Source: an uncultured delta proteobacterium (GTDB lineage Bacteria > Desulfobacterota > Binatia > Binatales > Binataceae). Taken from it: a stretch of 64,000 nt of DNA. The notes under the pieces were generated by a model. The model was not told the DNA's origin, ran no database searches, and was given only the letters and a program-made list of their open reading frames with translations. This document shows, one piece after another, positions 1 to 64,000 of this stretch. Within the stretch, counting starts at the first letter, position 1; every line of letters begins with the position of its first letter. The stretch is from positions 256,001 through 320,000 of the forward strand of contig CAWJET010000002.1 in assembly GCA_963842085.1 (NCBI GenBank), in the 5' to 3' direction. The position numbers and the translations under genes are program-made.

Positions 1-1268
1 CGCATGCTGCTGAAATCGCGCATCTCGACCGCGCCGCCACCGTCCAGCCCGCTATAGAATCGCGGCTGCCGCGCCATGAAGCCCGCCAGCGCCTCGCGAT
101 AGGGCGAGTCGAGGTATGAAAGCTCGCGCACCTTGACGCTCGAGAGGCCGAGTTTCCTGAGCGTCGCCTCGGTGCTCGTGCGCAGATCGATCGTCAAGCT
201 GACGCCGAGGCGAAAGAGCAGTTTCAGCGGCGTATCGCGCAGATGCTCGATCGCAGTCTGCAGGTCGCCGCCCGCCAGATGCTCGAGCGCCAGGTTCAGG
301 TAGTGATGCGTCATCTCGACCGCGACGCGCACCGCCTCCAGATCGCCGAAGTCCACCGCGCGGGCGATCAGCACCTGGTTGCTGACCATCGCCATCTCGC
401 TGCGGAGCTGGCGTTTGCCTTGCGCCGCGAAGCCGGCGGTGAGCGCGGTGTTGAACAGCGAGGCGTCGCCGTCGGCGATCGCGGGCGCGATCTCGGGCGC
501 AATCACTTCGGTATCGTCGGGCAGATCGGCGCGGCTTGGCGGTTCGTACTCCGCGCGAACTTTGAGAAACTGCTGGGGCTTGAGGTACGCGAACACGCTC
601 TGCGCCTCGAAGAAATCGGGAAAGCCGCGGTCGCTCAGGCGCGCGCGCCGGAACTGGTAGGCCTCTTCCTCGAGCTCGGCTTCGACGCCCCAATAGATTT
701 CCTCCATCAGGCCGGCGAAGTAGTTGTAGTCGCGTTCGAACGCCTCTTCGATGAAATCCGAGATGTGCTGCGAGATTGCGTCGTGGCGGATGAACTCGAT
801 CAGGTAATTTTCGTCGTACTGCGCAAAGCGATTCGCGGTGGCGTCGGGCGAGGACGCCGCATCGTCGATGCGATGCACTTTTATGTAGCCGCGCAGCAGG
901 AGCGACATCATCTCCATGTCGAGCCCCATCAGCGCGTCGGCCAGCTTGCGCCGTCCGCCGTCGGCCATCGCCTCGATCCATTCGCGCATGCGATGCACGT
1001 TGGGCCGATCGCGGTTCCAGCAATCGAGATCGAACAGCGACTTGACCTGCTCGGGCATCGCGAGGCTGAGCAGGTCGCCGGCGTCGGCGCTGCCGATTTC
1101 CTTGAGCGTGTAGAAAAGCGTCTCGGGCGAAAACGATTGCACCAGGCGCTCGGCCTCGGGCGCGGAGAGAATCAGGTCGCGCTTCTGGCGCGCGGGAAGG
1201 CCGTACAGGAACTCCAGCTTTTCCTGGAACGGAAGGTTGAGAAATTCCGATTCGCCTCTTACTGCCAT
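1..1268 (-). CDS. DUF6178-like conserved hypothetical protein (3' end runs off the window)
   Basis: Manual translation from ATG at 1268: MAVRGESEFLNLPFQEKLEFLYGLPARQKRDLIL...LFDLDCWNRD...ELEEEAYQFRRARLSDRGFPDFFEA; open to the window edge. The DLDCW and E..A.QFR..RL.D.GFP motifs recall DUF6178. Absent from the ORF track because it has no stop in the window. Confidence 0.75.
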   Translation of the reverse strand, partial: MAVRGESEFLNLPFQEKLEFLYGLPARQKRDLILSAPEAERLVQSFSPETLFYTLKEIGSADAGDLLSLAMPEQVKSLFDLDCWNRDRPNVHRMREWIEAMADGGRRKLADALMGLDMEMMSLLLRGYIKVHRIDDAASSPDATANRFAQYDENYLIEFIRHDAISQHISDFIEEAFERDYNYFAGLMEEIYWGVEAELEEEAYQFRRARLSDRGFPDFFEAQSVFAYLKPQQFLKVRAEYEPPSRADLPDDTEVIAPEIAPAIADGDASLFNTALTAGFAAQGKRQLRSEMAMVSNQVLIARAVDFGDLEAVRVAVEMTHHYLNLALEHLAGGDLQTAIEHLRDTPLKLLFRLGVSLTIDLRTSTEATLRKLGLSSVKVRELSYLDSPYREALAGFMARQPRFYSGLDGGGAVEMRDFSSM

Positions 1269-1398
1269 ATGCCTCGCCGCAACAGTTGCACCTCAACGGC
1301 AAAGTATCGCGCGCTTCCACGATCGATCAACTAAGCGTGGAGCTTTCGCTTAACCGCGCCGTTAGATAGGATCTTTACAACGCATCAGAGCCTATTTC

Positions 1399-2205
1399 TT
1401 GGCCTCTCCCAACTCGAAACATCCGGTTGCACTGACCGTCGCGGGCAGCGACCCCGGTGGCGGCGCAGGACTGCAGGCCGACCTCAAGACTTTCGCCGCG
1501 CTTGGCGTGTACGGCTATTCGGTCATCACCGAAGTGATCGCGCAGAACAGCCGGCGGGTCGCGAATGTCGAAGCCGTGTCGCCCGAGATGGTGGAGGCGC
1601 AGCTCGATACGCTGGCCTTGGAATGCGCTCCGCGCGCGGTCAAGACGGGAGCGCTGGCCAACACGGCGATCGTCAAGGTGGTGGCGCGCGCGATCGAACG
1701 GCTCAAATTGCCGGCGCCGGTGGTCGATCCGGTGATCGTGTCGAGCAGCGGCGCGCTACTGATTGGCCCGAAAGGGGAGCGCGCGATTCGAAAACGCCTG
1801 ATTCCCATCGCGCGCATCGTCACGCCCAACATTCCCGAGGCCGAAGTGCTCGCGCGCATCCGAATCGACTCCGAGGCGGCGATTCGCGAGGCCGCAATCA
1901 AGATAATCAAGCTCGGCGCGCGCGCGGTCGTAATCAAGGGCGGGCATCGCAAGGACAAGAGATCTGCGACGGATTTTTTCTACGACGGCCGTAATTTCAT
2001 CGAGCTCAGGGGCCCGCGGATAGCAGGCGGCGGTGCGCATGGCACAGGATGCGCGTTCTCGGCGGCGATCGCGGCCCATCTGGCGCGCGGGATGAGCCTC
2101 GAAGATGCGGTCCGCGGCGCGAAACGCTTCGTGACGGCGGCGCTCAGGCTCAGTTTCAAATTGGGGAGGGGGAGGGCGCTCCTCGATCACTTCGCGCGCG
2201 GCTGA
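1399..2205 (+). CDS. thiD: Hydroxymethylpyrimidine/phosphomethylpyrimidine kinase
   Basis: [40 protein letters not shown] and [13 protein letters not shown] motifs. Confidence 0.95.
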
Positions 2206-2672
2206 CCGGCCTGCGCGGTCGGCGGCACCGCAAACTCCTTCAACGCGGCGGCGAGATTGTGGCTCGGCGTTTCCGCGTCGCCCATCTTCATCAGCGCGAA
2301 TCGTTCGTCTCCGTCGAGCCGTGACCAGGCAGCGCCGCTCAGAGCGTAGCCCGCCGCGCGTGCGTGCGCGACGACCCGCGCCGGCGGCGACGCGGGCGGC
2401 TCCGCCGACGCTCTTTGCGCATCGGTCAGGCTTTTCGGCTCGACGCCGAATCGTCGCTTGATCGCCTCGCGGATGAACAGCCCGAGTCCATCGCATTCCT
2501 CGGCGGAATCGATGGGGAAATGGCAGATTGCCAGCCGTTCGCCGCCGCCGAGCGATTTCCATTGTTCGAGCCCGATTTTCAGCCCGACGCGATCGAGCTT
2601 GCGCCGCACCGCCATCGGGACGCATTGCAGACTTTCGTGCATCGCTTCTTCAAATTTGAATTTGCGGATCAT
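2187..2672 (-). CDS. Nitrate-reductase-associated (NarM-like) protein
   Basis: From ATG 2672 (GAGG upstream): MIRKFKFEEAMHESLQCVPMAVRRKLDRVGLKIGLEQW...WSRLDGDERFALMKMG...SHNLAAALKEF; typical of the Nitr_red_assoc family. Confidence 0.8.
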   Translation of the reverse strand: MIRKFKFEEAMHESLQCVPMAVRRKLDRVGLKIGLEQWKSLGGGERLAICHFPIDSAEECDGLGLFIREAIKRRFGVEPKSLTDAQRASAEPPASPPARVVAHARAAGYALSGAAWSRLDGDERFALMKMGDAETPSHNLAAALKEFAVPPTAQAGQPRAK

Positions 2673-2691
2673 TTGGACCTCGCAATTGTCA

Positions 2692-2708
2692 GGTTGCAAT
2701 GTGCAACC
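2692..2708. promoter_or_regulatory. Perfect inverted repeat GGTTGCA-ATG-TGCAACC; candidate operator in the narM-like/fdsG divergent region
   Basis: 7-bp arms read directly; lies between two divergent starts (2672 and 2764). Confidence 0.45.
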
Positions 2709-2763
2709 GGCCGGATCAAGATCGCCAGCATCAATCGTGGTATAGCGATTTGTTAGGGCAGCG

Positions 2764-3270
2764 ATGGACGCGCGGAATTCCAGAAATGGCGGCGCAAGTT
2801 GGGACGCGCGGATGATTGACGAAATCGTCGCCGATCTGGCCGACAAGCCCGGTGCGCTGATGCCGGTGCTGCACGCGGTGAATGAGCGCGTCGGCTACAT
2901 CCCGCCCGAGGCGGTTCCGGCGATCGCGCGGGCGCTGAACCTTTCGCGTGCCGAGGTGCACGGAGTCATCAGCTTCTATCACGATTTTCGCACCGCGCGG
3001 CCCGGCCGAAAAATCATTCGCGTGTGCCGCGCCGAATCGTGCCAGGCGATGGGCGCGGTCGCGCTCGCAGCGCACATTCAAGCACGCCTTGGAATTAATT
3101 TCGGACAGACCAGCGACGACGGTGATTTCACGCTCGAGCCGGTTTACTGTCTGGGCAACTGCGCGTGCTCGCCGGCGATCGTCGTCGGCGAGGATCTTTA
3201 CGGCCGCGTCAGTCCTGAACGCTTCGACGAAATTTTTTCCAGTGTCACGTCATCGAGGTCGTCGCGATGA
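2764..3270 (+). CDS. fdsG: NAD-dependent formate dehydrogenase gamma subunit (NuoE-like 2Fe-2S)
   Basis: LNLSRAEVHGVISFYHDF, CRAESCQAMG, VYCLGNCACSP. Confidence 0.93.
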   Translation: MDARNSRNGGASWDARMIDEIVADLADKPGALMPVLHAVNERVGYIPPEAVPAIARALNLSRAEVHGVISFYHDFRTARPGRKIIRVCRAESCQAMGAVALAAHIQARLGINFGQTSDDGDFTLEPVYCLGNCACSPAIVVGEDLYGRVSPERFDEIFSSVTSSRSSR

Positions 3271-4883
3271 CGACGGTAGTGTACGTTCCGCGCGATTCGA
3301 GCGCGGTCTCGCTCGGTGCGGACGCGGTGGCCGAGGCGATTGTGGGAGAGGTGGCGTCGCGCAAGCTGGACGTAAGGATCGTGCGCAACGGTTCGCGCGG
3401 CATGTTCTCGCATGAGCCGATGGTCGAAGTCGCGACCAGCGGCGGGCGGATCGCCTACGGACCGGTCGCGACGCGTGACGTCGCGTCGCTCTTCGATTCG
3501 AATTTTCTCGACGGTCGCGCGCATCGCCTGCGTCTCGGCGTCGCCGAGGAAATAGCCTGGCTCAAGTCGCAGACTCGGCTGACGTTCGCACGCGCGGGCG
3601 TGACCGACCCCGTATCGCTCGAGGACTACGCCGCGCACGGTGGATACCGCGGACTGGCACGCGCGATCGAGCTCGGCGCCGACGCGGTGATTGCCGAGGT
3701 CACCAAGTCAGGTCTTCGCGGCCGTGGCGGCGCGGGATTTCCCACCGGCACAAAGTGGAAGACCGCGGCTGATGCGCCGGCGACGCCAAAATATGTCGTC
3801 TGCAATGCTGACGAAGGCGACTCCGGCACCTTTTCCGACCGCATGATCATGGAGGGCGATCCCTTCGTGCTGATCGAAGGGATGACGATCGCGGCGCTCG
3901 CCGTCGGCGCGGCGCAAGGTTACATCTACCTGCGCTCTGAGTATCCGCACGCACGCCGCGCTCTCAGCGGAGCGATCGCGACCGCCTATTCGACCGGCTA
4001 TTTGGGCGCGAACATCCTCGGCTCCGGCAAATCGTTCGAGTTGGAGATCAGGCTGGGCGCCGGCGCGTACATCTGCGGCGAGGAAACAGCGATGCTCGAA
4101 AGCATCGAGGGTCGCCGCGGGATGGTTCGCTTCAAGCCCCCGGTTCCCGCGCTGGAAGGGCTGTTCGGCAAACCGACCGTGATTAACAACGTAGTCTCGC
4201 TCGCGACGGTGCCGATCATCATCGAGCGCGGCGCAGAGTGTTTTCGCGACTACGGTACCGGCAACTCGCGCGGCACGATGCCGTTTCAACTCGCCGGCAA
4301 CGCCAAACGTCCGGGGCTGATCGAAACGTCGATGGGCGTGACGCTGCGCGAAATCGTTTACGACTACGGCGGCGGCACCGCCAGCGGCAGGCCGGTTCGC
4401 GCGGTGCAGGTCGGAGGTCCGCTGGGCACTTATTTCACGGAATCGATGCTCGACGTGGCGCTGGACTTTGAGTCAGTCGCGGCGCGCGGCGGAATCCTCG
4501 GCCATGGCGGAATCGTCGTGTTTGACGACACGGTCGACATGGCGCGGATGGCGCGCTACGCGATGGAGTTTTGCGCGATCGAATCCTGCGGCAAATGCAC
4601 GCCGTGCCGAATCGGATCGATTCGCGGTGTCGAGGTGATCGACGACCTCGTCAATCGCCGCCATCCACGCGAGAATCTCGAAGTGATCCGCGATCTGTGC
4701 GACACGATGAAGTACGGCTCGCTGTGCGTGCTCGGCGGCCTTACGCCGTTGCCGGTGTTGAGTGCGCTCAAATATTTTCCGGGGGATTTCGGCCTGACGC
4801 CGCGCGACGTGGACTTCATCGGCGCCGACCTCACAATTTCGACCTCAGGAGCTGCGAGTACTCATGCGATCGCGCAGCGATAG
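3267..4883 (+). CDS. fdsB: NAD-dependent formate dehydrogenase beta subunit (NuoF-like)
   Basis: GLRGRGGAGFPTG, CNADEGDSGTFSDR, GAGAYICGEET, ESCGKCTPCRIG, SLCVLGG; ATGA overlap with fdsG. Confidence 0.94.
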   Translation: MTTVVYVPRDSSAVSLGADAVAEAIVGEVASRKLDVRIVRNGSRGMFSHEPMVEVATSGGRIAYGPVATRDVASLFDSNFLDGRAHRLRLGVAEEIAWLKSQTRLTFARAGVTDPVSLEDYAAHGGYRGLARAIELGADAVIAEVTKSGLRGRGGAGFPTGTKWKTAADAPATPKYVVCNADEGDSGTFSDRMIMEGDPFVLIEGMTIAALAVGAAQGYIYLRSEYPHARRALSGAIATAYSTGYLGANILGSGKSFELEIRLGAGAYICGEETAMLESIEGRRGMVRFKPPVPALEGLFGKPTVINNVVSLATVPIIIERGAECFRDYGTGNSRGTMPFQLAGNAKRPGLIETSMGVTLREIVYDYGGGTASGRPVRAVQVGGPLGTYFTESMLDVALDFESVAARGGILGHGGIVVFDDTVDMARMARYAMEFCAIESCGKCTPCRIGSIRGVEVIDDLVNRRHPRENLEVIRDLCDTMKYGSLCVLGGLTPLPVLSALKYFPGDFGLTPRDVDFIGADLTISTSGAASTHAIAQR

Positions 4884-7800
4884 CGATTTCGGCACACCGC
4901 TTCGCTCCGGCGCGCGGACGATCGCGCTGGAGGTCGACGGGCGCGCCGTAGCCGTACCCGAAGGGACCTCAGTGATTCGCGCGGCCGCGGAAGCCGGAAT
5001 CCACGTCCCCAAACTCTGTGCGACGGATTCGCTGGAGCCGTTCGGCTCGTGCCGTTTGTGCCTGGTCGAGATCGATGGCCAGCGCGGCTACCCGGCCTCG
5101 TGCACGACTCCGGTGCGTGCCGGGATGAAGGTGCGCACCGAGAGTCCCGCGCTCGCGCGGCTGCGGCGCGGCGTGATGGAGCTGTACATTTCCGATCATC
5201 CGCTCGACTGCCTGACCTGTCCGGCCAACGGCAATTGCGAGCTGCAGGACATGGCCGGCGCGGTTGGCCTGCGCGAGGTGCGCTACCGGAGCGGCGGCGC
5301 CAACCACCTGCACGCGGAGAAGGACCAATCGAATCCGTATTTCACTTTCGATCCGTCGAAGTGCATTGTGTGTTCGCGATGTGTCCGCGCGTGCGAAGAG
5401 GTGCAGGGCACGTTCGCGCTGACGCTTGACGGGCGCGGATTTTCGTCGGTGATTTCGCCGGGACAAAACGGTCCGTTCTCGGCGTCCGAGTGCGTTTCGT
5501 GCGGCGCCTGCGTGCAGGCCTGTCCAACCGCGACCTTGATCGAGAAATCCATCGTCGAACTCGGGCAGCCGGAGCATAGCGTCGTCACGACCTGCGGATA
5601 CTGCGGCGTCGGATGCTCGTTCAGGGCCGAGATGAAGGGCGACCACGTCGCGCGGATGGTTCCCAACCCCGACGGTCACGCCAATCACGGGCACTCGTGC
5701 GTCAAGGGCCGCTTCGCGTGGGGCTACACCACGCATCCGGACCGGGTCACGCGGCCGATGATTCGCAAGTCGATCGACCAGCCGTGGCGCGAGGTTTCGT
5801 GGGATGACGCGATCGAATACGCCGCGTCGGAGTTCAAGCGCATCCAGCAGGAGCACGGGCGCGGCGCAGTCGGTGCGATTACGTCCTCGCGATGCACCAA
5901 CGAAGAGACTTTTCTCGTGCAGAAACTGGTGCGCGCCGCGTTCGGCAACAACAACGTCGACACCTGCGCGCGAGTTTGTCATTCGCCGACCGGTTACGGA
6001 CTCAAGACCGCGTTCGGGACCTCGGCGACGACGCAGGATTTCGACTCCGTGATGCAGGCCGATGTGATCATGGTGATCGGCGCCAACGTCACCGAGGGGC
6101 ATCCGGTGTTCGCGGCGCAGATGAAGCGCCGAATCCGGCAGGGCGCCAGGCTGATCGTCGTGGATCCGCGCGTCACCGAAATCGTGCGGCTGCCGCACGT
6201 ACAGGCGTCGTACCATATGCAACTGCGGCCGGGCACCAACGTCGCGCTTATCAATGCGCTCGCGCACGTGGTCGTGACCGAGGGACTGACCGATGAAGCG
6301 TTCGCGGCCGCACGATGCGACCCGCACGAATTCGAGGCTTGGAAAAAGTTCGTCGCGGAGCCGCGCAATTCGCCGGAGTCGATGGAGAAGATCACAGGCG
6401 TGCCTGCAGACAAGGTGCGCGCGGCGGCCCGCTTGTACGCCACCGCGCCCAACAGTGCGATCTATTACGGCCTGGGAGTCACCGAGCACAGCCAGGGCAG
6501 CACGATGGTGCTGGGAATCGCGAATCTTGCGATGGCGACCGGCAATCTCGGGCGGCCGGGCGTCGGCGTGAATCCCCTGCGTGGACAGAACAACGTGCAA
6601 GGCTCGTGCGACATGGGCTCGTTCCCGCACGAGTTCAGCGGCTATCGCCACATTTCCGACGAAGCGGTGCGCGTGACTTTCGACGCCGCGTGGGGCGTAC
6701 GCGTCGATCCCGAACCGGGCCTGCGCATTCCCAACATGTTCGATGCTGCGCTGGAGGGCAGCTTCAAGGGCCTCTACGTCGAGGGCGAAGACGTCGCGCA
6801 GTCCGAGCCGAATGGCCAGCACGTGGCGGCGGCGCTGCGCGCAATGGAGTGCGTCGTGGTGCAGGACTTGTTCCTCAACGAAACCGCAAAATACGCGCAC
6901 GTCTTCTTGCCCGGCTCGTCATTCCTCGAAAAGAACGGCACCTTTACCAACAGCGAGCGGCGAATCTCGATGGTGCGCAAGGTCGTCGCGCCGATCGCCG
7001 GCAAGGAAGACTGGGAAATCACGTGCGAGCTTGCGACGGCACTCGGTTATCCGATGAAGTATTCGCATCCGTCGGAAATCATGGACGAGATTGCGCGTCT
7101 GACGCCCACCTTCTCCGGCGTCAGCTACGAGACGCTCGAGCGGCTCGGCTCGGTGCAATGGCCGTGCAACGACAGCGCGCCCGCCGGCACTGCCACCATG
7201 CACTCCGGCCACTTTGTGCGCGGCAAAGGTAAGTTCACTATTACCGAGTATGTACCCACTGAGGAACGCACCAACTCCGAGTATCCGCTGATACTGACTA
7301 CTGGGCGAATACTCACTCAATATAATGTTGGTACGCAGACACGGCGTACGTTGAATGCCGCGATGCATGCGGAGGATCGCCTCGAGATGCATCCGAGCGA
7401 CGCCGAGTTGCGCGGCATCCGCGACGGCGACTGGCTCCAGGTGCGGGCGCGGCGCGGCGAGACGCGCTTGCGTGCGCTGGTGACGGAGCGCGTCCAACCC
7501 GGTGTCGTGTACACCACGTTTCATCATCCGGAATCGCGCACCAATGACCTGATGACCGATCGTTCCGATTGGGCGACCAATTGTCCTGAGTTCAAGGTCA
7601 CCGCAGTTGAGGTCGCCCCGGAAGCCGGATCGGTGCGCGCTCGCGCTGCTAACGGCGGTTCGGACGGGGGGAAGCGAGCAGCTACTCAAGACGCGCACGC
7701 AATGGATATTCATCGCCTGGTGGTAATGGCCAATGACGTCGGTGAGTACTTCGCCGGCTATCCAGGTCATGACGAAGCCGTCGACGGAATCGCGAACCAT

Positions 7801-7950
7801 CTTCGCAATTTCTGGGAGGCGCGGATGCGCCGCGAGATTGTCGATTACGTCGCAAACGGCGGTGCCGAGTTGAAGCCACTCGTACGCGAAGCTGTTCTCA
7901 GCATGAGGAGCAAGCCGCTGGACACTTCGGAAGACGTTGGCGAAGGGTGA
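4864..7950 (+). CDS. fdsA: Mo-formate dehydrogenase alpha subunit with C-terminal FdsD (delta) fusion
   Basis: N-terminal Fe-S motifs (CRLC, HPLDCLTC, CIVCSRC, CGYCGVGC), active-site CARVCH (Cys form), RGQNNVQG, TNCPEFK; then a linker and the FdsD-like MDIHRLVVMANDVGEYF...IANHLRNFWEARMR from 7702. Confidence 0.93.
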   Translation: MRSRSDSDFGTPLRSGARTIALEVDGRAVAVPEGTSVIRAAAEAGIHVPKLCATDSLEPFGSCRLCLVEIDGQRGYPASCTTPVRAGMKVRTESPALARLRRGVMELYISDHPLDCLTCPANGNCELQDMAGAVGLREVRYRSGGANHLHAEKDQSNPYFTFDPSKCIVCSRCVRACEEVQGTFALTLDGRGFSSVISPGQNGPFSASECVSCGACVQACPTATLIEKSIVELGQPEHSVVTTCGYCGVGCSFRAEMKGDHVARMVPNPDGHANHGHSCVKGRFAWGYTTHPDRVTRPMIRKSIDQPWREVSWDDAIEYAASEFKRIQQEHGRGAVGAITSSRCTNEETFLVQKLVRAAFGNNNVDTCARVCHSPTGYGLKTAFGTSATTQDFDSVMQADVIMVIGANVTEGHPVFAAQMKRRIRQGARLIVVDPRVTEIVRLPHVQASYHMQLRPGTNVALINALAHVVVTEGLTDEAFAAARCDPHEFEAWKKFVAEPRNSPESMEKITGVPADKVRAAARLYATAPNSAIYYGLGVTEHSQGSTMVLGIANLAMATGNLGRPGVGVNPLRGQNNVQGSCDMGSFPHEFSGYRHISDEAVRVTFDAAWGVRVDPEPGLRIPNMFDAALEGSFKGLYVEGEDVAQSEPNGQHVAAALRAMECVVVQDLFLNETAKYAHVFLPGSSFLEKNGTFTNSERRISMVRKVVAPIAGKEDWEITCELATALGYPMKYSHPSEIMDEIARLTPTFSGVSYETLERLGSVQWPCNDSAPAGTATMHSGHFVRGKGKFTITEYVPTEERTNSEYPLILTTGRILTQYNVGTQTRRTLNAAMHAEDRLEMHPSDAELRGIRDGDWLQVRARRGETRLRALVTERVQPGVVYTTFHHPESRTNDLMTDRSDWATNCPEFKVTAVEVAPEAGSVRARAANGGSDGGKRAATQDAHAMDIHRLVVMANDVGEYFAGYPGHDEAVDGIANHLRNFWEARMRREIVDYVANGGAELKPLVREAVLSMRSKPLDTSEDVGEG

Positions 7951-8810
7951 CAACCGATTACACTGCCGGTGTGTCTGCGGTGGAGGCCGGCGACGCCAGT
8001 CGCGACGAAGTCCGCGAGCATCGCGCGCTCAGATGGCACGGTGGCGCAACTTCCGAGCGCACCGAAAAGCTCGCGGTCGAGGAACCGCTGGAGATTCGGC
8101 TAGCCGGCCGCCGCTTCACGCTCACGATGCGCACCCCCGGGCATGACGAGGAATTGGCGGCCGGATTTCTTTTCGCCGAGGGCTTCATAAACAAAACGGC
8201 CGAACTGGGCGAGGTTCGGCGCGTGCGCGGACGCAAGGGCGCGCCCGAACCCAACGCCATCGACGTCGTGCTGAACGTGCCCGCCGGCGGACTGCGCAGC
8301 CGTCTCAAGCGCAACTTCGTGATGAGCTCGAGCTGCGGCGTATGCGGCAAAACCAGCATCGACTCGATTCGCCGCCGCGTCGCTCCCGCGTCGGATTCGG
8401 CACGCGTCGCGCCCGCGACCCTGCTCGCACTGCCGGACAAGCTGCGCGCCGGCCAGCGTGTGTTTGCCGCGACGGGAGGCCTGCACGGCGTCGCCATCTT
8501 CGAGCTTGACGGCACGATGCTCGCGATACGCGAGGACGTGGGGCGTCATAACGCGGTCGACAAAGTGATCGGATATGCGCTGACGAATGCGATGGTCCCG
8601 ATGGCGCGTCATCTGATGATGGTCAGCGGGCGGCTCAGCTTCGAGATCGTGCAGAAGGCCGCGGCCGCCGGGGTGCCGATTCTCGCCGCCGTCTCGGCGC
8701 CGTCGTCACTCGCAGTCGAACTGGCCGAAGAGCTCGGCACGACGCTGGTCGGCTTCCTGCGCGACGGCAGCTTCAACATTTACACGCGCCCTGACCGGAT
8801 TGTGCAGTGA
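7947..8810 (+). CDS. fdhD: Formate dehydrogenase sulfurtransferase accessory protein FdhD/FdsC
   Basis: EEPLEI, MRTPG, SSCGVCG, TGGLH, EDVGRHNAVDK, SAPSSLAV. Confidence 0.95.
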   Translation: MTTDYTAGVSAVEAGDASRDEVREHRALRWHGGATSERTEKLAVEEPLEIRLAGRRFTLTMRTPGHDEELAAGFLFAEGFINKTAELGEVRRVRGRKGAPEPNAIDVVLNVPAGGLRSRLKRNFVMSSSCGVCGKTSIDSIRRRVAPASDSARVAPATLLALPDKLRAGQRVFAATGGLHGVAIFELDGTMLAIREDVGRHNAVDKVIGYALTNAMVPMARHLMMVSGRLSFEIVQKAAAAGVPILAAVSAPSSLAVELAEELGTTLVGFLRDGSFNIYTRPDRIVQ

Positions 8811-8823
8811 TGCATTCGCGCCC

Positions 8824-9620
8824 GTGAGCGAAGCCGACAAGTACGACTTGACCATTTACGAAGGGACCGCGTGGTACTACGCGCGCTATCGCCCGGTGTA
8901 TCCGCCGTCGCTGGTCAGGGTTCTGCGCGAGCGGTTCGGACTCGACGGCACCGGCAGGCTGCTCGATCTCGGCTGCGGCCCGGGTCCCGTCGCGATCGCG
9001 TTGGCGCATCTCTTTGAAGAAGTTGTCGCGATGGATCCCGATGACGCCATGCGGGCCGAGGGCGAGCGCATCGCACGCGAACGCGGAGTCAGCAATATCG
9101 AGTGGAGATTCGGCGGCTCGAAGGATTTGTCGCCGGCGCTCGGACAGTTCCGCCTCGTCACGATGGGTAACTCGTTCCACTGGATGGATCGCGCGCGCAC
9201 GCTCGATGCGCTCTACGATCCGACGGCGGCGGCGTCGCGGTGGTGGGTGAGGGTGCTCCGATTCCGCCGCCGCCGATGACGCCGTGGCGCGCGGCGATTA
9301 ACGTCGTGCTCAAACGCTATCTGGGCGAGCGAGACCGGTTCTGGGAGGATCCGGCGCCCGAAGAGCGTCACGAGGCGTACATCGCGCGTTCGCGGTTCAG
9401 ATATCTCGCCGCCTATCAGGAATCCTTCGACGTCGAATGGACCATCGACTCGATGATCGGGAATCTCTACTCGACGTCGTTCTGCAGCCGGCGGGTGCTG
9501 GGCGACCACGTCGACGCCTTCGAGCGCGACCTGCGCGCGGCGATTCTGGCCGTCGAGCCGTCGGGCATTCTTAAGGGAGAACCGCCGGAATTTTTCGCGT
9601 ATATGGCGTGGAAGCGCTGA
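8824..9620 (+). pseudogene. Class I SAM-dependent methyltransferase, frameshifted near 9220
   Basis: N-half YYARYRPVYP, LLDLGCGPG, VTMGNSFHWMDR ends in a junk tail; the C-half (DGGGVAVVGEG...LYSTSF...FERDLR) continues in another frame. Confidence 0.7.
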
Positions 9621-9698
9621 GCCCCAGTGGCTCCGACGCTCCTCTTGAGCGTGCCATCGGCGCGGCGATACTCTGTATGATCATGTCGGAGCCGGCGA

Positions 9699-11456
9699 AT
9701 GTATCCGCGTAAGCGCGCGCTCGAGCGCATCGCGCGCGAAAAAGTGCTCTACCCGCGCCACCCCGGCGGCGACATCTCGGTCTGCGTCATCTATCCCAAC
9801 ACCTACCGGCTTGGCATGGCCAACCTCGGCTTCCAGGCCGTGTTCCGCATCTTCGAATCCGATCCATCGGTCGCCGCCGATCGCGCATTTCTCCCCGACG
9901 CCGACGAGCGCGACACCTTCCGCGCCGGCGGCGAGCGCCTCGTTTCTTTTGAGCGCGGCCGCCCGCTGTCCGACTTCGACATCCTGGCGTTTTCGATTTC
10001 CTTCGAGACTGATTATCTTAACGTCCTGAGCGTGCTGCGGATGGCCGGTATTCCGGCTCGCCGCGCCGATCGCGCGGGCCGCAATTTCCCGCTGATCGTC
10101 GCCGGCGGCTCCGCCGTTTTTCTCAATCCCGAACCGATCGCGGATTTCATCGATCTGTTTCTGGTCGGCGAGGGCGAGGAGATGGTCCCGGAGTTCATCG
10201 AGTGCTGGGACGCGACGCGCGGCTCGCCGAATCAACTGCGCGAACTCGCGTCCGTCGAGGGCGCGTACCTGCCCGATTTCTACTCGCCCGTTTACGACGA
10301 CGCCGGCCGTCTCGCCGCAGTGAATTACAACGGCCCCGGCGTCGCGCAGGTGAATCGCCGCCTGATCCGGGACCTCAACCGCTTCACTACTTCGTCGCTG
10401 ATTCTCACCGAGGAATCCGTCTTCGGCGACATGTTCCTGGTCGAGGCGAGCCGCGGATGCCAGTGGGGATGCCGCTTCTGCGCGGCCGGGTTCATGTATC
10501 GGCCGATCCGTTATCGCGCCCCCGAAACTCTCATCGCCGAGGCCGAGCGCGGTCTTGGCGAGCGCAAGGTAATAGGCCTGGTCGGCGCCGAGATGGCGAG
10601 CGTGCCCGGCGTCGCCGGGATCGCATCGGCGGTCGCTGATCGCGGCGGGCGGCTGTCGCCCTCGTCACTGAAGGCCGATTGCATTTCGCCCGCGCTCGCG
10701 TCGGCGTTGGCGCGCGGCGGAAATCAAAGCGTAACCGTTGCGCCAGAGGCCGGCAGCGAGCGGATGCGCAAGGTCATCAACAAGAATCTTACTGAAGCCG
10801 AAATTCTGGGCGCGGCCGATATGATGCTGGGCGAGGGCGTCGGCAACCTGAAATTCTATTTCATGATCGGTTTGCCCGAGGAGCGCGACGAAGACGTGCT
10901 TGCGATTGCCGAGCTCGTGGCCAAGGTGCTCGAGCGCGCCCGCACGCGCCGCACCCGCATCGGCTCGGTGACCGTGTCGCTCAATCCGTTTGTGCCCAAG
11001 CCGTGGACGCCGTTTCAATGGGATCCGATGCAGGACGCACGCTCGATCAAGCGCAAGGTCGCGATGCTGCGCCGATGCCTCACGCGCCTGGGCCAGGTCG
11101 AACTCGACGCGGAATCGCCGCGCGAGGCGTACTTCCAGACGATGGTCTCGCGAGGCGATCGCCGCGTCGGCGGCATCCTCGAACGGCTGGAAGCGGCGGG
11201 ATGCGACAGCGCCGGACCCATCTGGCACGAGCTATCGAAGATTCATCGCGAGGTCCGGTCGGGAGAGACATCATCGCTGCCCGATCCCGATATCTTCGTC
11301 ACCCGCCATTACGGCCACGACGAGCTGCTGCCGTGGGACTTTATCGATCATCACATTCATAAGTGGTTTCTGCTCGCCGAACGAAAGAAGGCGCACCACG
11401 AGCACCAGAGCCCCCCGTGCGACGTGGAGCGATGCACCGTGTGCGGAGCCTGCTAG
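9699..11456 (+). CDS. Radical SAM protein (YgiQ/TIGR03960-like architecture)
   Basis: YPNTYRLGMANLG, ASRGCQWGCRFC (CxxxCxxC), APEAGSERMR, FVPKPWTPFQW, C-terminal C-x4-CxxCGAC. Confidence 0.85.
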   Translation: MYPRKRALERIAREKVLYPRHPGGDISVCVIYPNTYRLGMANLGFQAVFRIFESDPSVAADRAFLPDADERDTFRAGGERLVSFERGRPLSDFDILAFSISFETDYLNVLSVLRMAGIPARRADRAGRNFPLIVAGGSAVFLNPEPIADFIDLFLVGEGEEMVPEFIECWDATRGSPNQLRELASVEGAYLPDFYSPVYDDAGRLAAVNYNGPGVAQVNRRLIRDLNRFTTSSLILTEESVFGDMFLVEASRGCQWGCRFCAAGFMYRPIRYRAPETLIAEAERGLGERKVIGLVGAEMASVPGVAGIASAVADRGGRLSPSSLKADCISPALASALARGGNQSVTVAPEAGSERMRKVINKNLTEAEILGAADMMLGEGVGNLKFYFMIGLPEERDEDVLAIAELVAKVLERARTRRTRIGSVTVSLNPFVPKPWTPFQWDPMQDARSIKRKVAMLRRCLTRLGQVELDAESPREAYFQTMVSRGDRRVGGILERLEAAGCDSAGPIWHELSKIHREVRSGETSSLPDPDIFVTRHYGHDELLPWDFIDHHIHKWFLLAERKKAHHEHQSPPCDVERCTVCGAC

Positions 11457-11492
11457 AATAGGCGCGTAAGTAGAGGAGGGGAGGAGAGGAAG

Positions 11493-12173
11493 ATGGTTCA
11501 TCGTGATTTTCGTTCAGCGCGGATGACGGCTCTGTTGGCCGCGGCCGTGGCGCTGCTCGCGTGGTCGGCGCCGTCCTTCGCGGCAGGAATCGGCGAGGAA
11601 GATGTTCCCGCGACCACGATTGTCCCCGCCGGCGGCGGGAGCGCACCCGCGACAGTCAATTCTCCAGCTCCGGCCACGACGCCATCGGCGCCAGCCGAAT
11701 CCGGCGTAACGTCGATGCCCGGGCCGAAGCCGAAATCCACCACGCATCACGCGTCGAGCAGAAACACTATCCGCGAACCGGAAATCGAACCGGCGGATGC
11801 GCGGCTGAAAGTGCTCCAGGTGTGGCCGGTCTATTCGGCGCCCGCAAAAAGCAGCAAGCATATCGAGCAACTGACGCCCGACAAATTCGTCGTCGTGACG
11901 GGCTCCACCCACTATTATCTGCAGGTCAAGCTGAAGAGCGGGCAGACCGGCTACATCGAGCCGTCAGCGGTCGAATTGGTCAAGCCGGTCGACAAGGTCT
12001 TCATGCTCACTCACGACGCCGGCGTGCTGGAAAAGCCGAATCGATGGAGCAAGAAACTGTCCGAGGTTCACCAGGGCCACAACGTTCACGTCGTCGGCCT
12101 CGCGCTGAACTACATGCAAATCCGCATGAAGAGCGGACTCGAAGGCTTCATCCCGATGACCGCGTTGGAATAG
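11493..12173 (+). CDS. Secreted protein with Pro/Ala/Thr linker and two SH3-like domains
   Basis: Signal peptide (APSFA), low-complexity linker, repeated YLQVKLKSGQTGYI / YMQIRMKSGLEGFI. Confidence 0.7.
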   Translation: MVHRDFRSARMTALLAAAVALLAWSAPSFAAGIGEEDVPATTIVPAGGGSAPATVNSPAPATTPSAPAESGVTSMPGPKPKSTTHHASSRNTIREPEIEPADARLKVLQVWPVYSAPAKSSKHIEQLTPDKFVVVTGSTHYYLQVKLKSGQTGYIEPSAVELVKPVDKVFMLTHDAGVLEKPNRWSKKLSEVHQGHNVHVVGLALNYMQIRMKSGLEGFIPMTALE

Positions 12174-12266
12174 TCGCCGACGCCATCGGCTGCGCGCACC
12201 GCTCGAGCTTTTCGCACTCGACGCTCCGCCGTCGTGTCGCTATAAGTCTCAGCGAGGGAGCATCTG

Positions 12267-13517
12267 ATGACGCAGCGGGAACGGCAAGGTTGGATCATCG
12301 TCGCGAGCCTCTTTGTCGTGCTGATGTTCGTTTTCGGCTCGGGTTATAACACCGGCGGTCTGTTCTTTCCGCATCTGCTGAAACATTTCGGATGGCCGCG
12401 CGCACAACTCTCGACGCTCCAGGGCGCCGCGCTGCCGTTGTCCGCCGGGCTTAGCGCTCCGCTGATCGGATGGCTGCTCGATCGCGTCGAGGCGCGAATC
12501 GTGATGGTGGCCGGGGCGATCATGACGGGCGTATCTTTTCTCATCGCGAGCCGCGTCGATTCGTTCGGCCCGCTGTTCGGCGCCTACGTCCTGCTTGGCG
12601 TCGGCATCGGCGCATCGACGCTGTTGCCGTGCTCGCTCGTGATCGCCAACTGGTTCGGCGCGCGGCGTGGGCTTGCGATGGGCCTGACGTTCGCCGGCAC
12701 CTCGCTCGGCGGTGCGGCGATGACGATGGTCGGCAACTTCGCGATTCTGCGGGGCGGATGGCGCGCGGGTTACGTCGCGCTGGCGATTCCGATGTTCGTC
12801 GTTGTCGTCCCGCTGATAATCATCGTCGTGCGGACCCGACCGCCGCAGGACGAGGGTGTCACCTTTGCGCAGGCCAGCGACGCGTTGCCCGGCTTCGAAC
12901 TGCGCGAAGCGTTGCGCTCGCGTTCGTTCTGGATGATTTCCGCGGCGCAGTTCTTCTTCGCCGCGGTCGCGGCCGGCGCGGGCTTACATCTGATCACTTA
13001 TCTCACCGAGCTCGGCTACTCGCCGTCGTTCTCGGCCGGCATGATGAGCCTGGTGCTCGTGTTCGCGGCCTTCGGCAAGCTGGGGATGGGCCTGTTTGCC
13101 GATCGCGTGAGCGCGAGAATCGCGCTGAGCTTCAACTTTCTCGCCGCGTGTGTCGGGATGATCCTGATATTCGGCGCGGCGCGAACCGCCCTGCTGATTC
13201 CTTTCGTGCTGGTTTTCGGATTGTCGCTCGGCGCGCCGTTGGTGCTGGTTCCGATGCTGGTGGCGGAGTCGCTCGGGCTCAAGCGCTTCGGCTCCATCGG
13301 CGGCATCGCGGGCATCTTCAACACGATCGGCGCGTTCGTCGGCCCGGTCGGCGCGGGCAAGATTTACGATCTGACTGGCAGCTACGCGCCCGCCTTCAAA
13401 GTATTCGTTGTGATGTGCCTGCTCGGCGCGGCGGTAAGCTATTCGTGTCGATCGCTGGAGTCGGAGCAAGCCCGACAGCCCTCCGCACCCGTTCCTGCTA
13501 CGGCAGGCGCGCGGTAA
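12267..13517 (+). CDS. MFS transporter (OFA-like)
   Basis: About 12 TM segments; GWLLDRVEAR, NWFGARRGLAMG, GLFADRVSAR. Confidence 0.88.
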   Translation: MTQRERQGWIIVASLFVVLMFVFGSGYNTGGLFFPHLLKHFGWPRAQLSTLQGAALPLSAGLSAPLIGWLLDRVEARIVMVAGAIMTGVSFLIASRVDSFGPLFGAYVLLGVGIGASTLLPCSLVIANWFGARRGLAMGLTFAGTSLGGAAMTMVGNFAILRGGWRAGYVALAIPMFVVVVPLIIIVVRTRPPQDEGVTFAQASDALPGFELREALRSRSFWMISAAQFFFAAVAAGAGLHLITYLTELGYSPSFSAGMMSLVLVFAAFGKLGMGLFADRVSARIALSFNFLAACVGMILIFGAARTALLIPFVLVFGLSLGAPLVLVPMLVAESLGLKRFGSIGGIAGIFNTIGAFVGPVGAGKIYDLTGSYAPAFKVFVVMCLLGAAVSYSCRSLESEQARQPSAPVPATAGAR

Positions 13518-13518
13518 T

Positions 13519-14046
13519 TCACGACGTCCGCGGAAGCCGGTCCGGTGAGGGCCGCTTGAAGAAGAGCCGGTACAGCGCGCCCTCGCCCATCGCTCTCTCG
13601 ATCTCCTGCATCACCAGATAGACGAAAACGACCAGGCTGATAAGCAGCACCAGGCCCATGAAGCGGTCAACATTCGCGTTGGCGATCAGATTGGAAACCG
13701 CTTCGCCCAGACTCCCGGCCTCGCGATACGCGTGGAAGATCTTCTCGCCTATCCCCAACACGATCACGACCAATGCGTAAAGAAACGTCTTGCATGCGAC
13801 CACGACGATGCGCCGATGGGTGTTATCAGCATTGTGCCCGGATTCCGCCCAGTTAAGCAGCGCGACCACTTTGCCGATAATCAGCGCAGCCACGGCGGCC
13901 TTGGCGAAGGCGGAGAATTCGATCTCGTATTGCGAGACGAAGAGTTTGAACATCAGGCCGATCAGCAGGAACGCGATGAAGAAGAAAAGGACCACCGGCG
14001 CCATCTCGCGGAATAAGCCGACAAAGAACCGCTTGATCGATTGCAT
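13519..14046 (-). CDS. Hypothetical integral membrane protein (about 4 TM)
   Basis: Hydrophobic helices; plausible coding ORF between the MFS gene and vapC. Confidence 0.7.
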   Translation of the reverse strand: MQSIKRFFVGLFREMAPVVLFFFIAFLLIGLMFKLFVSQYEIEFSAFAKAAVAALIIGKVVALLNWAESGHNADNTHRRIVVVACKTFLYALVVIVLGIGEKIFHAYREAGSLGEAVSNLIANANVDRFMGLVLLISLVVFVYLVMQEIERAMGEGALYRLFFKRPSPDRLPRTS

Positions 14047-14092
14047 AATTGCTTCTCGCGAGTGCTCCTATTCAGCGAGCAGGTCTAGCGCA

Positions 14093-14506
14093 CTAACGGC
14101 CGGCCGTTGGGTCCACCACTCGGAGGCCCGAAAAATATCGACGGTAGAAACCCCGATCGCGGGTAAGGAGACGGTCGGCGGTGACCAGGGCGTGCGCGCC
14201 GATCAGAAAATCGGCAGCAATCCGGTCGCGCCGGCCTCCGCCTGCCCGGTACCGGCGCCAAGCCTGCGCCGCTCTAGTCGCCGCCGCCTCCGTCATGGGT
14301 GAGAACGCGGCCGGCAGCTTCTTCATCGCCTCCCGAAAACGTCCCGCGTCGCCAAACACAGTGGCCGTCTCGGCCCATACCAGCTCGGAAGCGACCAGTG
14401 CGCCCTGCCTCAAGCATTCTCGCAGAGCCTCAGACGAGGCCGGTGCAAATTTTGGGTCGGCGCCAAACACATCCAGCAGGACATTGGTATCGACGGCGGT
14501 GATCAC
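14093..14506 (-). CDS. vapC: PIN-domain VapC toxin
   Basis: AVDTNVLLD, ADFLIGAHA, LLTRDRGFY. Confidence 0.9.
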   Translation of the reverse strand: MITAVDTNVLLDVFGADPKFAPASSEALRECLRQGALVASELVWAETATVFGDAGRFREAMKKLPAAFSPMTEAAATRAAQAWRRYRAGGGRRDRIAADFLIGAHALVTADRLLTRDRGFYRRYFSGLRVVDPTAGR

Positions 14507-14724
14507 GGACGCCCGCGAAGCTGCGCCATTACGGCGTCAGTGTTGAGTCTCCTGCCCAGACATCCGTACACCTCTTTAACCGGATCGATGCCGCCGGTTT
14601 TGACCGCGACCAGTCTTCCGTGTTCTTCGCTGAACTCGAGTACCGTCCCGGGTTTTACTCCCAGCCTTTCCCGCAGCCGTTTCGGAATCGTCACCTGGCC
14701 GCGTTCCGCGACACGCGCTTTCAT
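14503..14724 (-). CDS. AbrB/MazE-type antitoxin (VapB)
   Basis: MKARVAERGQVTIPKRLRERLGVKPGTVLEF; GTGA overlap with vapC. Confidence 0.88.
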   Translation of the reverse strand: MKARVAERGQVTIPKRLRERLGVKPGTVLEFSEEHGRLVAVKTGGIDPVKEVYGCLGRRLNTDAVMAQLRGRP

Positions 14725-14749
14725 ACTTTTCACGTATGAAAGTATGAAA
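14719..14749. promoter_or_regulatory. TA autoregulatory operator TTTCATACTTT-N9-AAAGTATGAAA
   Basis: Perfect 11-bp inverted repeat overlapping the antitoxin start; also contains the direct repeat GTATGAAA x2. Confidence 0.65.
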
Positions 14750-14754
14750 TATAT

Positions 14755-15374
14755 TCACGAATTATTCAAGCGAGTCAGGGCGAGAATCGAGCGGACTTTG
14801 GCGCTGATGTCGGGGGCGCTCACCACGTCGGTGATAATCGCGGCGGCGTCGGCGCCGGCGGCGAGAGTCTCGGCGACGCGCGCTTCGGTGATCCCGCCGA
14901 TCGCGACGATTGGAATCTTCACCGCGGCGCGGATCGCGCGAAGGTTGTCGAGGCCCTGCCCACTGGCGATGTGTTTGAGGCCGCCTGCGTACATCGGGCC
15001 GAATCCGATGTAATCCGCGCCGCCGCTTTCGGCTGCGCGCGCCTGCTCGACGGTGTGGGTCGAGATGCCGATTATCATGCCGGGGCCGATTCGCCGCGCC
15101 GCCTCGAGCGGGAGATCTTGCTGCCCTAGATGCACTCCGTGGGCGCCGGCGAGAATCGCGATATCGACCCGGTCGTTGACGATCAGAATGGCGCCGCGCT
15201 TGCGGCACATCTCGGCAATCGCACGCGCGGTCGCCAGGAAGTCGCGCCCGGGCGCACCCTTCAGGCGCAACTGCATGATTCGCGCGCCCGCCTGGAGCAA
15301 GGTCTCGGCCAGTGAAACCGGCTCGTGCCCGCCGGCGGGATCTACCATCGCGTAAAAATGCGAGGGGAGCCGCG

Positions 15375-15378
<4 letters not shown>
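14755..15378 (-). CDS. thiE: Thiamine-phosphate synthase
   Basis: From ATG 15378: QLRLKG, LIVNDRVDIA, GVHLGQQDLP, IGISTHT, ADYIGFGP, VAIGGI. Confidence 0.93.
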
Positions 15379-16898
<1,520 letters not shown>

Positions 16899-17367
16899 GG
16901 GCTACAATCGTAACAGTAAGTTCGATCTTGTCGCCAATGGCGTGAGGATCGCCCAAAATATAAGCATTAGGCCGCGGTTACGAGTGGAAGCGGGCAATTT
17001 TGACCGGTCGATTAACCGGAAATTGGGAAAACATACAATACATTGTGGTCTAAGGACGACTGCGGTCTACGGGTGGGTTCGTTCCGTCAAAATTAATATT
17101 TCGCGCGGCGAGGGCGTCGTGTCGCCGCTGGTGAGTCATCGCGGGGCTTTTCGGGCGAATGGCGAGCGTGTGGCATCGTGGTTGTTGACCGTAAGCGATG
17201 GTGGCACGGGGGGCGCTCCGGCGTAAGGCTGAACAGTTCATGCCTGAACATTCGCGGACCTCGGCTGCGCCGAAAACTTGGCCTGGAGGCGAGCTTTAAC
17301 CTCCGGGCGTGATCGCAGAGGCAGAATCTTGAATCGCGCGCGAAAAAAATCACGCGCTGCGTAAGGA

Positions 17368-17400
17368 CCCTCACCTTCATCCTTCCCTTGCAGGGCGAGG
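17368..17400 (+). repeat. Degenerate CCCTCACC..CCTTCCC..GGGCGAGG REP-like hairpin
   Basis: Resembles the widespread CCCTCACCC..CCTCTCCC..GGGAGAGG intergenic repeats; a related hairpin lies at 30092-30120. Confidence 0.4.
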
Positions 17401-17444
17401 AAACAGCAGGGGAACAATCGCGTGCCCTCTGGCGAGCGAGTGAT

Positions 17445-17977
17445 AACCGGTACCGGCTTCGCTTACGCGAAGCTGTCCGAGATCCTTCCTCAGCTCGCGT
17501 CGCTCGCGTCGTCAGGATGACAGATGGGCGTTGCTCGCGTTGGTCAGGATGACAGATGGGCGTTGCTCGCTTCGGTCAGGATGACAAGGATGGGGAGGCA
17601 GCGACTCAAAACCGGTACCGGCTTCGCTTACGCGAAGCTGTCCGAGATCCTTCCTCAGCTCGCGTTGCTCGCGTCGTCAGGATGACAGATGGGCGTTGCT
17701 CGCGTCGTCAGGATGACAGATGGGCGTTGCTCGCGTTGGTCAGGATGACAGATGGCGGTTGCTCGCTTCGGTCAGGATGACAAGGATGGGAGGCAGCGAC
17801 TCAAAACCGGTACCGGCTTCGCTTACGCGAAGCTGTCCGAGATCCTTCCTCAGCTCGCGTTGCTCGCGTCGTCAGGATGACAAGATGGGCGTTGCTCGCG
17901 TCGTCAGGATGACAAGATGGGCGTTGCTCGCGTCGTCAGGATGACAGATAGGCGTTGCTCGGTTCGGTCAGGATGAC
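17445..17977 (+). repeat. Hierarchical REP-like direct-repeat array (left): 3 head units followed by 31-32 nt subunits ending GTCAGGATGAC (11 copies)
   Basis: Head AACCGGTACCGGCTTCGCTTACGCGAAGCTGTCCGAGATCCTTCCTCAGCTCGCG at about 17445, 17610 and 17805; subunit GATGGGCGTTGCTCGCGTYGTCAGGATGACA. Confidence 0.92.
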
Positions 17978-17983
17978 GTTCAA

Positions 17984-19138
17984 ATGAAACGAGTTTGCAT
18001 TCCGTTTGCCGCAGCATTATTGCGCCAGTATATTTGCGCTGGGATTTCGCGGATGGGCGGGGATGGGATTCTGATGAAGTGTGCGCGCCGAAGGCGGCGC
18101 GATTACCCGATCAGCACACTCCTCGCCGGGCCAATACTGGCGGGTGTTGCGGTTCTCCTGATTGCTTCGAGCGCATCGGCGCATCCGTTTCGGTACGTAA
18201 CGCATCCCAAGGGCTTGGTCGATTACTGGCCGCGGTGGTCGCCGGACGGGAAGACCATTCTTTTCAGCCGCTGCGATATCTCCACCGGATGTGCCGGAGG
18301 GGCAGCGGCGGGATTCTGGAAACTGTTCACAGTTCCAGCAAATGGCAGCGGCCATCCGACCGAGTTCCTTGAAATCGAGGATGTCTCGGCGACGCGGTCG
18401 AATTGGCTGTGGACCTCCGATGTTGCTACGCCGATCGCGTTCACTGGCGTTAAGTCCGGGCCGGCCGGCATGAGCGGCGTCTATCTTGTCGATAGCGATG
18501 GCAGCGGGCCGACGCCGCTGCCGACCGCGGACTCGATTCCCAACGGTTATCCTTCGTGGTTTCCCGACGGTTCCGCGCTCGCGGTCGAGGGCTCAAGCCC
18601 GCCGTTTATCGATCTGGTCGGCGTGCCCGATGGGACGCTGTTGCAGACCGAGACTTCAACCGACCAGATCTGGACCGGCGAATCCGCGATATCGCGCGAC
18701 GGAGCCGAGATTGCCTTCGCGGGGCAGATGCCCGAAGCGGGCAGTCAGTACGATGACGATCAGAATCAGATTTGGCTCCAGGCGCTCATCCCGGCCAACC
18801 CTCCGTCGGACTTCGATACGGGACTGCATCAGCTCGATCCGCTGCAGGCGCGCACTCCCGATTGGTCGCCGAACGATCGCTTCCTGACGTTTGAGTCAAG
18901 GCGCGGATGCGTCAACGGCAACTACGCGATTTTCATCGAAGCGGCCACGACCGGCAAAGCCGTGCAGGTGACCGATTGCCGGCTGAACGCCAATCACGCG
19001 GTGTGGGCGCCGGATGGTCGGCGCTTCGCATTCTCGGCGGAATATTTCTCGCCGAAGTCGTCGTGTGGGATGGGATGCCGAGGAATCGCGATCGCGCCGG
19101 TGCCGAACAAGATTTTGAAGATTGGGACCGCGGACTAG
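17984..19138 (+). CDS. Secreted TolB-like/PD40 beta-propeller protein
   Basis: Signal-like ILAGVAVLLIASSASA; repeats PRWSPDGKTILF, PSWFPDG, PDWSPNDRFLTF, AVWAPDGRRFAF; the true start may be 18074. Confidence 0.8.
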   Translation: MKRVCIPFAAALLRQYICAGISRMGGDGILMKCARRRRRDYPISTLLAGPILAGVAVLLIASSASAHPFRYVTHPKGLVDYWPRWSPDGKTILFSRCDISTGCAGGAAAGFWKLFTVPANGSGHPTEFLEIEDVSATRSNWLWTSDVATPIAFTGVKSGPAGMSGVYLVDSDGSGPTPLPTADSIPNGYPSWFPDGSALAVEGSSPPFIDLVGVPDGTLLQTETSTDQIWTGESAISRDGAEIAFAGQMPEAGSQYDDDQNQIWLQALIPANPPSDFDTGLHQLDPLQARTPDWSPNDRFLTFESRRGCVNGNYAIFIEAATTGKAVQVTDCRLNANHAVWAPDGRRFAFSAEYFSPKSSCGMGCRGIAIAPVPNKILKIGTAD

Positions 19139-19152
19139 TCGCGAGCGGTAAG

Positions 19153-19425
19153 AACCGGAACCGGCTTCGCTTGCGCGAAGCTGTCCGAGATCCTTCCTCA
19201 GCTCGCGTTGCTCGCTTCGGTCTGGATGACAAGATAGGAGGCAGCGACTCAGAACCGGAACCGGCTTCGCTTACGCGAAGCTGTCCGAGATCCTTCCTCA
19301 GCTCGCGTCGCTCGCGTCGTCAGGATGACAGATGGGCGTTGCTCGCTTCGGTCGGGACGACAGATGGCGGTTGCTCGCGTCGTCAGGATGACAGATGGAC
19401 GTTGCTCGGTTCGTTCAGGATGACA
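19153..19425 (+). repeat. Hierarchical REP-like array (right): 2 head units, 5 GTCAGGATGAC-type subunits
   Basis: Same head and subunit sequences and same orientation as 17445-17977. Confidence 0.9.
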
Positions 19426-19436
19426 GGGCTAGCTTC

Positions 19437-20537
19437 TCAGTTGGAGCGGTTTACGGACGACGTCATCGGGAGCGTCACCTTGAAGGTCATCCCATGGGAG
19501 GCCGCTGTGCCCTTGGCGCGATCGACGCCGCCGCGTTGGGCCCACAGCCTGCCGCCGTGCAGCGCGATGATTCGCTGGCATAGCACGAGGCCGAGGCCGG
19601 TTCCCGCGGGCTTGGTGGTGAAGAATGGCGTGAACAGTTGCGCGAGCTGATCCTCGGCGATGCCGACGCCGCTGTCGCTGACCTCGACCCGCAGGAACTG
19701 GCGCCGCCGCCCCTCCGCCGACATCCTGAACTCGGTTTCGATTCGGGTATGCAGCCGAATTGTGCCCGACGAGCCGATTGCTTCCGCCGCGTTCTTGATC
19801 AGATTCAGGAAGGTACGTTCCAGCGCGCTCGCGTCGCCAACCACGTCCGGCAGGCTGGGATCGAAATCCTGGAGCACCTCGACACCCTCGGGCGGATCCG
19901 GATACAGCCCCGCCATGCGCATCGCCTGGTGGAGCACCATGTGTATGTTGACCGGCTCCTGCGCCAGGCGTTGCGGTCCGCTGACCATCAGCACTTGCTC
20001 GACCAGCGAGGCGATCCGGTTGACGCCATCGAGGATCACGCCGCAGTACTGCTGCGCGCGTCCATCATCGGGAAACATCCCGGCCATCAACTCCGCCGCT
20101 CCCTTGATTCCGGTCAGTGGATTCTTGACCTCATGAGCCAGACCCGCCGGCGACAGCCGCAGGCTCAAGTCACCGGTGGTGGCGGCCTCGGCCGCGCCTT
20201 TTTCGTGAGACAGGTCGTGAAGCAGGATGATGACGCCCCCGGGCCGTCCCTCGGCGTTCAGCAGGGGCGATACCTCGGCGCGGACGGCCAGTTCCCGGGG
20301 CCCCGTCGTCAGGACTGTTTCCATGTCACCGAGGGCTTGGCCGCTTTCCAGGCACGCGCCCATCATCCGCCCCAACCAGTCGTTCTGGCGCACCAGGTCA
20401 GCCATGGTCGCGGCGCTCACCTGCGAAACCCCAAGCATCGTCTCTGCGGCCGGATTAACGACCTGCGGCTCCATCGCAGGCGAAAGCACGATGATCGCAT
20501 CGGTCAGACTGTCGATAATGTCGTGCCAGAGATTCAA
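19437..20537 (-). CDS. ntrB: PAS-domain sensor histidine kinase, NtrB-like
   Basis: PAS (VNPAAETMLG), H-box AHEVKNPLTGIKGAA, FDPSLP, NLIKNAAEA, PFFTTKPAGTGLGL. Confidence 0.82.
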   Translation of the reverse strand: MNLWHDIIDSLTDAIIVLSPAMEPQVVNPAAETMLGVSQVSAATMADLVRQNDWLGRMMGACLESGQALGDMETVLTTGPRELAVRAEVSPLLNAEGRPGGVIILLHDLSHEKGAAEAATTGDLSLRLSPAGLAHEVKNPLTGIKGAAELMAGMFPDDGRAQQYCGVILDGVNRIASLVEQVLMVSGPQRLAQEPVNIHMVLHQAMRMAGLYPDPPEGVEVLQDFDPSLPDVVGDASALERTFLNLIKNAAEAIGSSGTIRLHTRIETEFRMSAEGRRRQFLRVEVSDSGVGIAEDQLAQLFTPFFTTKPAGTGLGLVLCQRIIALHGGRLWAQRGGVDRAKGTAASHGMTFKVTLPMTSSVNRSN

Positions 20538-20780
20538 ATTAATCCCCGGTCAGTCGCCTAGGGCCGGCCCGGTAATCGACGGTAACACAAAGAACTCGAT
20601 CGGCTGAAACTTGACGTAGCGACTATTGCCGCCTTCCAGCGCCAAGATTGATGCGCATTTGCAAGGATTTATTAAACATTAGGCTCTTCGAGATTAGATT
20701 TTTTAATAGTTTATCCACTGCGATTCGGTTGATCCCGGTCGTATCGGTCGGTACGGTTGGGGTCAACTTCTCGGGGGAGA

Positions 20781-21764
20781 ATGCTGCCGACTAAGACTAT
20801 CTATCGAGTGTTGGTTGCCCTGATGGCGGCCCTGGTTGTCGCCGGATGGGCGTCCACTCATGCATTCGCAGAGGATTTTGACGGAACCGCTCTGTCCGGG
20901 GTAAATGCGTCGTCGTCGCGCCTGACCGGAGAAAGCAACGGCTTTGACCTTGAGACCCCTGCGGAAGCCGGCGCCAAGCCGATTACCTCGCCATACGTTC
21001 TGCCGCTGCCTCAGCCGGTTCCGCCTTTCCCAATTCTCCTGAACCAGTCCGTGCGCCGCTATCTATCGGACTTCCTGAGTTCCCCCGACCATCTGCAGGA
21101 TACCTTCGACCGCAGCCACCCCTACCTGAAGGATATGGTTCGCGTGCTGAGAAGCTACGGCCTTCCCGACGATCTGGTCTATCTGGCTTTCGCCGAAAGC
21201 GAATTCTCCAAGCGCGGCAGGGGACCCTGGCAGTTCAATTCCGATACTGCGCGGCGCTTCGGCCTGCATATCGACAGCTACGTCGACGAGCGGCGCGACC
21301 CCGTTTTGTCCACTAAGGCGGCGGCTGAGTATCTGGCCACCCTGCACGACGAGGCCGGCGACGATTGGCCGATGACGCTGGTCGCCTGGAATAACGGCGA
21401 CAGTGCAATCAATCGCTATTGGTCGTTGCGCGGCCCCAAGATGGAGAAGTTCGGCTATCGCCTGCCGCGCAGAACTCGCGGGCTGCTGGGACGTTTCATG
21501 GCCGTCGCGTATATCGCGCATCATGCTGACAGCTACGGAATCACGCCGATCAAGGTCGACGACGATCCACCGGTCTACCAGATGCTGCGGGTTCGAGGTG
21601 GCACTTCGCTGAGCCGGGTCGCGCTTAATCACGGGACGACGCTGGAGCGCCTGCACGACCTCAACCCGGCGCTGCTGCGCGACGTCGTTCCTCCCTACGA
21701 GCGCTCGTACAGCGTCCGCGTTCCGCTGAATACCCACGCCAGCGCAGAACACGTCGAGTTCTAG
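20781..21764 (+). CDS. MltD-like lytic transglycosylase with LysM domain
   Basis: GLPDDLVYLAFAES, WQF, VDERRDP..STKAAAEYL, AWNNG, LHDLNPALL; GGGGAG RBS before ATG 20781. Confidence 0.82.
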   Translation: MLPTKTIYRVLVALMAALVVAGWASTHAFAEDFDGTALSGVNASSSRLTGESNGFDLETPAEAGAKPITSPYVLPLPQPVPPFPILLNQSVRRYLSDFLSSPDHLQDTFDRSHPYLKDMVRVLRSYGLPDDLVYLAFAESEFSKRGRGPWQFNSDTARRFGLHIDSYVDERRDPVLSTKAAAEYLATLHDEAGDDWPMTLVAWNNGDSAINRYWSLRGPKMEKFGYRLPRRTRGLLGRFMAVAYIAHHADSYGITPIKVDDDPPVYQMLRVRGGTSLSRVALNHGTTLERLHDLNPALLRDVVPPYERSYSVRVPLNTHASAEHVEF

Positions 21765-21792
21765 CGGAGCGCGCGCAGCGCTCGAACAAGAG

Positions 21793-21871
21793 ACCGGAAC
21801 CGGCTCCGCGTGGCGCGAAGCTGTCCGAGATGCTTCGTTCCGCCCGCGCTGCTCGCTTTGTCAGCATGACA
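21793..21871 (+). repeat. Solitary degenerate copy of the REP-like head plus subunit
   Basis: ACCGGAACCGGCTCCGCGTGGCGCGAAGCTGTCCGAGATGCTTC...GTCAGCATGACA. Confidence 0.75.
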
Positions 21872-21917
21872 GCCCAGGACGTTCAATCGCGAGGCTGAGG
21901 CGCGTATTCTTTCTGGC

Positions 21918-23192
21918 ATGATCAGCGCCGACCAGGCCCTGCAAATCGTTCTTGAAAACGTGGATCCGCTCGGCGTCGAGCGGATTCCGATCCTCGAGGC
22001 GCTTGGCCGCGTGCTCGCCGAAAATATCAGCTCGCCGCGCGATATCCCGGGCTTCGACAATTCCGCGATGGACGGTTATGCCGTGCGCGCCGCCGACCTT
22101 GCCAGGGCGTCGGAGGCGAGCCCGGTCAAGCTGGCGGTCGTCGAGACGGTTGGCGCCGGGATGATGCCGACCCGCGGCGTGAGCGCAGGCCAGGCGGTTC
22201 GCACGATGACCGGCGCGCCGATCGCCGAAGGCGCAGACGCGATCGTTCCGGTCGAACGCACGCGCGGCATCGGCGATTCGGTCGAATTTCTCGTTGCCGC
22301 GGAGAAGGGCGCATTCGTTCGGCCGCGCGGCGAGGATCTGCGTATCGGCGAACTCGTGATGTCTGCCGGCAAGACGCTCACGCCGGCCGACCTAGGGATG
22401 CTGGCGTCGGTGAATCGCGCGATGGTCGAGGTCATTCGGCGACCGCGCGTCGCAATCGTTGCCACCGGCGACGAGCTCGTGGACGTCGATCAAGCGCCCG
22501 TCGGCGCGCAGGTCGTCAACTCCAGCGCCTACGCACTGGCCGGTGCAATTCGCGAAGCGGGCGCCGAGGCCGTCATCCTCAAGGTGGCGCGCGACGACGC
22601 GCGCGAGATTCGCCAGCGCCTGGCCGAGGCGATGACCTTCGACGCGGTGCTATCGACCGGCGGCGTCTCGGTGGGACAATTCGATCACGTTAAGGGCGCG
22701 CTCGACGAACTCGGGATGCGCCAGCTATTTCACGGCGTCGCGCAGAAGCCGGGGCGTCCGCTCAAGTTCGGCACCGTCGGCTACCGCCCGATCTTCGGCC
22801 TGCCGGGCAATCCCGTATCGACGCTGGTCTGCTTCTACCTGTACGCGCGCCCCGCGCTCCGTAAGATGTCCGGGAGGCGGCGCGTCGGTTTACCGCGCGT
22901 CTGGGCGCGATGCGCGGTCGATATCAAAATCGCCAAAGACCTGACCGAGTTCGTGCGGGTCAAACTCGAGCGCGATCGGGTCGCCACCGGCGCGGACGGC
23001 TGGCTCGCGACTCCCACCGGCAACCAGGGCTCGGGGATTCTAAGCTCGCTCTCACGGGCGGACGGTCTGCTGATCGGTCCGTCAGCCGAAACGCTGTTGA
23101 AGGCTGGCGCTCAGGCGACCGTGCTGCTCCTGGAGCCGGACGACGCAGCTGCGGACGATGAACTGTTTGAGGGTCGGCGCCATAGCCACTGA
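21918..23192 (+). CDS. moeA: Molybdopterin molybdotransferase
   Basis: PGFDNSAMDGYA, MTGAP, ATGDEL, STGGVSVG, KPGRP, GLPGNPVS, QGSG. Confidence 0.95.
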   Translation: MISADQALQIVLENVDPLGVERIPILEALGRVLAENISSPRDIPGFDNSAMDGYAVRAADLARASEASPVKLAVVETVGAGMMPTRGVSAGQAVRTMTGAPIAEGADAIVPVERTRGIGDSVEFLVAAEKGAFVRPRGEDLRIGELVMSAGKTLTPADLGMLASVNRAMVEVIRRPRVAIVATGDELVDVDQAPVGAQVVNSSAYALAGAIREAGAEAVILKVARDDAREIRQRLAEAMTFDAVLSTGGVSVGQFDHVKGALDELGMRQLFHGVAQKPGRPLKFGTVGYRPIFGLPGNPVSTLVCFYLYARPALRKMSGRRRVGLPRVWARCAVDIKIAKDLTEFVRVKLERDRVATGADGWLATPTGNQGSGILSSLSRADGLLIGPSAETLLKAGAQATVLLLEPDDAAADDELFEGRRHSH

Positions 23193-23392
23193 ATCACGAG
23201 GGTCGCGACTGCGCCGAAAATCGCGGCGCCGATTATCACGGCCGAGAGTCTGAGCTGAAGTTTCAGAATGTTGAAGGGCAGCAGGTAAAAGGTCACCATC
23301 TCGATCTGAAAGTTTGCGTAAATGACATACGCCACCCACAGGATCACGAGCGCACCGATGATGAATTTCGGGTTCTTGGCAAATGCGGGCAT
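23111..23392 (-). CDS. LapA-like small membrane protein
   Basis: Two TM helices with a YANFQIEMVTFYLL loop; overlaps the moeA 3' end convergently. Confidence 0.6.
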   Translation of the reverse strand: MPAFAKNPKFIIGALVILWVAYVIYANFQIEMVTFYLLPFNILKLQLRLSAVIIGAAIFGAVATLVIQWLWRRPSNSSSSAAASSGSRSSTVA

Positions 23393-23517
23393 CGGGGACG
23401 ATCCTCCTGACGGGCGATGAGGAAAAGCTTGGCGACTGAAATAGCGATTGTCAACGCAGTCGGGCGCAGTGCAAATGATGCGCTCGCGGGATTCATCCGC
23501 GCACGAGGGTTAGACGA

Positions 23518-24003
23518 ATGGCGACGCGTTTTCGCGTAGGCAACGGATTCGATTTCCATCCGCTGGAGGCGGGCCGCCGGCTGGTGCTCGGCGGCGTCGA
23601 GATCAAGCACGGCAAGGGACTCCGCGGGCATTCGGACGCCGACGTCGCGGCGCATGCGCTGGCCAACGCGATCCTCGGCGCGATCGGCGCCGGCGACCTC
23701 GGCCGGCATTTCGCGGATACCGATCCACGCTACAAGGATGCTGACTCGCTCGAACTTCTTGCCGATGTATGGAAGCTTGCGAGCGCTCGCGCATGGCGGC
23801 TGTGCAATGCCGACCTGACAATTTTCGCCGAGGCGCCCAAGCTGAGGCCGTATGTCGACGCGATGCGTGAGCGGCTGGCTGCCGCGCTCGACGCTGATCA
23901 ATGGCGCATCAATGTTAAAGCGTCGAGCCCCGAGGGGATAGGCGCACTGGGTCGCAGCGAAGGGATGGCGGCGGCAGCGATCGTGATGCTCGAAGCCGAC
24001 TAG
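23518..24003 (+). CDS. ispF: 2-C-methyl-D-erythritol 2,4-cyclodiphosphate synthase
   Basis: RVGNGFDFH, GHSDADVAAHA, GDLGRHF, INVKA, GRSEG. Confidence 0.94.
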   Translation: MATRFRVGNGFDFHPLEAGRRLVLGGVEIKHGKGLRGHSDADVAAHALANAILGAIGAGDLGRHFADTDPRYKDADSLELLADVWKLASARAWRLCNADLTIFAEAPKLRPYVDAMRERLAAALDADQWRINVKASSPEGIGALGRSEGMAAAAIVMLEAD

Positions 24004-24021
24004 AACACAGGGAAGCGCCCT

Positions 24022-24378
24022 CTACCCATCGTCGTCGCCACCCGATTCGTCCCCCAAGTCACCACCGCTTTCCAATTCCTCGACCGCCTCGTCGAATTCG
24101 GGTCCGTTGAACTCGTCGCCCATCTCCTTGCCCATCCGCTTCATCATGCGCGCGACGCTCTTGGGGTCGTTCTCGTCGACGTCGCCCATCCGCGACGGGT
24201 CGGCGAGCGACTCCATTCGAGATTCCTCGCTCCGCGGCATCGCGAACCGCGACATCAGGCGGCGCATCTTTTTTCCGCCGCAATGCGTGCAGACTGGCTC
24301 GACCTTTTCGCTGACGCGGGTCGTTAAGACACTGGTCGTCCGCCGGCACTTCTCGCATCGATATTCGTAGATCGGCAT
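24022..24378 (-). CDS. FmdB-family zinc-ribbon protein
   Basis: MPIYEYRCEKC...CTHCGG. Confidence 0.85.
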   Translation of the reverse strand: MPIYEYRCEKCRRTTSVLTTRVSEKVEPVCTHCGGKKMRRLMSRFAMPRSEESRMESLADPSRMGDVDENDPKSVARMMKRMGKEMGDEFNGPEFDEAVEELESGGDLGDESGGDDDG

Positions 24379-24411
24379 GTCGACGTATTGTATACGCAGC
24401 CCGCACCGATT

Positions 24412-25182
24412 TCACGGAATTCGAAACAGCGCGCGCGCGTTGGCCGTCGTCGCCGCGGCGATTTCCTCGAACGTGGCGCATCGCAGATGCGCAATCGCGG
24501 CGACCACTTCCTTGACCATCGCCGGTTCGGTCAACCGCCCGGCGAACTGGCCGCCGTACTGCCACGGGCCGTCGGTCTCTACCAATATCCTGTTGGATGG
24601 CAGCATCCGCGCGAGATCCTGATCGCGCGCCCGGTAGGCGACCTCGGGGGTCAGCGAAATGAAATATCCGGCGTTGATAATCGCGCGCGTCGTTTGCTCG
24701 TCGGACTTATGCCAGTGAAAGACCGCGCGCGTCACTCCCGCCTCGCGAATTATCGCGAGCGCCTCGCCCGCGCGCGCGTGCGGCGCATGCAATATCAGCG
24801 GCAGATCGAGTGCGACGGCGGCACGCGCGAAGCGTGCGAGCGTCTGCTTCGCCGCGTCGAGCACGGCCGCGTCCTGCGCGCGCTCGCCGTACCACGGCAG
24901 CCCGACTTCGCCGATCGCGCAAATCGAATCGCGCTCGCGCGTGATCGTATCGAGCACAGTGCGCACGTCATCTTCACTATGTTCAAATCGCTCGGGATGA
25001 AATCCTAAGGCGGGAAAAATGACGCCGGGATATTTCTTCGCCAGTTCGAGCACAGCGCGATTAGACGCGGGTCCGACTCCCGGCACGACCATCGCCGATA
25101 CTCCCGCATCGTGCCCGCGCTTGATTGCGCCGGAAGGGTCGGGATACTGGTCAGCGTCGAGATGAACGTGGCTGTCGATCAC
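24412..25182 (-). CDS. TatD-family hydrolase
   Basis: IDSHVHLD, GFHPE, IGEVGL, ILH, VFHW, VETDGPW. Confidence 0.9.
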   Translation of the reverse strand: MIDSHVHLDADQYPDPSGAIKRGHDAGVSAMVVPGVGPASNRAVLELAKKYPGVIFPALGFHPERFEHSEDDVRTVLDTITRERDSICAIGEVGLPWYGERAQDAAVLDAAKQTLARFARAAVALDLPLILHAPHARAGEALAIIREAGVTRAVFHWHKSDEQTTRAIINAGYFISLTPEVAYRARDQDLARMLPSNRILVETDGPWQYGGQFAGRLTEPAMVKEVVAAIAHLRCATFEEIAAATTANARALFRIP

Positions 25183-25235
25183 TTCATTCGTATAGCAGGC
25201 ATGCGCCGCGGGCGCATCGTAGCGCGCGTGCTGCG

Positions 25236-26021
25236 ATGAGCGAGCTCCGCCTGATGTGGCGCAACACGCGGATGGTCGTGTTGTGCGCGATCTCCGCCGC
25301 GCTGTACGCTGCGGTGCTGGTGCCGTTCAAGGTCGTCCCGCTTATTCCGGGCGTCACCGAACTGCGTCCCGCCAACGCGATTCCAGTTGTGTGCTCGTTC
25401 CTGTTCGGTCCCGCCGCCGCGTGGGGTTCGGCGATCGGCAACATGATCGGCGATTTTTTTGGTGGAGTCTCGCCGGGAGATATCGCGGGATTTTTGGCGA
25501 ACCTCGCGTACGGGTGGATTCCCTACAAAGTCTGGGAATTGATCGGCCGCGGCCAGAGTCCCATCAGCCGCTCCCCGCTTGGAATCCTCAAGTACGTCAT
25601 CGCATGCCTGGCCGCGAGCGTGCTGTGCGCCGACTTGGTCGGATGGGCCGACAACGTGCTCGTCATCCGGCCGTTCGCGATGCTCGGCAACGTGATCATC
25701 TTCAACAACATGGTGTCGGCACTCGCGCTCTCGCCGTTCATCCTGGCCGCGGTCTATCCGCGGGTCAAAAAGGGCCGGATGCTTTACACCGACGTGATGC
25801 CGGAGGTGAAACTGAAGCCGGTGCCGATTCGAGCGTCCGGTTTCGCGCTGCTGATCGCGGGCGAGGGCGGCGCCTGGATTTTTGGAAATCTGCTTTCGAC
25901 CGGGTATTGGGCGCCAAAGTTCCTGCCGGCGTGGATGATCGTCGCCCCGTACGATAAGCCGGTCTTAATAATTGTCGGCCCGTTTCTGCTGTTGGCGTTC
26001 GCGGGGCTGTTCATGATGTGA
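25236..26021 (+). CDS. ECF transporter S component (QueT-like)
   Basis: AALYAA, ELRPANAIPVVCSFLFGPAAAWGSAIGNMIGD; precedes ECF ATPase and T component. Confidence 0.75.
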   Translation: MSELRLMWRNTRMVVLCAISAALYAAVLVPFKVVPLIPGVTELRPANAIPVVCSFLFGPAAAWGSAIGNMIGDFFGGVSPGDIAGFLANLAYGWIPYKVWELIGRGQSPISRSPLGILKYVIACLAASVLCADLVGWADNVLVIRPFAMLGNVIIFNNMVSALALSPFILAAVYPRVKKGRMLYTDVMPEVKLKPVPIRASGFALLIAGEGGAWIFGNLLSTGYWAPKFLPAWMIVAPYDKPVLIIVGPFLLLAFAGLFMM

Positions 26022-27745
26022 AAACCGACGCGCAACTTGTGTCAGCGACTCCGGGCCCGCACGCAGTTTGGGTCGAGCGAGTTACGTTCACCTATCACGG
26101 CGCCGACCGCCCGGCGCTTCGAGCGGTAAGCTTCGTGCAGGCGGCGGGCGAGACGATCGGCGTGATGGGTGCGTCGGGCGCGGGCAAGTCCACGCTCGCG
26201 AAATGCCTCAATCGCATCATCCCGGCATTCGAGGACGGCGACTTTCGCGGCGCGATCCGCATTGCAGGCGAGCCGCTCGAGCATCTTCAGGTATGCGAGG
26301 TCGCGCCGAAAGTCGGCATGGTCTTCCAGGATTTCGAGTCGCAGTTGTTCTCGACCAATGTCGCGCACGAAGTCGCGTTCGCGATGGAACAAGTCGGCAT
26401 GGATCGCGCCGAGATGGACCGCCGAATCATCCCCGCGCTCGAGGCCGTCGGACTGCGCGGCTTCGAGCATCGCGATCCAATGTCGCTGTCGGGCGGCGAG
26501 AAGCAGCGCCTGGCGATCGCGTCGGTGCTGGCGCTGCGCCCGTCGGTCATCGTGCTCGACGAGCCGACCACCGATCTGGATCCCGAGGGCAGGGCCGAAG
26601 TGTTCGAGTTGATCGCCAGGCTCCGCGCGCAAGGCCTGAGCCTGATCGTAATCGAGCACGAGTCCGAGGAACTGCGCGCCGCCGATCGGATAATGGTTTT
26701 GCGCGAGGGCGAAATCGCAGCCGACGGTTCGCCTTCCGAGGTATTCGCGCGCACCGAACTGCTCCGGCAATGCGGGGTACGCCCGCCGGGACTGGGCCAC
26801 GCACTCGCACTGCTCGGAATCGACGCACAAGCGAAAAATGTCGAGCAGGCTTACGACGCGATCATGCGGATGTTTCCGCGTCTCGCGGCAATGGACGTCG
26901 AGGACGGCGCCGATTCACAGTCCGAGCCCCAGCCCGCGATGGGCCCCGCATTTATCGGAATCGAAAACGTGAGCTTCAGCTACGCGGGCGGGCCGCGCGT
27001 GCTCGATTCGATCGAGCTCAAAGTCGAAGCCGGCGAATTTCTCGCGATCGTCGGGCAAAACGGTTCCGGCAAAACCACTCTGGCCAAGCACGTCGTCGGC
27101 CTGCTCCAGCCGAGTGCGGGCCGCGTGACGATCGATGGCAAGGACCGCGCGCAGATGCGTCCAGCGGAGATGGCGCGCGAGGTTGCGTACGTTTTCCAGA
27201 ATCCGGACCATCAGATTTTCGCCGCGACGGTCGAAGAGGAAGTCGCGTTCGGCCCACGCAACTTCGGCCTGCCGGATGACGAGATTCGGCGGCGATGCGA
27301 CGAAGCGCTCGAAGCGGTCGGCCTCCAGAACGAGCGCCAGAGCGACCCGTTCCTGCTCAGCAAGGGCGAACGCCAGCGCCTGGCGGTCGCGAGCGTGCTG
27401 GTGCTCAGGCCGCGGATGTTAATTCTCGACGAACCGACCACGGGCCTGGACCATCGCGAGCAGCTTCGCATGATGGCGCTGGTGCGCGACCTCAACCGCG
27501 CCGGAATTGCGATCGTGATTATCACGCATACGCCGTGGCTGGTCGCGGAGTATGCGCGGCGCGTCGTGCTGCTGCGCAAGGGTGCGAAAATTTTCGACGG
27601 GGGCGTGCGCGAGTTTTTCATGCAGGACGAGCTACTGCGGTCGTCATCGTTTCGGGCGCCGGAAATCACCGAACTCAGCCGCCGCTTCGGCACGCTGGCG
27701 CTGACCACGGACGAATTCGTCGCGTGGGTGAAGGGGCGCGCCTGA
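26018..27745 (+). CDS. ECF transporter fused double ATPase
   Basis: Two Walker A (GASGAGKS, GQNGSGKT), LSGGEKQR/LSKGERQR, FQNPDHQIF. Confidence 0.92.
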   Translation: MKTDAQLVSATPGPHAVWVERVTFTYHGADRPALRAVSFVQAAGETIGVMGASGAGKSTLAKCLNRIIPAFEDGDFRGAIRIAGEPLEHLQVCEVAPKVGMVFQDFESQLFSTNVAHEVAFAMEQVGMDRAEMDRRIIPALEAVGLRGFEHRDPMSLSGGEKQRLAIASVLALRPSVIVLDEPTTDLDPEGRAEVFELIARLRAQGLSLIVIEHESEELRAADRIMVLREGEIAADGSPSEVFARTELLRQCGVRPPGLGHALALLGIDAQAKNVEQAYDAIMRMFPRLAAMDVEDGADSQSEPQPAMGPAFIGIENVSFSYAGGPRVLDSIELKVEAGEFLAIVGQNGSGKTTLAKHVVGLLQPSAGRVTIDGKDRAQMRPAEMAREVAYVFQNPDHQIFAATVEEEVAFGPRNFGLPDDEIRRRCDEALEAVGLQNERQSDPFLLSKGERQRLAVASVLVLRPRMLILDEPTTGLDHREQLRMMALVRDLNRAGIAIVIITHTPWLVAEYARRVVLLRKGAKIFDGGVREFFMQDELLRSSSFRAPEITELSRRFGTLALTTDEFVAWVKGRA

Positions 27746-28536
27746 TGCCGATTTACCTGTACATAGATCGCGGCACGTTCGTTCATCGGCTGCATCCGAC
27801 GGTCAAGGTGTTCGCGCTCTTCATCATGTTCTGGTCGGTGTACTGGGTGGACAATCCGATCGCGCTGCTGGTCCCGATCGGCGTGCTGATGCTGTGGGTC
27901 GCGCAGCTGACGGACTCGTGGCCGAACTTCTATCGGTTGCGATGGTTGTTCGCGATCCTGGTTTTCACCACGACGATTGCGTGGATGGTCTTCTACCGGC
28001 GGGGTGCGGTGCTGGTGAACGTGCCGATTTTTCACGTCAGCAGGTTGTCGATAGTGTTTGGCTTGGGGCGCGGGATCAAGCTGGCGGAGTTGCTGGCGGC
28101 GTCGGTGCTGTTTCTTTCGACCACCAAGATAGAGGAGTTCACATATGGACTGCAGCGGATGCGGGTGCCGTATCGCGTGGGATTTGCGATCTCGCTTTCG
28201 TTTCGGCTGGTGCCGCTGTTTATCGACTCGGCCGTGACGATCGTCGATGCGCAGCGGCTGCGCGGCTACGACTTCAACCAGGGCGGGCCGCTGGAGCGCG
28301 TGCGGCGCTACGTGCCGGTCGTGATTCCGGTCTTCATGGGTGCACTGCGCAAGGCCAATAACATGGCGATGGCTCTGGAAGCGCGCGGCTTCGGCTTCAG
28401 TCACGAGCCAACGACGTTTATCGATTATCCGGTGACGGGAGCGGATGTAACGGCGTTCGCGCTTTTGATCGGGCTCGGTGCATTGTACTTCATGCTCTAC
28501 TGGACGGGGCTGGGCGGAATCGGTCCCTTGAAGTAG
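27745..28536 (+). CDS. ecfT: ECF transporter T component
   Basis: HRLHPTVK, FRLVP, AQRLRG, AMALEARGF. Confidence 0.9.
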   Translation: MPIYLYIDRGTFVHRLHPTVKVFALFIMFWSVYWVDNPIALLVPIGVLMLWVAQLTDSWPNFYRLRWLFAILVFTTTIAWMVFYRRGAVLVNVPIFHVSRLSIVFGLGRGIKLAELLAASVLFLSTTKIEEFTYGLQRMRVPYRVGFAISLSFRLVPLFIDSAVTIVDAQRLRGYDFNQGGPLERVRRYVPVVIPVFMGALRKANNMAMALEARGFGFSHEPTTFIDYPVTGADVTAFALLIGLGALYFMLYWTGLGGIGPLK

Positions 28537-28595
28537 CGTACAACCTGGCCGATGCGTACTATCGGCAATAATTCGCAACAATCGCGGGGCTAGCA

Positions 28596-29645
28596 ATGAG
28601 TATCAAGTCGGAATTTCTCAAACGGCCGATCGAACACGTCGATATCACGCGCGAAAGCGTGGTGCCGCTGGTCGAGGCGATGGGGCAGATGGCCTACAGC
28701 GCCCGCGACCTGCATCGCGCGGCCACGATTTACGATCGGATGCTGCGCGATCGCGACTGCGGCATCATCCTGTGCCTGGCGGGATCGCTTATCAGCGCGG
28801 GGCTGAAGCGCGTCTTCGCCGACATGATTCGCAATCACATGGTCGATGCGGTCGTGAGCACCGGCGCGAATATCGTCGATCAGGATTTTTTCGAGGCACT
28901 CGGCTTCAAGCATTGGATGGCCGAGGACCGCTTCAAGTACGGGCTCGACGACGACAAGCTGCGTGAACTGCACATCGATCGAATCTACGACACGCTGATC
29001 GACGAAGACGAACTGCGCGTGTGCGACGAGACGATTCACAAAATCACCGACAGCCTTGAACCGCGGCCGTATTCGTCGCGCGAATTCGTCGGCGAGATGG
29101 GCAAGTACCTGGCCGAGACGGGCGCGAAGAACGGCGCCAGTATCGTGCTCGAGGCCTATCGCGAAGACGTGCCGATTTTCTGCCCGGCGTTCAGCGACTG
29201 CTCGGCCGGATTCGGACTGGTGGCGCATCAGGCGGCGCGCCACGGCAAGGCCAAGGTCTCGCTCGACAGCGCAAAAGATTTTTACGAGCTTACGCGCCTC
29301 AAGGTGAGGAACGAGAGCACCGGACTGTTCATGATTGGCGGCGGCGTGCCGAAAAATTTCGCGCAGGATATCGTGGTCGCGGCGGAAGTGCTGGGGCATG
29401 ACGTGCCGATGCACAAGTACGCGATTCAGATCACGGTGGCCGACGTGCGCGACGGCGCGCTCTCGGGCAGCACGCTCAAAGAGGCGAGCAGCTGGGGCAA
29501 GGTCGATACGACCTACGAGCAGATGGTGTATTGCGAGGCGACGATCGCAGTGCCGCTGATAGTCGGCTACGCGTACCACAAACGCGGCTGGGAAGGCCGC
29601 ACGTCGCGCAAGTGGAGCTCGGCGTTGGATAAGGATCAAGTCTAA
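28596..29645 (+). CDS. Deoxyhypusine-synthase-like protein (probable homospermidine synthase)
   Basis: AGSLISAG, STGAN, CPAFSDCS, GGGVPKNF, GALSGSTLKEASSWGK. Confidence 0.88.
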   Translation: MSIKSEFLKRPIEHVDITRESVVPLVEAMGQMAYSARDLHRAATIYDRMLRDRDCGIILCLAGSLISAGLKRVFADMIRNHMVDAVVSTGANIVDQDFFEALGFKHWMAEDRFKYGLDDDKLRELHIDRIYDTLIDEDELRVCDETIHKITDSLEPRPYSSREFVGEMGKYLAETGAKNGASIVLEAYREDVPIFCPAFSDCSAGFGLVAHQAARHGKAKVSLDSAKDFYELTRLKVRNESTGLFMIGGGVPKNFAQDIVVAAEVLGHDVPMHKYAIQITVADVRDGALSGSTLKEASSWGKVDTTYEQMVYCEATIAVPLIVGYAYHKRGWEGRTSRKWSSALDKDQV

Positions 29646-29670
29646 GGGAAGGGTAAAATCACTCAATTCA

Positions 29671-29729
29671 ATGTGAAACCCGCGATGAATTTCTCACTTC
29701 CTTTGGCAGGGCTAAGCCCTGCACCTTAG
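29671..29729 (+). repeat. Dispersed double-hairpin element, copy A
   Basis: ATGTGAAACCCGCGATGAATTTCTCACTTCCTTTGGCAGGGCTAAGCCCTGCACCTTAG; aligns without gaps to copies B and C. Confidence 0.75.
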
Positions 29730-29813
29730 TGAAAGGAGATTTTGCCGAAATGGGGTGGGCCGTGCTAATTATCACGGGCTTATTCCGGCGTATTTTTTCT
29801 GAAGGACGATGCG

Positions 29814-30086
29814 ATGCTGTACGTGATTATCGGCCATGACGGACCCGAAGCCGCTGCCTTGCGGCCGAAGGTGCGGCCGGCGCATCTCGAGAATCTGCGG
29901 CCGCTGATTAGGGCCGGGAAGGTGAAGATCGCGGGGCCGTTCACCGATGGCAGCGGGAGTCTTATCATCGTGGAGATGGAGAGCGAGGCGGACGCGGTCG
30001 CGTTTGCGAATAGCGATCCTTATGTGACCAATGGCGTATTCGCGCGCGTTGAGGTGAAGCCGTTCCGGCAGGTGTTTCCGGACTGA
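29814..30086 (+). CDS. YciI-family protein
   Basis: RPAHLENL, AGPF, GSLII, SDPY. Confidence 0.9.
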   Translation: MLYVIIGHDGPEAAALRPKVRPAHLENLRPLIRAGKVKIAGPFTDGSGSLIIVEMESEADAVAFANSDPYVTNGVFARVEVKPFRQVFPD

Positions 30087-30196
30087 CCAAACCTCCGGTC
30101 CCTTGCCTCGAGGGAAGGGGAGCAATTGAGAAAGCTTCCAGCGAATAGTGAATAGCTATCTCAGATAGATAGTCAGATTAGGTAGATGGAGCATCG

Positions 30197-31402
30197 ATGG
30201 CGGGAGCTTTATCCAGTCTAAGAGTCATCGAAGTTGGCGAATTGGTGTCGGCGCCGTATTGCAGCAAGCTGCTGGCGGACATGGGCGCCGAGGTCGTCAA
30301 GGTCGAGCGGCCGGGGGTTGGCGATCGCGCGCGCACGCGCGGGCCATTCCCCGGTGACAAACCGAATCCCGAGACGAGCGGGCTGTTCCTTTATCTCAAT
30401 ACCAACAAGCGCGGCGTCACGCTCGATATCGCCAAGCCCGAGGGCTTCGAGATTCTGGAGAAGCTGGTTGCGCGCGCCGATATCCTGGTTCATAACGTCA
30501 CCCCGCCCGAGATGGATCGTGTCGGCCTTACCTACGAGCGGATGCGCCGCGCGAATCCGAAATTGATCATGACGTCGATACTGCCGTTCGGGTTGAGCGG
30601 TCCGTATCGCGACTACCGCGCCGAGGATTTAACGATCTGGTGCGCGGGCGGAGTGTGCGTGCTGAACGGCGCAGGTCCGGAGCATCCGGAGCTGCCGCCG
30701 CTCAAGACCGCGGGGCATCAAGCGGGATACCAGGGCGGAGTGCATGGCGCGACCGCGACGGTCGCGGCGGCGTTCGCGCAGCTTCGCGACGGCGCGGGGC
30801 AGCATATCGAGGTGTCGGTGCAGGAATCGATCGCGTCGATCCTCGAGATGACGTTCGAGTACTGGCCGTACATGAAGATGATCGCGACGCGCCTTGGGCA
30901 GAAGCCGCTGCAGCCGGTCGAGACGATGCAGTGCAAGGACGGGTACATCTACCTGTGCTGCATCGAGGAGCATCAGTGGCGCAATTTCGTCGAAATCATG
31001 GGAAATCCCGAATGGGCGAACGAAGAGATTTTCAAGGACCGGCTGGTGCGCGCGCTCAACTGGGACGCGCTGAAAGTTTTGCTCGAAGAATGGGTCAGCC
31101 AGCAGACGGTGCTCGATCTGTATCAAAAGGCTCAGGCCAAGCGGGTGCCGTTTGCGCCGGTGTCGACGATGGGCGACCTGCTAAACTCGGAGCATCTGAA
31201 GGCGCGCGGATTTTTCGTCGAGATCGCGCAGCCGGTGGCCGGCACCCACAAGTATCCGGGCGCGCCGCTGAAGTTCGAGCGCACGCCGTGGGAAATTCGG
31301 CGGCCGGCGCCGACGCTGGGACAGCATAATGCGGAAGTATTCGGCGAACTCGGACTTTCGCCGGCGCGGCTCGACGAACTCAAGCGCAAGGGTGTGATTT
31401 AG
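30197..31402 (+). CDS. Class III CoA-transferase (CaiB/BaiF), subunit 1
   Basis: LRVIE, LLADMGAEVVKVE, LNTNKRGVTLD, APTLGQHN. Confidence 0.9.
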   Translation: MAGALSSLRVIEVGELVSAPYCSKLLADMGAEVVKVERPGVGDRARTRGPFPGDKPNPETSGLFLYLNTNKRGVTLDIAKPEGFEILEKLVARADILVHNVTPPEMDRVGLTYERMRRANPKLIMTSILPFGLSGPYRDYRAEDLTIWCAGGVCVLNGAGPEHPELPPLKTAGHQAGYQGGVHGATATVAAAFAQLRDGAGQHIEVSVQESIASILEMTFEYWPYMKMIATRLGQKPLQPVETMQCKDGYIYLCCIEEHQWRNFVEIMGNPEWANEEIFKDRLVRALNWDALKVLLEEWVSQQTVLDLYQKAQAKRVPFAPVSTMGDLLNSEHLKARGFFVEIAQPVAGTHKYPGAPLKFERTPWEIRRPAPTLGQHNAEVFGELGLSPARLDELKRKGVI

Positions 31403-31404
31403 CG

Positions 31405-32652
31405 ATGGCTACGAAACCGCCGCTGTTGGGAATTCGAGTCTGCGATTTTACCTGGGTGTGGGCGGGACCTTACTGCACCCTGCAACTGGCGCATCTTGGG
31501 GCCGAAGTGATCAGGATCGAAACCAAGACGCGGCCGTGCGTGACGCGGATGCTGCCGCCGTGGCCCGACGGCGTGTTCAAGAGCCTCAACCAGTCGGGCT
31601 ACTTCAATCAGTACAATCAGGGCAAGAAGTCGCTGTCGCTGAATTTCAAGCATCCCGAGGCGAAGGAAGCGGCGTGGCGGCTAATCATGCAGAGCGACGT
31701 CGTGATTAACAACTTCGCGGCGGGCGTGCTCGAGAAGATGGGATTCGGCTACGAAGAGGTCAAGAAGGTAAATCCGAATGTAGTAATGATTACTCTGTCG
31801 GGTTACGGCGACACCGGACCGTATAGTCATTACGTGGCGTACGGGCCGGCGCAGGTGCCGCTGTCGGGGCTGTCGGCGCTGACTGGCTACAAGGGATTCC
31901 CGCCGATGCACGCGGGATTCAGCTACGCCGACCCCAACGCGGGAGTGCATGGCGCGTTCGCGGTGATCAGCGCGCTGTTCCATCGCGCGAAAACCGGCGA
32001 AGGACAATATATCGACATGAGCCAGTGGGAATGCGCGATGGACCTTCTGGCAGAAGGGATTCTTGAGTATACGATGAACGGGCGCGAGCCCGAGCGCGTC
32101 GGGAACCGCGATCCGCTGATGGCGCCGCACGGACTTTTCAAGTGCGTCGACTTGCCGGAGAAAATCCTCGACGTCACGATCGATCAATGGGTCGCAATAG
32201 TCTGTGCCGACGACTCGGAATGGGCGCGGCTGGCGCGTGCAATAGGTAAACCCGAACTAGTCAATGACTCGCGATTCGCGACGCTCGCGGCGCGCAAGCA
32301 GAACGAAGATGCGCTCGAAGCAATAGTCAGTGAGTGGACGGCGACGCGGAGGGTCGCGTACGTGGTGGAGACGCTGCAAGCGGCGGGAGTCGCGGCGGGC
32401 GCCTGCGCAGATAGCAAGTACCTGTCGGAGGACCCACATCTCACGAAGCGCGAATACTTCATATATCGCGAGCATCCTGAAGTGGGTAAACGGCAGCATT
32501 GCGGAATCCCGTGGCGGATGAGCGGGACGCCGTGCGCGGTGAAGTCGGCGGCGCCGCTACTCGGGCAGCATACTGACGAGGTGATGACCGGGTTGCTCGG
32601 CTATAGCGCGGTGGAGGTCGAGGCGATGCGGGCGAAGGGCGCGCTGGATTAA
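31405..32652 (+). CDS. Class III CoA-transferase (CaiB/BaiF), subunit 2
   Basis: DFTWVWAGP, GAEVIRIE, NQGKKS, FSYADPNAG (catalytic Asp region), APLLGQHT. Confidence 0.9.
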   Translation: MATKPPLLGIRVCDFTWVWAGPYCTLQLAHLGAEVIRIETKTRPCVTRMLPPWPDGVFKSLNQSGYFNQYNQGKKSLSLNFKHPEAKEAAWRLIMQSDVVINNFAAGVLEKMGFGYEEVKKVNPNVVMITLSGYGDTGPYSHYVAYGPAQVPLSGLSALTGYKGFPPMHAGFSYADPNAGVHGAFAVISALFHRAKTGEGQYIDMSQWECAMDLLAEGILEYTMNGREPERVGNRDPLMAPHGLFKCVDLPEKILDVTIDQWVAIVCADDSEWARLARAIGKPELVNDSRFATLAARKQNEDALEAIVSEWTATRRVAYVVETLQAAGVAAGACADSKYLSEDPHLTKREYFIYREHPEVGKRQHCGIPWRMSGTPCAVKSAAPLLGQHTDEVMTGLLGYSAVEVEAMRAKGALD

Positions 32653-32673
32653 GCAGGCGAGGAACTTGATTGA

Positions 32674-32732
32674 ATGTGAAACCCGCGGTGGGTTTCACGC
32701 TTCCTTCTGCAGAGGTGACCCCTGCACGTTAG
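32674..32732 (+). repeat. Dispersed double-hairpin element, copy B
   Basis: ATGTGAAACCCGCGGTGGGTTTCACGCTTCCTTCTGCAGAGGTGACCCCTGCACGTTAG. Confidence 0.8.
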
Positions 32733-32792
32733 CATTTGGATAAGAGAGGATGCGGGCTTCGCGCTGTTAGAACGGTGAAAGGGAAGATAGCG

Positions 32793-33635
32793 ATGCGGAC
32801 GCTGAAGGTTTTAATCGACGGGCTGGCGTTTCCCGAAGGGCCGCGATGGCATGACGGGAGATTCCACTTTTCCGACATGCATGCGCATCAGGTGGTCGCG
32901 GTCGATATGGCCGGTAAGCGCGAGATTGTGTGCGACGTGCCGGGGCGGCCGTCGGGGCTGGGTTGGCTGCCGGATGGACGGATGCTCGTGGTGTCGATGA
33001 CGGATAGGAAGCTGATGCGCCTCGATCGCGACGGGCTGAAGACCGTCGCGGATATGAGCAAGCTCGCGCCGTTCGATTGCAACGACATGGTGGTGGATGC
33101 GCACGGGCGCGCGTACGTCGGCAACTTTGGATTCGATCTGCACGCGGGCGAGACGCCGCGCGGAACTACGCTGGTGATGGTGGCGCCCGACGGCGTCGCG
33201 CGCGTCGTGGCCGAGGACATGATGTTCCCGAACGGGATGGTGATTACGCCGGATGGTAAGACGCTGATCGTCGCCGAGACGTTCGGGCGGCGATTGACGG
33301 CGTTCGATATCGGCGCGGATGGAGCGCTCTCGAATCGGCGCGCGTGGGCGGATTTGGGGAGTAGCCTGCCCGATGGAATCTGCCTGGATAGCGAGAATGC
33401 GATCTGGGTGGCGTGTCCCACGGCGTCGGAAGCGATCCGGGTGAAGCAGGGCGGCGAGGTCGTCGAGCGGATCAAGGTGGAGACGGATGCGTTCGCATGC
33501 ATGCTCGGCGGTCCTGACGGGCGGACGCTGTTTGTCGCGACGGCGCCGAATTCCGATCCGGAGAAGTGTCGCGCGACGCGAGGCGGAAGAATCGAAACGA
33601 CGCGAGTGGAAGTGCCGCGCGCGGGCCTGCCGTGA
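32793..33635 (+). CDS. SMP-30/gluconolactonase family protein
   Basis: FPEGPRW, CNDMVVD, FPNGMVITPDG, PDGICLD. Confidence 0.9.
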   Translation: MRTLKVLIDGLAFPEGPRWHDGRFHFSDMHAHQVVAVDMAGKREIVCDVPGRPSGLGWLPDGRMLVVSMTDRKLMRLDRDGLKTVADMSKLAPFDCNDMVVDAHGRAYVGNFGFDLHAGETPRGTTLVMVAPDGVARVVAEDMMFPNGMVITPDGKTLIVAETFGRRLTAFDIGADGALSNRRAWADLGSSLPDGICLDSENAIWVACPTASEAIRVKQGGEVVERIKVETDAFACMLGGPDGRTLFVATAPNSDPEKCRATRGGRIETTRVEVPRAGLP

Positions 33636-33676
33636 GCTCTGGCATGAGCGGAGACGGCGTGGCGTAATGAATTGCG

Positions 33677-34999
33677 ATGGGCGTTGATGGGCACGGCGAG
33701 AATTTTCGCGCGCGGCGCAAGCGCATGATGGAGGCGATCGCGCCCGGCGCAACTGCGATCATACCAAGCGCGCCGGTGGCGATTCGCTCGGGCGACGTCG
33801 AGTTCGTATATCGGCAGGACAGCGACTTCTACTACCTGACGGGCTTCGCCGAACCGGAATCGGTGGCGGTGCTTTCGCCGGGGCATCCGGACGGCGAGTT
33901 CGTGATGTTCGTGCGGCCGCGCGACAAGGAGCGCGAGACGTGGACGGGCAGGCGCGCGGGAATCGAGGGCGCCATCATCGAGTACGGGGCCGACAAGGCA
34001 TACGTAATCGACGAGCTCGAAAAGATACTGCCGCGCTACCTGGAAAAGAGCGACCGCGTGCATTACCCGCTCGGGCTCAATGAGAAGATGGATGAGCGGG
34101 TGCTGAAACTGATTCGATGGGCGCAGTCGATGCGACCGCGAATCGGGGTGGGGCCCTCGTCGATAATCGATCCGCGCGACATCATCCACGAGGCGCGCCT
34201 GAAGAAGGAGCCGGTGGAGCTCGACGCGATGCGGCGCGCGATGGCGATTTCAGCGGACGCGCATAGACGCGCAATGATGAAGGCGCGCGGCGGGATGAAG
34301 GAGTGGCAAATCGAGGCGGAGGTCGATTACGCATTTCGCTCGCAGGGCGCAACCGGACCGAGCTATCCGTCGATTATCGCGTCGGGTCCGAACGCGGCGA
34401 CGCTGCATTACATCAACAACGATCGCGAGATGCGCACGGGCGAGCTGATCCTGATCGATGCGGGCGCTGAGTACGATTTCTACGCGGCCGATATCACGCG
34501 CACGTCGCCGATCGGCGCGCGCTTCACGGGCTTGCAGCGCAGCCTGTACGAAGTGGTACTCGACGCGCAGCTCAAGGCGATCGATACGATCGAGCCGGGC
34601 GCACATTTCGACCAGCCGCACGAAGTGGCTCTGCGCGTGCTGGTTGACGGCATGCGTCAGCTCGGAATCCTGCATGGCTCGGCCGACGAGATAATCGAGA
34701 AGGGCGCGTATCGGCGCTACTACATGCATCGCACGAGCCACTGGCTCGGCATGGACGTGCACGACGTCGGGCTGTACCGGGTGGACGGGGTGTCGCGAGT
34801 GCTCGAGCCCGGGATGGTACTTACGGTCGAGCCGGGTCTGTATATCAGTCCCGACGACGATGAAGTTCCGGACAGTTTTCGCGGTATCGGGATTCGAATC
34901 GAGGACGACGTGCTGGTGACCGAAGGCGGCCACGAAGTGATGACGGCGGCGACGCCGAAGTCGATCGCGGACGTCGAAGCGCTGACTACGGCGCAGTAG
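33677..34999 (+). CDS. pepP: Xaa-Pro aminopeptidase
   Basis: RQDSDFYYLTG, LHY, DAGAE, DITRT, HWLGMDVHD, EPGLY, RIEDD. Confidence 0.93.
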   Translation: MGVDGHGENFRARRKRMMEAIAPGATAIIPSAPVAIRSGDVEFVYRQDSDFYYLTGFAEPESVAVLSPGHPDGEFVMFVRPRDKERETWTGRRAGIEGAIIEYGADKAYVIDELEKILPRYLEKSDRVHYPLGLNEKMDERVLKLIRWAQSMRPRIGVGPSSIIDPRDIIHEARLKKEPVELDAMRRAMAISADAHRRAMMKARGGMKEWQIEAEVDYAFRSQGATGPSYPSIIASGPNAATLHYINNDREMRTGELILIDAGAEYDFYAADITRTSPIGARFTGLQRSLYEVVLDAQLKAIDTIEPGAHFDQPHEVALRVLVDGMRQLGILHGSADEIIEKGAYRRYYMHRTSHWLGMDVHDVGLYRVDGVSRVLEPGMVLTVEPGLYISPDDDEVPDSFRGIGIRIEDDVLVTEGGHEVMTAATPKSIADVEALTTAQ

Positions 35000-35004
35000 T
35001 CAAT

Positions 35005-35232
35005 TCAGTAGTACAACCACGAGTGACAAGTGCTGCGGTCGGCCTCGCAAGCCGACGTGCAATTACCTATTTGATTGCGGCAATAGAATTCGTCATTACC
35101 ATGTAGTTCGCAGACTTGGTAATCGCGATTGCACTGATACTGGCATCTCGTCTGCATATAGTCGCATCGGTTCGCGCATCCCGCGGCGAACAGAGATGCG
35201 ACAGCGGTGATGAGCAAAACCTTTGCGCTCAC
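35005..35232 (-). CDS. Small Cys-rich lipoprotein
   Basis: Lipobox FAAGC, then C-x6-C-x3-C-x6-C twice. Confidence 0.7.
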   Translation of the reverse strand: MSAKVLLITAVASLFAAGCANRCDYMQTRCQYQCNRDYQVCELHGNDEFYCRNQIGNCTSACEADRSTCHSWLYY

Positions 35233-35246
35233 GAGCGGAGTCGGCG

Positions 35247-36128
35247 CTACAGTTCGAGCGCACTGGCGCTGCCGACGATGGTTTTAGTACCGTCGGCCTT
35301 GTCGCACCAGACTTCGACTTCGGCGCGTGTGCGGGCGCCTTCGGGGTGGCGCTCGACGATCAAGCCTTTCGGTCCGGTGACGTCGTTGCCCCACAGCACG
35401 TTGACCAGCCGCAGATCCATCTTGCCGCCGTAGAGGAAGCCGAGTCCGAAACGCCGCGTCATCATTTCGGCGACGAGGCATATTGAGAGCATTCCCTGCA
35501 CGACGATTTCCGGGAATCCCAGCTCGACTGCTTTCTGCCTATCGTTATGGTAATTGCGGACAGGCCCTGAAAAAGCCATGCACTTTTCTTCGGTGATCTT
35601 GCGCATCGGAGAGTCGATGGGATCGCCGCCGCGCTCGCCGATTTTGAATGAGCGCGACGAGTCTTTCTCGCGCGCGCGATCGACGACGAAGCCATGCCTG
35701 GTCTGCTCGGGGAGCAGGAAGCTCTGATGGGTGCGGCTGCGCGAGACGATTTGCCCCGACGCGTTGCTGACCAGGACTTCGTTCACCACGTACTCGCGGT
35801 CGCGCTTGACGTAACGGTCGACGATGACGGCGCGAGTCGTGAGGCGCTCGCCAACCATTACGGGTGCGAACAGGCTCCATTCCTGGCGCGCATGGAGGTT
35901 GCCGTAAATGTTCGGCAGGTACCATCCGAGCGTGTGGTAAACGGCGCTGTGGAGAATCAGCGCGGGAGCGATGGGGCCGCCGAGCGGAGAGTCGCCGCGG
36001 TACCACGGATTGTCGTCGCCGGTGCCGGCGACGTAGGTCGCGACCAGAGCGGGCGTGATGTCGTAGGTCATGCCGCCGAAGTCGCGGCCGACGTACACTT
36101 CCTTGCGGTCGAAAATTTCGTTGGCCAT
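35247..36128 (-). CDS. Double hot-dog MaoC-like dehydratase
   Basis: GDDNPWY...IAP, NLHARQEW, NYHND...GFPEIVVQGM. Confidence 0.8.
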   Translation of the reverse strand: MANEIFDRKEVYVGRDFGGMTYDITPALVATYVAGTGDDNPWYRGDSPLGGPIAPALILHSAVYHTLGWYLPNIYGNLHARQEWSLFAPVMVGERLTTRAVIVDRYVKRDREYVVNEVLVSNASGQIVSRSRTHQSFLLPEQTRHGFVVDRAREKDSSRSFKIGERGGDPIDSPMRKITEEKCMAFSGPVRNYHNDRQKAVELGFPEIVVQGMLSICLVAEMMTRRFGLGFLYGGKMDLRLVNVLWGNDVTGPKGLIVERHPEGARTRAEVEVWCDKADGTKTIVGSASALEL

Positions 36129-36146
36129 CGTGGTGTCCTGCGGGCG

Positions 36147-36542
36147 CTAGTTTTTCTGCTTGGTTTTGATCCGATCGTTGAACTTGGCAGCGTCGATTAC
36201 GGCGCGCCGATGGCTCCCGGAGCCGATCTGCTCGACGTCGTCGAAAGCGCGCACGGCAAACTCGAGGCGGCGGCCTTCGACCCTGGTCACTTCGGCTTCG
36301 GCGCGAGCGCGATGGCCAGGCGGCGTCGCCGCGGTGTGACTGACTTCGATCGACATGCCGACGGAACTCTCGCCCGCGTCGAGAAACGGGCGGATGGCCT
36401 CGATGGCGGCCTGCTCCATCATCGCGACCATCGTGGGCGTGGACAGAACCGCGGCCAGCGATGGATCGAGATGGCTGGCGAGGTCGGCTGCGGCGACAGT
36501 CTTCGCGTAGCTTCCGATGGTTCCGATCGGAATTGCTTTCAT
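36147..36542 (-). CDS. FlK-like (fluoroacetyl-CoA thioesterase family) hot-dog thioesterase
   Basis: VLSTPTMVAMME.A, SVG..I.VSHTAATP, GSHRR. Confidence 0.85.
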   Translation of the reverse strand: MKAIPIGTIGSYAKTVAAADLASHLDPSLAAVLSTPTMVAMMEQAAIEAIRPFLDAGESSVGMSIEVSHTAATPPGHRARAEAEVTRVEGRRLEFAVRAFDDVEQIGSGSHRRAVIDAAKFNDRIKTKQKN

Positions 36543-36546
36543 CGCG

Positions 36547-36966
36547 CTACAGTACTGCAATCAAAATTTGGATCGAGAGTGCGAAGCATGCCGCTACTCC
36601 CAAGGCGTAAGAGAGCGTTCGCCATGGTTGCAGGCTGTTCAGGTACATGATCGTGTGCAGAATCCTCGCGACGACAAAGATGCTGAAGTAGATGAACGCG
36701 CCCACCGGCCAGCATCCCAGGGTGACGTAAATCATCGCGAGGAACAGGAAGATCGGAATGTTCTCCAAATCGTTGCGCCAGGCCATCGCGGCGCGCTTGA
36801 CGATCGGTAATTCGTCCGAAGCAAGTGCGGCGCCGAAGAAGCGAGCGTCTTCCGGCGTCACGAAGGTTTTCGTGCTCGTTCGGGCGCGAGCCTGAACGAT
36901 CGAGACCGCGAGCATCTTGAAAAACAGAATGACGGTTATCAGTGCATAGAACTGGTACTCGGTCAT
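36547..36966 (-). CDS. MAPEG family membrane protein
   Basis: PED, RNDLENIPIF, ARILHT. Confidence 0.85.
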   Translation of the reverse strand: MTEYQFYALITVILFFKMLAVSIVQARARTSTKTFVTPEDARFFGAALASDELPIVKRAAMAWRNDLENIPIFLFLAMIYVTLGCWPVGAFIYFSIFVVARILHTIMYLNSLQPWRTLSYALGVAACFALSIQILIAVL

Positions 36967-36972
36967 CGGCGT

Positions 36973-37584
36973 CTATCTCCTCAGCCCCATGGCGTCGAGC
37001 TTCCTGACGACCCACTCGATGCGATCGTTGCCCCAAAACGGTTCGCCGTCGACAATGAAAGTTGGCACACCGAAGACGCCGTCGCGATCGCCGGCGGCGA
37101 ATGCCTCGGACAGTTCGCGGGGACCGTCGTGGAGCGTGTAGCGATGGAACGCGTCGGCGTCGAGGCCGGTTTCCTTCATTACGACGGCGAGCGCGGCTGC
37201 GTTTTCAATGTCGAGTTCGCGTTTGAAGAAGCGCGCGAAGACACGGTCGGAGTATGGGCGGAAGAGGCCGTGCTTGTCGGCCCACAGGCCGGACATCAGA
37301 GCGAGCTTCGAGTCGAAGATTTTCTGCGGTCCGCGGATGATCATGCCGCGCGCGTTCGCGTAGCGGCGCGCGTCGAGGTACATGTAGCGGACTTTGCGCC
37401 AATCGCGCTCGGGGCGCTGGTCGAGGTCGCCACCGAAGGCGCCGCGGATGTCGAGTTCGTGCGGGATGTAATGCAGGCGGACGCGATGCGATTCCATCAG
37501 CGCGTACGCGGGGGCCATCGCAAGATACGCGAAGGGGCTCTTGTAGTCGTAGTAGAGCTTGATGGTCAGGAGTTCGTCGGCCAT
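36973..37584 (-). CDS. DsbA-like / 2-hydroxychromene-2-carboxylate isomerase (kappa GST) family
   Basis: YYDYKSPFAYLA, GVFGVPTF, FWGNDR. Confidence 0.85.
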   Translation of the reverse strand: MADELLTIKLYYDYKSPFAYLAMAPAYALMESHRVRLHYIPHELDIRGAFGGDLDQRPERDWRKVRYMYLDARRYANARGMIIRGPQKIFDSKLALMSGLWADKHGLFRPYSDRVFARFFKRELDIENAAALAVVMKETGLDADAFHRYTLHDGPRELSEAFAAGDRDGVFGVPTFIVDGEPFWGNDRIEWVVRKLDAMGLRR

Positions 37585-37633
37585 ACGTGAGGATTTAGCA
37601 TCACGGGGGGAGAGAATTCGAGCGGCCAGCGGC

Positions 37634-39163
37634 TCAATCTGAATTGCGCATCCAGTCGGCGACGCGCTCTCCGATCATGATGCAGGTCAGGTTGGTGTTC
37701 GCGCGCACAATGTTCGGCATTATCGACGCGTCGACGACGCGCAGTCCTTCGACGCCGCGCACGCGGCAGTACTGATCGACCACTGCCATCGGATCGCTCT
37801 CGGGGCCCATCTTCGCGGTGCCGACCGGATGGAAGATCGTCGTGCAGTTGTCGCGCAGAAAGGTTTCGAGCGCGGAGTCCGAGTTCACGACCTCCGCAGT
37901 CAGGTTCACGAACTCCTTGAGCATCGGCGCTAACGGGCCCTCGTGCATCAAGCGCCATGCGATGCGCACGCCGTCGGCCATCCGGCGCATGTCTTCGGGA
38001 TCGTCCAGATAGTTGAGATCGATGAGCGGCGGGACGTCCGGATTGGCGCTGCGCAGGCGCAGTCGTCCGCGCGAACGGGGGCGCTGCAGACCGGGCACAA
38101 GAGCGACGCTCGGGACAGGCAGGCCGAGCGCAAGTCCCGGCGACACACTCGAGTCGAACAGCTCGAACACGTACATCTGCATGTCGTTGAACTCGGCGGA
38201 GCCCGAAGCGGTGTAGCGAATACCGATGGGATTGGTGACCTGCGGGTCGTGCGGAATTCCCGCGACCGGAGTCGCGACGACGAAAGCCATGGGATGGTCG
38301 ATCAGATTGCGGCCGACGCCCGGCAAGTTCACCTGGCATTTGATGCCCAGCGCCGCCAGCACGTCGCGCGCGCCGACTCCCGAGCGCATCAACAGAGCGG
38401 GGGATTGTATGGCGCCCGCGGAGAGCGTTACGCGACGGCCGCGCACTTGCTGGAGCGTGCCGGCGCACTCGATTTCGACACCGGCGGCGCGGCCGTTCTC
38501 GATGATAACGCGGTGCGCGTTGATGCCGGGCCGAATCGTGAGATTCAGGCGATGACGCGCGGGCGCAAGATAGCCGATGGCGGTCGAGATGCGTACCCCT
38601 TCGCGACGGTTGCGCGGCCATGGCCCGATGCCGGTGGACTCGGGATCGTTATGGTCCCAGACTTCGGCGAATCCTGCCGCGCGCGCGGCGTCAAAGAAGG
38701 CGCGATTGAGCGGCTGCCAGGTCTCGGGGCGCGGCCGCTGGATCCAGATCGGTCCGCCGACTCCGTGGAAATCGCCGCGCGCGTCGCGATCGTCTTCGAG
38801 CTTGCGATGAAACGGCAGGACCTTCTCGAAGCTCCATTCGCGATTGCCCCACGCCGCCCATTCGTCGAAGTCCTGGGGAGTGCCGCGCAGCGCGATATGG
38901 CCGTTGACGGCGGAACTGCCGCCAGTCACCTTGCCGCGCGGGTACGCGATTTCCCGGGTGGGCGTGGCCTGCGCAACCAAGCCCCAGTCATGAGGTCCGG
39001 CGGAGACCCAGGTGGTCAGCAAATCCGCGGGAGTCTGTTCAACGGCCGAGTAGTCGGGACCCGCTTCGAGCAGCAGGACGGCGCGATTCGGATCCTCGCT
39101 GAGCCGGGCAGCCAGCGCGGCGCCCGCAGAGCCCGCACCAACAACGATGTCGTCGTATTCCAT
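37634..39163 (-). CDS. GMC family oxidoreductase
   Basis: VGAGSAG, PRGKVTGGSSAVNG, GRNLIDHP, FHPVGTAKMG, RVVDASIMP, NTN. Confidence 0.92.
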   Translation of the reverse strand: MEYDDIVVGAGSAGAALAARLSEDPNRAVLLLEAGPDYSAVEQTPADLLTTWVSAGPHDWGLVAQATPTREIAYPRGKVTGGSSAVNGHIALRGTPQDFDEWAAWGNREWSFEKVLPFHRKLEDDRDARGDFHGVGGPIWIQRPRPETWQPLNRAFFDAARAAGFAEVWDHNDPESTGIGPWPRNRREGVRISTAIGYLAPARHRLNLTIRPGINAHRVIIENGRAAGVEIECAGTLQQVRGRRVTLSAGAIQSPALLMRSGVGARDVLAALGIKCQVNLPGVGRNLIDHPMAFVVATPVAGIPHDPQVTNPIGIRYTASGSAEFNDMQMYVFELFDSSVSPGLALGLPVPSVALVPGLQRPRSRGRLRLRSANPDVPPLIDLNYLDDPEDMRRMADGVRIAWRLMHEGPLAPMLKEFVNLTAEVVNSDSALETFLRDNCTTIFHPVGTAKMGPESDPMAVVDQYCRVRGVEGLRVVDASIMPNIVRANTNLTCIMIGERVADWMRNSD

Positions 39164-39278
39164 CGATCGCTGACACTGATGTAACCAGCCGTGACTGTCA
39201 ACGCCCGCGCGCCGCAAGAGCAGTTACGATATGCGCTAACCTCAACTCCGAGGAGGCGAAGCGCGCGTGGCGAATTGC

Positions 39279-40283
39279 TCAAGTCAGAGGTTCGTGGATT
39301 GCTTCGGCGGCTTCGGACGCGGGGTGCTTGCGATGCGGGTCGGTGCCGAGGACGAGGGCCAGTACGCCGCTCACTGAAATCAGGATGCCGACGACCTCGC
39401 GGGTCGTTGCGCGCTCGCCGAGAAACATTACGGCGAACAGAATCGAGAGGATCGGGATGCCGGGCACGACCAGCGCCGTCGTCCATGCCAACGACAGCCG
39501 GTTGATCGCGCCGTACCACGTGAGCCCGCTCATAAAATAGACGAAAAACCCGGTCACCATGATGACGCCGAGCGAAGTTGGGTCGGCGAGCTGCACGAGC
39601 GAGTCGCGGCGCAACAGCAGGAGCATCGCGGTCAGAACGAGCGACGCGTAGAAAAACCGGCCGCCGGTCATCGAGGTCGGCGTCAGCGGTGGCATCAGCT
39701 TCAGACCCATCACGTGCGACGTCTGCCAGAACAGCGGAGTGGTGAAGATGATGGCCGAGGCCCATAGCGGTGAAAATGAGCCGCCGCCGGCGAACACCGA
39801 AGCGATGCCGACGAGGACGGTGGCGGTCGCGAGCATCTGGCGGGCGGACGGGCGCTCGCCGACGAAAATCGTAGAGAGCACCAGCGAATAGACCGGCTCG
39901 GTTTGCAGGAGCAACACTCCCGCGACGGCGCCGATACGGGTCAGCCCGTAGGTGAGGGTGAGGCTCGTCATCACCGTTCCCGCCGTCGCCACCCAGAACA
40001 GGCGGTCGCGATAGCGCGGGTCAACGATCATCTTCAACTCGCCGGTGAACTGCAGAACCGGGAGCGTGCAGAGGGTGGCGAAGACGACGGCGCCGGTGCA
40101 GAAGAGCAGCGGATCGAGGTGCACGGCACCCCATCGCGTTATCACGGGCTGGCCGGCGCCGATGATCGTGTTGATGATGCATAGCGTCAGGCCGACCTGG
40201 AAGGCGCGGGCGCGGCGAGCCGTTTCGTTGCCTCTCTCGTTGGCGACAGGCGGCATGGAACCCGCCGAGGGGTCGGTGGACAT
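39279..40283 (-). CDS. DMT/EamA transporter
   Basis: About 10 TM in two repeats; GERPS, FLGER. Confidence 0.85.
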   Translation of the reverse strand: MSTDPSAGSMPPVANERGNETARRARAFQVGLTLCIINTIIGAGQPVITRWGAVHLDPLLFCTGAVVFATLCTLPVLQFTGELKMIVDPRYRDRLFWVATAGTVMTSLTLTYGLTRIGAVAGVLLLQTEPVYSLVLSTIFVGERPSARQMLATATVLVGIASVFAGGGSFSPLWASAIIFTTPLFWQTSHVMGLKLMPPLTPTSMTGGRFFYASLVLTAMLLLLRRDSLVQLADPTSLGVIMVTGFFVYFMSGLTWYGAINRLSLAWTTALVVPGIPILSILFAVMFLGERATTREVVGILISVSGVLALVLGTDPHRKHPASEAAEAIHEPLT

Positions 40284-40286
40284 CGA

Positions 40287-41078
40287 CTATGGCCGCGCCA
40301 GCGCGACCGCGACGACAACTGCAGCCAGCACGATTCGATAGATCGCGAAGGAGCGGTAGCTGTGGGTTCGTACGAAGTGCAGCAGGCCGACGATCGCGAG
40401 CAGCCCGAAGACCGCAGAAGCCGTAAAGCCCCATCCGAGTTGGGCGGTGAGGCCCGAGTGGAATAGCTTGCGCGTCTCTATCAGGCCGGCGCCGGCGATG
40501 ATTGGTGTCGCCATGAGGAAAGAGAAATTGGCGGCGTCGGCGCGTTCGATACCGAGGATGCGGGCGGTGGTAATCGTAGCGCCGGAGCGCGAGACGCCGG
40601 GGATTATCGCGAGCGCTTGGCTCAGCCCAATCAGAACGGCGTCGAGGATGGTGAGGTTGTCTATTTTGCGCTTTTCCGACCCCACTGCGTCAGCGGCCCA
40701 CAGAAGAAGCCCCAGGATGGCCATCGCGGGAGCGATCACCCACAGCGGGGAACGTAAAGTCGTCTCGGCTTGCTTCTCGAGCAGGACGCCGATGATGGCG
40801 CCGGGAACCGACGCGACTATCAACAGAAACAGCAACCGGCGCTGGCTACGGTCGCCATTGGCGAGCGATGAGGCCATTTCGAGCCATTCGCGCCAGTAGA
40901 AGACCACCAGCGCCAATAGCGTTCCAAGGTGAAGGACGACATCGAAGGCAAGCCCCGGATCCTCCTGCCATCGGAACAGCCAGGGGACCAATATCAGATG
41001 TGCCGAACTGGAGACAGGGAGAAACTCGGTCAAGCCCTGGATGGCGCCGAGGACGATAGCCTGAAACACAGAAAACAT
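40287..41078 (-). CDS. uppP: Undecaprenyl-diphosphate phosphatase
   Basis: QGLTEFLPVSSSAHL, HLGT, PGVSRSGAT, FAIYR. Confidence 0.95.
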   Translation of the reverse strand: MFSVFQAIVLGAIQGLTEFLPVSSSAHLILVPWLFRWQEDPGLAFDVVLHLGTLLALVVFYWREWLEMASSLANGDRSQRRLLFLLIVASVPGAIIGVLLEKQAETTLRSPLWVIAPAMAILGLLLWAADAVGSEKRKIDNLTILDAVLIGLSQALAIIPGVSRSGATITTARILGIERADAANFSFLMATPIIAGAGLIETRKLFHSGLTAQLGWGFTASAVFGLLAIVGLLHFVRTHSYRSFAIYRIVLAAVVVAVALARP

Positions 41079-41267
41079 AATATTTTCAGATACTTAGAGA
41101 AGAAGGAGCGTTTCGGATGCGATTGCGCCGAGCCGCGGCGATGACCACAAAAAGCGGCGATAGGGTGAATTCATGTCGAACTTGCTCCTTGACCGGCTGG
41201 CTACTTGGCTTAGAATTGGTTCATTATTATATGGGCCTAGAAGAAGAGGGTACCTCAGGAGGCTCTG

Positions 41268-41597
41268 TTGCCTATGAATAAGCTTGCGAGAGGCAAAGTA
41301 ATTCCGTTGCGGGAAATGAGTATAGTCGAGTCCGACGGAGCACCGGACCAGTCTGCGGTGTGGGATCACGTCAATCCGGGCGAACCTCATCCATTTCCGG
41401 TTGTTTCAACTCTGCCACGTTTGCCGGTAATGATCCCTGACGAGATACTGGACTACTACGGATGGGTCTTCTGCCAAGGCGGGTTTCTCAATCTCCAGAT
41501 GACGTTCGAACAATTTCTGGCCGTAGTCGCGGCGGTGAGTCCGGCCGGGTTGAGCCCCGAATACGACGCGAGCGAGGCATCCTACCCCAACGACTGA
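41268..41597 (+). CDS. Hypothetical protein (109 aa)
   Basis: AGGAGG RBS at 41257-41262 and an AT-rich upstream region; no family recognised. Confidence 0.55.
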   Translation: MPMNKLARGKVIPLREMSIVESDGAPDQSAVWDHVNPGEPHPFPVVSTLPRLPVMIPDEILDYYGWVFCQGGFLNLQMTFEQFLAVVAAVSPAGLSPEYDASEASYPND

Positions 41598-41710
41598 TTC
41601 CCAAGATAGTGCGAGACCGTCGTTTCGATGCCCGCCCGGGCGCACTCGGGCGGGCATCGACTTTCGTGACATTCGATTCTCATGATTTTGGCTGGAGGAG
41701 CGCCGTGGGT

Positions 41711-42427
41711 TCAGTTGCCCCCGGAGGAACCTTTTTTCGGCTCGCTCAGCAGGGTGTTCCTGATCCAGACGCTGGTCAGACTGTCCGCGTCGGGCGATTT
41801 GAGACCATTATCCTGCGCGATTTGCCGCCAGTTGTCCTCGTTGCCCGTCGCCCGCTTGGCGAGAGCCTTCAAGTCCTCGTTAGGCAGCAGGGCGTAGTTG
41901 ACGCCGCCCTCCTTGGGTGTGCCGCCCGACGGTGGGAATTGCGCGGCCAGTTGATCTATCTTACCGAACAGGTTCAGGCGCGTGGTGGCCTGGTACTTGG
42001 AGATGTCCTGGTCGGGAATGTCCTCGGCGCGGACATTGACGATAACGCGGGAGCTGCGGGCGGTAAGCGGCACGACTTCAATCTCGTAGCGGTATTGCGG
42101 ATGCATACCGACGAGACTGCCGAGAATGCCGGGGCCGGTGTCGGCGTCCTTCCACAGCGTGACGAGCTTGTCGTCGGGCTTGACCTCAAACAGGACGCCC
42201 TCGCCGCGCAGCACATCCTGGGTCAGAACGAAGGTGTCATTCACGGTGTAGGGGACGTCGTGTTGCTGGCCCTCGGCGGCATCGGTGCCGCCGCCTGCGG
42301 CGCGGTTGGCGAAAAATGGAGCGTAGTAGCATCCCGCGCAGAGCAGGATCGAAGAGACGATCGCGATCTTTCGAAATTGCCGGAACACAGCCCGCACCAC
42401 ACTGATCACAACCGCTAAAGAAACCAT
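41711..42427 (-). CDS. Lipoprotein with C-terminal LysM-like segment
   Basis: Lipobox LCAGC; EDLKALAKRATGNEDNWRQIAQDNGL. Confidence 0.65.
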   Translation of the reverse strand: MVSLAVVISVVRAVFRQFRKIAIVSSILLCAGCYYAPFFANRAAGGGTDAAEGQQHDVPYTVNDTFVLTQDVLRGEGVLFEVKPDDKLVTLWKDADTGPGILGSLVGMHPQYRYEIEVVPLTARSSRVIVNVRAEDIPDQDISKYQATTRLNLFGKIDQLAAQFPPSGGTPKEGGVNYALLPNEDLKALAKRATGNEDNWRQIAQDNGLKSPDADSLTSVWIRNTLLSEPKKGSSGGN

Positions 42428-42535
42428 GACAGTTTCATGCGCGCAAGACGAACCAGCGGGGCTTTCTGCCCCAACGGCATCGCATGGGTCTGAGATTGCG
42501 CGACCGGCCCGCAGACGCTAATCAAATATACCCTC

Positions 42536-43897
42536 ATGGCGGACACAGAAAAGAATTCATCGCGCCACGTGATTGCCGTGGTTGGAGCCGCGACGGCGGG
42601 CTCGGAAATCGCGCGGATCCTGGCGGAGCATGGCGTGCTGGTGATCGTGTTCGAGCAGAATTCGCGTCCTTACGGAAAAATCGAAGACGGCTTGCCGCGA
42701 TGGCACGTCAAGCAGCGCCTGGATGAGTACGAGGAAATCAACAAGCGCCTCGATCATCCGAACGTCGAATACGTGCCGATGACGCGGATGGGGCGCGAGC
42801 TCGATTTCGAAGACCTGCGGACTGCGTGGGGGCTCAGTGCAATCGTGCTGACGCACGGCGCATGGCGGGATCGTCCGTTTCCGGTCGAGGGCGCCGACCA
42901 GTTCATCGATCGCGGCCTCGTCTACCAGAACAAGCTGATCTACTGGTTCAATCACTACCCGCAAAAGAACTACGACGGCCCGCGCTATGAGCTGACTCCG
43001 GGAACCATCGTCGTGGGCGGCGGACTCGCGTCGATCGACGTGGTCAAGGTCCTGCAAATCGAGACGACGCTCGCGGCGCTTACGGCGCGCGGCATCGCCA
43101 GCGACATGCTCGCGCTCGAGCGCGAGGGAATCGAGCCAGTGCTGAATGCGAGCGGGCTGAAGTACGCCGACCTCGGCGTCGCACCCTGCAAGCTGTACTA
43201 TCGCCGCCGCGTGCTCGACATGCCGCTGTCGGACATTCCCGCCGACGCGCCGGCCAAGCGCGCCGACGCGCTCAGGCAGGCGCGCGCGAAGATCCTGGAG
43301 AAGGCGCAGCGCAAGTTCCTATTCGAGTTCCAGGAATTGCGTGCGCCGAGCGGGTTGCTCGTAGAGAACGCCTTGATGGTCGGGGTGAACTTCAGCCGCA
43401 CGGAGGTCGCCGACGGGCAGGTGCGCGTCGTCCAGGCGGGTGTGGAGTCCGCGCGCGCGAAGCTGACGATAAGCTCGATCGGGAGCATCCCGGAACCAAT
43501 TCCCGGCATCCCGCAGAAGGGCGAGGTTTATACTTACGTCGATCAGAAGATCGGCCTGCTGATGGATGGTCCGACCGCGGTGTTTGCGGCCGGCAACGTG
43601 CTGACGGGCAAGGGCAATATCAAGGACTCGCTCGAAAGCGGCACCGAGATTGGAACGCTGGTGGCCGAGGCGTACCTGGGATTGTCGGATGAGAAATTGA
43701 ATATCGCGGAGGGCGCGCGCCAAGCAGCAGCGGCCGCGGGCGAGAAGATTGCGGGCGCAATGAGCGTGCGGCAAAAAATCGCGCCGGATCACGTGGTGAG
43801 ACTGATCGGGCACGTGCACAAACGCCAGCGTGCGGTCGGTTACGACGGCAACTATCGCGCATGGATCGCGAAGGTCACGCCGCCCGACTTGCGCTAG
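42536..43897 (+). CDS. FAD/NAD(P) oxidoreductase, ferredoxin-NADP reductase (AdR/FprA)-like
   Basis: VVGAATAG, PYGKIEDG.P..H, VVGGGLASIDV, YRRR, SIG. Confidence 0.7.
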   Translation: MADTEKNSSRHVIAVVGAATAGSEIARILAEHGVLVIVFEQNSRPYGKIEDGLPRWHVKQRLDEYEEINKRLDHPNVEYVPMTRMGRELDFEDLRTAWGLSAIVLTHGAWRDRPFPVEGADQFIDRGLVYQNKLIYWFNHYPQKNYDGPRYELTPGTIVVGGGLASIDVVKVLQIETTLAALTARGIASDMLALEREGIEPVLNASGLKYADLGVAPCKLYYRRRVLDMPLSDIPADAPAKRADALRQARAKILEKAQRKFLFEFQELRAPSGLLVENALMVGVNFSRTEVADGQVRVVQAGVESARAKLTISSIGSIPEPIPGIPQKGEVYTYVDQKIGLLMDGPTAVFAAGNVLTGKGNIKDSLESGTEIGTLVAEAYLGLSDEKLNIAEGARQAAAAAGEKIAGAMSVRQKIAPDHVVRLIGHVHKRQRAVGYDGNYRAWIAKVTPPDLR

Positions 43898-44006
43898 AAT
43901 TTTCGCGCGCGGCCCGGCGCCTGCTTCATCCCGACTTCTTCTTCGAGTTTTGCCTCGTTGCGTTCGCGACTATAGGCTCATCGGATGACGGCAAAGGAGG
44001 TGCGGT

Positions 44007-45254
44007 GTGGACGAACTCAAGCGAACTGACCCGGAAATTTATCAGCTCATCAAGGAAGAAGAGCGGTACGAGATCGATTCGGTCCGGCTGATCGCGTCGG
44101 AGAATTACGTTTCCAAGGCCGTGCTGGAGGCGACCGGCTCGATTCTCACCAACAAATATTCCGAAGGCTATCCGGGACGCCGCTACTACGAGGGTCAGCG
44201 CAACATCGATCAGATCGAAGAGCTGGCGGTAGCGCGCGCGCGGGCGCTGTTCAAAGTCGATCACGCAAACGTCCAGCCGTACTCGGGCTCGCCGGCGAAT
44301 CTCGCAGTCTATTTCGGGCTGCTCAAGCCGGGCGACACGATCATGGGCCTGGCGCTGCCGCACGGCGGGCATCTGACGCACGGATGGCCGGTGAGCATCA
44401 CGGGCACTTTCTGGCGTTCCGCGCAGTACGTGGTGGATCGCGAGAGTCACGTCGTGGACTTCGACCAGGTCCGCGCGATGGCGCGCAAGGAGCGGCCGAA
44501 AATCATCGTGACCGGGGGCACGGCGTATCCGCGGCTGTGGGACTTCAAGAGTTTCAGCGAGGTCGCCAAGGAAGTCGGCGCGTTGCTGCTCGCCGACATT
44601 TCGCATGTCGCGGGACTGATCGTTGGCGGCGTGCATCCGGATCCCGCGCCCTACGCCGACGTGATTACGACCACCACCCACAAGACGCTGCGCGGTCCGC
44701 GCGGTGCGATGATCATGTGCCGCAACGAATACGCCGAGGCGATCGACAAGGCAGTTTTTCCCGGCTTGCAGGGCGGTCCGCACAATCATACGACGGCGGC
44801 GATCGCGGTGGCGCTGAAGGAAGCATCGACGCCGGAGTTCAAGACGTACGCAAAAAAAGTAGTGAGCAACGCCAAGACGCTCGCCGACGAATTGCTCGCG
44901 CGCGGATTCAGCCTGGTCTCGGGCGGCACCGACAATCATCTGATCCTGGTCGATTTGACGAACAAGAAAGTGATCGCCAAGAAAGGCGCGAAGGCGCTCG
45001 ACGCGGCCGGCATCGTTTGCAACTACAACACCGTCCCGTACGATCCGCGCAAGCCGTTCAGCCCGAGCGGGCTTCGCCTCGGCACGCCGGCAGTAACCTC
45101 GCGCGGAATGGGTGACGCCGAGATGCGGCAGATCGCGAAGTTCATGGACGAGGCGATCGCGCACGCGGGCGACGAGGCGGCGCTGCGGCGCATCGCAGCC
45201 GCCGTCACCGAGATGTGCCGCAGCTTCCCCGCGCCGGGAATTGCGATCAATTAG
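44007..45254 (+). CDS. glyA: Serine hydroxymethyltransferase
   Basis: LIASEN, NKYSEGYPG.RYY, GGHLTHG, TTTHKTLRGPRG, FPGLQGGP, GGTDNHL. Confidence 0.96.
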   Translation: MDELKRTDPEIYQLIKEEERYEIDSVRLIASENYVSKAVLEATGSILTNKYSEGYPGRRYYEGQRNIDQIEELAVARARALFKVDHANVQPYSGSPANLAVYFGLLKPGDTIMGLALPHGGHLTHGWPVSITGTFWRSAQYVVDRESHVVDFDQVRAMARKERPKIIVTGGTAYPRLWDFKSFSEVAKEVGALLLADISHVAGLIVGGVHPDPAPYADVITTTTHKTLRGPRGAMIMCRNEYAEAIDKAVFPGLQGGPHNHTTAAIAVALKEASTPEFKTYAKKVVSNAKTLADELLARGFSLVSGGTDNHLILVDLTNKKVIAKKGAKALDAAGIVCNYNTVPYDPRKPFSPSGLRLGTPAVTSRGMGDAEMRQIAKFMDEAIAHAGDEAALRRIAAAVTEMCRSFPAPGIAIN

Positions 45255-45271
45255 CCGGCAACCTCGAATAC

Positions 45272-45302
45272 GTGTTATCAGTGGGTGCAGGGGTCACCCC
45301 TG
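45272..45302 (-). repeat. Dispersed double-hairpin element, partial copy D (second hairpin, inverted)
   Basis: Reverse complement CAGGGGTGACCCCTGCACCCACTGATAACAC matches copy C CAGAGGTGACCCCTGCACCCAGTGTTAGGAC. Confidence 0.7.
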
Positions 45303-45304
45303 TC

Positions 45305-46387
45305 ATGGCAAAAATAAAAGTTGAACGTGGCCTTAATCTTGGGACCCCGTACACGCCTGACATGCAGGATGGCGGGAAACGCCCCGAGCCGACGTGGAGC
45401 ACGATTCGCGACCAGGTGCGCGAGGCCGATGCGCTCGGATACGACACGATTGTCGCGGTGGAAACGCAGCACGACCCGTATCTTGAACTCGCAGTGGCGG
45501 CGCAGGAACCGTCGAAGGTCGAGCTGGCGACCGGGATCGCGCTTGCATTCACCAAGAGTCCGGTCGCGACCGCGTACACCGCCTGGGATTTGCAACGCAT
45601 GAGTGGCGGGCGGCTGGTGCTCGGACTCGGCTCGCAGGTCAAAGGCCACGTGATGCGACGCTTCGGGATGCCGTGGTCGAAGCCCGCGCAGCGGATGAAG
45701 GACTACGTCGGTGCGATGCGCGCGTGCTGGCGCACCTGGCAGACTCGCGAGCCGTTCAACTTTCAGAGCGAGCACTACAATCTCTCGCTGATGACGCCGA
45801 ACTTCGCGCCACCGCCGCAGTCGAATCCGAATATCCCGGTGCTGATCGCCGCGGTGCAGGAGCGGATGCTGCAAGTCGCGGGTGAAGTGTGCGAGGGCGT
45901 GCGACTGCACGGGATCGTCACGCGTAAATATCTCGATCAGATCGCGTTCCCGAATCTGAAGAAGGGCTTCGACAAGTCCGGCAAGCGCGCTGCGGAATGG
46001 AGCAATTTTCAGATTGGCGGCGGCGGCTTTCTATGCGCCGGAAAAGACCGGGACTCGCTCGCGCGTGCGGTCAGCGGAATGAAATCGACGATCGCGTTTT
46101 ACGGCTCGACGCGCTCGTATCGTTCCAGCTTTGAAATAGACGGATGGGGCGACGCGGCCGACCAGTTGCACAAATTATCCGTGCAACAGAAGTGGCCCGA
46201 GATGGCAAAGCTGGTGACCGACGAGATGGTGCACGCGTTCGCGGCGGTCGGAACCTATGACGAGATCGCGGGAGTGATGAAGAAGCGCTTTGCCGGGGTG
46301 AACCGGCTCTCGTTCGACATGCCGGTGAAGAACGATCACGATCGCGGCGTGCTTAAAGAGATCATCCAGGACCTGCGGCGGCAGTAG
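45305..46387 (+). CDS. LLM-class, probably F420-dependent oxidoreductase (TIGR03617-like)
   Basis: ETQHDP, TGIALAF..SP, AWDLQ.MSGGR..LGLGSQVKGH, IAFYGST..Y; cofD/cofE lie in the window. Confidence 0.85.
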   Translation: MAKIKVERGLNLGTPYTPDMQDGGKRPEPTWSTIRDQVREADALGYDTIVAVETQHDPYLELAVAAQEPSKVELATGIALAFTKSPVATAYTAWDLQRMSGGRLVLGLGSQVKGHVMRRFGMPWSKPAQRMKDYVGAMRACWRTWQTREPFNFQSEHYNLSLMTPNFAPPPQSNPNIPVLIAAVQERMLQVAGEVCEGVRLHGIVTRKYLDQIAFPNLKKGFDKSGKRAAEWSNFQIGGGGFLCAGKDRDSLARAVSGMKSTIAFYGSTRSYRSSFEIDGWGDAADQLHKLSVQQKWPEMAKLVTDEMVHAFAAVGTYDEIAGVMKKRFAGVNRLSFDMPVKNDHDRGVLKEIIQDLRRQ

Positions 46388-46393
46388 CCGAGT

Positions 46394-47095
46394 TCATGCG
46401 AGCGGCGGGTTGATGTCGGACCAGAGGCGGCGCATCAACTCGATATGAGTCTCGACGGCCCATAGCGTCTCGGCCGCGGCGCTCTCGGGTATCGCGCGGA
46501 AGATCGAACCGGCGCTCGAGTCGCCGTGATCCTTGTCAACCTTGACGTGAACGCTGAAGAACAGCAGCGCGTCGTCGGAGAGCTGGTAGTGGCGGCGGAG
46601 TCCGTCGATCACGCGGACGTAGGCGTCGGGGTTGAAAAGCTCGGAGCCGAGGCTGATCCCGGCGAGCGTGACGTACCACGGTTTCGACTCGGCCAGCCAG
46701 TACATCCAATGCATCATCGCGGTCGCGTCGGCGGTCATGCGGGCGTTCAGCAATTGTGCGCGCGAGATTCCGATCGCCTCGCCGAATTCGAGGTAGAGTT
46801 CGGGATGCGATCGATTGGCGCCGGAGACGCGGCCGAGTTCCTCTTCGATTAGATTTTCGACGATCGCTTTGCGCGCTGGGAAATCGTCGCATTTCGCATA
46901 GATGAGGCCGAGGATGTTGGCGTTGTGCGCCTTGTTACCGATGAAGAGTTGCGTTGCCCAATGGCGAAGCTGGGGCATCGACAATTCGCCGCGCTCAATC
47001 TTCTCGATGGTCGGGTGCGAGCGCAGCGTGCGATTGTTGCGCTCGAGTTTTTCGATCAAGGTTTTCAGCTGGCGCGTTCCTTTTTCGACATCCAT
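46394..47095 (-). CDS. Heme-oxygenase-like diiron oxidase (HDO; CADD/PqqC/TenA fold)
   Basis: NLIEEELG..SHPELY, GSE and FFSVHVKVDKDH give the E/H/E/H-x3-D-x2-H ligand set. Confidence 0.82.
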   Translation of the reverse strand: MDVEKGTRQLKTLIEKLERNNRTLRSHPTIEKIERGELSMPQLRHWATQLFIGNKAHNANILGLIYAKCDDFPARKAIVENLIEEELGRVSGANRSHPELYLEFGEAIGISRAQLLNARMTADATAMMHWMYWLAESKPWYVTLAGISLGSELFNPDAYVRVIDGLRRHYQLSDDALLFFSVHVKVDKDHGDSSAGSIFRAIPESAAAETLWAVETHIELMRRLWSDINPPLA

Positions 47096-47097
47096 GA

Positions 47098-48762
47098 TCA
47101 AGTTCCTCGTGGCGCGGCCGGTCCGGAAGCCAACGGGACGCGTTCAGCGGCGAGTTTGCCGGCAATCTCGCGGCGCAGCTCCGCTTTCCTGATCTTGCCG
47201 ACGTTGGTAAGCGGCAGTTCGCGCAGGATTTCGATTCGTTCGGGCCATTTGAATTGCGAGACGCCGCGGGCCGCAAGAAATTCGCGCACCGCGGAGAGCG
47301 CCAGAGTCTCTCCATCACGCAGAGATAAGTAGGCGCACACCTTTTCACCGAGAACGGGATCGGGCATTGCCACTACCGCGGCCACGCTGACCGCAGGATG
47401 CGCGATCAAGTGCGCTTCGATTTCCTCGGCGTTGATCTTCTCGCCGCCGCGATTGATCAGGTCCTTGATTCTTCCCTCGACGACGAGATTTCCGGACGGA
47501 CCGAGCCGCACCAGGTCACCAGTGCGGTAGAATCCGTCGGGAGTAAACGCCTCGCGGTTGCGTTCCGGCGCGCGGAAGTAGCCACGAATCGTGTACGGGC
47601 CGCGGCACCATAATTCGCCGACCGCACCGGTCGCCACCTCTGTTCCGTCAGTATCGACGATCCGGATCTCGTCGGCCGGTGAAAGTGGGCGGCCTTGTGT
47701 CGTGAATGCGACGTCGTCGCGTTCGTCCAGGCGCGTGTAGCACAACAATCCTTCAGACATGCCGAGCACCTGCTGTACGACGAGATGCGGGAAGGCGCTC
47801 TTGAGAGCGCGTGCGGCCGGCTCCTGGAGCCGTTGACCGCCAACCGTGATGACGCGCAGCGAGGCAAAACTGGCGCGTGAAGAGTGCGGGAGATCGAGGA
47901 TTGCGATTGCAACCGCCGGAACGCATGGCAGGTGAGTAATCCGTTCACGCTCGATTATGCTCGCGAGCTCCTCGGCCTTGGTGGATTGACTGAAGAACGT
48001 GCGCCCGCCGGTGAGCAGCGCGCCGAGCAATCCGGGGCATGCCAGGGGAAAGTTGTGCTCGGCGGGAAGCGCAATCAGGATGCGCGATTCGGATGTGAGG
48101 CCCGATGCGGCGGCGGACTCGCGCGCGTTATACAAATAATCCGCGTGAGTGCGCGGTATGAGCTTCGGCATTCCGGTGGTACCGCCGGAAAGCAGGAACA
48201 ATGCAACGTCGAATGGATCGCCGGCCGATGAACCAATGGCGCGCGACGAACCGTCATCCGCACGCAGCCGGACGCATCCATCAGCCGGAGCCGTCGAAAG
48301 AATGGACTTCAGAACCGGTAACCGACTTTTGAGTTCGCGCGCGAGCGCGACGTGATCGAAGCCGCGATACTCGGGTGCGATCGCGATCGCCTTGGCGTCC
48401 GAGAACGACACCAGATACTCGAGTTCGGCTCTGCGAAAGGCCGGCAGCGCCATCACGGGAAGCGCGCCGATTTCAAGACATGCGATAGTCAACGCCGCGA
48501 ATTCGATGCCATTTGGTAGTTGAATAACGACGCGATCGTTGCGCGCGATTCCGCAGCTGGAAAGGAGGGCCGCGAGCCGTCCCGCTTCACCGAGAAGTTG
48601 CGAGTAGGTGAGACTTCCAGTCGCGTCGCCGACTGCGGTTGAGTCGGGGCGCTCGCACGCAGTCCTGGCGATAGCCTGGGGGATGGTTTCGCCGCGCCAG
48701 ACTCCCGCGCGAACGTATCGCTCGGCAAAGTCTGCGGGGAATGGTGTACATCCTTCGAGCAT
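47098..48762 (-). CDS. Aryl-acid adenylating enzyme, EntE/PchD-like (salicylate-type signature)
   Basis: LSGGTTGMPKLIPRTH, HNFPLACPG, QQVLGMSEGLLCYTR, RGPYTIRGYF, GFYRTGD, TNVGKI. Confidence 0.88.
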   Translation of the reverse strand: MLEGCTPFPADFAERYVRAGVWRGETIPQAIARTACERPDSTAVGDATGSLTYSQLLGEAGRLAALLSSCGIARNDRVVIQLPNGIEFAALTIACLEIGALPVMALPAFRRAELEYLVSFSDAKAIAIAPEYRGFDHVALARELKSRLPVLKSILSTAPADGCVRLRADDGSSRAIGSSAGDPFDVALFLLSGGTTGMPKLIPRTHADYLYNARESAAASGLTSESRILIALPAEHNFPLACPGLLGALLTGGRTFFSQSTKAEELASIIERERITHLPCVPAVAIAILDLPHSSRASFASLRVITVGGQRLQEPAARALKSAFPHLVVQQVLGMSEGLLCYTRLDERDDVAFTTQGRPLSPADEIRIVDTDGTEVATGAVGELWCRGPYTIRGYFRAPERNREAFTPDGFYRTGDLVRLGPSGNLVVEGRIKDLINRGGEKINAEEIEAHLIAHPAVSVAAVVAMPDPVLGEKVCAYLSLRDGETLALSAVREFLAARGVSQFKWPERIEILRELPLTNVGKIRKAELRREIAGKLAAERVPLASGPAAPRGT

Positions 48763-48789
48763 TGTCGTGGTGCGGCGGCGTCCGTCGGC

Positions 48790-49452
48790 TCAGCGGACCG
48801 TCAGAGTCCCCGCAATCATGCGGAAACATTCGTCCATTATGCGGCCGCGCTGCTCGTAATCGCGCGCCGGCTCGTACCAGGTATAAAACCAGTTCATCGC
48901 ACCGAACAGCAGCGAAGTGAGGATTCGCGCCTGCTCGCGGTCCAGGGTCTTGTTGCGATGCGCGGCGTAGCCTTCGAGCAATCGGCGGCAGATACGGGAG
49001 TACTCGCGCTTGAGCCGCGTGATGTCGGCGGCGTAGCGGCCGGTCAGCGAGTCAGCCTCGCGCACCAGTACCTTCATCTCGGCGAGATTGCCCATGTGGT
49101 ATTCGAGATGACTTCGGATGAAGAGCCGCAGGCGCTCTTCGGGATCGTCGGTCTCCGACATTCGCGATTCCGCGAGCGAGACCAGCTGTTCGAACGCGCG
49201 CCGCGAGATGAGGTAGAGCAGCTCTTCCTTGTTGCGGAGGTAGTAGTAGATGCGTGGAAAGGAAATTCGTGCGCGCGCGGCGATGTCGCGAATGGACGCG
49301 AGGCCGAAACTCTTCTCGGCAAAGACGGCGGCAGCGGAGCGTAAAATGTGATCGATGTTTGCATCGTAGCGCTCGTCGGGCGCCATCGCGCGCGCGGCCG
49401 GCTTGATTCGCGCGACCCGCCGAGGCGCTCCATCGAGATTCGACTTCTTCAA
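48790..49452 (-). CDS. TetR-family regulator (PaaR/KstR2-like C-terminal domain)
   Basis: HTH SIRDIAARA...YYYLRNKEELL; C-terminal FGAMNWFYTWY. Confidence 0.88.
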   Translation of the reverse strand: MKKSNLDGAPRRVARIKPAARAMAPDERYDANIDHILRSAAAVFAEKSFGLASIRDIAARARISFPRIYYYLRNKEELLYLISRRAFEQLVSLAESRMSETDDPEERLRLFIRSHLEYHMGNLAEMKVLVREADSLTGRYAADITRLKREYSRICRRLLEGYAAHRNKTLDREQARILTSLLFGAMNWFYTWYEPARDYEQRGRIMDECFRMIAGTLTVR

Positions 49453-49461
49453 TTCATCACC

Positions 49462-50202
49462 TCAACTGAAACGGCGGCCAGCCGCCGGATCGGGAATGGG
49501 AATCTCGAGCTTGGTCAGCAGATTGTTGACCTCGGCGGTGAATTCATCGCGCATCTGCCCGTTGCTGCGGCGTCGCAGGCCCCATCGAACATAATCGAAC
49601 TGCCGCCTGGATCCCGATTTTCCGAACATATCGAGCCCCGCGGGGTACCACTTTGCCAGATGCTTGATCAACAGGTCGCGTCCGCGATCACCCTCACGCT
49701 GCAGGTACCTCCGGATCAGCCGATAGCCGAAGGCCGCATGGCCGAGCTCCTCTTTATGCACGCGCTCTGCGATTCGCGCGAGCGGCTCGTAGCTGCACCC
49801 GACCCACTCGTATCCCATATAGGCCCCTTGCCGGTCGGCGAAGAAACTGAAGAGGCCATATTCGAGCCAGTCCACGGCTTCGTCGCGCATTTCGAAAATG
49901 TAGATCGGCATTGGCGACGCCATGAACTTGCTGTCAACCTGGACGCCGAGATCGTCGAGCAGCTTCATCCAATAGCTCGCGTGGCGAACTTCGTCGGACC
50001 AGAACGCCGCGTACTCGGCCTTGTCCTCAGCGGTAGGCGCCAGCGCGAGCGGCTTCAGGAGCGTGCGTTCAGGAGCGAGCATGTATTCGGACTCGATGCG
50101 CGATTGGATCGACAGCATCCGGATTAGAAGATCCCGGTACTCGGCGGGAAGGCCGTCAGGTCCCGGGAAGTGGAGCTCGCTCGCGGGTGATGTGTTGCTC
50201 AT
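49462..50202 (-). CDS. PaaA/BoxB-like ferritin-fold aryl-CoA epoxidase homolog
   Basis: RIESEY, DEVRH, FADRQG, SYEPLAR, KEELGH, WYPAGLDMFG, WGLRRRSNGQMR. Confidence 0.82.
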   Translation of the reverse strand: MSNTSPASELHFPGPDGLPAEYRDLLIRMLSIQSRIESEYMLAPERTLLKPLALAPTAEDKAEYAAFWSDEVRHASYWMKLLDDLGVQVDSKFMASPMPIYIFEMRDEAVDWLEYGLFSFFADRQGAYMGYEWVGCSYEPLARIAERVHKEELGHAAFGYRLIRRYLQREGDRGRDLLIKHLAKWYPAGLDMFGKSGSRRQFDYVRWGLRRRSNGQMRDEFTAEVNNLLTKLEIPIPDPAAGRRFS

Positions 50203-50229
50203 TCGATTGTTCCGGTCCTGTCCTGGTGT

Positions 50230-50247
50230 TCTGAACGATAGTTCAGA
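50230..50247. promoter_or_regulatory. Candidate TetR operator TCTGAAC-GATA-GTTCAGA
   Basis: Perfect 7-bp arms about 30 nt upstream of the paaA-like start. Confidence 0.55.
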
Positions 50248-50268
50248 TACCATCGCGACCACCGGCGG

Positions 50269-51027
50269 TCAACCCGCCATGGTCAGGCCGCCGCTCACGC
50301 TGAGCACCTGGCCGGTGACAAAGTCGGAATCGGAACTCGCGAAGAATGCGACGGCGCCCGCCACGTCGGCCGGTTGCCCGAGGCGGCGAAAAGGGATGCC
50401 ACGCGCCATCGCTTCGAGAACTTTCTCGCGTCCCGCCATCGCGCTCTTGAGCAGCGCGGTGTCGGTTGGTCCGGGGCACACGACGTTGACGTTGATGTGG
50501 TTTGCCGCCAGCTCGCGCGCCAGCGTTTTCGAGAAACCGATGATAGCGGCTTTGCATCCCGCGTAGACCGCTTCGCCGCTCGAGCCAACGCGCGCGGCAT
50601 CGGAAGAGATCGAGATGATTTTGCCGGTACCGCGCGATTGCATCCGGGGCGCAATGGCTTTGCAGCAGTTGAGCATGCCGCGATAGTTGATCGCGATTAC
50701 TTTGTCCCAGAAGTCGGGAGTGCTCTCGACAAATGGCATAACGATGTCCCATCCGGCATTGTTCACCAGGATGTCGATTGGCCCGAGTTCGCGCTCGACG
50801 CGATCAGCCGCCGCGATTGCATCGTCAATTCTGGTGACGTCAAGCGCGACCGCGATCGCGGATTTACCGTGGCCGCGAATTTCCGCCGCTGCGCGCTCGG
50901 CGGAATCGTGCTGGATATCTGCCATCGCCACCTTGGCGCCCTCGTCGGCCAGGCGCGACGCGATCGCGCACCCGATTCCCTGGGCGGCGCCGGTCACGAT
51001 TGCGACTTTTCCGGTCAGGCGGGACAT
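50269..51027 (-). CDS. SDR, 2-hydroxycyclohexanecarboxyl-CoA dehydrogenase (BadH)-like
   Basis: TGAAQGIG, NNAGWD, SDAARVGSSGEAVYAGCK, CPGPTDT, SVSGGLTM. Confidence 0.8.
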   Translation of the reverse strand: MSRLTGKVAIVTGAAQGIGCAIASRLADEGAKVAMADIQHDSAERAAAEIRGHGKSAIAVALDVTRIDDAIAAADRVERELGPIDILVNNAGWDIVMPFVESTPDFWDKVIAINYRGMLNCCKAIAPRMQSRGTGKIISISSDAARVGSSGEAVYAGCKAAIIGFSKTLARELAANHINVNVVCPGPTDTALLKSAMAGREKVLEAMARGIPFRRLGQPADVAGAVAFFASSDSDFVTGQVLSVSGGLTMAG

Positions 51028-51036
51028 GGCGATCCT

Positions 51037-51792
51037 TCAACTCGCGATCCAACCGCCGTCGATAATGAATGGCGCTCCGGTTGCGAAGGGCGCCTCGTCG
51101 CTGGCGAGGAACAGCGCGGTGTGCGCGATTTCGTCGGCGCTGCCGACGCGGCCCAGCACCGAGCTGCGCTGGATGAACTTCGGCTGCAATCCCTCGGGCC
51201 CGGTGATTCGATCCACCATCGGGGTGTGGATTACTCCCGGGCAGATGCAGTTGACGCGAACGTTATAGCGCCCGTACTCGAGCGCCGCGACCCGTGTCAG
51301 CGAAATCACGCCGGCTTTGGCCGCGCAGTATGCGCTCGCGCCCTTGAGCCCGACGATTCCCGCGACTGACGCGGTGTTGATCACGGCGCCGCCGCTGCGT
51401 TCGACGATCCTGGGCAGTCCGTATTTCATTCCGAGCCATACGCCGCGCAGGTTGATTGCTATCACGCGGTCGAATGCCTCTTCGCTGAGCTGCGCGAGGA
51501 AGCCCGACTCGCCTTCGATTCCCGCGTTGTTGTAGAGCACGTCGAGCCCGCCGAACGCGCGGACTGTCTCCTCGACCATCGCGCGCGCATCCTCCGAGTC
51601 GGACACGTCGGCGCGCAACGAGATCGCTTCGCCGCCGGCCGCTTTGATCATCCGCGCGGTCTCGGCCGCGGACGTCTCCGTTACGTCGATCGCCGCGACT
51701 TTTGCGCCTTCGCGTGCGAACAACACGGAGGCCGCTCGTCCCATTCCAGAGCCAGCGCCGGTGATCAGCGCAACTTTTCCCTGAAGTCTCAT
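51037..51792 (-). CDS. SDR family oxidoreductase
   Basis: TGAGSGMG, YNNAGI, YCAAK, RVNCICPG, IDGG. Confidence 0.9.
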   Translation of the reverse strand: MRLQGKVALITGAGSGMGRAASVLFAREGAKVAAIDVTETSAAETARMIKAAGGEAISLRADVSDSEDARAMVEETVRAFGGLDVLYNNAGIEGESGFLAQLSEEAFDRVIAINLRGVWLGMKYGLPRIVERSGGAVINTASVAGIVGLKGASAYCAAKAGVISLTRVAALEYGRYNVRVNCICPGVIHTPMVDRITGPEGLQPKFIQRSSVLGRVGSADEIAHTALFLASDEAPFATGAPFIIDGGWIAS

Positions 51793-51873
51793 TGGATGCT
51801 CCCGAAGACCATTTGCTCCGAGATTAGCGCATTTCTGCGCGATGCAGTTAGTTGTCCCGGATCACTTTATTTG

Positions 51874-51932
51874 ATGTGAAACCCACCCTGGGTCTCACGC
51901 GTCCTGGGGCAGAGGTGACCCCTGCACCCAGT
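51874..51932 (+). repeat. Dispersed double-hairpin element, copy C
   Basis: ATGTGAAACCCACCCTGGGTCTCACGCGTCCTGGGGCAGAGGTGACCCCTGCACCCAG. Confidence 0.8.
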
Positions 51933-51997
51933 GTTAGGACGGGATGCGGGACGTCGTCGCTGTTTGGAAGTTCACGGGGGGAGCTGGAAATGCGAGA

Positions 51998-52027
51998 CGG
52001 AGTCGCAGCCTGGTGGCCACGACTCCG
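51998..52027 (-). terminator. Hairpin downstream of the spy-like gene (possible terminator)
   Basis: CGGAGTCG..GCC-TGGT-GGC..CGACTCCG; U-tract weak. Confidence 0.4.
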
Positions 52028-52057
52028 CCTGGTTGATGGAGTTGCCGAACTAAAGTT

Positions 52058-52603
52058 CTACTCTGTCGGTGCTGAATCGCTGGGGCTGTTGCCTTGCGCG
52101 AACAGGGCGTGCAGCTCGGCGTGAATCTGGTCGAGCTTGGCCTTGGTCGCGGCGATTTGCGTGAGCTGAGCCGGCGTCAGCACGTTGCGGATGGCGATCG
52201 CGTCCTGAATCTGCTCGTTCGTCATCTGGCTCTGTATCTGGGTGAGCTGCGAAACCGGGCTGGACAAGTCGGCCGCGGCTACCGCGCCGGTTGACGTGAA
52301 CTTGGCCGCGATTGCTTCCTTGGCGGTCTTGAGCTGCTGGTACTCTGCTTTCCGCGAAGCCCATCGGGCCTTGAAGATCGCATGAATCTGCTGCCTCTGC
52401 GCGTCAGTCAGGTTGGCGGTTTTCAGCAAGAGCGGAAGCGGGAGGCCGAGCGCGTCCATGCCGCCGTGCATGCCGTGAAAACCGCGATGCCCCATCGGGC
52501 CGCCCATACCGCCCGAGTTCGATGAAGCGACATGTGCGACCGCAGCGACCAGCAGGACTGCCATAACTACGGGGACGATACCGCGAGAGAACTTCGAAAC
52601 CAT
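52058..52603 (-). CDS. Spy/CpxP-family periplasmic chaperone
   Basis: AAGGAG RBS, signal peptide, Gly/Met/His stretch, NLTDAQRQQI and VLTPAQ (LTxxQ motifs). Confidence 0.82.
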   Translation of the reverse strand: MVSKFSRGIVPVVMAVLLVAAVAHVASSNSGGMGGPMGHRGFHGMHGGMDALGLPLPLLLKTANLTDAQRQQIHAIFKARWASRKAEYQQLKTAKEAIAAKFTSTGAVAAADLSSPVSQLTQIQSQMTNEQIQDAIAIRNVLTPAQLTQIAATKAKLDQIHAELHALFAQGNSPSDSAPTE

Positions 52604-52799
52604 ATAAACTCCTTGGATGTGGAACACCACCTTCATTGGCGGCGCTCGCTCTTATTCTTAATGTACGTTAACCGAAAAATCCGGTTACGCGCCGGGTTTC
52701 CCGCGCCGACTGACTTCGGCGGCTTGCCATCAGTCGGTTCTCATCGGCGAACGTGATGCCGCCCTCCTCCAACATCGATTGGTACGTGAAATCGCGCGC

Positions 52800-55700
52800 T
52801 TAACGAAAATCGTGCGAGGGCGGGACCGTGCCGGGAATCTTAATCTCCTCGAAGCGCCGCGCGCGAATCGCGGTCACGCCGTCGACCCTTTGCAGTACGC
52901 CCTCGGCCAGCAGGATTCCGGCGCTGCGCAGCAGCAGGCGATGTTTCTGAAACAAGTCGGGCGTGACGATCAGGTTGGCGATTCCGGTTTCGTCCTCTAG
53001 CGTGATGAACAGAAAGCCCTTGGCCGTGCCGGGGCGTTGGCGCACGATTACGACGCCGGCGGTCTTCACCCACGACTGATGATTGGCGCGCGTGAGCGCG
53101 TCGGCGCTCAGGATTCCGCGCGCGGTCAAATCTCCGCGCAGATAGGTCATCAGATGAGGCCCCGTCGTGAGGCCGGTCGCCGCGTAATCTGCGAGCGTCT
53201 CATCGATCGGCGCCATCGTTGCCAGCGGAACTTCACCATCGCGCGGCCTCACACCCGCCAGCAGACTCTTTGGATCACGCTCGACGGCGGCCGCATTCCA
53301 CATCGCGTCGCGCCGCGCCAGGCCGAAGGATGCGAACGCGCCTGCGTAGGCAAGCGCATCGAGCTCGCGCCGGTTCGGTCCGACGCGCGCGGTGAGATCG
53401 GCAATCGAATCGAACTGTCGCCGCGCGCGCTCGCTTTCGATTTGAAGTCCGACTTCCTCGCGCAGGCCGGTGACGTATCGCAGTCCCATGCGCGTCGCGG
53501 GATGGCCATCAATAACTTCGATGATGCATTTCCAGCTCGAGCGGGTCACGTCGATTGGCAGCACGACGACAGCGTGACGCGCGGCATCTTTCACCAGCGT
53601 CGAGGGATGGTAGAAGCCGAGCGGGTAGCAATTCAGCATCGCGGCCAGGAACGCCGCCGGATGATGGTACTTCAGGTACGCCGACGCGTACGCGATCAGC
53701 GCGAAGCTCGCGGCGTGCGATTCGGGGAATCCATACAGCGCAAACGACGTGATCGAGCGCACGATGTCGTCGGCGACGTTGCCTTGCAGGCCGTTGCGCA
53801 ACATCCCGGCGCGCAGCCGCGCTTCGATTTTCTCCATCCGCTCGGCAGAGCGCTTGAATCCCATCGCGCGGCGCAGTTCCTCGGCCTCGCCGCCGCTGAA
53901 TCCCGCCACCGTCATCGCCATTCGCAACAACTGCTCCTGGAAAAGCGGGACGCCGAGCGTGCGCTTCAGGATCGGCTCGAGCGAAGGATGCGGATACTCG
54001 ACGGGCGCGCGACCGTTGCGGCGATCGAGATAGGGATGCACCATTTTGCCGACGATGGGGCCGGGGCGGATGATCGCGACCTCGACCACCAAATCGTAAA
54101 ATCGCTCCGGCTTCATCCGCGGCAGCGTCGCCATCTGCGCGCGGCTCTCGACCTGGAAAACGCCGACGGTATCGGCGCGCCGCAGCATCGCATACACGCC
54201 GGGATCGTCGGGCGGAATATGCGCGAGATCGATTTCGACGCCCTCGTGCGCTCGGATCATCGGAATCGCCTCTTTCAGCGCGGCCAGCATCCCGAGTCCG
54301 AGCAGATCGATCTTGATTATGCCAAGATCGGCGCAGTCGTCCTTGTCCCATTGAATCACCACGCGGCCGGGCATCGAGGCCGGCTCGAGCGGCACGATTT
54401 CGTCGAGCGGCTGCGCGGCGATCACCATGCCGCCGCTATGCTGCCCGAGATGGCGCGGCACGCTCTGAATCTTGCGCACCAGCTCGACCAGCATCCTGAT
54501 TCGCGGCGCTTCCGCATCGACGCCGCCGCGCTTGAGCAGCGACACGAGATCGTCATGATGGTCGCGGAACTCGTACACCTGGTTGAGCTTGGCCAGCCGG
54601 TCAACCTGTTCGGGCGAAAAGCCGAGGGTCTTGCCGACTTCGCGCACCGCGCTTTTGGTGCGATAGGTGATCACGTTCGCGGTCATCGCGGCCCCACGTT
54701 CGCCGTAGCGGCGATAAACGTATTGAATCGCCATCTCGCGATCGTCGCCGCTGGGCAGATCAAGATCGATGTCGGGCCATTCGCCGCGCTCTTCGGAAAG
54801 AAAGCGCTCGAACAGGAGTTCCATCTTGACCGCGTCCACCGCCGTGATCCCGAGCGCATAGCACACCGCGCTGTTGGCCGCGGAGCCGCGTCCCTGCACC
54901 ATGATCCGATTTTCGCGGCAGAACTGGACAATGTCCCATACGATCAGGAAGTAGCCGGCGAGCTTGAGCCGCTCGATGACCGCGAGCTCATGTTCGAGCT
55001 GGCGGTGCGTGCGAGCGTCGATCGCGCCGCGCCATCGCTCTCTCGCGCCGGCATAGGTGAGAACCCGCAAATAGCTGTCGGGCGTTTCTCCCGGTGGGAG
55101 CGGATAGTCGGGAAAGCGATAGCCCATGTCGCAGAGCTGGAAAGCGCATCGCTCGGCTATCGCGCGCGAGGTGGCGACGGCGCCGGGCAGCTCGCGAAAC
55201 AGCGCGGCCATCTCAGCCGGCGATTTCAGATGGCGCTGGCTGTTGATCCAGAGCGCGCGGCCGGCTTCCTCGAGCGTGGTCTTGAGCCGGATGCAGGTCA
55301 GCACGTCGAGCAATTTGCGATCCGAGCCGCCGTGGCATACGTCGTTGGTCGCGACCACCGGGATTCGCGCCGCGCCCGCAAGCGCTGCGAACTTGCGGTT
55401 AAGGCGCTCCTCGCCGGCGTCGAGATGCCGCTGCAAATCGATGTAGAAATTTCCCGCGCCGAAAATCCTCTCGAGCCGCCGGCTCAGCTCGACGGGATCC
55501 TCGCCGCGAACGAGCATGCGTGACAGCGGGCTCATCGCGCCGCCGGCAAGGCAGATGAGTCCGCGGCCGTAGCGTTCGAGTTCGTCCAGCGTAATGTGGC
55601 TCTCGCCTTTCGCGGGATAAACCGGCGGAGCAACAGAGCCGTCGCGTGCGAGCGCGCCGGGATTCAGGACGCGCATCTTCGCGTCGGTGATCATGCGGCA

Positions 55701-55970
55701 GAGATTCTGGTAGCGCTGGCGATCGGGCACGAGGACGTAGAGCCGCGAGTCGTCGTCCAGCGTCAGTTCCGCGCCCACGATTTGCCGGATTCCCGCGGCC
55801 TTCGCGGCCTGATAAAAGCGCGGTGCGCCGTAAAGTCCGTCGCGATCGCCAAGCGCCATCGCGCCATAGCCAAGTTCGGCCGCGCGCGCCGCGAGATCCT
55901 CGGGCGTACTCGCACCTTCAAGAAAGCTGAACGCGCTGCGCGCGCGCAGCTCGATGTAATCGGAGTTCAT
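52800..55970 (-). CDS. dnaE2: Error-prone DNA polymerase DnaE2 (ImuC)
   Basis: SAFSFLEGAS, QGRGSAANSAVCY, PDIDLD, YGFPESHAASFA, RQRPGTAKG, C-terminal SHDFR. Confidence 0.95.
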   Translation of the reverse strand: MNSDYIELRARSAFSFLEGASTPEDLAARAAELGYGAMALGDRDGLYGAPRFYQAAKAAGIRQIVGAELTLDDDSRLYVLVPDRQRYQNLCRMITDAKMRVLNPGALARDGSVAPPVYPAKGESHITLDELERYGRGLICLAGGAMSPLSRMLVRGEDPVELSRRLERIFGAGNFYIDLQRHLDAGEERLNRKFAALAGAARIPVVATNDVCHGGSDRKLLDVLTCIRLKTTLEEAGRALWINSQRHLKSPAEMAALFRELPGAVATSRAIAERCAFQLCDMGYRFPDYPLPPGETPDSYLRVLTYAGARERWRGAIDARTHRQLEHELAVIERLKLAGYFLIVWDIVQFCRENRIMVQGRGSAANSAVCYALGITAVDAVKMELLFERFLSEERGEWPDIDLDLPSGDDREMAIQYVYRRYGERGAAMTANVITYRTKSAVREVGKTLGFSPEQVDRLAKLNQVYEFRDHHDDLVSLLKRGGVDAEAPRIRMLVELVRKIQSVPRHLGQHSGGMVIAAQPLDEIVPLEPASMPGRVVIQWDKDDCADLGIIKIDLLGLGMLAALKEAIPMIRAHEGVEIDLAHIPPDDPGVYAMLRRADTVGVFQVESRAQMATLPRMKPERFYDLVVEVAIIRPGPIVGKMVHPYLDRRNGRAPVEYPHPSLEPILKRTLGVPLFQEQLLRMAMTVAGFSGGEAEELRRAMGFKRSAERMEKIEARLRAGMLRNGLQGNVADDIVRSITSFALYGFPESHAASFALIAYASAYLKYHHPAAFLAAMLNCYPLGFYHPSTLVKDAARHAVVVLPIDVTRSSWKCIIEVIDGHPATRMGLRYVTGLREEVGLQIESERARRQFDSIADLTARVGPNRRELDALAYAGAFASFGLARRDAMWNAAAVERDPKSLLAGVRPRDGEVPLATMAPIDETLADYAATGLTTGPHLMTYLRGDLTARGILSADALTRANHQSWVKTAGVVIVRQRPGTAKGFLFITLEDETGIANLIVTPDLFQKHRLLLRSAGILLAEGVLQRVDGVTAIRARRFEEIKIPGTVPPSHDFR

Positions 55971-56013
55971 GCTGATGCGTTCGAGGCAACGCCCTTATCG
56001 ATCAGCCTGGGTA

Positions 56014-56310
56014 TTATTTGCCTGAGTGGTGAGCGCGTCCTTGGCCTGAGCGAGGTGCTTTTCGCGGCCGGAGTGATGCTTCGAGGGTCTGCCGGATGTA
56101 GCGCTGGTACGGGATACCGCGGCGATGCGCGACGGCACGGACCGCGTTCAGGAGTTCTTCAGAGATTCGAAGATTGACCGACTTTTGTTTGGGCCTGAAC
56201 TCGAACTGAAATGGCGCGAAGTTTTCGGCGCTGATGTAGTCGGACAAATCCTGGTCAAGGAAGTTTTCCGCTTCCCTATCGGTTTTGAACACGGGCAATT
56301 TCTTGTTCAT
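56014..56310 (-). CDS. BrnA/CopG-like antitoxin
   Basis: KKLPVFKTDREAENF, VNLRIS, GIPYQRYIR. Confidence 0.82.
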   Translation of the reverse strand: MNKKLPVFKTDREAENFLDQDLSDYISAENFAPFQFEFRPKQKSVNLRISEELLNAVRAVAHRRGIPYQRYIRQTLEASLRPRKAPRSGQGRAHHSGK

Positions 56311-56596
56311 ATTTTTTAATCTCCTTCCTATGCATGTAGCGTGCGCTTATGGGCCGTATGAAGATTCCGCCGCGTGTTTGCCTCGGCGTGAAAACGACAA
56401 AGGCGTATCGCCCTTCTTCCGTCCGCCCGATCGCCAAAAAACGCGGCTCCGCGCGCGAATTCTTGAGGTCGGGCACAATCAGGGTCGCCGCGTGAACGAG
56501 AACGTGCTCCACTTCAGCGACCGAAACGCCATGTTTCTGACACTTCGAGCGGTTGGCGTTGTCCCATGCAAATCCTGAAAAAGTGACCTTCTGCAT
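56276..56596 (-). CDS. BrnT-family toxin
   Basis: GFAWDNANRSKCQKHGVS..E, EPRFLAIG, IRPISARYMH.KE. Confidence 0.88.
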   Translation of the reverse strand: MQKVTFSGFAWDNANRSKCQKHGVSVAEVEHVLVHAATLIVPDLKNSRAEPRFLAIGRTEEGRYAFVVFTPRQTRGGIFIRPISARYMHRKEIKKYEQEIARVQNR

Positions 56597-56608
56597 CCGT
56601 TGGTCTCA

Positions 56609-56628
56609 GTGTAGGCTAATGCCTATAC
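56609..56628. promoter_or_regulatory. Near-palindrome GTGTAGGC-TAAT-GCCTATAC; candidate BrnTA operator
   Basis: Inverted repeat just upstream of the brnT start. Confidence 0.45.
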
Positions 56629-56653
56629 AAATGCCAATGCACCTTGGCGACAA

Positions 56654-58378
56654 TCAGTCGTAGGCGCCGTCGAGAAACCACTTGTGCGAGTGCAGGTCGC
56701 GGAAGACGCGGTATACGCCGCCGTCTTCGAGCGCGAGTTCGTAGTAATCGCGGATGAAGCCGCATTTATCCGCGCCATTTATTTCAATTCTCGCAGCGCT
56801 TCCGTTTGCGCCATTGAGATGCGGGGCGGGCGAGGGCGCCGGCATGAGCGCGGACAGTGCCTTCAGATTTTCTGCGGATACCTGGCGCGGATGTGCTCCG
56901 AACATGCGCCCGTCATGTAGCTCCAGCCCCCGCTGCGGTGCGGAATTTTGTTTATCGGATGAATCCGCGTGCGCATCCGCGTCAGCGGTGCATCCAAGCC
57001 ACCATTCGCCGTCGCGCCGCCACGGCCCGGCGATGGAGATGACGCGCGCGCCAAGATTATCGCCGCGGACGAACTCCGGAATCTCCCGCGAGCACATCAC
57101 CTCGATCTCGCGCGCCGGACGAATCGCGCGTATCACGAGCTGCGTCACATTCTTCGCCGCCGCATTTTCGGGGAGTGGCGGCGCGGCGGGCGGTGCGAAT
57201 GGATCGAGCCGCGTCGCTTCGGGCCGATGCGAATTTTCCGCCCTCAGCATGCCGACGTTGCCGGGGCCGCATAGCGCCGCCAGCCGTGCAATCGTGGTCT
57301 GCAGCTTGTCAGGCGCCGGACAGGGAGGCAGGAACATGTCGGTCTGCGCTGGTCGTGGGACGCGCGGTGCGATCTCGATTCGAATCGATTCGACGGCGGC
57401 CTCGGGCGGCTCCGCTTCAAGACTCAGGTTGATGAGCGTGAGAATCGCGCGGACGTCGTTGGACGGCGCCGCCACCGCGACCCGCCGATTGAAACTGCGA
57501 TGACCGCTCATCCCGAATGCGAGCGTGATATCGCCGGCGACCATGCCGCGTAGCGAAAGCCGCTCGGCCAGCCGCTCGAGCATCGCGCGCATGACGAATC
57601 CCAGCGCCTCCAGGAGCTCGATGCCGTATTCAAGCTCGACGGTCTCGACAAACAACTCGGTGCGGCGGCGCGGTACGAGCGGCGCATGGCTTCCACCGCG
57701 CGCAAGGCGGACCAGCTCGACGCCGCGCCGTCCCAGCCGCGTGCCGACCGCGTCGGGATTGAGGCGCGCCAGCTCGCCCAGGCGCCGCATCCCCCACCGC
57801 GCGAGCGTGGTCTCCAGGTCGTCGCCGCGATCCGATTTCCCGAGGCTAAGCATGTCGAGCGGCAGCCAGTTCAGGAATTCGCGCTCGCGACCGGTTTCGA
57901 TCACGCGCACGCCGCCGCATCGCGCGGCCAGATGTGCCAGTTCCTTGTTGGCCGCGACGCCGGCGGCGGGCTCCATCCCGACTCGGCGCACGCATCGCAC
58001 CAGCTCGGCGGTGATCTCTTCTTCGCCATTGTAGATGCGATGCAGGCCGGCGAGATCTACCCACACGCATCCCGGCGCGCCCGACTCGACGACCGGCGAA
58101 ACCGATTCGACCGCATCGAGCAGGGCGGAATGCGCCGAGCTTTCCGCGGCGGGCGAGCGATGGACCACGACCAGGTCCGACGAGATCGCCCGCGCCTGCG
58201 CGATCGTCATGCCGGGGCGGATTCCAAGTTCACGCGCGCGCGGCGAAATGGCGTCGAGCTCGGCATGCGGCGCGAGGCTGCGGCCGATAGCCAGCACCTT
58301 GTCCGCGAGCGCGGGATTCGAGCGCACGAGCGCCGCAATAGAAAAGTCGGCGACCATGATGCACGCGATACGAGCCAT
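56654..58378 (-). CDS. imuB: ImuB (catalytically inactive Y-family polymerase)
   Basis: GIRPGMTIAQARA, degenerate active site (SPVVESGAPGCVWVDL), QTDMF clamp-like motif, GPWR..GEWW...RDYY...W.LDG.YD. Confidence 0.88.
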   Translation of the reverse strand: MARIACIMVADFSIAALVRSNPALADKVLAIGRSLAPHAELDAISPRARELGIRPGMTIAQARAISSDLVVVHRSPAAESSAHSALLDAVESVSPVVESGAPGCVWVDLAGLHRIYNGEEEITAELVRCVRRVGMEPAAGVAANKELAHLAARCGGVRVIETGREREFLNWLPLDMLSLGKSDRGDDLETTLARWGMRRLGELARLNPDAVGTRLGRRGVELVRLARGGSHAPLVPRRRTELFVETVELEYGIELLEALGFVMRAMLERLAERLSLRGMVAGDITLAFGMSGHRSFNRRVAVAAPSNDVRAILTLINLSLEAEPPEAAVESIRIEIAPRVPRPAQTDMFLPPCPAPDKLQTTIARLAALCGPGNVGMLRAENSHRPEATRLDPFAPPAAPPLPENAAAKNVTQLVIRAIRPAREIEVMCSREIPEFVRGDNLGARVISIAGPWRRDGEWWLGCTADADAHADSSDKQNSAPQRGLELHDGRMFGAHPRQVSAENLKALSALMPAPSPAPHLNGANGSAARIEINGADKCGFIRDYYELALEDGGVYRVFRDLHSHKWFLDGAYD

Positions 58379-58390
58379 CGGGACACCGTG

Positions 58391-59317
58391 CTAGCTGCTT
58401 GCGGAAACTCGAACCTGCGGAGTTCCTTTTGTCATTCTGAGCGCAGCGAAGAATCCCGGATCGCGGTGCTCGTCTATGCACTCCTGCCGGGGGTTTTCGC
58501 TGCGCAGGGAATTTGGAGCTTGAATTGGATCGACGAGCGCGCGAACGCGAACGCGCCGCCCCGTCCCGCCCATCTTGTTGCGCGCGACCATCGCGTCCAC
58601 CGCCAGTCCGTCGAACATCACCGGTGAGCCGGGAGCGAGCCGGCTGAACGACGTCTCAGCGCGGCTGGCGGACAGGCTCAGCGCGGCGAACGTCCCGCAC
58701 ATCCGCCACGGCGCGATCGCGATCACGGCGGCGCCGCTGCGTTCGGCCGCGCGCGCGATTCGCAGCGCCAACGCCTGAGCGAGTGCGCGGGGCGCCTCGC
58801 CGAAATCGACGACGACCAGGCCAAAGCCGCCGGCCTCGAGCACGAGTTCCGCGGCTTTGACGATTGCGGATTGACGGCGCGCGAGCGGGCCAACTGCGAC
58901 GCGGGCGTGCGGGAGAGTCACACGCGTAATCCGCGACGCTGTCGTCGTCTTCATCGACGCCCACAGCATCCGGCGAAGCTCGACTCCGGCAGCCGCCATG
59001 CTCTCGGGGTCGAAGGCGCTCGAGGCGTCGAGCCATGCGGCGACCTCGCCGCGACGGGTAGCGAATGCGGCGAACGATGCGGCAATCGAGGTCTTGCCCG
59101 AACCGGCGCGGCCCGTAATTTCGCTGATTCGCCCGCGCGGAATCCCGCCGTCAATCAGGGCGTCGAGCTGTGCGAGTCCGGAGCTTAGGCGGCGGTCCTT
59201 GCGAGTGAGTTCATAGCCACGAAAAACCCCTGAAAATTCAAGCAGTTGTGGCCGTCTGACGACCTGAATCAGGTTTGAAGAGTCGCTCCATGAGGAAGGT
59301 TTTGGAAGAGCAGCCAC
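58391..59317 (-). CDS. imuA: ImuA (RecA-like)
   Basis: SSGLAQLDALIDGGIPRGRISEITGRAGSGKTS, AWLD...FDP, GGFGLVVVDF; GTG start at 59317 proposed. Confidence 0.85.
   Translation of the reverse strand: MAALPKPSSWSDSSNLIQVVRRPQLLEFSGVFRGYELTRKDRRLSSGLAQLDALIDGGIPRGRISEITGRAGSGKTSIAASFAAFATRRGEVAAWLDASSAFDPESMAAAGVELRRMLWASMKTTTASRITRVTLPHARVAVGPLARRQSAIVKAAELVLEAGGFGLVVVDFGEAPRALAQALALRIARAAERSGAAVIAIAPWRMCGTFAALSLSASRAETSFSRLAPGSPVMFDGLAVDAMVARNKMGGTGRRVRVRALVDPIQAPNSLRSENPRQECIDEHRDPGFFAALRMTKGTPQVRVSASS
58431..58457 (-). repeat. REP-like half element GTCATTCTGAGCGCAGCGAAGAATCCC inside the imuA 3' end
   Basis: Reverse complement GGGATTCTTCGCTGCGCTCAGAATGAC; same family as GAGATCCTTC...TCAGGATGAC; encodes GFFAALRMT. 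Confidence 0.7.
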
Positions 59318-59327
59318 AAGATACGTT

Positions 59328-59343
59328 TTCGCTCTTTCTTCGC
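59328..59343 (-). promoter_or_regulatory. Candidate SOS box GCGAA-N6-GCGAA next to a TTGACT -35 element
   Basis: Minus strand TTGACTTATGGCGAAGAAAGAGCGAAAAC; direct repeat with 11-bp period upstream of imuA. Confidence 0.45.
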
Positions 59344-59538
59344 CATAAGTCAACGGGGATTATCCGGTGTTTGACACCGGCCTTCTCAAAATCCCCAAGT
59401 CAACTACTCGACAATCACCATAGCGTACGCATAGCAAGCCAAATCCCGCGGGGTCAGGCTGAATAGTTCCAAACCCTTTCATCGAAACTGAATCAGTGCC
59501 GACAAGACGTTTACTGCTCGATCACGCCGGGCTGAAAT

Positions 59539-60291
59539 TCACGGGAGCGAGCGGGCGAGCTCGCGATAGACCGCCGGATTGTAAACCAGGCCCGAGTGCG
59601 TGCCCGTCACCTCGACGTTGCGCGCGCCGGTCACGATTGACGCTTGCGGCGGAACGATCGGATCCTCGCGGCTGTAGATCGAAAGCACCGTCGTCTCCGG
59701 AGCGAGCGAAGCGCGCACGTTATCGACGAATTCGCATCCGCAATCCGGGAAGTTGCATTGAGGATCGAGAATCCGGCGCGCGGTGTTGCTCGCCTGCGCA
59801 ATCCTGCTCATCGTTGGATGCACGATTGGCGGGACGTTTCCGTGCTGCGCGAACGCCGATGCGAGCCCCACCGGCGATCCGAGCGTGATGAGATGTGACA
59901 CCCGGCGCCCAAGCCGCACGGCCAGCGCTCGCGCAAGCAGGCCTCCGCGGCTATGACCGATCAGCACGAGAGGTCGATCGTGCTGCGGCTGTTGGCGTTC
60001 GATCCATTTCTCGATGTCTGACGTGAGCCGGTCGGGACATCCCGCGTTGAGCCACAGTCCGGAGGTGCTCGCGCGAAAGCCGATGCGAGAAATCCATCGC
60101 CGCAAGGGCCAGAGATAGAAGTCGCTGCCGAAAAGTCCGGGAATGATTACGACGAGGCGTCCGTCGCCGCGCGGCACGCCCTCGCCGCGATAGATTGGAT
60201 CGCTGCGCAGCGAGGCGATCTCTCTGAAGGCGAACGCCTCGCTCGCCATCACTTGCCATCGCGATTGTTCCGCTGGCGGATGATTTTCCAT
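59539..60291 (-). CDS. Alpha/beta hydrolase (lipase/esterase-like)
   Basis: IPGLFG, LIGHSRGG, ITLGSP, YSREDPIV, GTHSGL. Confidence 0.85.
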   Translation of the reverse strand: MENHPPAEQSRWQVMASEAFAFREIASLRSDPIYRGEGVPRGDGRLVVIIPGLFGSDFYLWPLRRWISRIGFRASTSGLWLNAGCPDRLTSDIEKWIERQQPQHDRPLVLIGHSRGGLLARALAVRLGRRVSHLITLGSPVGLASAFAQHGNVPPIVHPTMSRIAQASNTARRILDPQCNFPDCGCEFVDNVRASLAPETTVLSIYSREDPIVPPQASIVTGARNVEVTGTHSGLVYNPAVYRELARSLP

Positions 60292-60397
60292 ACTGGCTAT
60301 TCCCTGCGCACGATGCTCGTGCGGCGTTTTGCCGGACTTGGCCGCCTTCCAGCGTTCCGTTTCATCGAGACTGAACCAGTGCCATATTTTCCGTCAA

Positions 60398-60422
60398 GGC
60401 TGACATAATCCCCATGTCAGCC
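60398..60422. promoter_or_regulatory. Inverted repeat GGCTGACAT-N7-ATGTCAGCC (terminator or operator)
   Basis: Perfect 9-bp arms just past the FAD oxidoreductase stop. Confidence 0.4.
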
Positions 60423-60436
60423 GGGGAGGAAGACGA

Positions 60437-61645
60437 TTACTGCTCCATCACGACGCGGGTGACGCCGTTCAGGAACGGATCGAATTGGCGTGCGAGATAG
60501 CCGGCGAGGAACATTTTCGCGAACGCGATCATCGGGGTGCTGACGATGACGCGGCTGAGGAGTGAGTTCGACAGTAGAAAGCGCGGCCCGATCTGCTGCA
60601 TGTCCTGGATCTTTACGATCTCGGGCCATCGCTCGGCCTGGATGTTACGCGCGGCGAAATCGAGCATGGCCTCATCGGAGTGCATTATGAGCGCGCGACC
60701 GAGATGGTTGGCCGCGACGACCGCGTCGCGCAGTGCGACGTTGATTCCCTGTCCTCCCACGGGCGACATCGGATGGGCAGCGTCGCCGATCAGCAGCAGC
60801 CCGGGCGCCGTCCATTCGCGCAGCCGATCGCAGATGACGTCGAGCAGGAATGGATGCGCCAAGCCGGTCTTGTTCGCGACGAGAAAATTCCGCAGGTCGG
60901 GTGACACGTGCGGCGCGATCTCGTCAATCCATCCGTCGGCACCCATCTTCCTGATGTCGCCGAAGGTGCCCTTGTCGATCACCCATCCGATCTGCATGTG
61001 CCCTTCGGGCGAAGGATAGATGATGAGCAGGTGGCCGTTGCCGATGTAGCCGCGCGCGGTGCGGCCGTCGAGAAAATGGCCGGCGACGTGGCCCCAGACG
61101 ACATCGAAGCCCTGCATGATGCGGTCTTCGGCGAGGGCGGCGCGTTTCCGAATGGCAGATGCGCGGCCGTCGCATGCGATCACGAAGTCGCCGCGAAAAT
61201 CGCGCGGACCATCGAGCGTGTCGGCATGAACGCCCACCACGCGATCTTTTTCATAGATTAGGTCGCGCACGGTTACGCCGCGCTCGAGCTTGAAGCCGGG
61301 GAATTTCGCTTTTGTTGCCTCGGCTACAATCATCTCGAGCATCGCGGGCTGCGGCACGACGCGCGGCGGCGGGTCGAGACGGTCGAGTTGAATTGCAGCC
61401 ACGCGCCGCGCGCCGCGAAAGAGCTCGACCGTTCGCATCGATAAATTTGGCAAGGCGTCGAATGGTTGACGAAGGCCGGCCTCGTGGAGCGCCGCGATTC
61501 CCGACGGCATCAGAATCTCGCCGCGGAACTCGCGCGAAAAGTCAGTCTGTCGTTCGAGCAGCGTCACCGGCACGCCGCGGCGCGCGAGCAGGTAGGCAAG
61601 CAGGGCGCCCGCCGGTCCGGCGCCTGCGACGATTGCATTCAGCAT
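60437..61645 (-). CDS. FAD-dependent oxidoreductase/monooxygenase (UbiH-like)
   Basis: GAGPAG, REFRGE, ACDGRAS, IGDAAHPMSPVGGQGIN. Confidence 0.88.
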   Translation of the reverse strand: MLNAIVAGAGPAGALLAYLLARRGVPVTLLERQTDFSREFRGEILMPSGIAALHEAGLRQPFDALPNLSMRTVELFRGARRVAAIQLDRLDPPPRVVPQPAMLEMIVAEATKAKFPGFKLERGVTVRDLIYEKDRVVGVHADTLDGPRDFRGDFVIACDGRASAIRKRAALAEDRIMQGFDVVWGHVAGHFLDGRTARGYIGNGHLLIIYPSPEGHMQIGWVIDKGTFGDIRKMGADGWIDEIAPHVSPDLRNFLVANKTGLAHPFLLDVICDRLREWTAPGLLLIGDAAHPMSPVGGQGINVALRDAVVAANHLGRALIMHSDEAMLDFAARNIQAERWPEIVKIQDMQQIGPRFLLSNSLLSRVIVSTPMIAFAKMFLAGYLARQFDPFLNGVTRVVMEQ

Positions 61646-61646
61646 C

Positions 61647-62657
61647 TCAGACTTCGCGGGAGATTTGGTCGTCGATCAACGTGGCCAGGCCGTCGCGGTA
61701 GAGCGACGGTTCGAGCTGGCCGACCATCGACCGCGCGATCGCGACCTGCTCCGCGGCCAGGCGGCGTGCGGGAGCGATGATTTCCGGATCGCGCAGCAGG
61801 CCGAGTGCGCGTTCGAGTACCGCCCCTTCCATTTTCGTCCCGTTCTGAAAGAGCGCACGTAGCTCGGCGCTGCGCTCGACGCCGAGCACGACCGGCAGCG
61901 ACGGGATGCCGGCGCGCAAATCGGAGCCGACCGGTTTGCCGATTTTTTCTTCCGGCCCCAGGATGTCGAGCAGGTCGTCGACCATCTGGAAGGCCAGGCC
62001 CATCGCGGTGCCGAGTTTCGCCATCGCGTCGATCGTGCGCGCCGAGGTGCCCGCGAGGTCCGCTGCGACCTTGCCGCCGGCGTGGAACAGCGACGCCGTC
62101 TTGCGATCGATCACTCCGATATAGTCGGCCAGGGTAGCGGCCGCATTGTGACGGAATCTGCCCTCCATCACTTCGCCCTCGGTGAGGTGAATGCACGCCT
62201 GCGCCGCGGTGCGTACGAGATGCTCCTCGAAACGGCCGCATACCTCGAAGGCGCGGCAGAACAGGTAGTCGCCCGCGATCAGCGACGGGCCAAATCCGTA
62301 GCGCGCGAACGCCGACGGCTTGCCGCGGCGCAGCAGTCCGCGGTCGATGATGTCGTCGTGGAGCAAGGTCGCGGAATGGATCAGCTCGAGCGCGATTGCC
62401 GCGTCGATCGCGTCTGCGACTTTCGCCTCAGTTCCGCCGCATGCGCGGTACACCAGCATGATGAACGTCGGCCGCAGACGCTTGCCGCCCGCGTCGACCA
62501 GATAATGGCAGATTTCCGCGATGGTCGGTTCGTTCGAGTCGAGCAGGCGCGAGAGTTTTGCTTCGGCTGCCGCCAGGTCGGCTTCGACCAGGCGCGCCGG
62601 GTTCAACGCCTCGGGCGTCGACGCGGCAGCGAGTTGGGTGGCCTTGGCTCTTTTCAC
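61647..62657 (-). CDS. Long-chain polyprenyl diphosphate synthase (IspB-like)
   Basis: GGKRLRP, LLHDDIID..RRG, KTA, FQMVDDLLD, GKPVGSDL. Confidence 0.92.
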   Translation of the reverse strand: MKRAKATQLAAASTPEALNPARLVEADLAAAEAKLSRLLDSNEPTIAEICHYLVDAGGKRLRPTFIMLVYRACGGTEAKVADAIDAAIALELIHSATLLHDDIIDRGLLRRGKPSAFARYGFGPSLIAGDYLFCRAFEVCGRFEEHLVRTAAQACIHLTEGEVMEGRFRHNAAATLADYIGVIDRKTASLFHAGGKVAADLAGTSARTIDAMAKLGTAMGLAFQMVDDLLDILGPEEKIGKPVGSDLRAGIPSLPVVLGVERSAELRALFQNGTKMEGAVLERALGLLRDPEIIAPARRLAAEQVAIARSMVGQLEPSLYRDGLATLIDDQISREV

Positions 62658-62675
62658 TTTTTCACAGAAATCGTA

Positions 62676-63428
62676 TTAGCGGAATAAATCGGCTTCGGCA
62701 GGACGAATCAATATCTTCGCGCTGCCTTCGAACGGTTCGTATTTGTATCCGCGCACGACGACTGCCGGAGTGGCGCCCGCCTTTTCCATCAGGAGACCGG
62801 CGGCAGAAGCGAGCTCGTCGGCGATGGCGACGACGGTGTGATGCAATTCGCGGCCACCCAAGTCGTTGGTGCCGCGCAAGTCGAGGATCGGATTCATGCC
62901 GGCGATGCCGAGGCAGACTTCAGTAAGGCCGTCGCGCCACGGACGGCCGAAGGTGTCGGTGACCAGCACCGCGACCGTAACGCCCAGGCGGCGGCGAATC
63001 TCGTCGCGGAGACGGCGTGCGGACGCGTCGGGATCTTCGGGCAACAGTATTGCGCGCTCGTCTTCGAGGCTGTTGGATTCGTCGACGCCGGCATTGGCGC
63101 AGACCCATCCGGGTCCGGTCTCAACGATCAGCACGCCGCGATCGTTGCGGACGATTCTGCTGGTCTGGCGCAGCACGATTTCAATCGCGCGCGGATCCTT
63201 CTCCCATCGCTTGGCGTAGGCCTTGGCGAATTCGGAGGGCTCGAAATCCTTCAAATCCACGACGCGACCCTCGGCCTTCGAGACTACCTTCTGGCAAACG
63301 ACAAGAATATCGCCGGCTTCGAGCCTGAAGCCGGTGTGGTCGAGTCCCCTTGCGATCAGCGCGGCGAGATCGTCGCCCGCCCTCACCATCGGGATGCCCT
63401 CGATCGCTGTGAGACTTATCGTGCGCAT
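62676..63428 (-). CDS. cofE: Coenzyme F420-0:gamma-glutamyl ligase
   Basis: GDDLA, QKVVSKAEGR, CANAGVDESN, LPEDPDASA, TDTFGRPWR, ADELA. Confidence 0.93.
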   Translation of the reverse strand: MRTISLTAIEGIPMVRAGDDLAALIARGLDHTGFRLEAGDILVVCQKVVSKAEGRVVDLKDFEPSEFAKAYAKRWEKDPRAIEIVLRQTSRIVRNDRGVLIVETGPGWVCANAGVDESNSLEDERAILLPEDPDASARRLRDEIRRRLGVTVAVLVTDTFGRPWRDGLTEVCLGIAGMNPILDLRGTNDLGGRELHHTVVAIADELASAAGLLMEKAGATPAVVVRGYKYEPFEGSAKILIRPAEADLFR

Positions 63429-63444
63429 CGGCGGCAACAGCCTA

Positions 63445-64000
63445 CTATACCTCAAGCGCCCGCAGAACCACTTCAGCCAAAGCGGCGGCGCGCTCGGGCG
63501 TGGTCATGATCGTGTCGGTCGCAATCGCGCGCATCCCAAGCCGTTCGATCGATTCGAGGTAGCGGCGATCGGTGTTGTCCAGGACGAACAGCCCGGCGAT
63601 GTCGCGATAGAGCCGGGCGACTCCGAGCGGCGAGACTTCCAATCCGAGTCCTCGGAGCATTTTATCGGCGGGGCCTTTGATCGTTTTGCCGCCGACGATC
63701 GGGCTGATGGCCGCGACGCGCGATTTCACGCGGCGCAGCGCATCTCGCACGCCGCTCAAGTGCAAAATCGGCCCGAGCGACACGAATGGATTCGATGGCG
63801 CCAGGATGACGGCGCTGGATTTGCGAATCGCCGTGAGTACCGCGAGCGTAGGACGCGCGCTGCTGATTCCACGCAGCTCGATCTTTTCGACGGCGCCGCG
63901 TGCGCGTCCGCGCACGAAATATTCCTGGAACGGGATTGCGCGCCGTCCGCGCAATTTTACGAACGTCCGCACGCGGTCGTCGCTCATCGGCAGGATCCGC
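63445..64000 (-). CDS. cofD: 2-phospho-L-lactate transferase (5' end beyond window)
   Basis: PMSDDRVRT, FQEYFV, APSNPFVSLGPIL, SPIVGG..IKGPADK, DTIM. Confidence 0.92.
   Translation of the reverse strand, partial: RILPMSDDRVRTFVKLRGRRAIPFQEYFVRGRARGAVEKIELRGISSARPTLAVLTAIRKSSAVILAPSNPFVSLGPILHLSGVRDALRRVKSRVAAISPIVGGKTIKGPADKMLRGLGLEVSPLGVARLYRDIAGLFVLDNTDRRYLESIERLGMRAIATDTIMTTPERAAALAEVVLRALEV

Follow-up and report, generated by a model that had tools for sequence, protein, structure and literature searches.

The locus lies in a 64-kb stretch of DNA (hereafter the window) from a complete Binataceae genome, whose host is an uncultured soil bacterium. An earlier note on this sequence described six co-oriented genes, and the corresponding minus-strand ORFs are indeed present at the positions given in Table 1, with their families assigned by profile matches. 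When the longest ORFs are considered, the gaps from SDR1 to the ligase gene measure 9, 6, 9 and 27 nt, and the last 4 nt of the ligase gene are also the first 4 nt of the HDO gene. In 39 of 57 orthologous loci all six genes are retained with unchanged order and orientation; of the other 18 loci, 11 are found on contigs that break off inside the cluster. All co-occurrence counts are drawn from one bacterial family and are non-independent. Literature searches retrieved no description of this operon.

Table 1. Features of the locus (positions within the window)
Feature	Position	Strand	Basis or remark
SDR1, classical SDR oxidoreductase, 251 aa	51037..51792	-	PF13561 and PF00106 matches
SDR2, BadH-like SDR, 252 aa	50269..51027	-	Best NCBIfam match TIGR03206
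18-bp palindrome TCTGAAC-N4-GTTCAGA, candidate TetR operator	50230..50247	.	Kept across orthologous loci
Stand-alone PaaA-like diiron oxygenase (predicted), 266 aa by longest ORF	49462..50262	-	PF05138
TetR-family regulator, TetR_C_24 ligand domain	48790..49452	-	PF00440 and PF17932 matches
DhbE-family aryl-acid adenylating enzyme, predicted salicylate-type aryl-CoA ligase, 554 aa	47098..48762	-	PF00501 and PF13193
CADD-like heme-oxygenase-like dimetal oxidase (HDO), 235 aa	46394..47101	-	PF14518

The PaaA-like protein matches PF05138 with 73.4 bits and probably starts at Met21 (ATG 50202), which gives 246 aa and widens the gap to SDR2 from 6 to 66 nt. Its orthologs align only from residues 17-21 onward, and the pLDDT of its model is below 50 over residues 1-23. 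Its assignment in the earlier note holds, as the diiron motifs E91/H94 and E172/H175 are fully conserved across all 24 aligned relatives and the predicted structure (pLDDT 89.3) retains the PaaA fold, PaaA chains being the top matches (TM 0.70-0.76). It also stands alone, as had been claimed: neither paaB nor a PaaC partner was found in the genome, which contains only two PF05138 genes and in which no second PaaA/PaaC pair was detected. Membership in the BoxB system of the genome was rejected because the genuine BoxB is a separate, full-length 497-aa protein on the other contig (C1:2855711-2857108; 831.8 bits vs a cut-off of 499.1). Modelled as a homodimer, the protein scores 0.76 vs 0.17 for the best of three controls, with 100% contact agreement between runs and a partner pLDDT of at least 85. 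Of 30 proteins solved as one-chain pairs, 20 attain the pass mark, as does 1 of 23 solved single chains; these counts are only approximate here, given the use of a custom-made alignment. The model suggests that a homodimer probably replaces the PaaA-PaaC pair; the pass may itself mirror a likeness to the solved PaaA-PaaC pair, a similar complex.

The ligase, with a median identity of 72% the least conserved of the six proteins, scores 537.8 bits against TIGR02275 (cut-off 723.55). The idea that it is of the salicylate type is borne out by its best solved relative, the salicylate-AMP ligase 5wm2 (E 3.7e-153), and by the pocket motifs HNFPLACPG and GM[AS]EGLLCY, which are common to most orthologs; we take HNFPLACPG plus GLLCY to be the salicylate code. 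The pocket varies between lineages, as would be expected of a module adapted to different acids. Whether such an enzyme loads CoA or a carrier cannot be read from its sequence. No carrier protein is present in or near the locus, in agreement with the earlier note, and the nearest of nine PP-binding matches in the genome is about 100 kb away. Not one of the nine has a neighbouring Cy or starter C domain that would serve an aryl cap, and neither an aryl carrier (ArCP) nor an aryl-capped or Cy-type NRPS was found in the genome. The sole NRPS/PKS cluster opens with its own fatty-acyl-AMP ligase (FAAL) and ACP and is interrupted by an IS1595 transposase, which makes a distant aryl carrier an unlikely target. 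Isochorismate synthase and salicylate synthase were not found in the genome either, and the acid thus does not arise from chorismate by the usual route.

The genes for the DhbE-like ligase and the stand-alone PaaA-like protein recur as a pair. Their co-occurrence, which the earlier note proposed to check, is seen as adjacent genes in three divergent Binataceae lineages. Both genes are present in 52 of the 57 loci of the window lineage. A second lineage, genus g262, has a cluster composed of a TetR, a ligase (44-47% identical to that of the window), a PaaA-like protein (59-68%) and a [2Fe-2S] ferredoxin, for which the PaaE ferredoxin domain is the top NCBIfam hit; ligase and PaaA-like genes are direct neighbours in 7 of 7 genomes. 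The order in the third lineage is ligase (45-50%), a 95-aa four-cysteine protein and a PaaA-like protein (32-35%), and here adjacency is observed in 12 of 14 genomes. A small redox protein thus joins the pair in two lineages; no homolog of either was found in the genome studied here. Outside the family, one of four loci in Chloroflexota has the two genes side by side, and the ligase was not found within the DNA examined at the other three PaaA-like loci. Since the PaaA-like protein of the third lineage forms a separate long branch, the pairing with a ligase may have arisen more than once.

The window has a single copy of the palindrome, placed 28 nt ahead of the probable start of the PaaA-like gene. 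Already singled out in the earlier note, it is found immediately in front of this gene at 54 of the 57 orthologous loci (40 exact matches, 13 with one mismatch and one with two), and the 4-nt spacer varies between loci while the arms are kept. A TetR gene is present in 56 of these loci. The single locus without it (L054) also lacks the palindrome, and the two others devoid of the palindrome (L048 and L057) encode the most divergent TetRs and carry a related GAAC-N4-GTT core instead. As judged from this pattern, the palindrome is probably the operator of the operon's own TetR, and its position upstream of the PaaA-like gene implies that the regulated unit would consist of the PaaA-like, TetR, ligase and HDO genes. 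Solved relatives of the regulator include the fatty-acid/acyl-CoA regulators FadR and KstR2 (E 1e-7 to 1e-5), and E values reach 7e-17 with uncharacterised solved TetRs. Its TetR_C_24 domain was counted as CoA context, together with the BadH-like character of SDR2, the MaoC-type dehydratases encoded beside the genome's own PaaA-like paralog, and the enoyl-CoA hydratases and the ligase Ccb2 described below.

The remaining genes are tied less uniformly to the pair. SDR1 (47 of 57 loci, median identity 94%) has cyclohexanol dehydrogenase, (3R)-hydroxyacyl-CoA dehydrogenase and BbsD among its nearest solved relatives. Those of SDR2 (50 of 57 loci) are FabG and (3R)-hydroxyacyl-CoA dehydrogenase, and its score against the 2-hydroxycyclohexanecarboxyl-CoA dehydrogenase model TIGR03206 (311.5 bits) is below the cut-off of 431.2. 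Of 79 HDO-bearing genomes, 75 also encode a DhbE-like ligase, the four exceptions being at most 82% complete; conversely, the ligase is present and the HDO absent in 22 genomes. In genus g262 the HDO belongs to an SDR-SDR-TetR-ZIP-HDO cluster (ZIP being a transporter), with the ligase and PaaA-like genes elsewhere, and in at least three further genomes (G522, G545 and G499) it is found next to unrelated genes. The proposal that the HDO and the SDRs share the substrate of the pair therefore stands only in part: in the window lineage the HDO gene lies behind the palindrome and overlaps the ligase gene, but in other genera HDO and pair are apart. From these gene neighbourhoods, the HDO and the two SDRs may act on a different substrate.

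To our reading of the sequence, the operon looks like an undescribed variant of the oxygen-dependent, CoA-linked processing of aromatic acids of the paa/box type. We would put at about an even chance the more specific proposal of a TetR-controlled operon by which an ortho-substituted (salicylate-type) aromatic acid is processed in an O2-dependent, CoA-linked manner. The DhbE-like enzyme would adenylate the acid and pass it to CoA, after which the diiron centre of the PaaA-like protein would epoxidise or hydroxylate the aryl-CoA ring with O2, taking electrons from a ferredoxin encoded outside this locus. The two SDRs could then oxidise the hydroxylated or de-aromatised CoA ester, an intermediate that the HDO might oxidise further. 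The TetR would sit on the palindrome upstream of the PaaA-like gene until released by the aryl-CoA or the acid, switching on the PaaA-like, TetR, ligase and HDO genes. The operon contains no genes for a ferredoxin/reductase, hydrolase, thiolase, enoyl-CoA hydratase, ring-cleavage enzyme or transporter, and hence a complete degradation route is not visible. Gentisate 1,2-dioxygenase was not found in the genome, so that the known route from salicylyl-CoA to gentisate is unavailable.

The lack of ring-cleavage, hydrolase, thiolase and transporter genes would also suit a small biosynthetic cluster, in which the aryl acid ends up in a cofactor precursor or in a metabolite that is secreted or used for signalling, rather than serving as a carbon source, with the HDO performing an unusual oxidation of the sort known for HDOs in natural-product pathways. 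A 2026 mini-review on HDOs covers natural-product biosynthesis, and a word search of its main text finds no 'CoA' (PMC13108848). Moreover, the pair of the third lineage is located near genes for KAS, KASIII, an alpha/beta-hydrolase and a luciferase-like oxidoreductase. However, the locus is devoid of a carrier protein, NRPS, PKS, transferase or exporter, the genome offers no route from chorismate to salicylate, and regulation by an acyl-CoA-sensing kind of TetR through a conserved candidate operator would be more usual for an inducible catabolic operon. In addition, PaaA-like proteins at a greater distance (33-39% identical, from Betaproteobacteria and Rokubacteria) have enoyl-CoA hydratases and ABC uptake genes on their flanks. 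We regard a biosynthetic role as unlikely, albeit as the strongest of the competing explanations.

Slightly less credit is due to the possibility that the HDO is a CADD-like synthase of 4-aminobenzoate or of another essential benzenoid, which by chance ends an aryl-CoA operon. The protein (98 bits against PF14518; 233 aa if it starts at Met3) has its closest solved relatives among the CADD-type 4-aminobenzoate synthases (E 2e-11 to 1e-9), its model (pLDDT 89.4) has CADD as top fold (TM 0.80-0.88), and it is among the best-conserved products of the locus (median identity 93%), in addition to being away from the pair in other genera. The genome encodes dihydropteroate synthase, lacks PabB and has a single chorismate-binding gene, which is TrpE (578.7 bits vs a cut-off of 517.7). 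Exactly one such gene is present in 35 of 35 HDO-bearing genomes of the genus, compared with two or three in 10 of the 12 HDO-less ones; the additional ones of G204 encode a PabA-PabB fusion and, beside MenD, an isochorismate synthase. This distribution may nevertheless be a lineage effect, because the genus divides along the same line in genome size, BoxB and the second HDO. Genome G489 holds the operon plus an extra chorismate-binding gene, and the complementary pattern breaks down outside the genus, where 13 of 13 g2 genomes lack such an HDO yet possess a single chorismate-binding gene. Furthermore, the equivalent of CADD Tyr27, whose sacrificial role is confirmed in PMC9522330, is Ile32, and that of Lys152 is Val. 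Against TIGR04305 (cut-off 200) the HDO reaches 89.4 bits, less than the second HDO of the same genome (133.1 bits), and in the window lineage it overlaps the ligase gene and sits behind the candidate operator.

That the six genes are mere neighbours by inherited synteny, without a common pathway, is improbable. The flanking genes (dnaE2, SHMT and an F420-dependent oxidoreductase) are as syntenic across the family as the cluster, and the HDO and SDRs part from the pair in some genera, but the spacing is tight with one overlapping gene pair, the candidate operator ahead of four genes is conserved, and the ligase/PaaA-like pairing recurs independently with other gene orders and partners. Least probable of all is that the ligase, amid unrelated neighbours, acts as an aryl-AMP ligase of the siderophore type and charges an aryl carrier encoded elsewhere: this would agree with DhbE/EntE family membership (TIGR02275) and with nearest solved relatives that load carrier proteins, yet is opposed by the below-cut-off score, the lack of an aryl-capping partner or an isochorismate/salicylate synthase in the genome, and the pairing with a PaaA-like gene in three lineages.

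The proposed CoA-linked processing of an aromatic acid can be compared with several known systems. The catalytic subunit of the phenylacetyl-CoA 1,2-epoxidase PaaABCDE of E. coli and Pseudomonas shares the fold and the two ExxH diiron motifs of the PaaA-like protein. Its substrate is an aromatic CoA thioester supplied by a dedicated ligase, as would be the putative CoA ester here, and, in the g262 lineage only, a PaaE-like [2Fe-2S] ferredoxin adjoins the PaaA-like gene. In contrast, the PaaA-like protein scores 80.6 bits against TIGR02156 (cut-off 280), has Phe aligned with PaaA Lys68 (numbering inferred from the title of PDB 4ii4) and, as a probable homodimer in the models, lacks paaB, a PaaC partner, paaD and paaE at the locus; the ligase is of the DhbE rather than the PaaK type. 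BoxAB, the benzoyl-CoA 2,3-epoxidase of the aerobic box pathway, likewise combines a diiron aryl-CoA ring oxygenase with a CoA ligase, and this system is common in the Binataceae (124 of 165 genomes). However, the PaaA-like protein scores only 24.9 bits against TIGR03225 (cut-off 499.1), the locus has no BoxC-type crotonase, the true BoxB is encoded apart from it, and the operon occurs without BoxB in six genomes (G408, G445, G446, G448, G455 and G456).

The sdg pathway of Streptomyces (salicylate to salicylyl-CoA, gentisyl-CoA and gentisate) relies on DhbE-like activation and hydroxylation of the CoA ester, as proposed here. Its hydroxylase SdgC is a flavin enzyme and not a diiron protein, and no such gene exists at this locus; the sdg route is not known to include an HDO or an SDR pair. 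It is listed as one of three known salicylate routes in a 2026 paper (PMC13215587).

The best match of the HDO in both sequence and fold is to the self-sacrificing 4-aminobenzoate synthases CADD and NE1434 of the HDO superfamily. It keeps the Glu of the EEE motif, His99, Glu154, His185, Asp189 and His192, positions aligned with the metal ligands of CADD, but its gene is found in a predicted aryl-CoA operon and not among folate genes. Finally, Ccb2 of celesticetin biosynthesis feeds the acyltransferase of an antibiotic cluster, a difference from the present operon; by its description in PMC5416915 it nonetheless resembles the ligase, being a DhbE/salicylate-AMP-ligase-like enzyme and a proven salicylyl-CoA ligase that forms its product in vitro without a carrier protein.

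Profile matches confirm that the six minus-strand open reading frames belong to the families named by the earlier note: two classical SDRs (SDR1 and SDR2), a PaaA_PaaC protein, a TetR regulator with a TetR_C_24 domain, an adenylating enzyme of the DhbE family and a heme-oxygenase-like dimetal oxidase (HDO). The genome that carries them (G000) is complete, with 4.93 Mb on two contigs (C1 and C2), the window being C2:256001-320000, and its nearest relatives are MAGs that bear the label Candidatus Binatus or Binataceae. The neighbours on both sides of the operon have no relation to aromatic chemistry. The upstream side holds a metal-resistance-like gene together with a 1056-aa ORF and a Y-family polymerase gene; the latter two look like an imuB-dnaE2 mutagenesis cassette, in which the 1056-aa ORF is named by its size, neighbours and synteny. 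Downstream, the genes for a GltD-like protein, SHMT and an F420-dependent LLM oxidoreductase (365 bits, cut-off 278) keep their synteny with the operon in most orthologous loci. A consensus scan of the operon region revealed no sigma-70-like promoter. The nine sequencing runs listed for the 5.8-kb stretch come from three studies and are all of soil metagenome DNA, none of RNA; one of them may be the source sample.

Features of the locus, of its genome (G000) and of related genomes; positions without a prefix are those of the window, and L numbers denote extracted loci
Feature	Location	Strand	Remark
Six-gene operon	46394-51792	minus	5' to 3': SDR1, SDR2, PaaA-like, TetR, ligase, HDO
Palindrome (candidate operator)	50230-50247		TCTGAAC-N4-GTTCAGA
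GltD-like NAD(P)-binding protein, SHMT, TIGR03617 F420-dependent LLM oxidoreductase	42536-46387	plus	downstream, convergent with operon
1056-aa ORF	52800-55970	minus	upstream of operon
Y-family polymerase gene	56654-58378	minus	IMS domains
Stretch resembling an imuB-dnaE2 cassette	52800-58378	minus
FolP present, TrpE only	G000 C2:215091-215852, C2:751015-751755
MenB/BadI-like crotonase	G000 C2:1536285		348 bits
Second CADD-like HDO	G000:C1:1158222-1158908 (L093:1378-2067)		229 aa
Sole NRPS/PKS	G000:C1:2137001-2156000 (L107)
PaaA_PaaC paralog	G000:C1:2637225-2638916 (L108:9225-10916)		252 aa
BoxB	G000:C1:2855711-2857108		831.8 bits
ZIP-family metal transporter gene of genus g262 (G466)	L095:9129-9851		directly upstream of HDO
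Lineage-3 small protein	L101:8953-9240, L102:8464-8748, L106:9421-9708		94-95 aa
Broken chorismate-binding gene	G434:C32:316041-316745 (L126)		in-frame TGA

The earlier note had named co-occurrence elsewhere as a test, and the genes do travel together. With the PaaA-like protein as query, 185,579 species genomes yielded 60 loci, 57 of them of the window's lineage. All six genes are present in the same order and on the same strand in 39 of these 57, and in 11 of the remaining 18 the contig ends inside the cluster. Since the flanking genes are equally syntenic, this conservation alone is no proof of a functional link. The genes also evolve at different rates: the ligase is the fastest (median identity 72%), HDO and SDR1 the slowest (93% and 94%).

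The robust core of the locus is the pair formed by the ligase and PaaA-like genes, which recurs in three lineages among 165 Binataceae genomes and additional fetched loci (family-wide counts include seven genomes flagged as unpublished: G415, G416, G497, G553, G558, G559 and G560). Lineage 1 is the window type. In lineage 2, from the genus g262, the gene order is TetR, ligase, PaaA-like and a [2Fe-2S] ferredoxin, which among NCBIfam models matches the PaaE ferredoxin domain best, and the pair is adjacent in all seven genomes. Lineage 3, from several other genera, places a 95-aa CxxC...CxC protein between the ligase and the PaaA-like protein, with the pair adjacent in 12 of 14 genomes. Outside the family, one Chloroflexota locus encodes a PaaA-like protein, a protein of 164 aa and a ligase; no ligase occurs within the DNA examined at three further PaaA-like loci of this phylum. 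In the tree, lineages 1 and 2 group with the Chloroflexota (support 100/100) and lineage 3 forms a separate long branch. More distant PaaA-like relatives (33-39% identical) in Betaproteobacteria and Rokubacteria lie between two enoyl-CoA hydratase genes, beside ABC uptake genes, and the hydratase neighbours point to CoA-ester substrates. None of the candidate electron carriers (the lineage-2 ferredoxin, the lineage-3 four-cysteine protein, the Chloroflexota 164-aa protein) has a homolog in the window's genome by tblastn at E <= 0.001. The lineage-3 protein itself is conserved and matches no Pfam or NCBIfam family; it could represent a novel small electron carrier or a metal chaperone.

The PaaA-like protein scores well below the curated cut-offs of PaaA (TIGR02156, 80.6 bits against 280) and BoxB (TIGR03225, 24.9 against 499.1), and nevertheless carries the diiron motifs on a ferritin-like PaaA fold. 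All 24 aligned relatives share E91/H94 and E172/H175, at least 90% also share D143, and the ExxH motifs align with those of 3pvr and 4iit. The nearest fold to its model (pLDDT 89.3) is PaaA (TM 0.70-0.76), followed by SSO1313, BoxB and PaaC. The family is small, with 330 cluster representatives at E <= 0.001 among 1.84 billion. Modelling suggests that the oxygenase is probably a homodimer, with a score of 0.76 against 0.17 for the best of three controls, 100% agreement in contacts between runs and a partner pLDDT of at least 85. Of 30 proteins solved as same-chain pairs, 20 reach the pass mark, as does one of 23 solved as single chains; these counts hold only roughly since the analysis used its own alignment. 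Because PaaA and PaaC form a comparable complex in their solved structure, the pass shows likeness and is no proof of binding.

The possibility that this protein is a subunit of a canonical paa or box system encoded elsewhere can be set aside, since the genome has no match to PaaB (PF06243), contains only two PF05138 genes and encodes a genuine BoxB on the other contig, which is a full, separate oxygenase of the self-sufficient type. The second PF05138 gene, which immediately follows two genes for MaoC/hotdog dehydratase subunits, encodes another stand-alone diiron protein in a CoA-ester setting.

The third element of the locus is the regulator, which matches PF17932 (TetR_C_24) with 72.7 bits. 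A palindrome, TCTGAAC-N4-GTTCAGA, occurs once in the window and lies directly upstream of the PaaA-like gene in 54 of the 57 loci, with fixed arms and a variable spacer. It is read as the putative TetR operator. A TetR_C_24 domain together with a palindrome beside the regulated genes is the arrangement of acyl-CoA-responsive regulators of the FadR, PaaR and KstR2 type. One locus (L054) has neither TetR nor palindrome, and the two with the most divergent TetRs (L048 and L057) retain only a GAAC-N4-GTT core. The palindrome falls within the longest ORF of the PaaA-like gene; however, ortholog matches and model confidence both begin near residue 21, so that the true start is probably ATG 50202. 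With this start behind the operator, the regulated unit would comprise the PaaA-like, TetR, ligase and HDO genes; both SDR genes lie upstream of it.

The ligase matches the DhbE/EntE family TIGR02275 with 537.8 bits, under the cut-off of 723.55, and its best solved relative is the salicylate-AMP ligase 5wm2 (E 3.7e-153). In the printed alignment its pocket motifs are HNFPLACPG and GMSEGLLCY versus HNFALACPG and GMAEGLLNY in 5wm2. We take Phe, Cys and Leu in place of DhbE Tyr236, Ser240 and Val329 to be the salicylate pocket code, with which the ligase motifs agree, and HNF..ACPG plus GLL.Y presumably mark activation of salicylate rather than 2,3-dihydroxybenzoate. The predicted aryl-CoA ligase would transfer the acyl group to CoA, as its context suggests: a PaaA-like partner, a regulator with a TetR_C_24 domain and the BadH-like SDR2. 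The last is closest to BadH, the 2-hydroxycyclohexanecarboxyl-CoA dehydrogenase (TIGR03206, 311.5 bits, under the cut-off of 431.2).

That the ligase might only load a distant aryl carrier protein, as in a siderophore-type pathway, was an alternative allowed by the earlier note. It is unlikely here: no aryl carrier is encoded at the locus, the nine PP-binding matches in the genome all lie away from it, and no NRPS has an aryl-accepting start, the sole NRPS/PKS (FAAL, ACP-KS, AT-DH-KR-ACP, C ... TE) beginning with FAAL and ACP. Moreover, such a pathway would lack its supply, because TrpE is the genome's only chorismate-binding gene and neither an isochorismate synthase nor a salicylate synthase is encoded. 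Loading of CoA without a carrier has a precedent in Ccb2, a DhbE-like enzyme described, in the accessible part of the source, as a true salicylyl-CoA ligase (PMC5416915). The NRPS/PKS cluster is probably inactive, its condensation domain being split by an IS1595-family transposase.

The HDO belongs to the module less firmly than the pair. Its membership of the superfamily is clear: it matches PF14518 with 98 bits (cut-off 28.9), its model (pLDDT 89.4) has the seven-helix heme-oxygenase-like fold, nearest to CADD (TM 0.80-0.88), and the aligned three-His/three-carboxylate metal-ligand positions are conserved. However, it stays under the cut-off of the CADD-type 4-aminobenzoate synthases (TIGR04305, 89.4 bits against 200), and in a high-confidence stretch of the alignment CADD Tyr27 is replaced by Ile32 and Lys152 by Val. 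At least 90% of 21 aligned relatives share Ile32. In CADD, Tyr27 is the sacrificial residue, according to the available portion of the report (PMC9522330). The clade is confined to Binataceae: among full-length relatives identity falls from at least 71% straight to at most 34%, the sole match at 49% (P0241) having a scrambled middle in the alignment and looking frameshifted. A search of the ESM Atlas returned only generic TENA/PqqC-type clusters.

Several observations favour a place for the HDO in the module. Its gene overlaps the ligase stop codon and sits behind the candidate operator, a DhbE-like ligase of some lineage is found in 75 of 79 HDO genomes (the four exceptions are at most 82% complete), and in g262 the pair is missing from the ancestral locus, with a second copy of the pair elsewhere in the genome. 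On the other hand, the g262 locus reads SDR-SDR-TetR-ZIP transporter-HDO, the HDO adjoins an ABC ATPase, an MFS transporter and an amidophosphoribosyltransferase-type gene in G522, G545 and G499, and 22 genomes have the ligase without the HDO. The ZIP-family gene of g262 stands at the ligase's place. A second CADD-like HDO in the window's genome adjoins a DsbD-like membrane protein, scores 133 bits with TIGR04305 (below the same cut-off) and has Trp at the CADD Tyr27 position; it occurs in 74 of the 165 family genomes, largely those bearing the operon, and in none of ten g262 genomes.

A different function was considered for the operon or its HDO, namely a chorismate-independent route to an essential benzenoid, either 4-aminobenzoate for folate or a quinone head group. 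Within the genus, exactly one chorismate-binding gene is present in all 35 HDO genomes and two or three in 10 of 12 genomes without the HDO, so that the operon hardly ever coexists with the classical pabAB and menFD genes. In G204, for example, the extra genes are a PabA-PabB fusion and an isochorismate synthase adjoining MenD, with MenB and a UbiA-type gene a few kb away on the same contig. The window's genome has dihydropteroate synthase (FolP) and TrpE as its only chorismate-binding gene; it lacks PabB, isochorismate synthase and any futalosine gene of the MqnA/MqnD type, and the classical MenB of the G204 and G423 type was not found in it. However, in another genus, g2, a single chorismate-binding gene goes with the absence of such an HDO in all 13 genomes, and G489 carries the operon together with an extra chorismate-binding gene. 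Because the pattern fails outside the genus, and because BoxB, the second HDO and genome size divide the genus in the same way, it is treated as a lineage effect, with a minority chance that it carries real meaning beyond that. The route itself we consider improbable; if true, a CADD-like enzyme devoid of the sacrificial tyrosine would act catalytically on a small molecule from an aryl-CoA pathway. One of the two CADD-like HDOs may still supply 4-aminobenzoate. The genome G434, in which a chorismate-binding gene is broken, the second HDO is present and the operon is absent, may represent a stage on the way to losing the classical pathway.

Two further partners were rejected. BoxB, the marker of the aerobic benzoyl-CoA pathway, is present in 124 of the 165 Binataceae genomes and, within the genus, in 34 of 35 genomes with the HDO and in none of 12 without it; however, it is common where the operon is absent (11 of 13 g2 genomes), and six genomes have the operon without BoxB. 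The MenB/BadI-like crotonase of the window's genome is absent from the operon-bearing G421 and G437.

The earlier note had proposed that a 2-substituted benzoate is activated to its CoA ester, attacked by the PaaA-like enzyme and processed by the HDO and SDRs. The part of this proposal that stands is the module itself: ligase, stand-alone PaaA-like oxygenase and TetR with its candidate operator form a well-supported functional unit, given the recurrence of the pair in separate lineages and the placement of the palindrome. The roles of both SDRs and of the HDO, as well as the substrate and the chemistry, are what we infer beyond it. Since the pocket motifs of the paired siderophore-type ligases differ between the lineages, the oxygenase may reach ortho-substituted benzoates. 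A role of the HDO in this pathway, if real, would make it the first member of the superfamily tied to CoA-ester or catabolic chemistry; the main text of a 2026 mini-review on HDOs makes no mention of CoA (PMC13108848). All parts are small soluble proteins, so that the proposal is directly testable by expression and assay.

Among known systems, PaaABCDE, BoxAB and the Streptomyces salicylyl-CoA (sdg) route come closest. The proteins of the operon reach none of the curated cut-offs of the PaaA, BoxB, DhbE/EntE, CADD and BadH families, and the defining partners are absent: PaaABC(D)E is a complex encoded together, whereas the PaaA-like locus is devoid of PaaB, and the complete genome has no match to the gentisate 1,2-dioxygenase (TIGR02272) expected of an sdg-type route. 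Three salicylate routes (sdgC, nagGH and nahG), none of the operon's type, are given in the accessible part of a 2026 account (PMC13215587). A literature search, supplementary files excepted, found no description of this gene combination, its related results being the sdg route and unrelated work. The PaaA-like family occurs in abundant, uncultured soil and peat bacteria. To our knowledge, paa and box are the two described systems of aerobic CoA-dependent ("hybrid") aromatic catabolism, and each relies on a diiron oxygenase of several subunits; a PaaA-like oxygenase that stands alone, probably as a homodimer, would constitute a third, simpler form of this chemistry.
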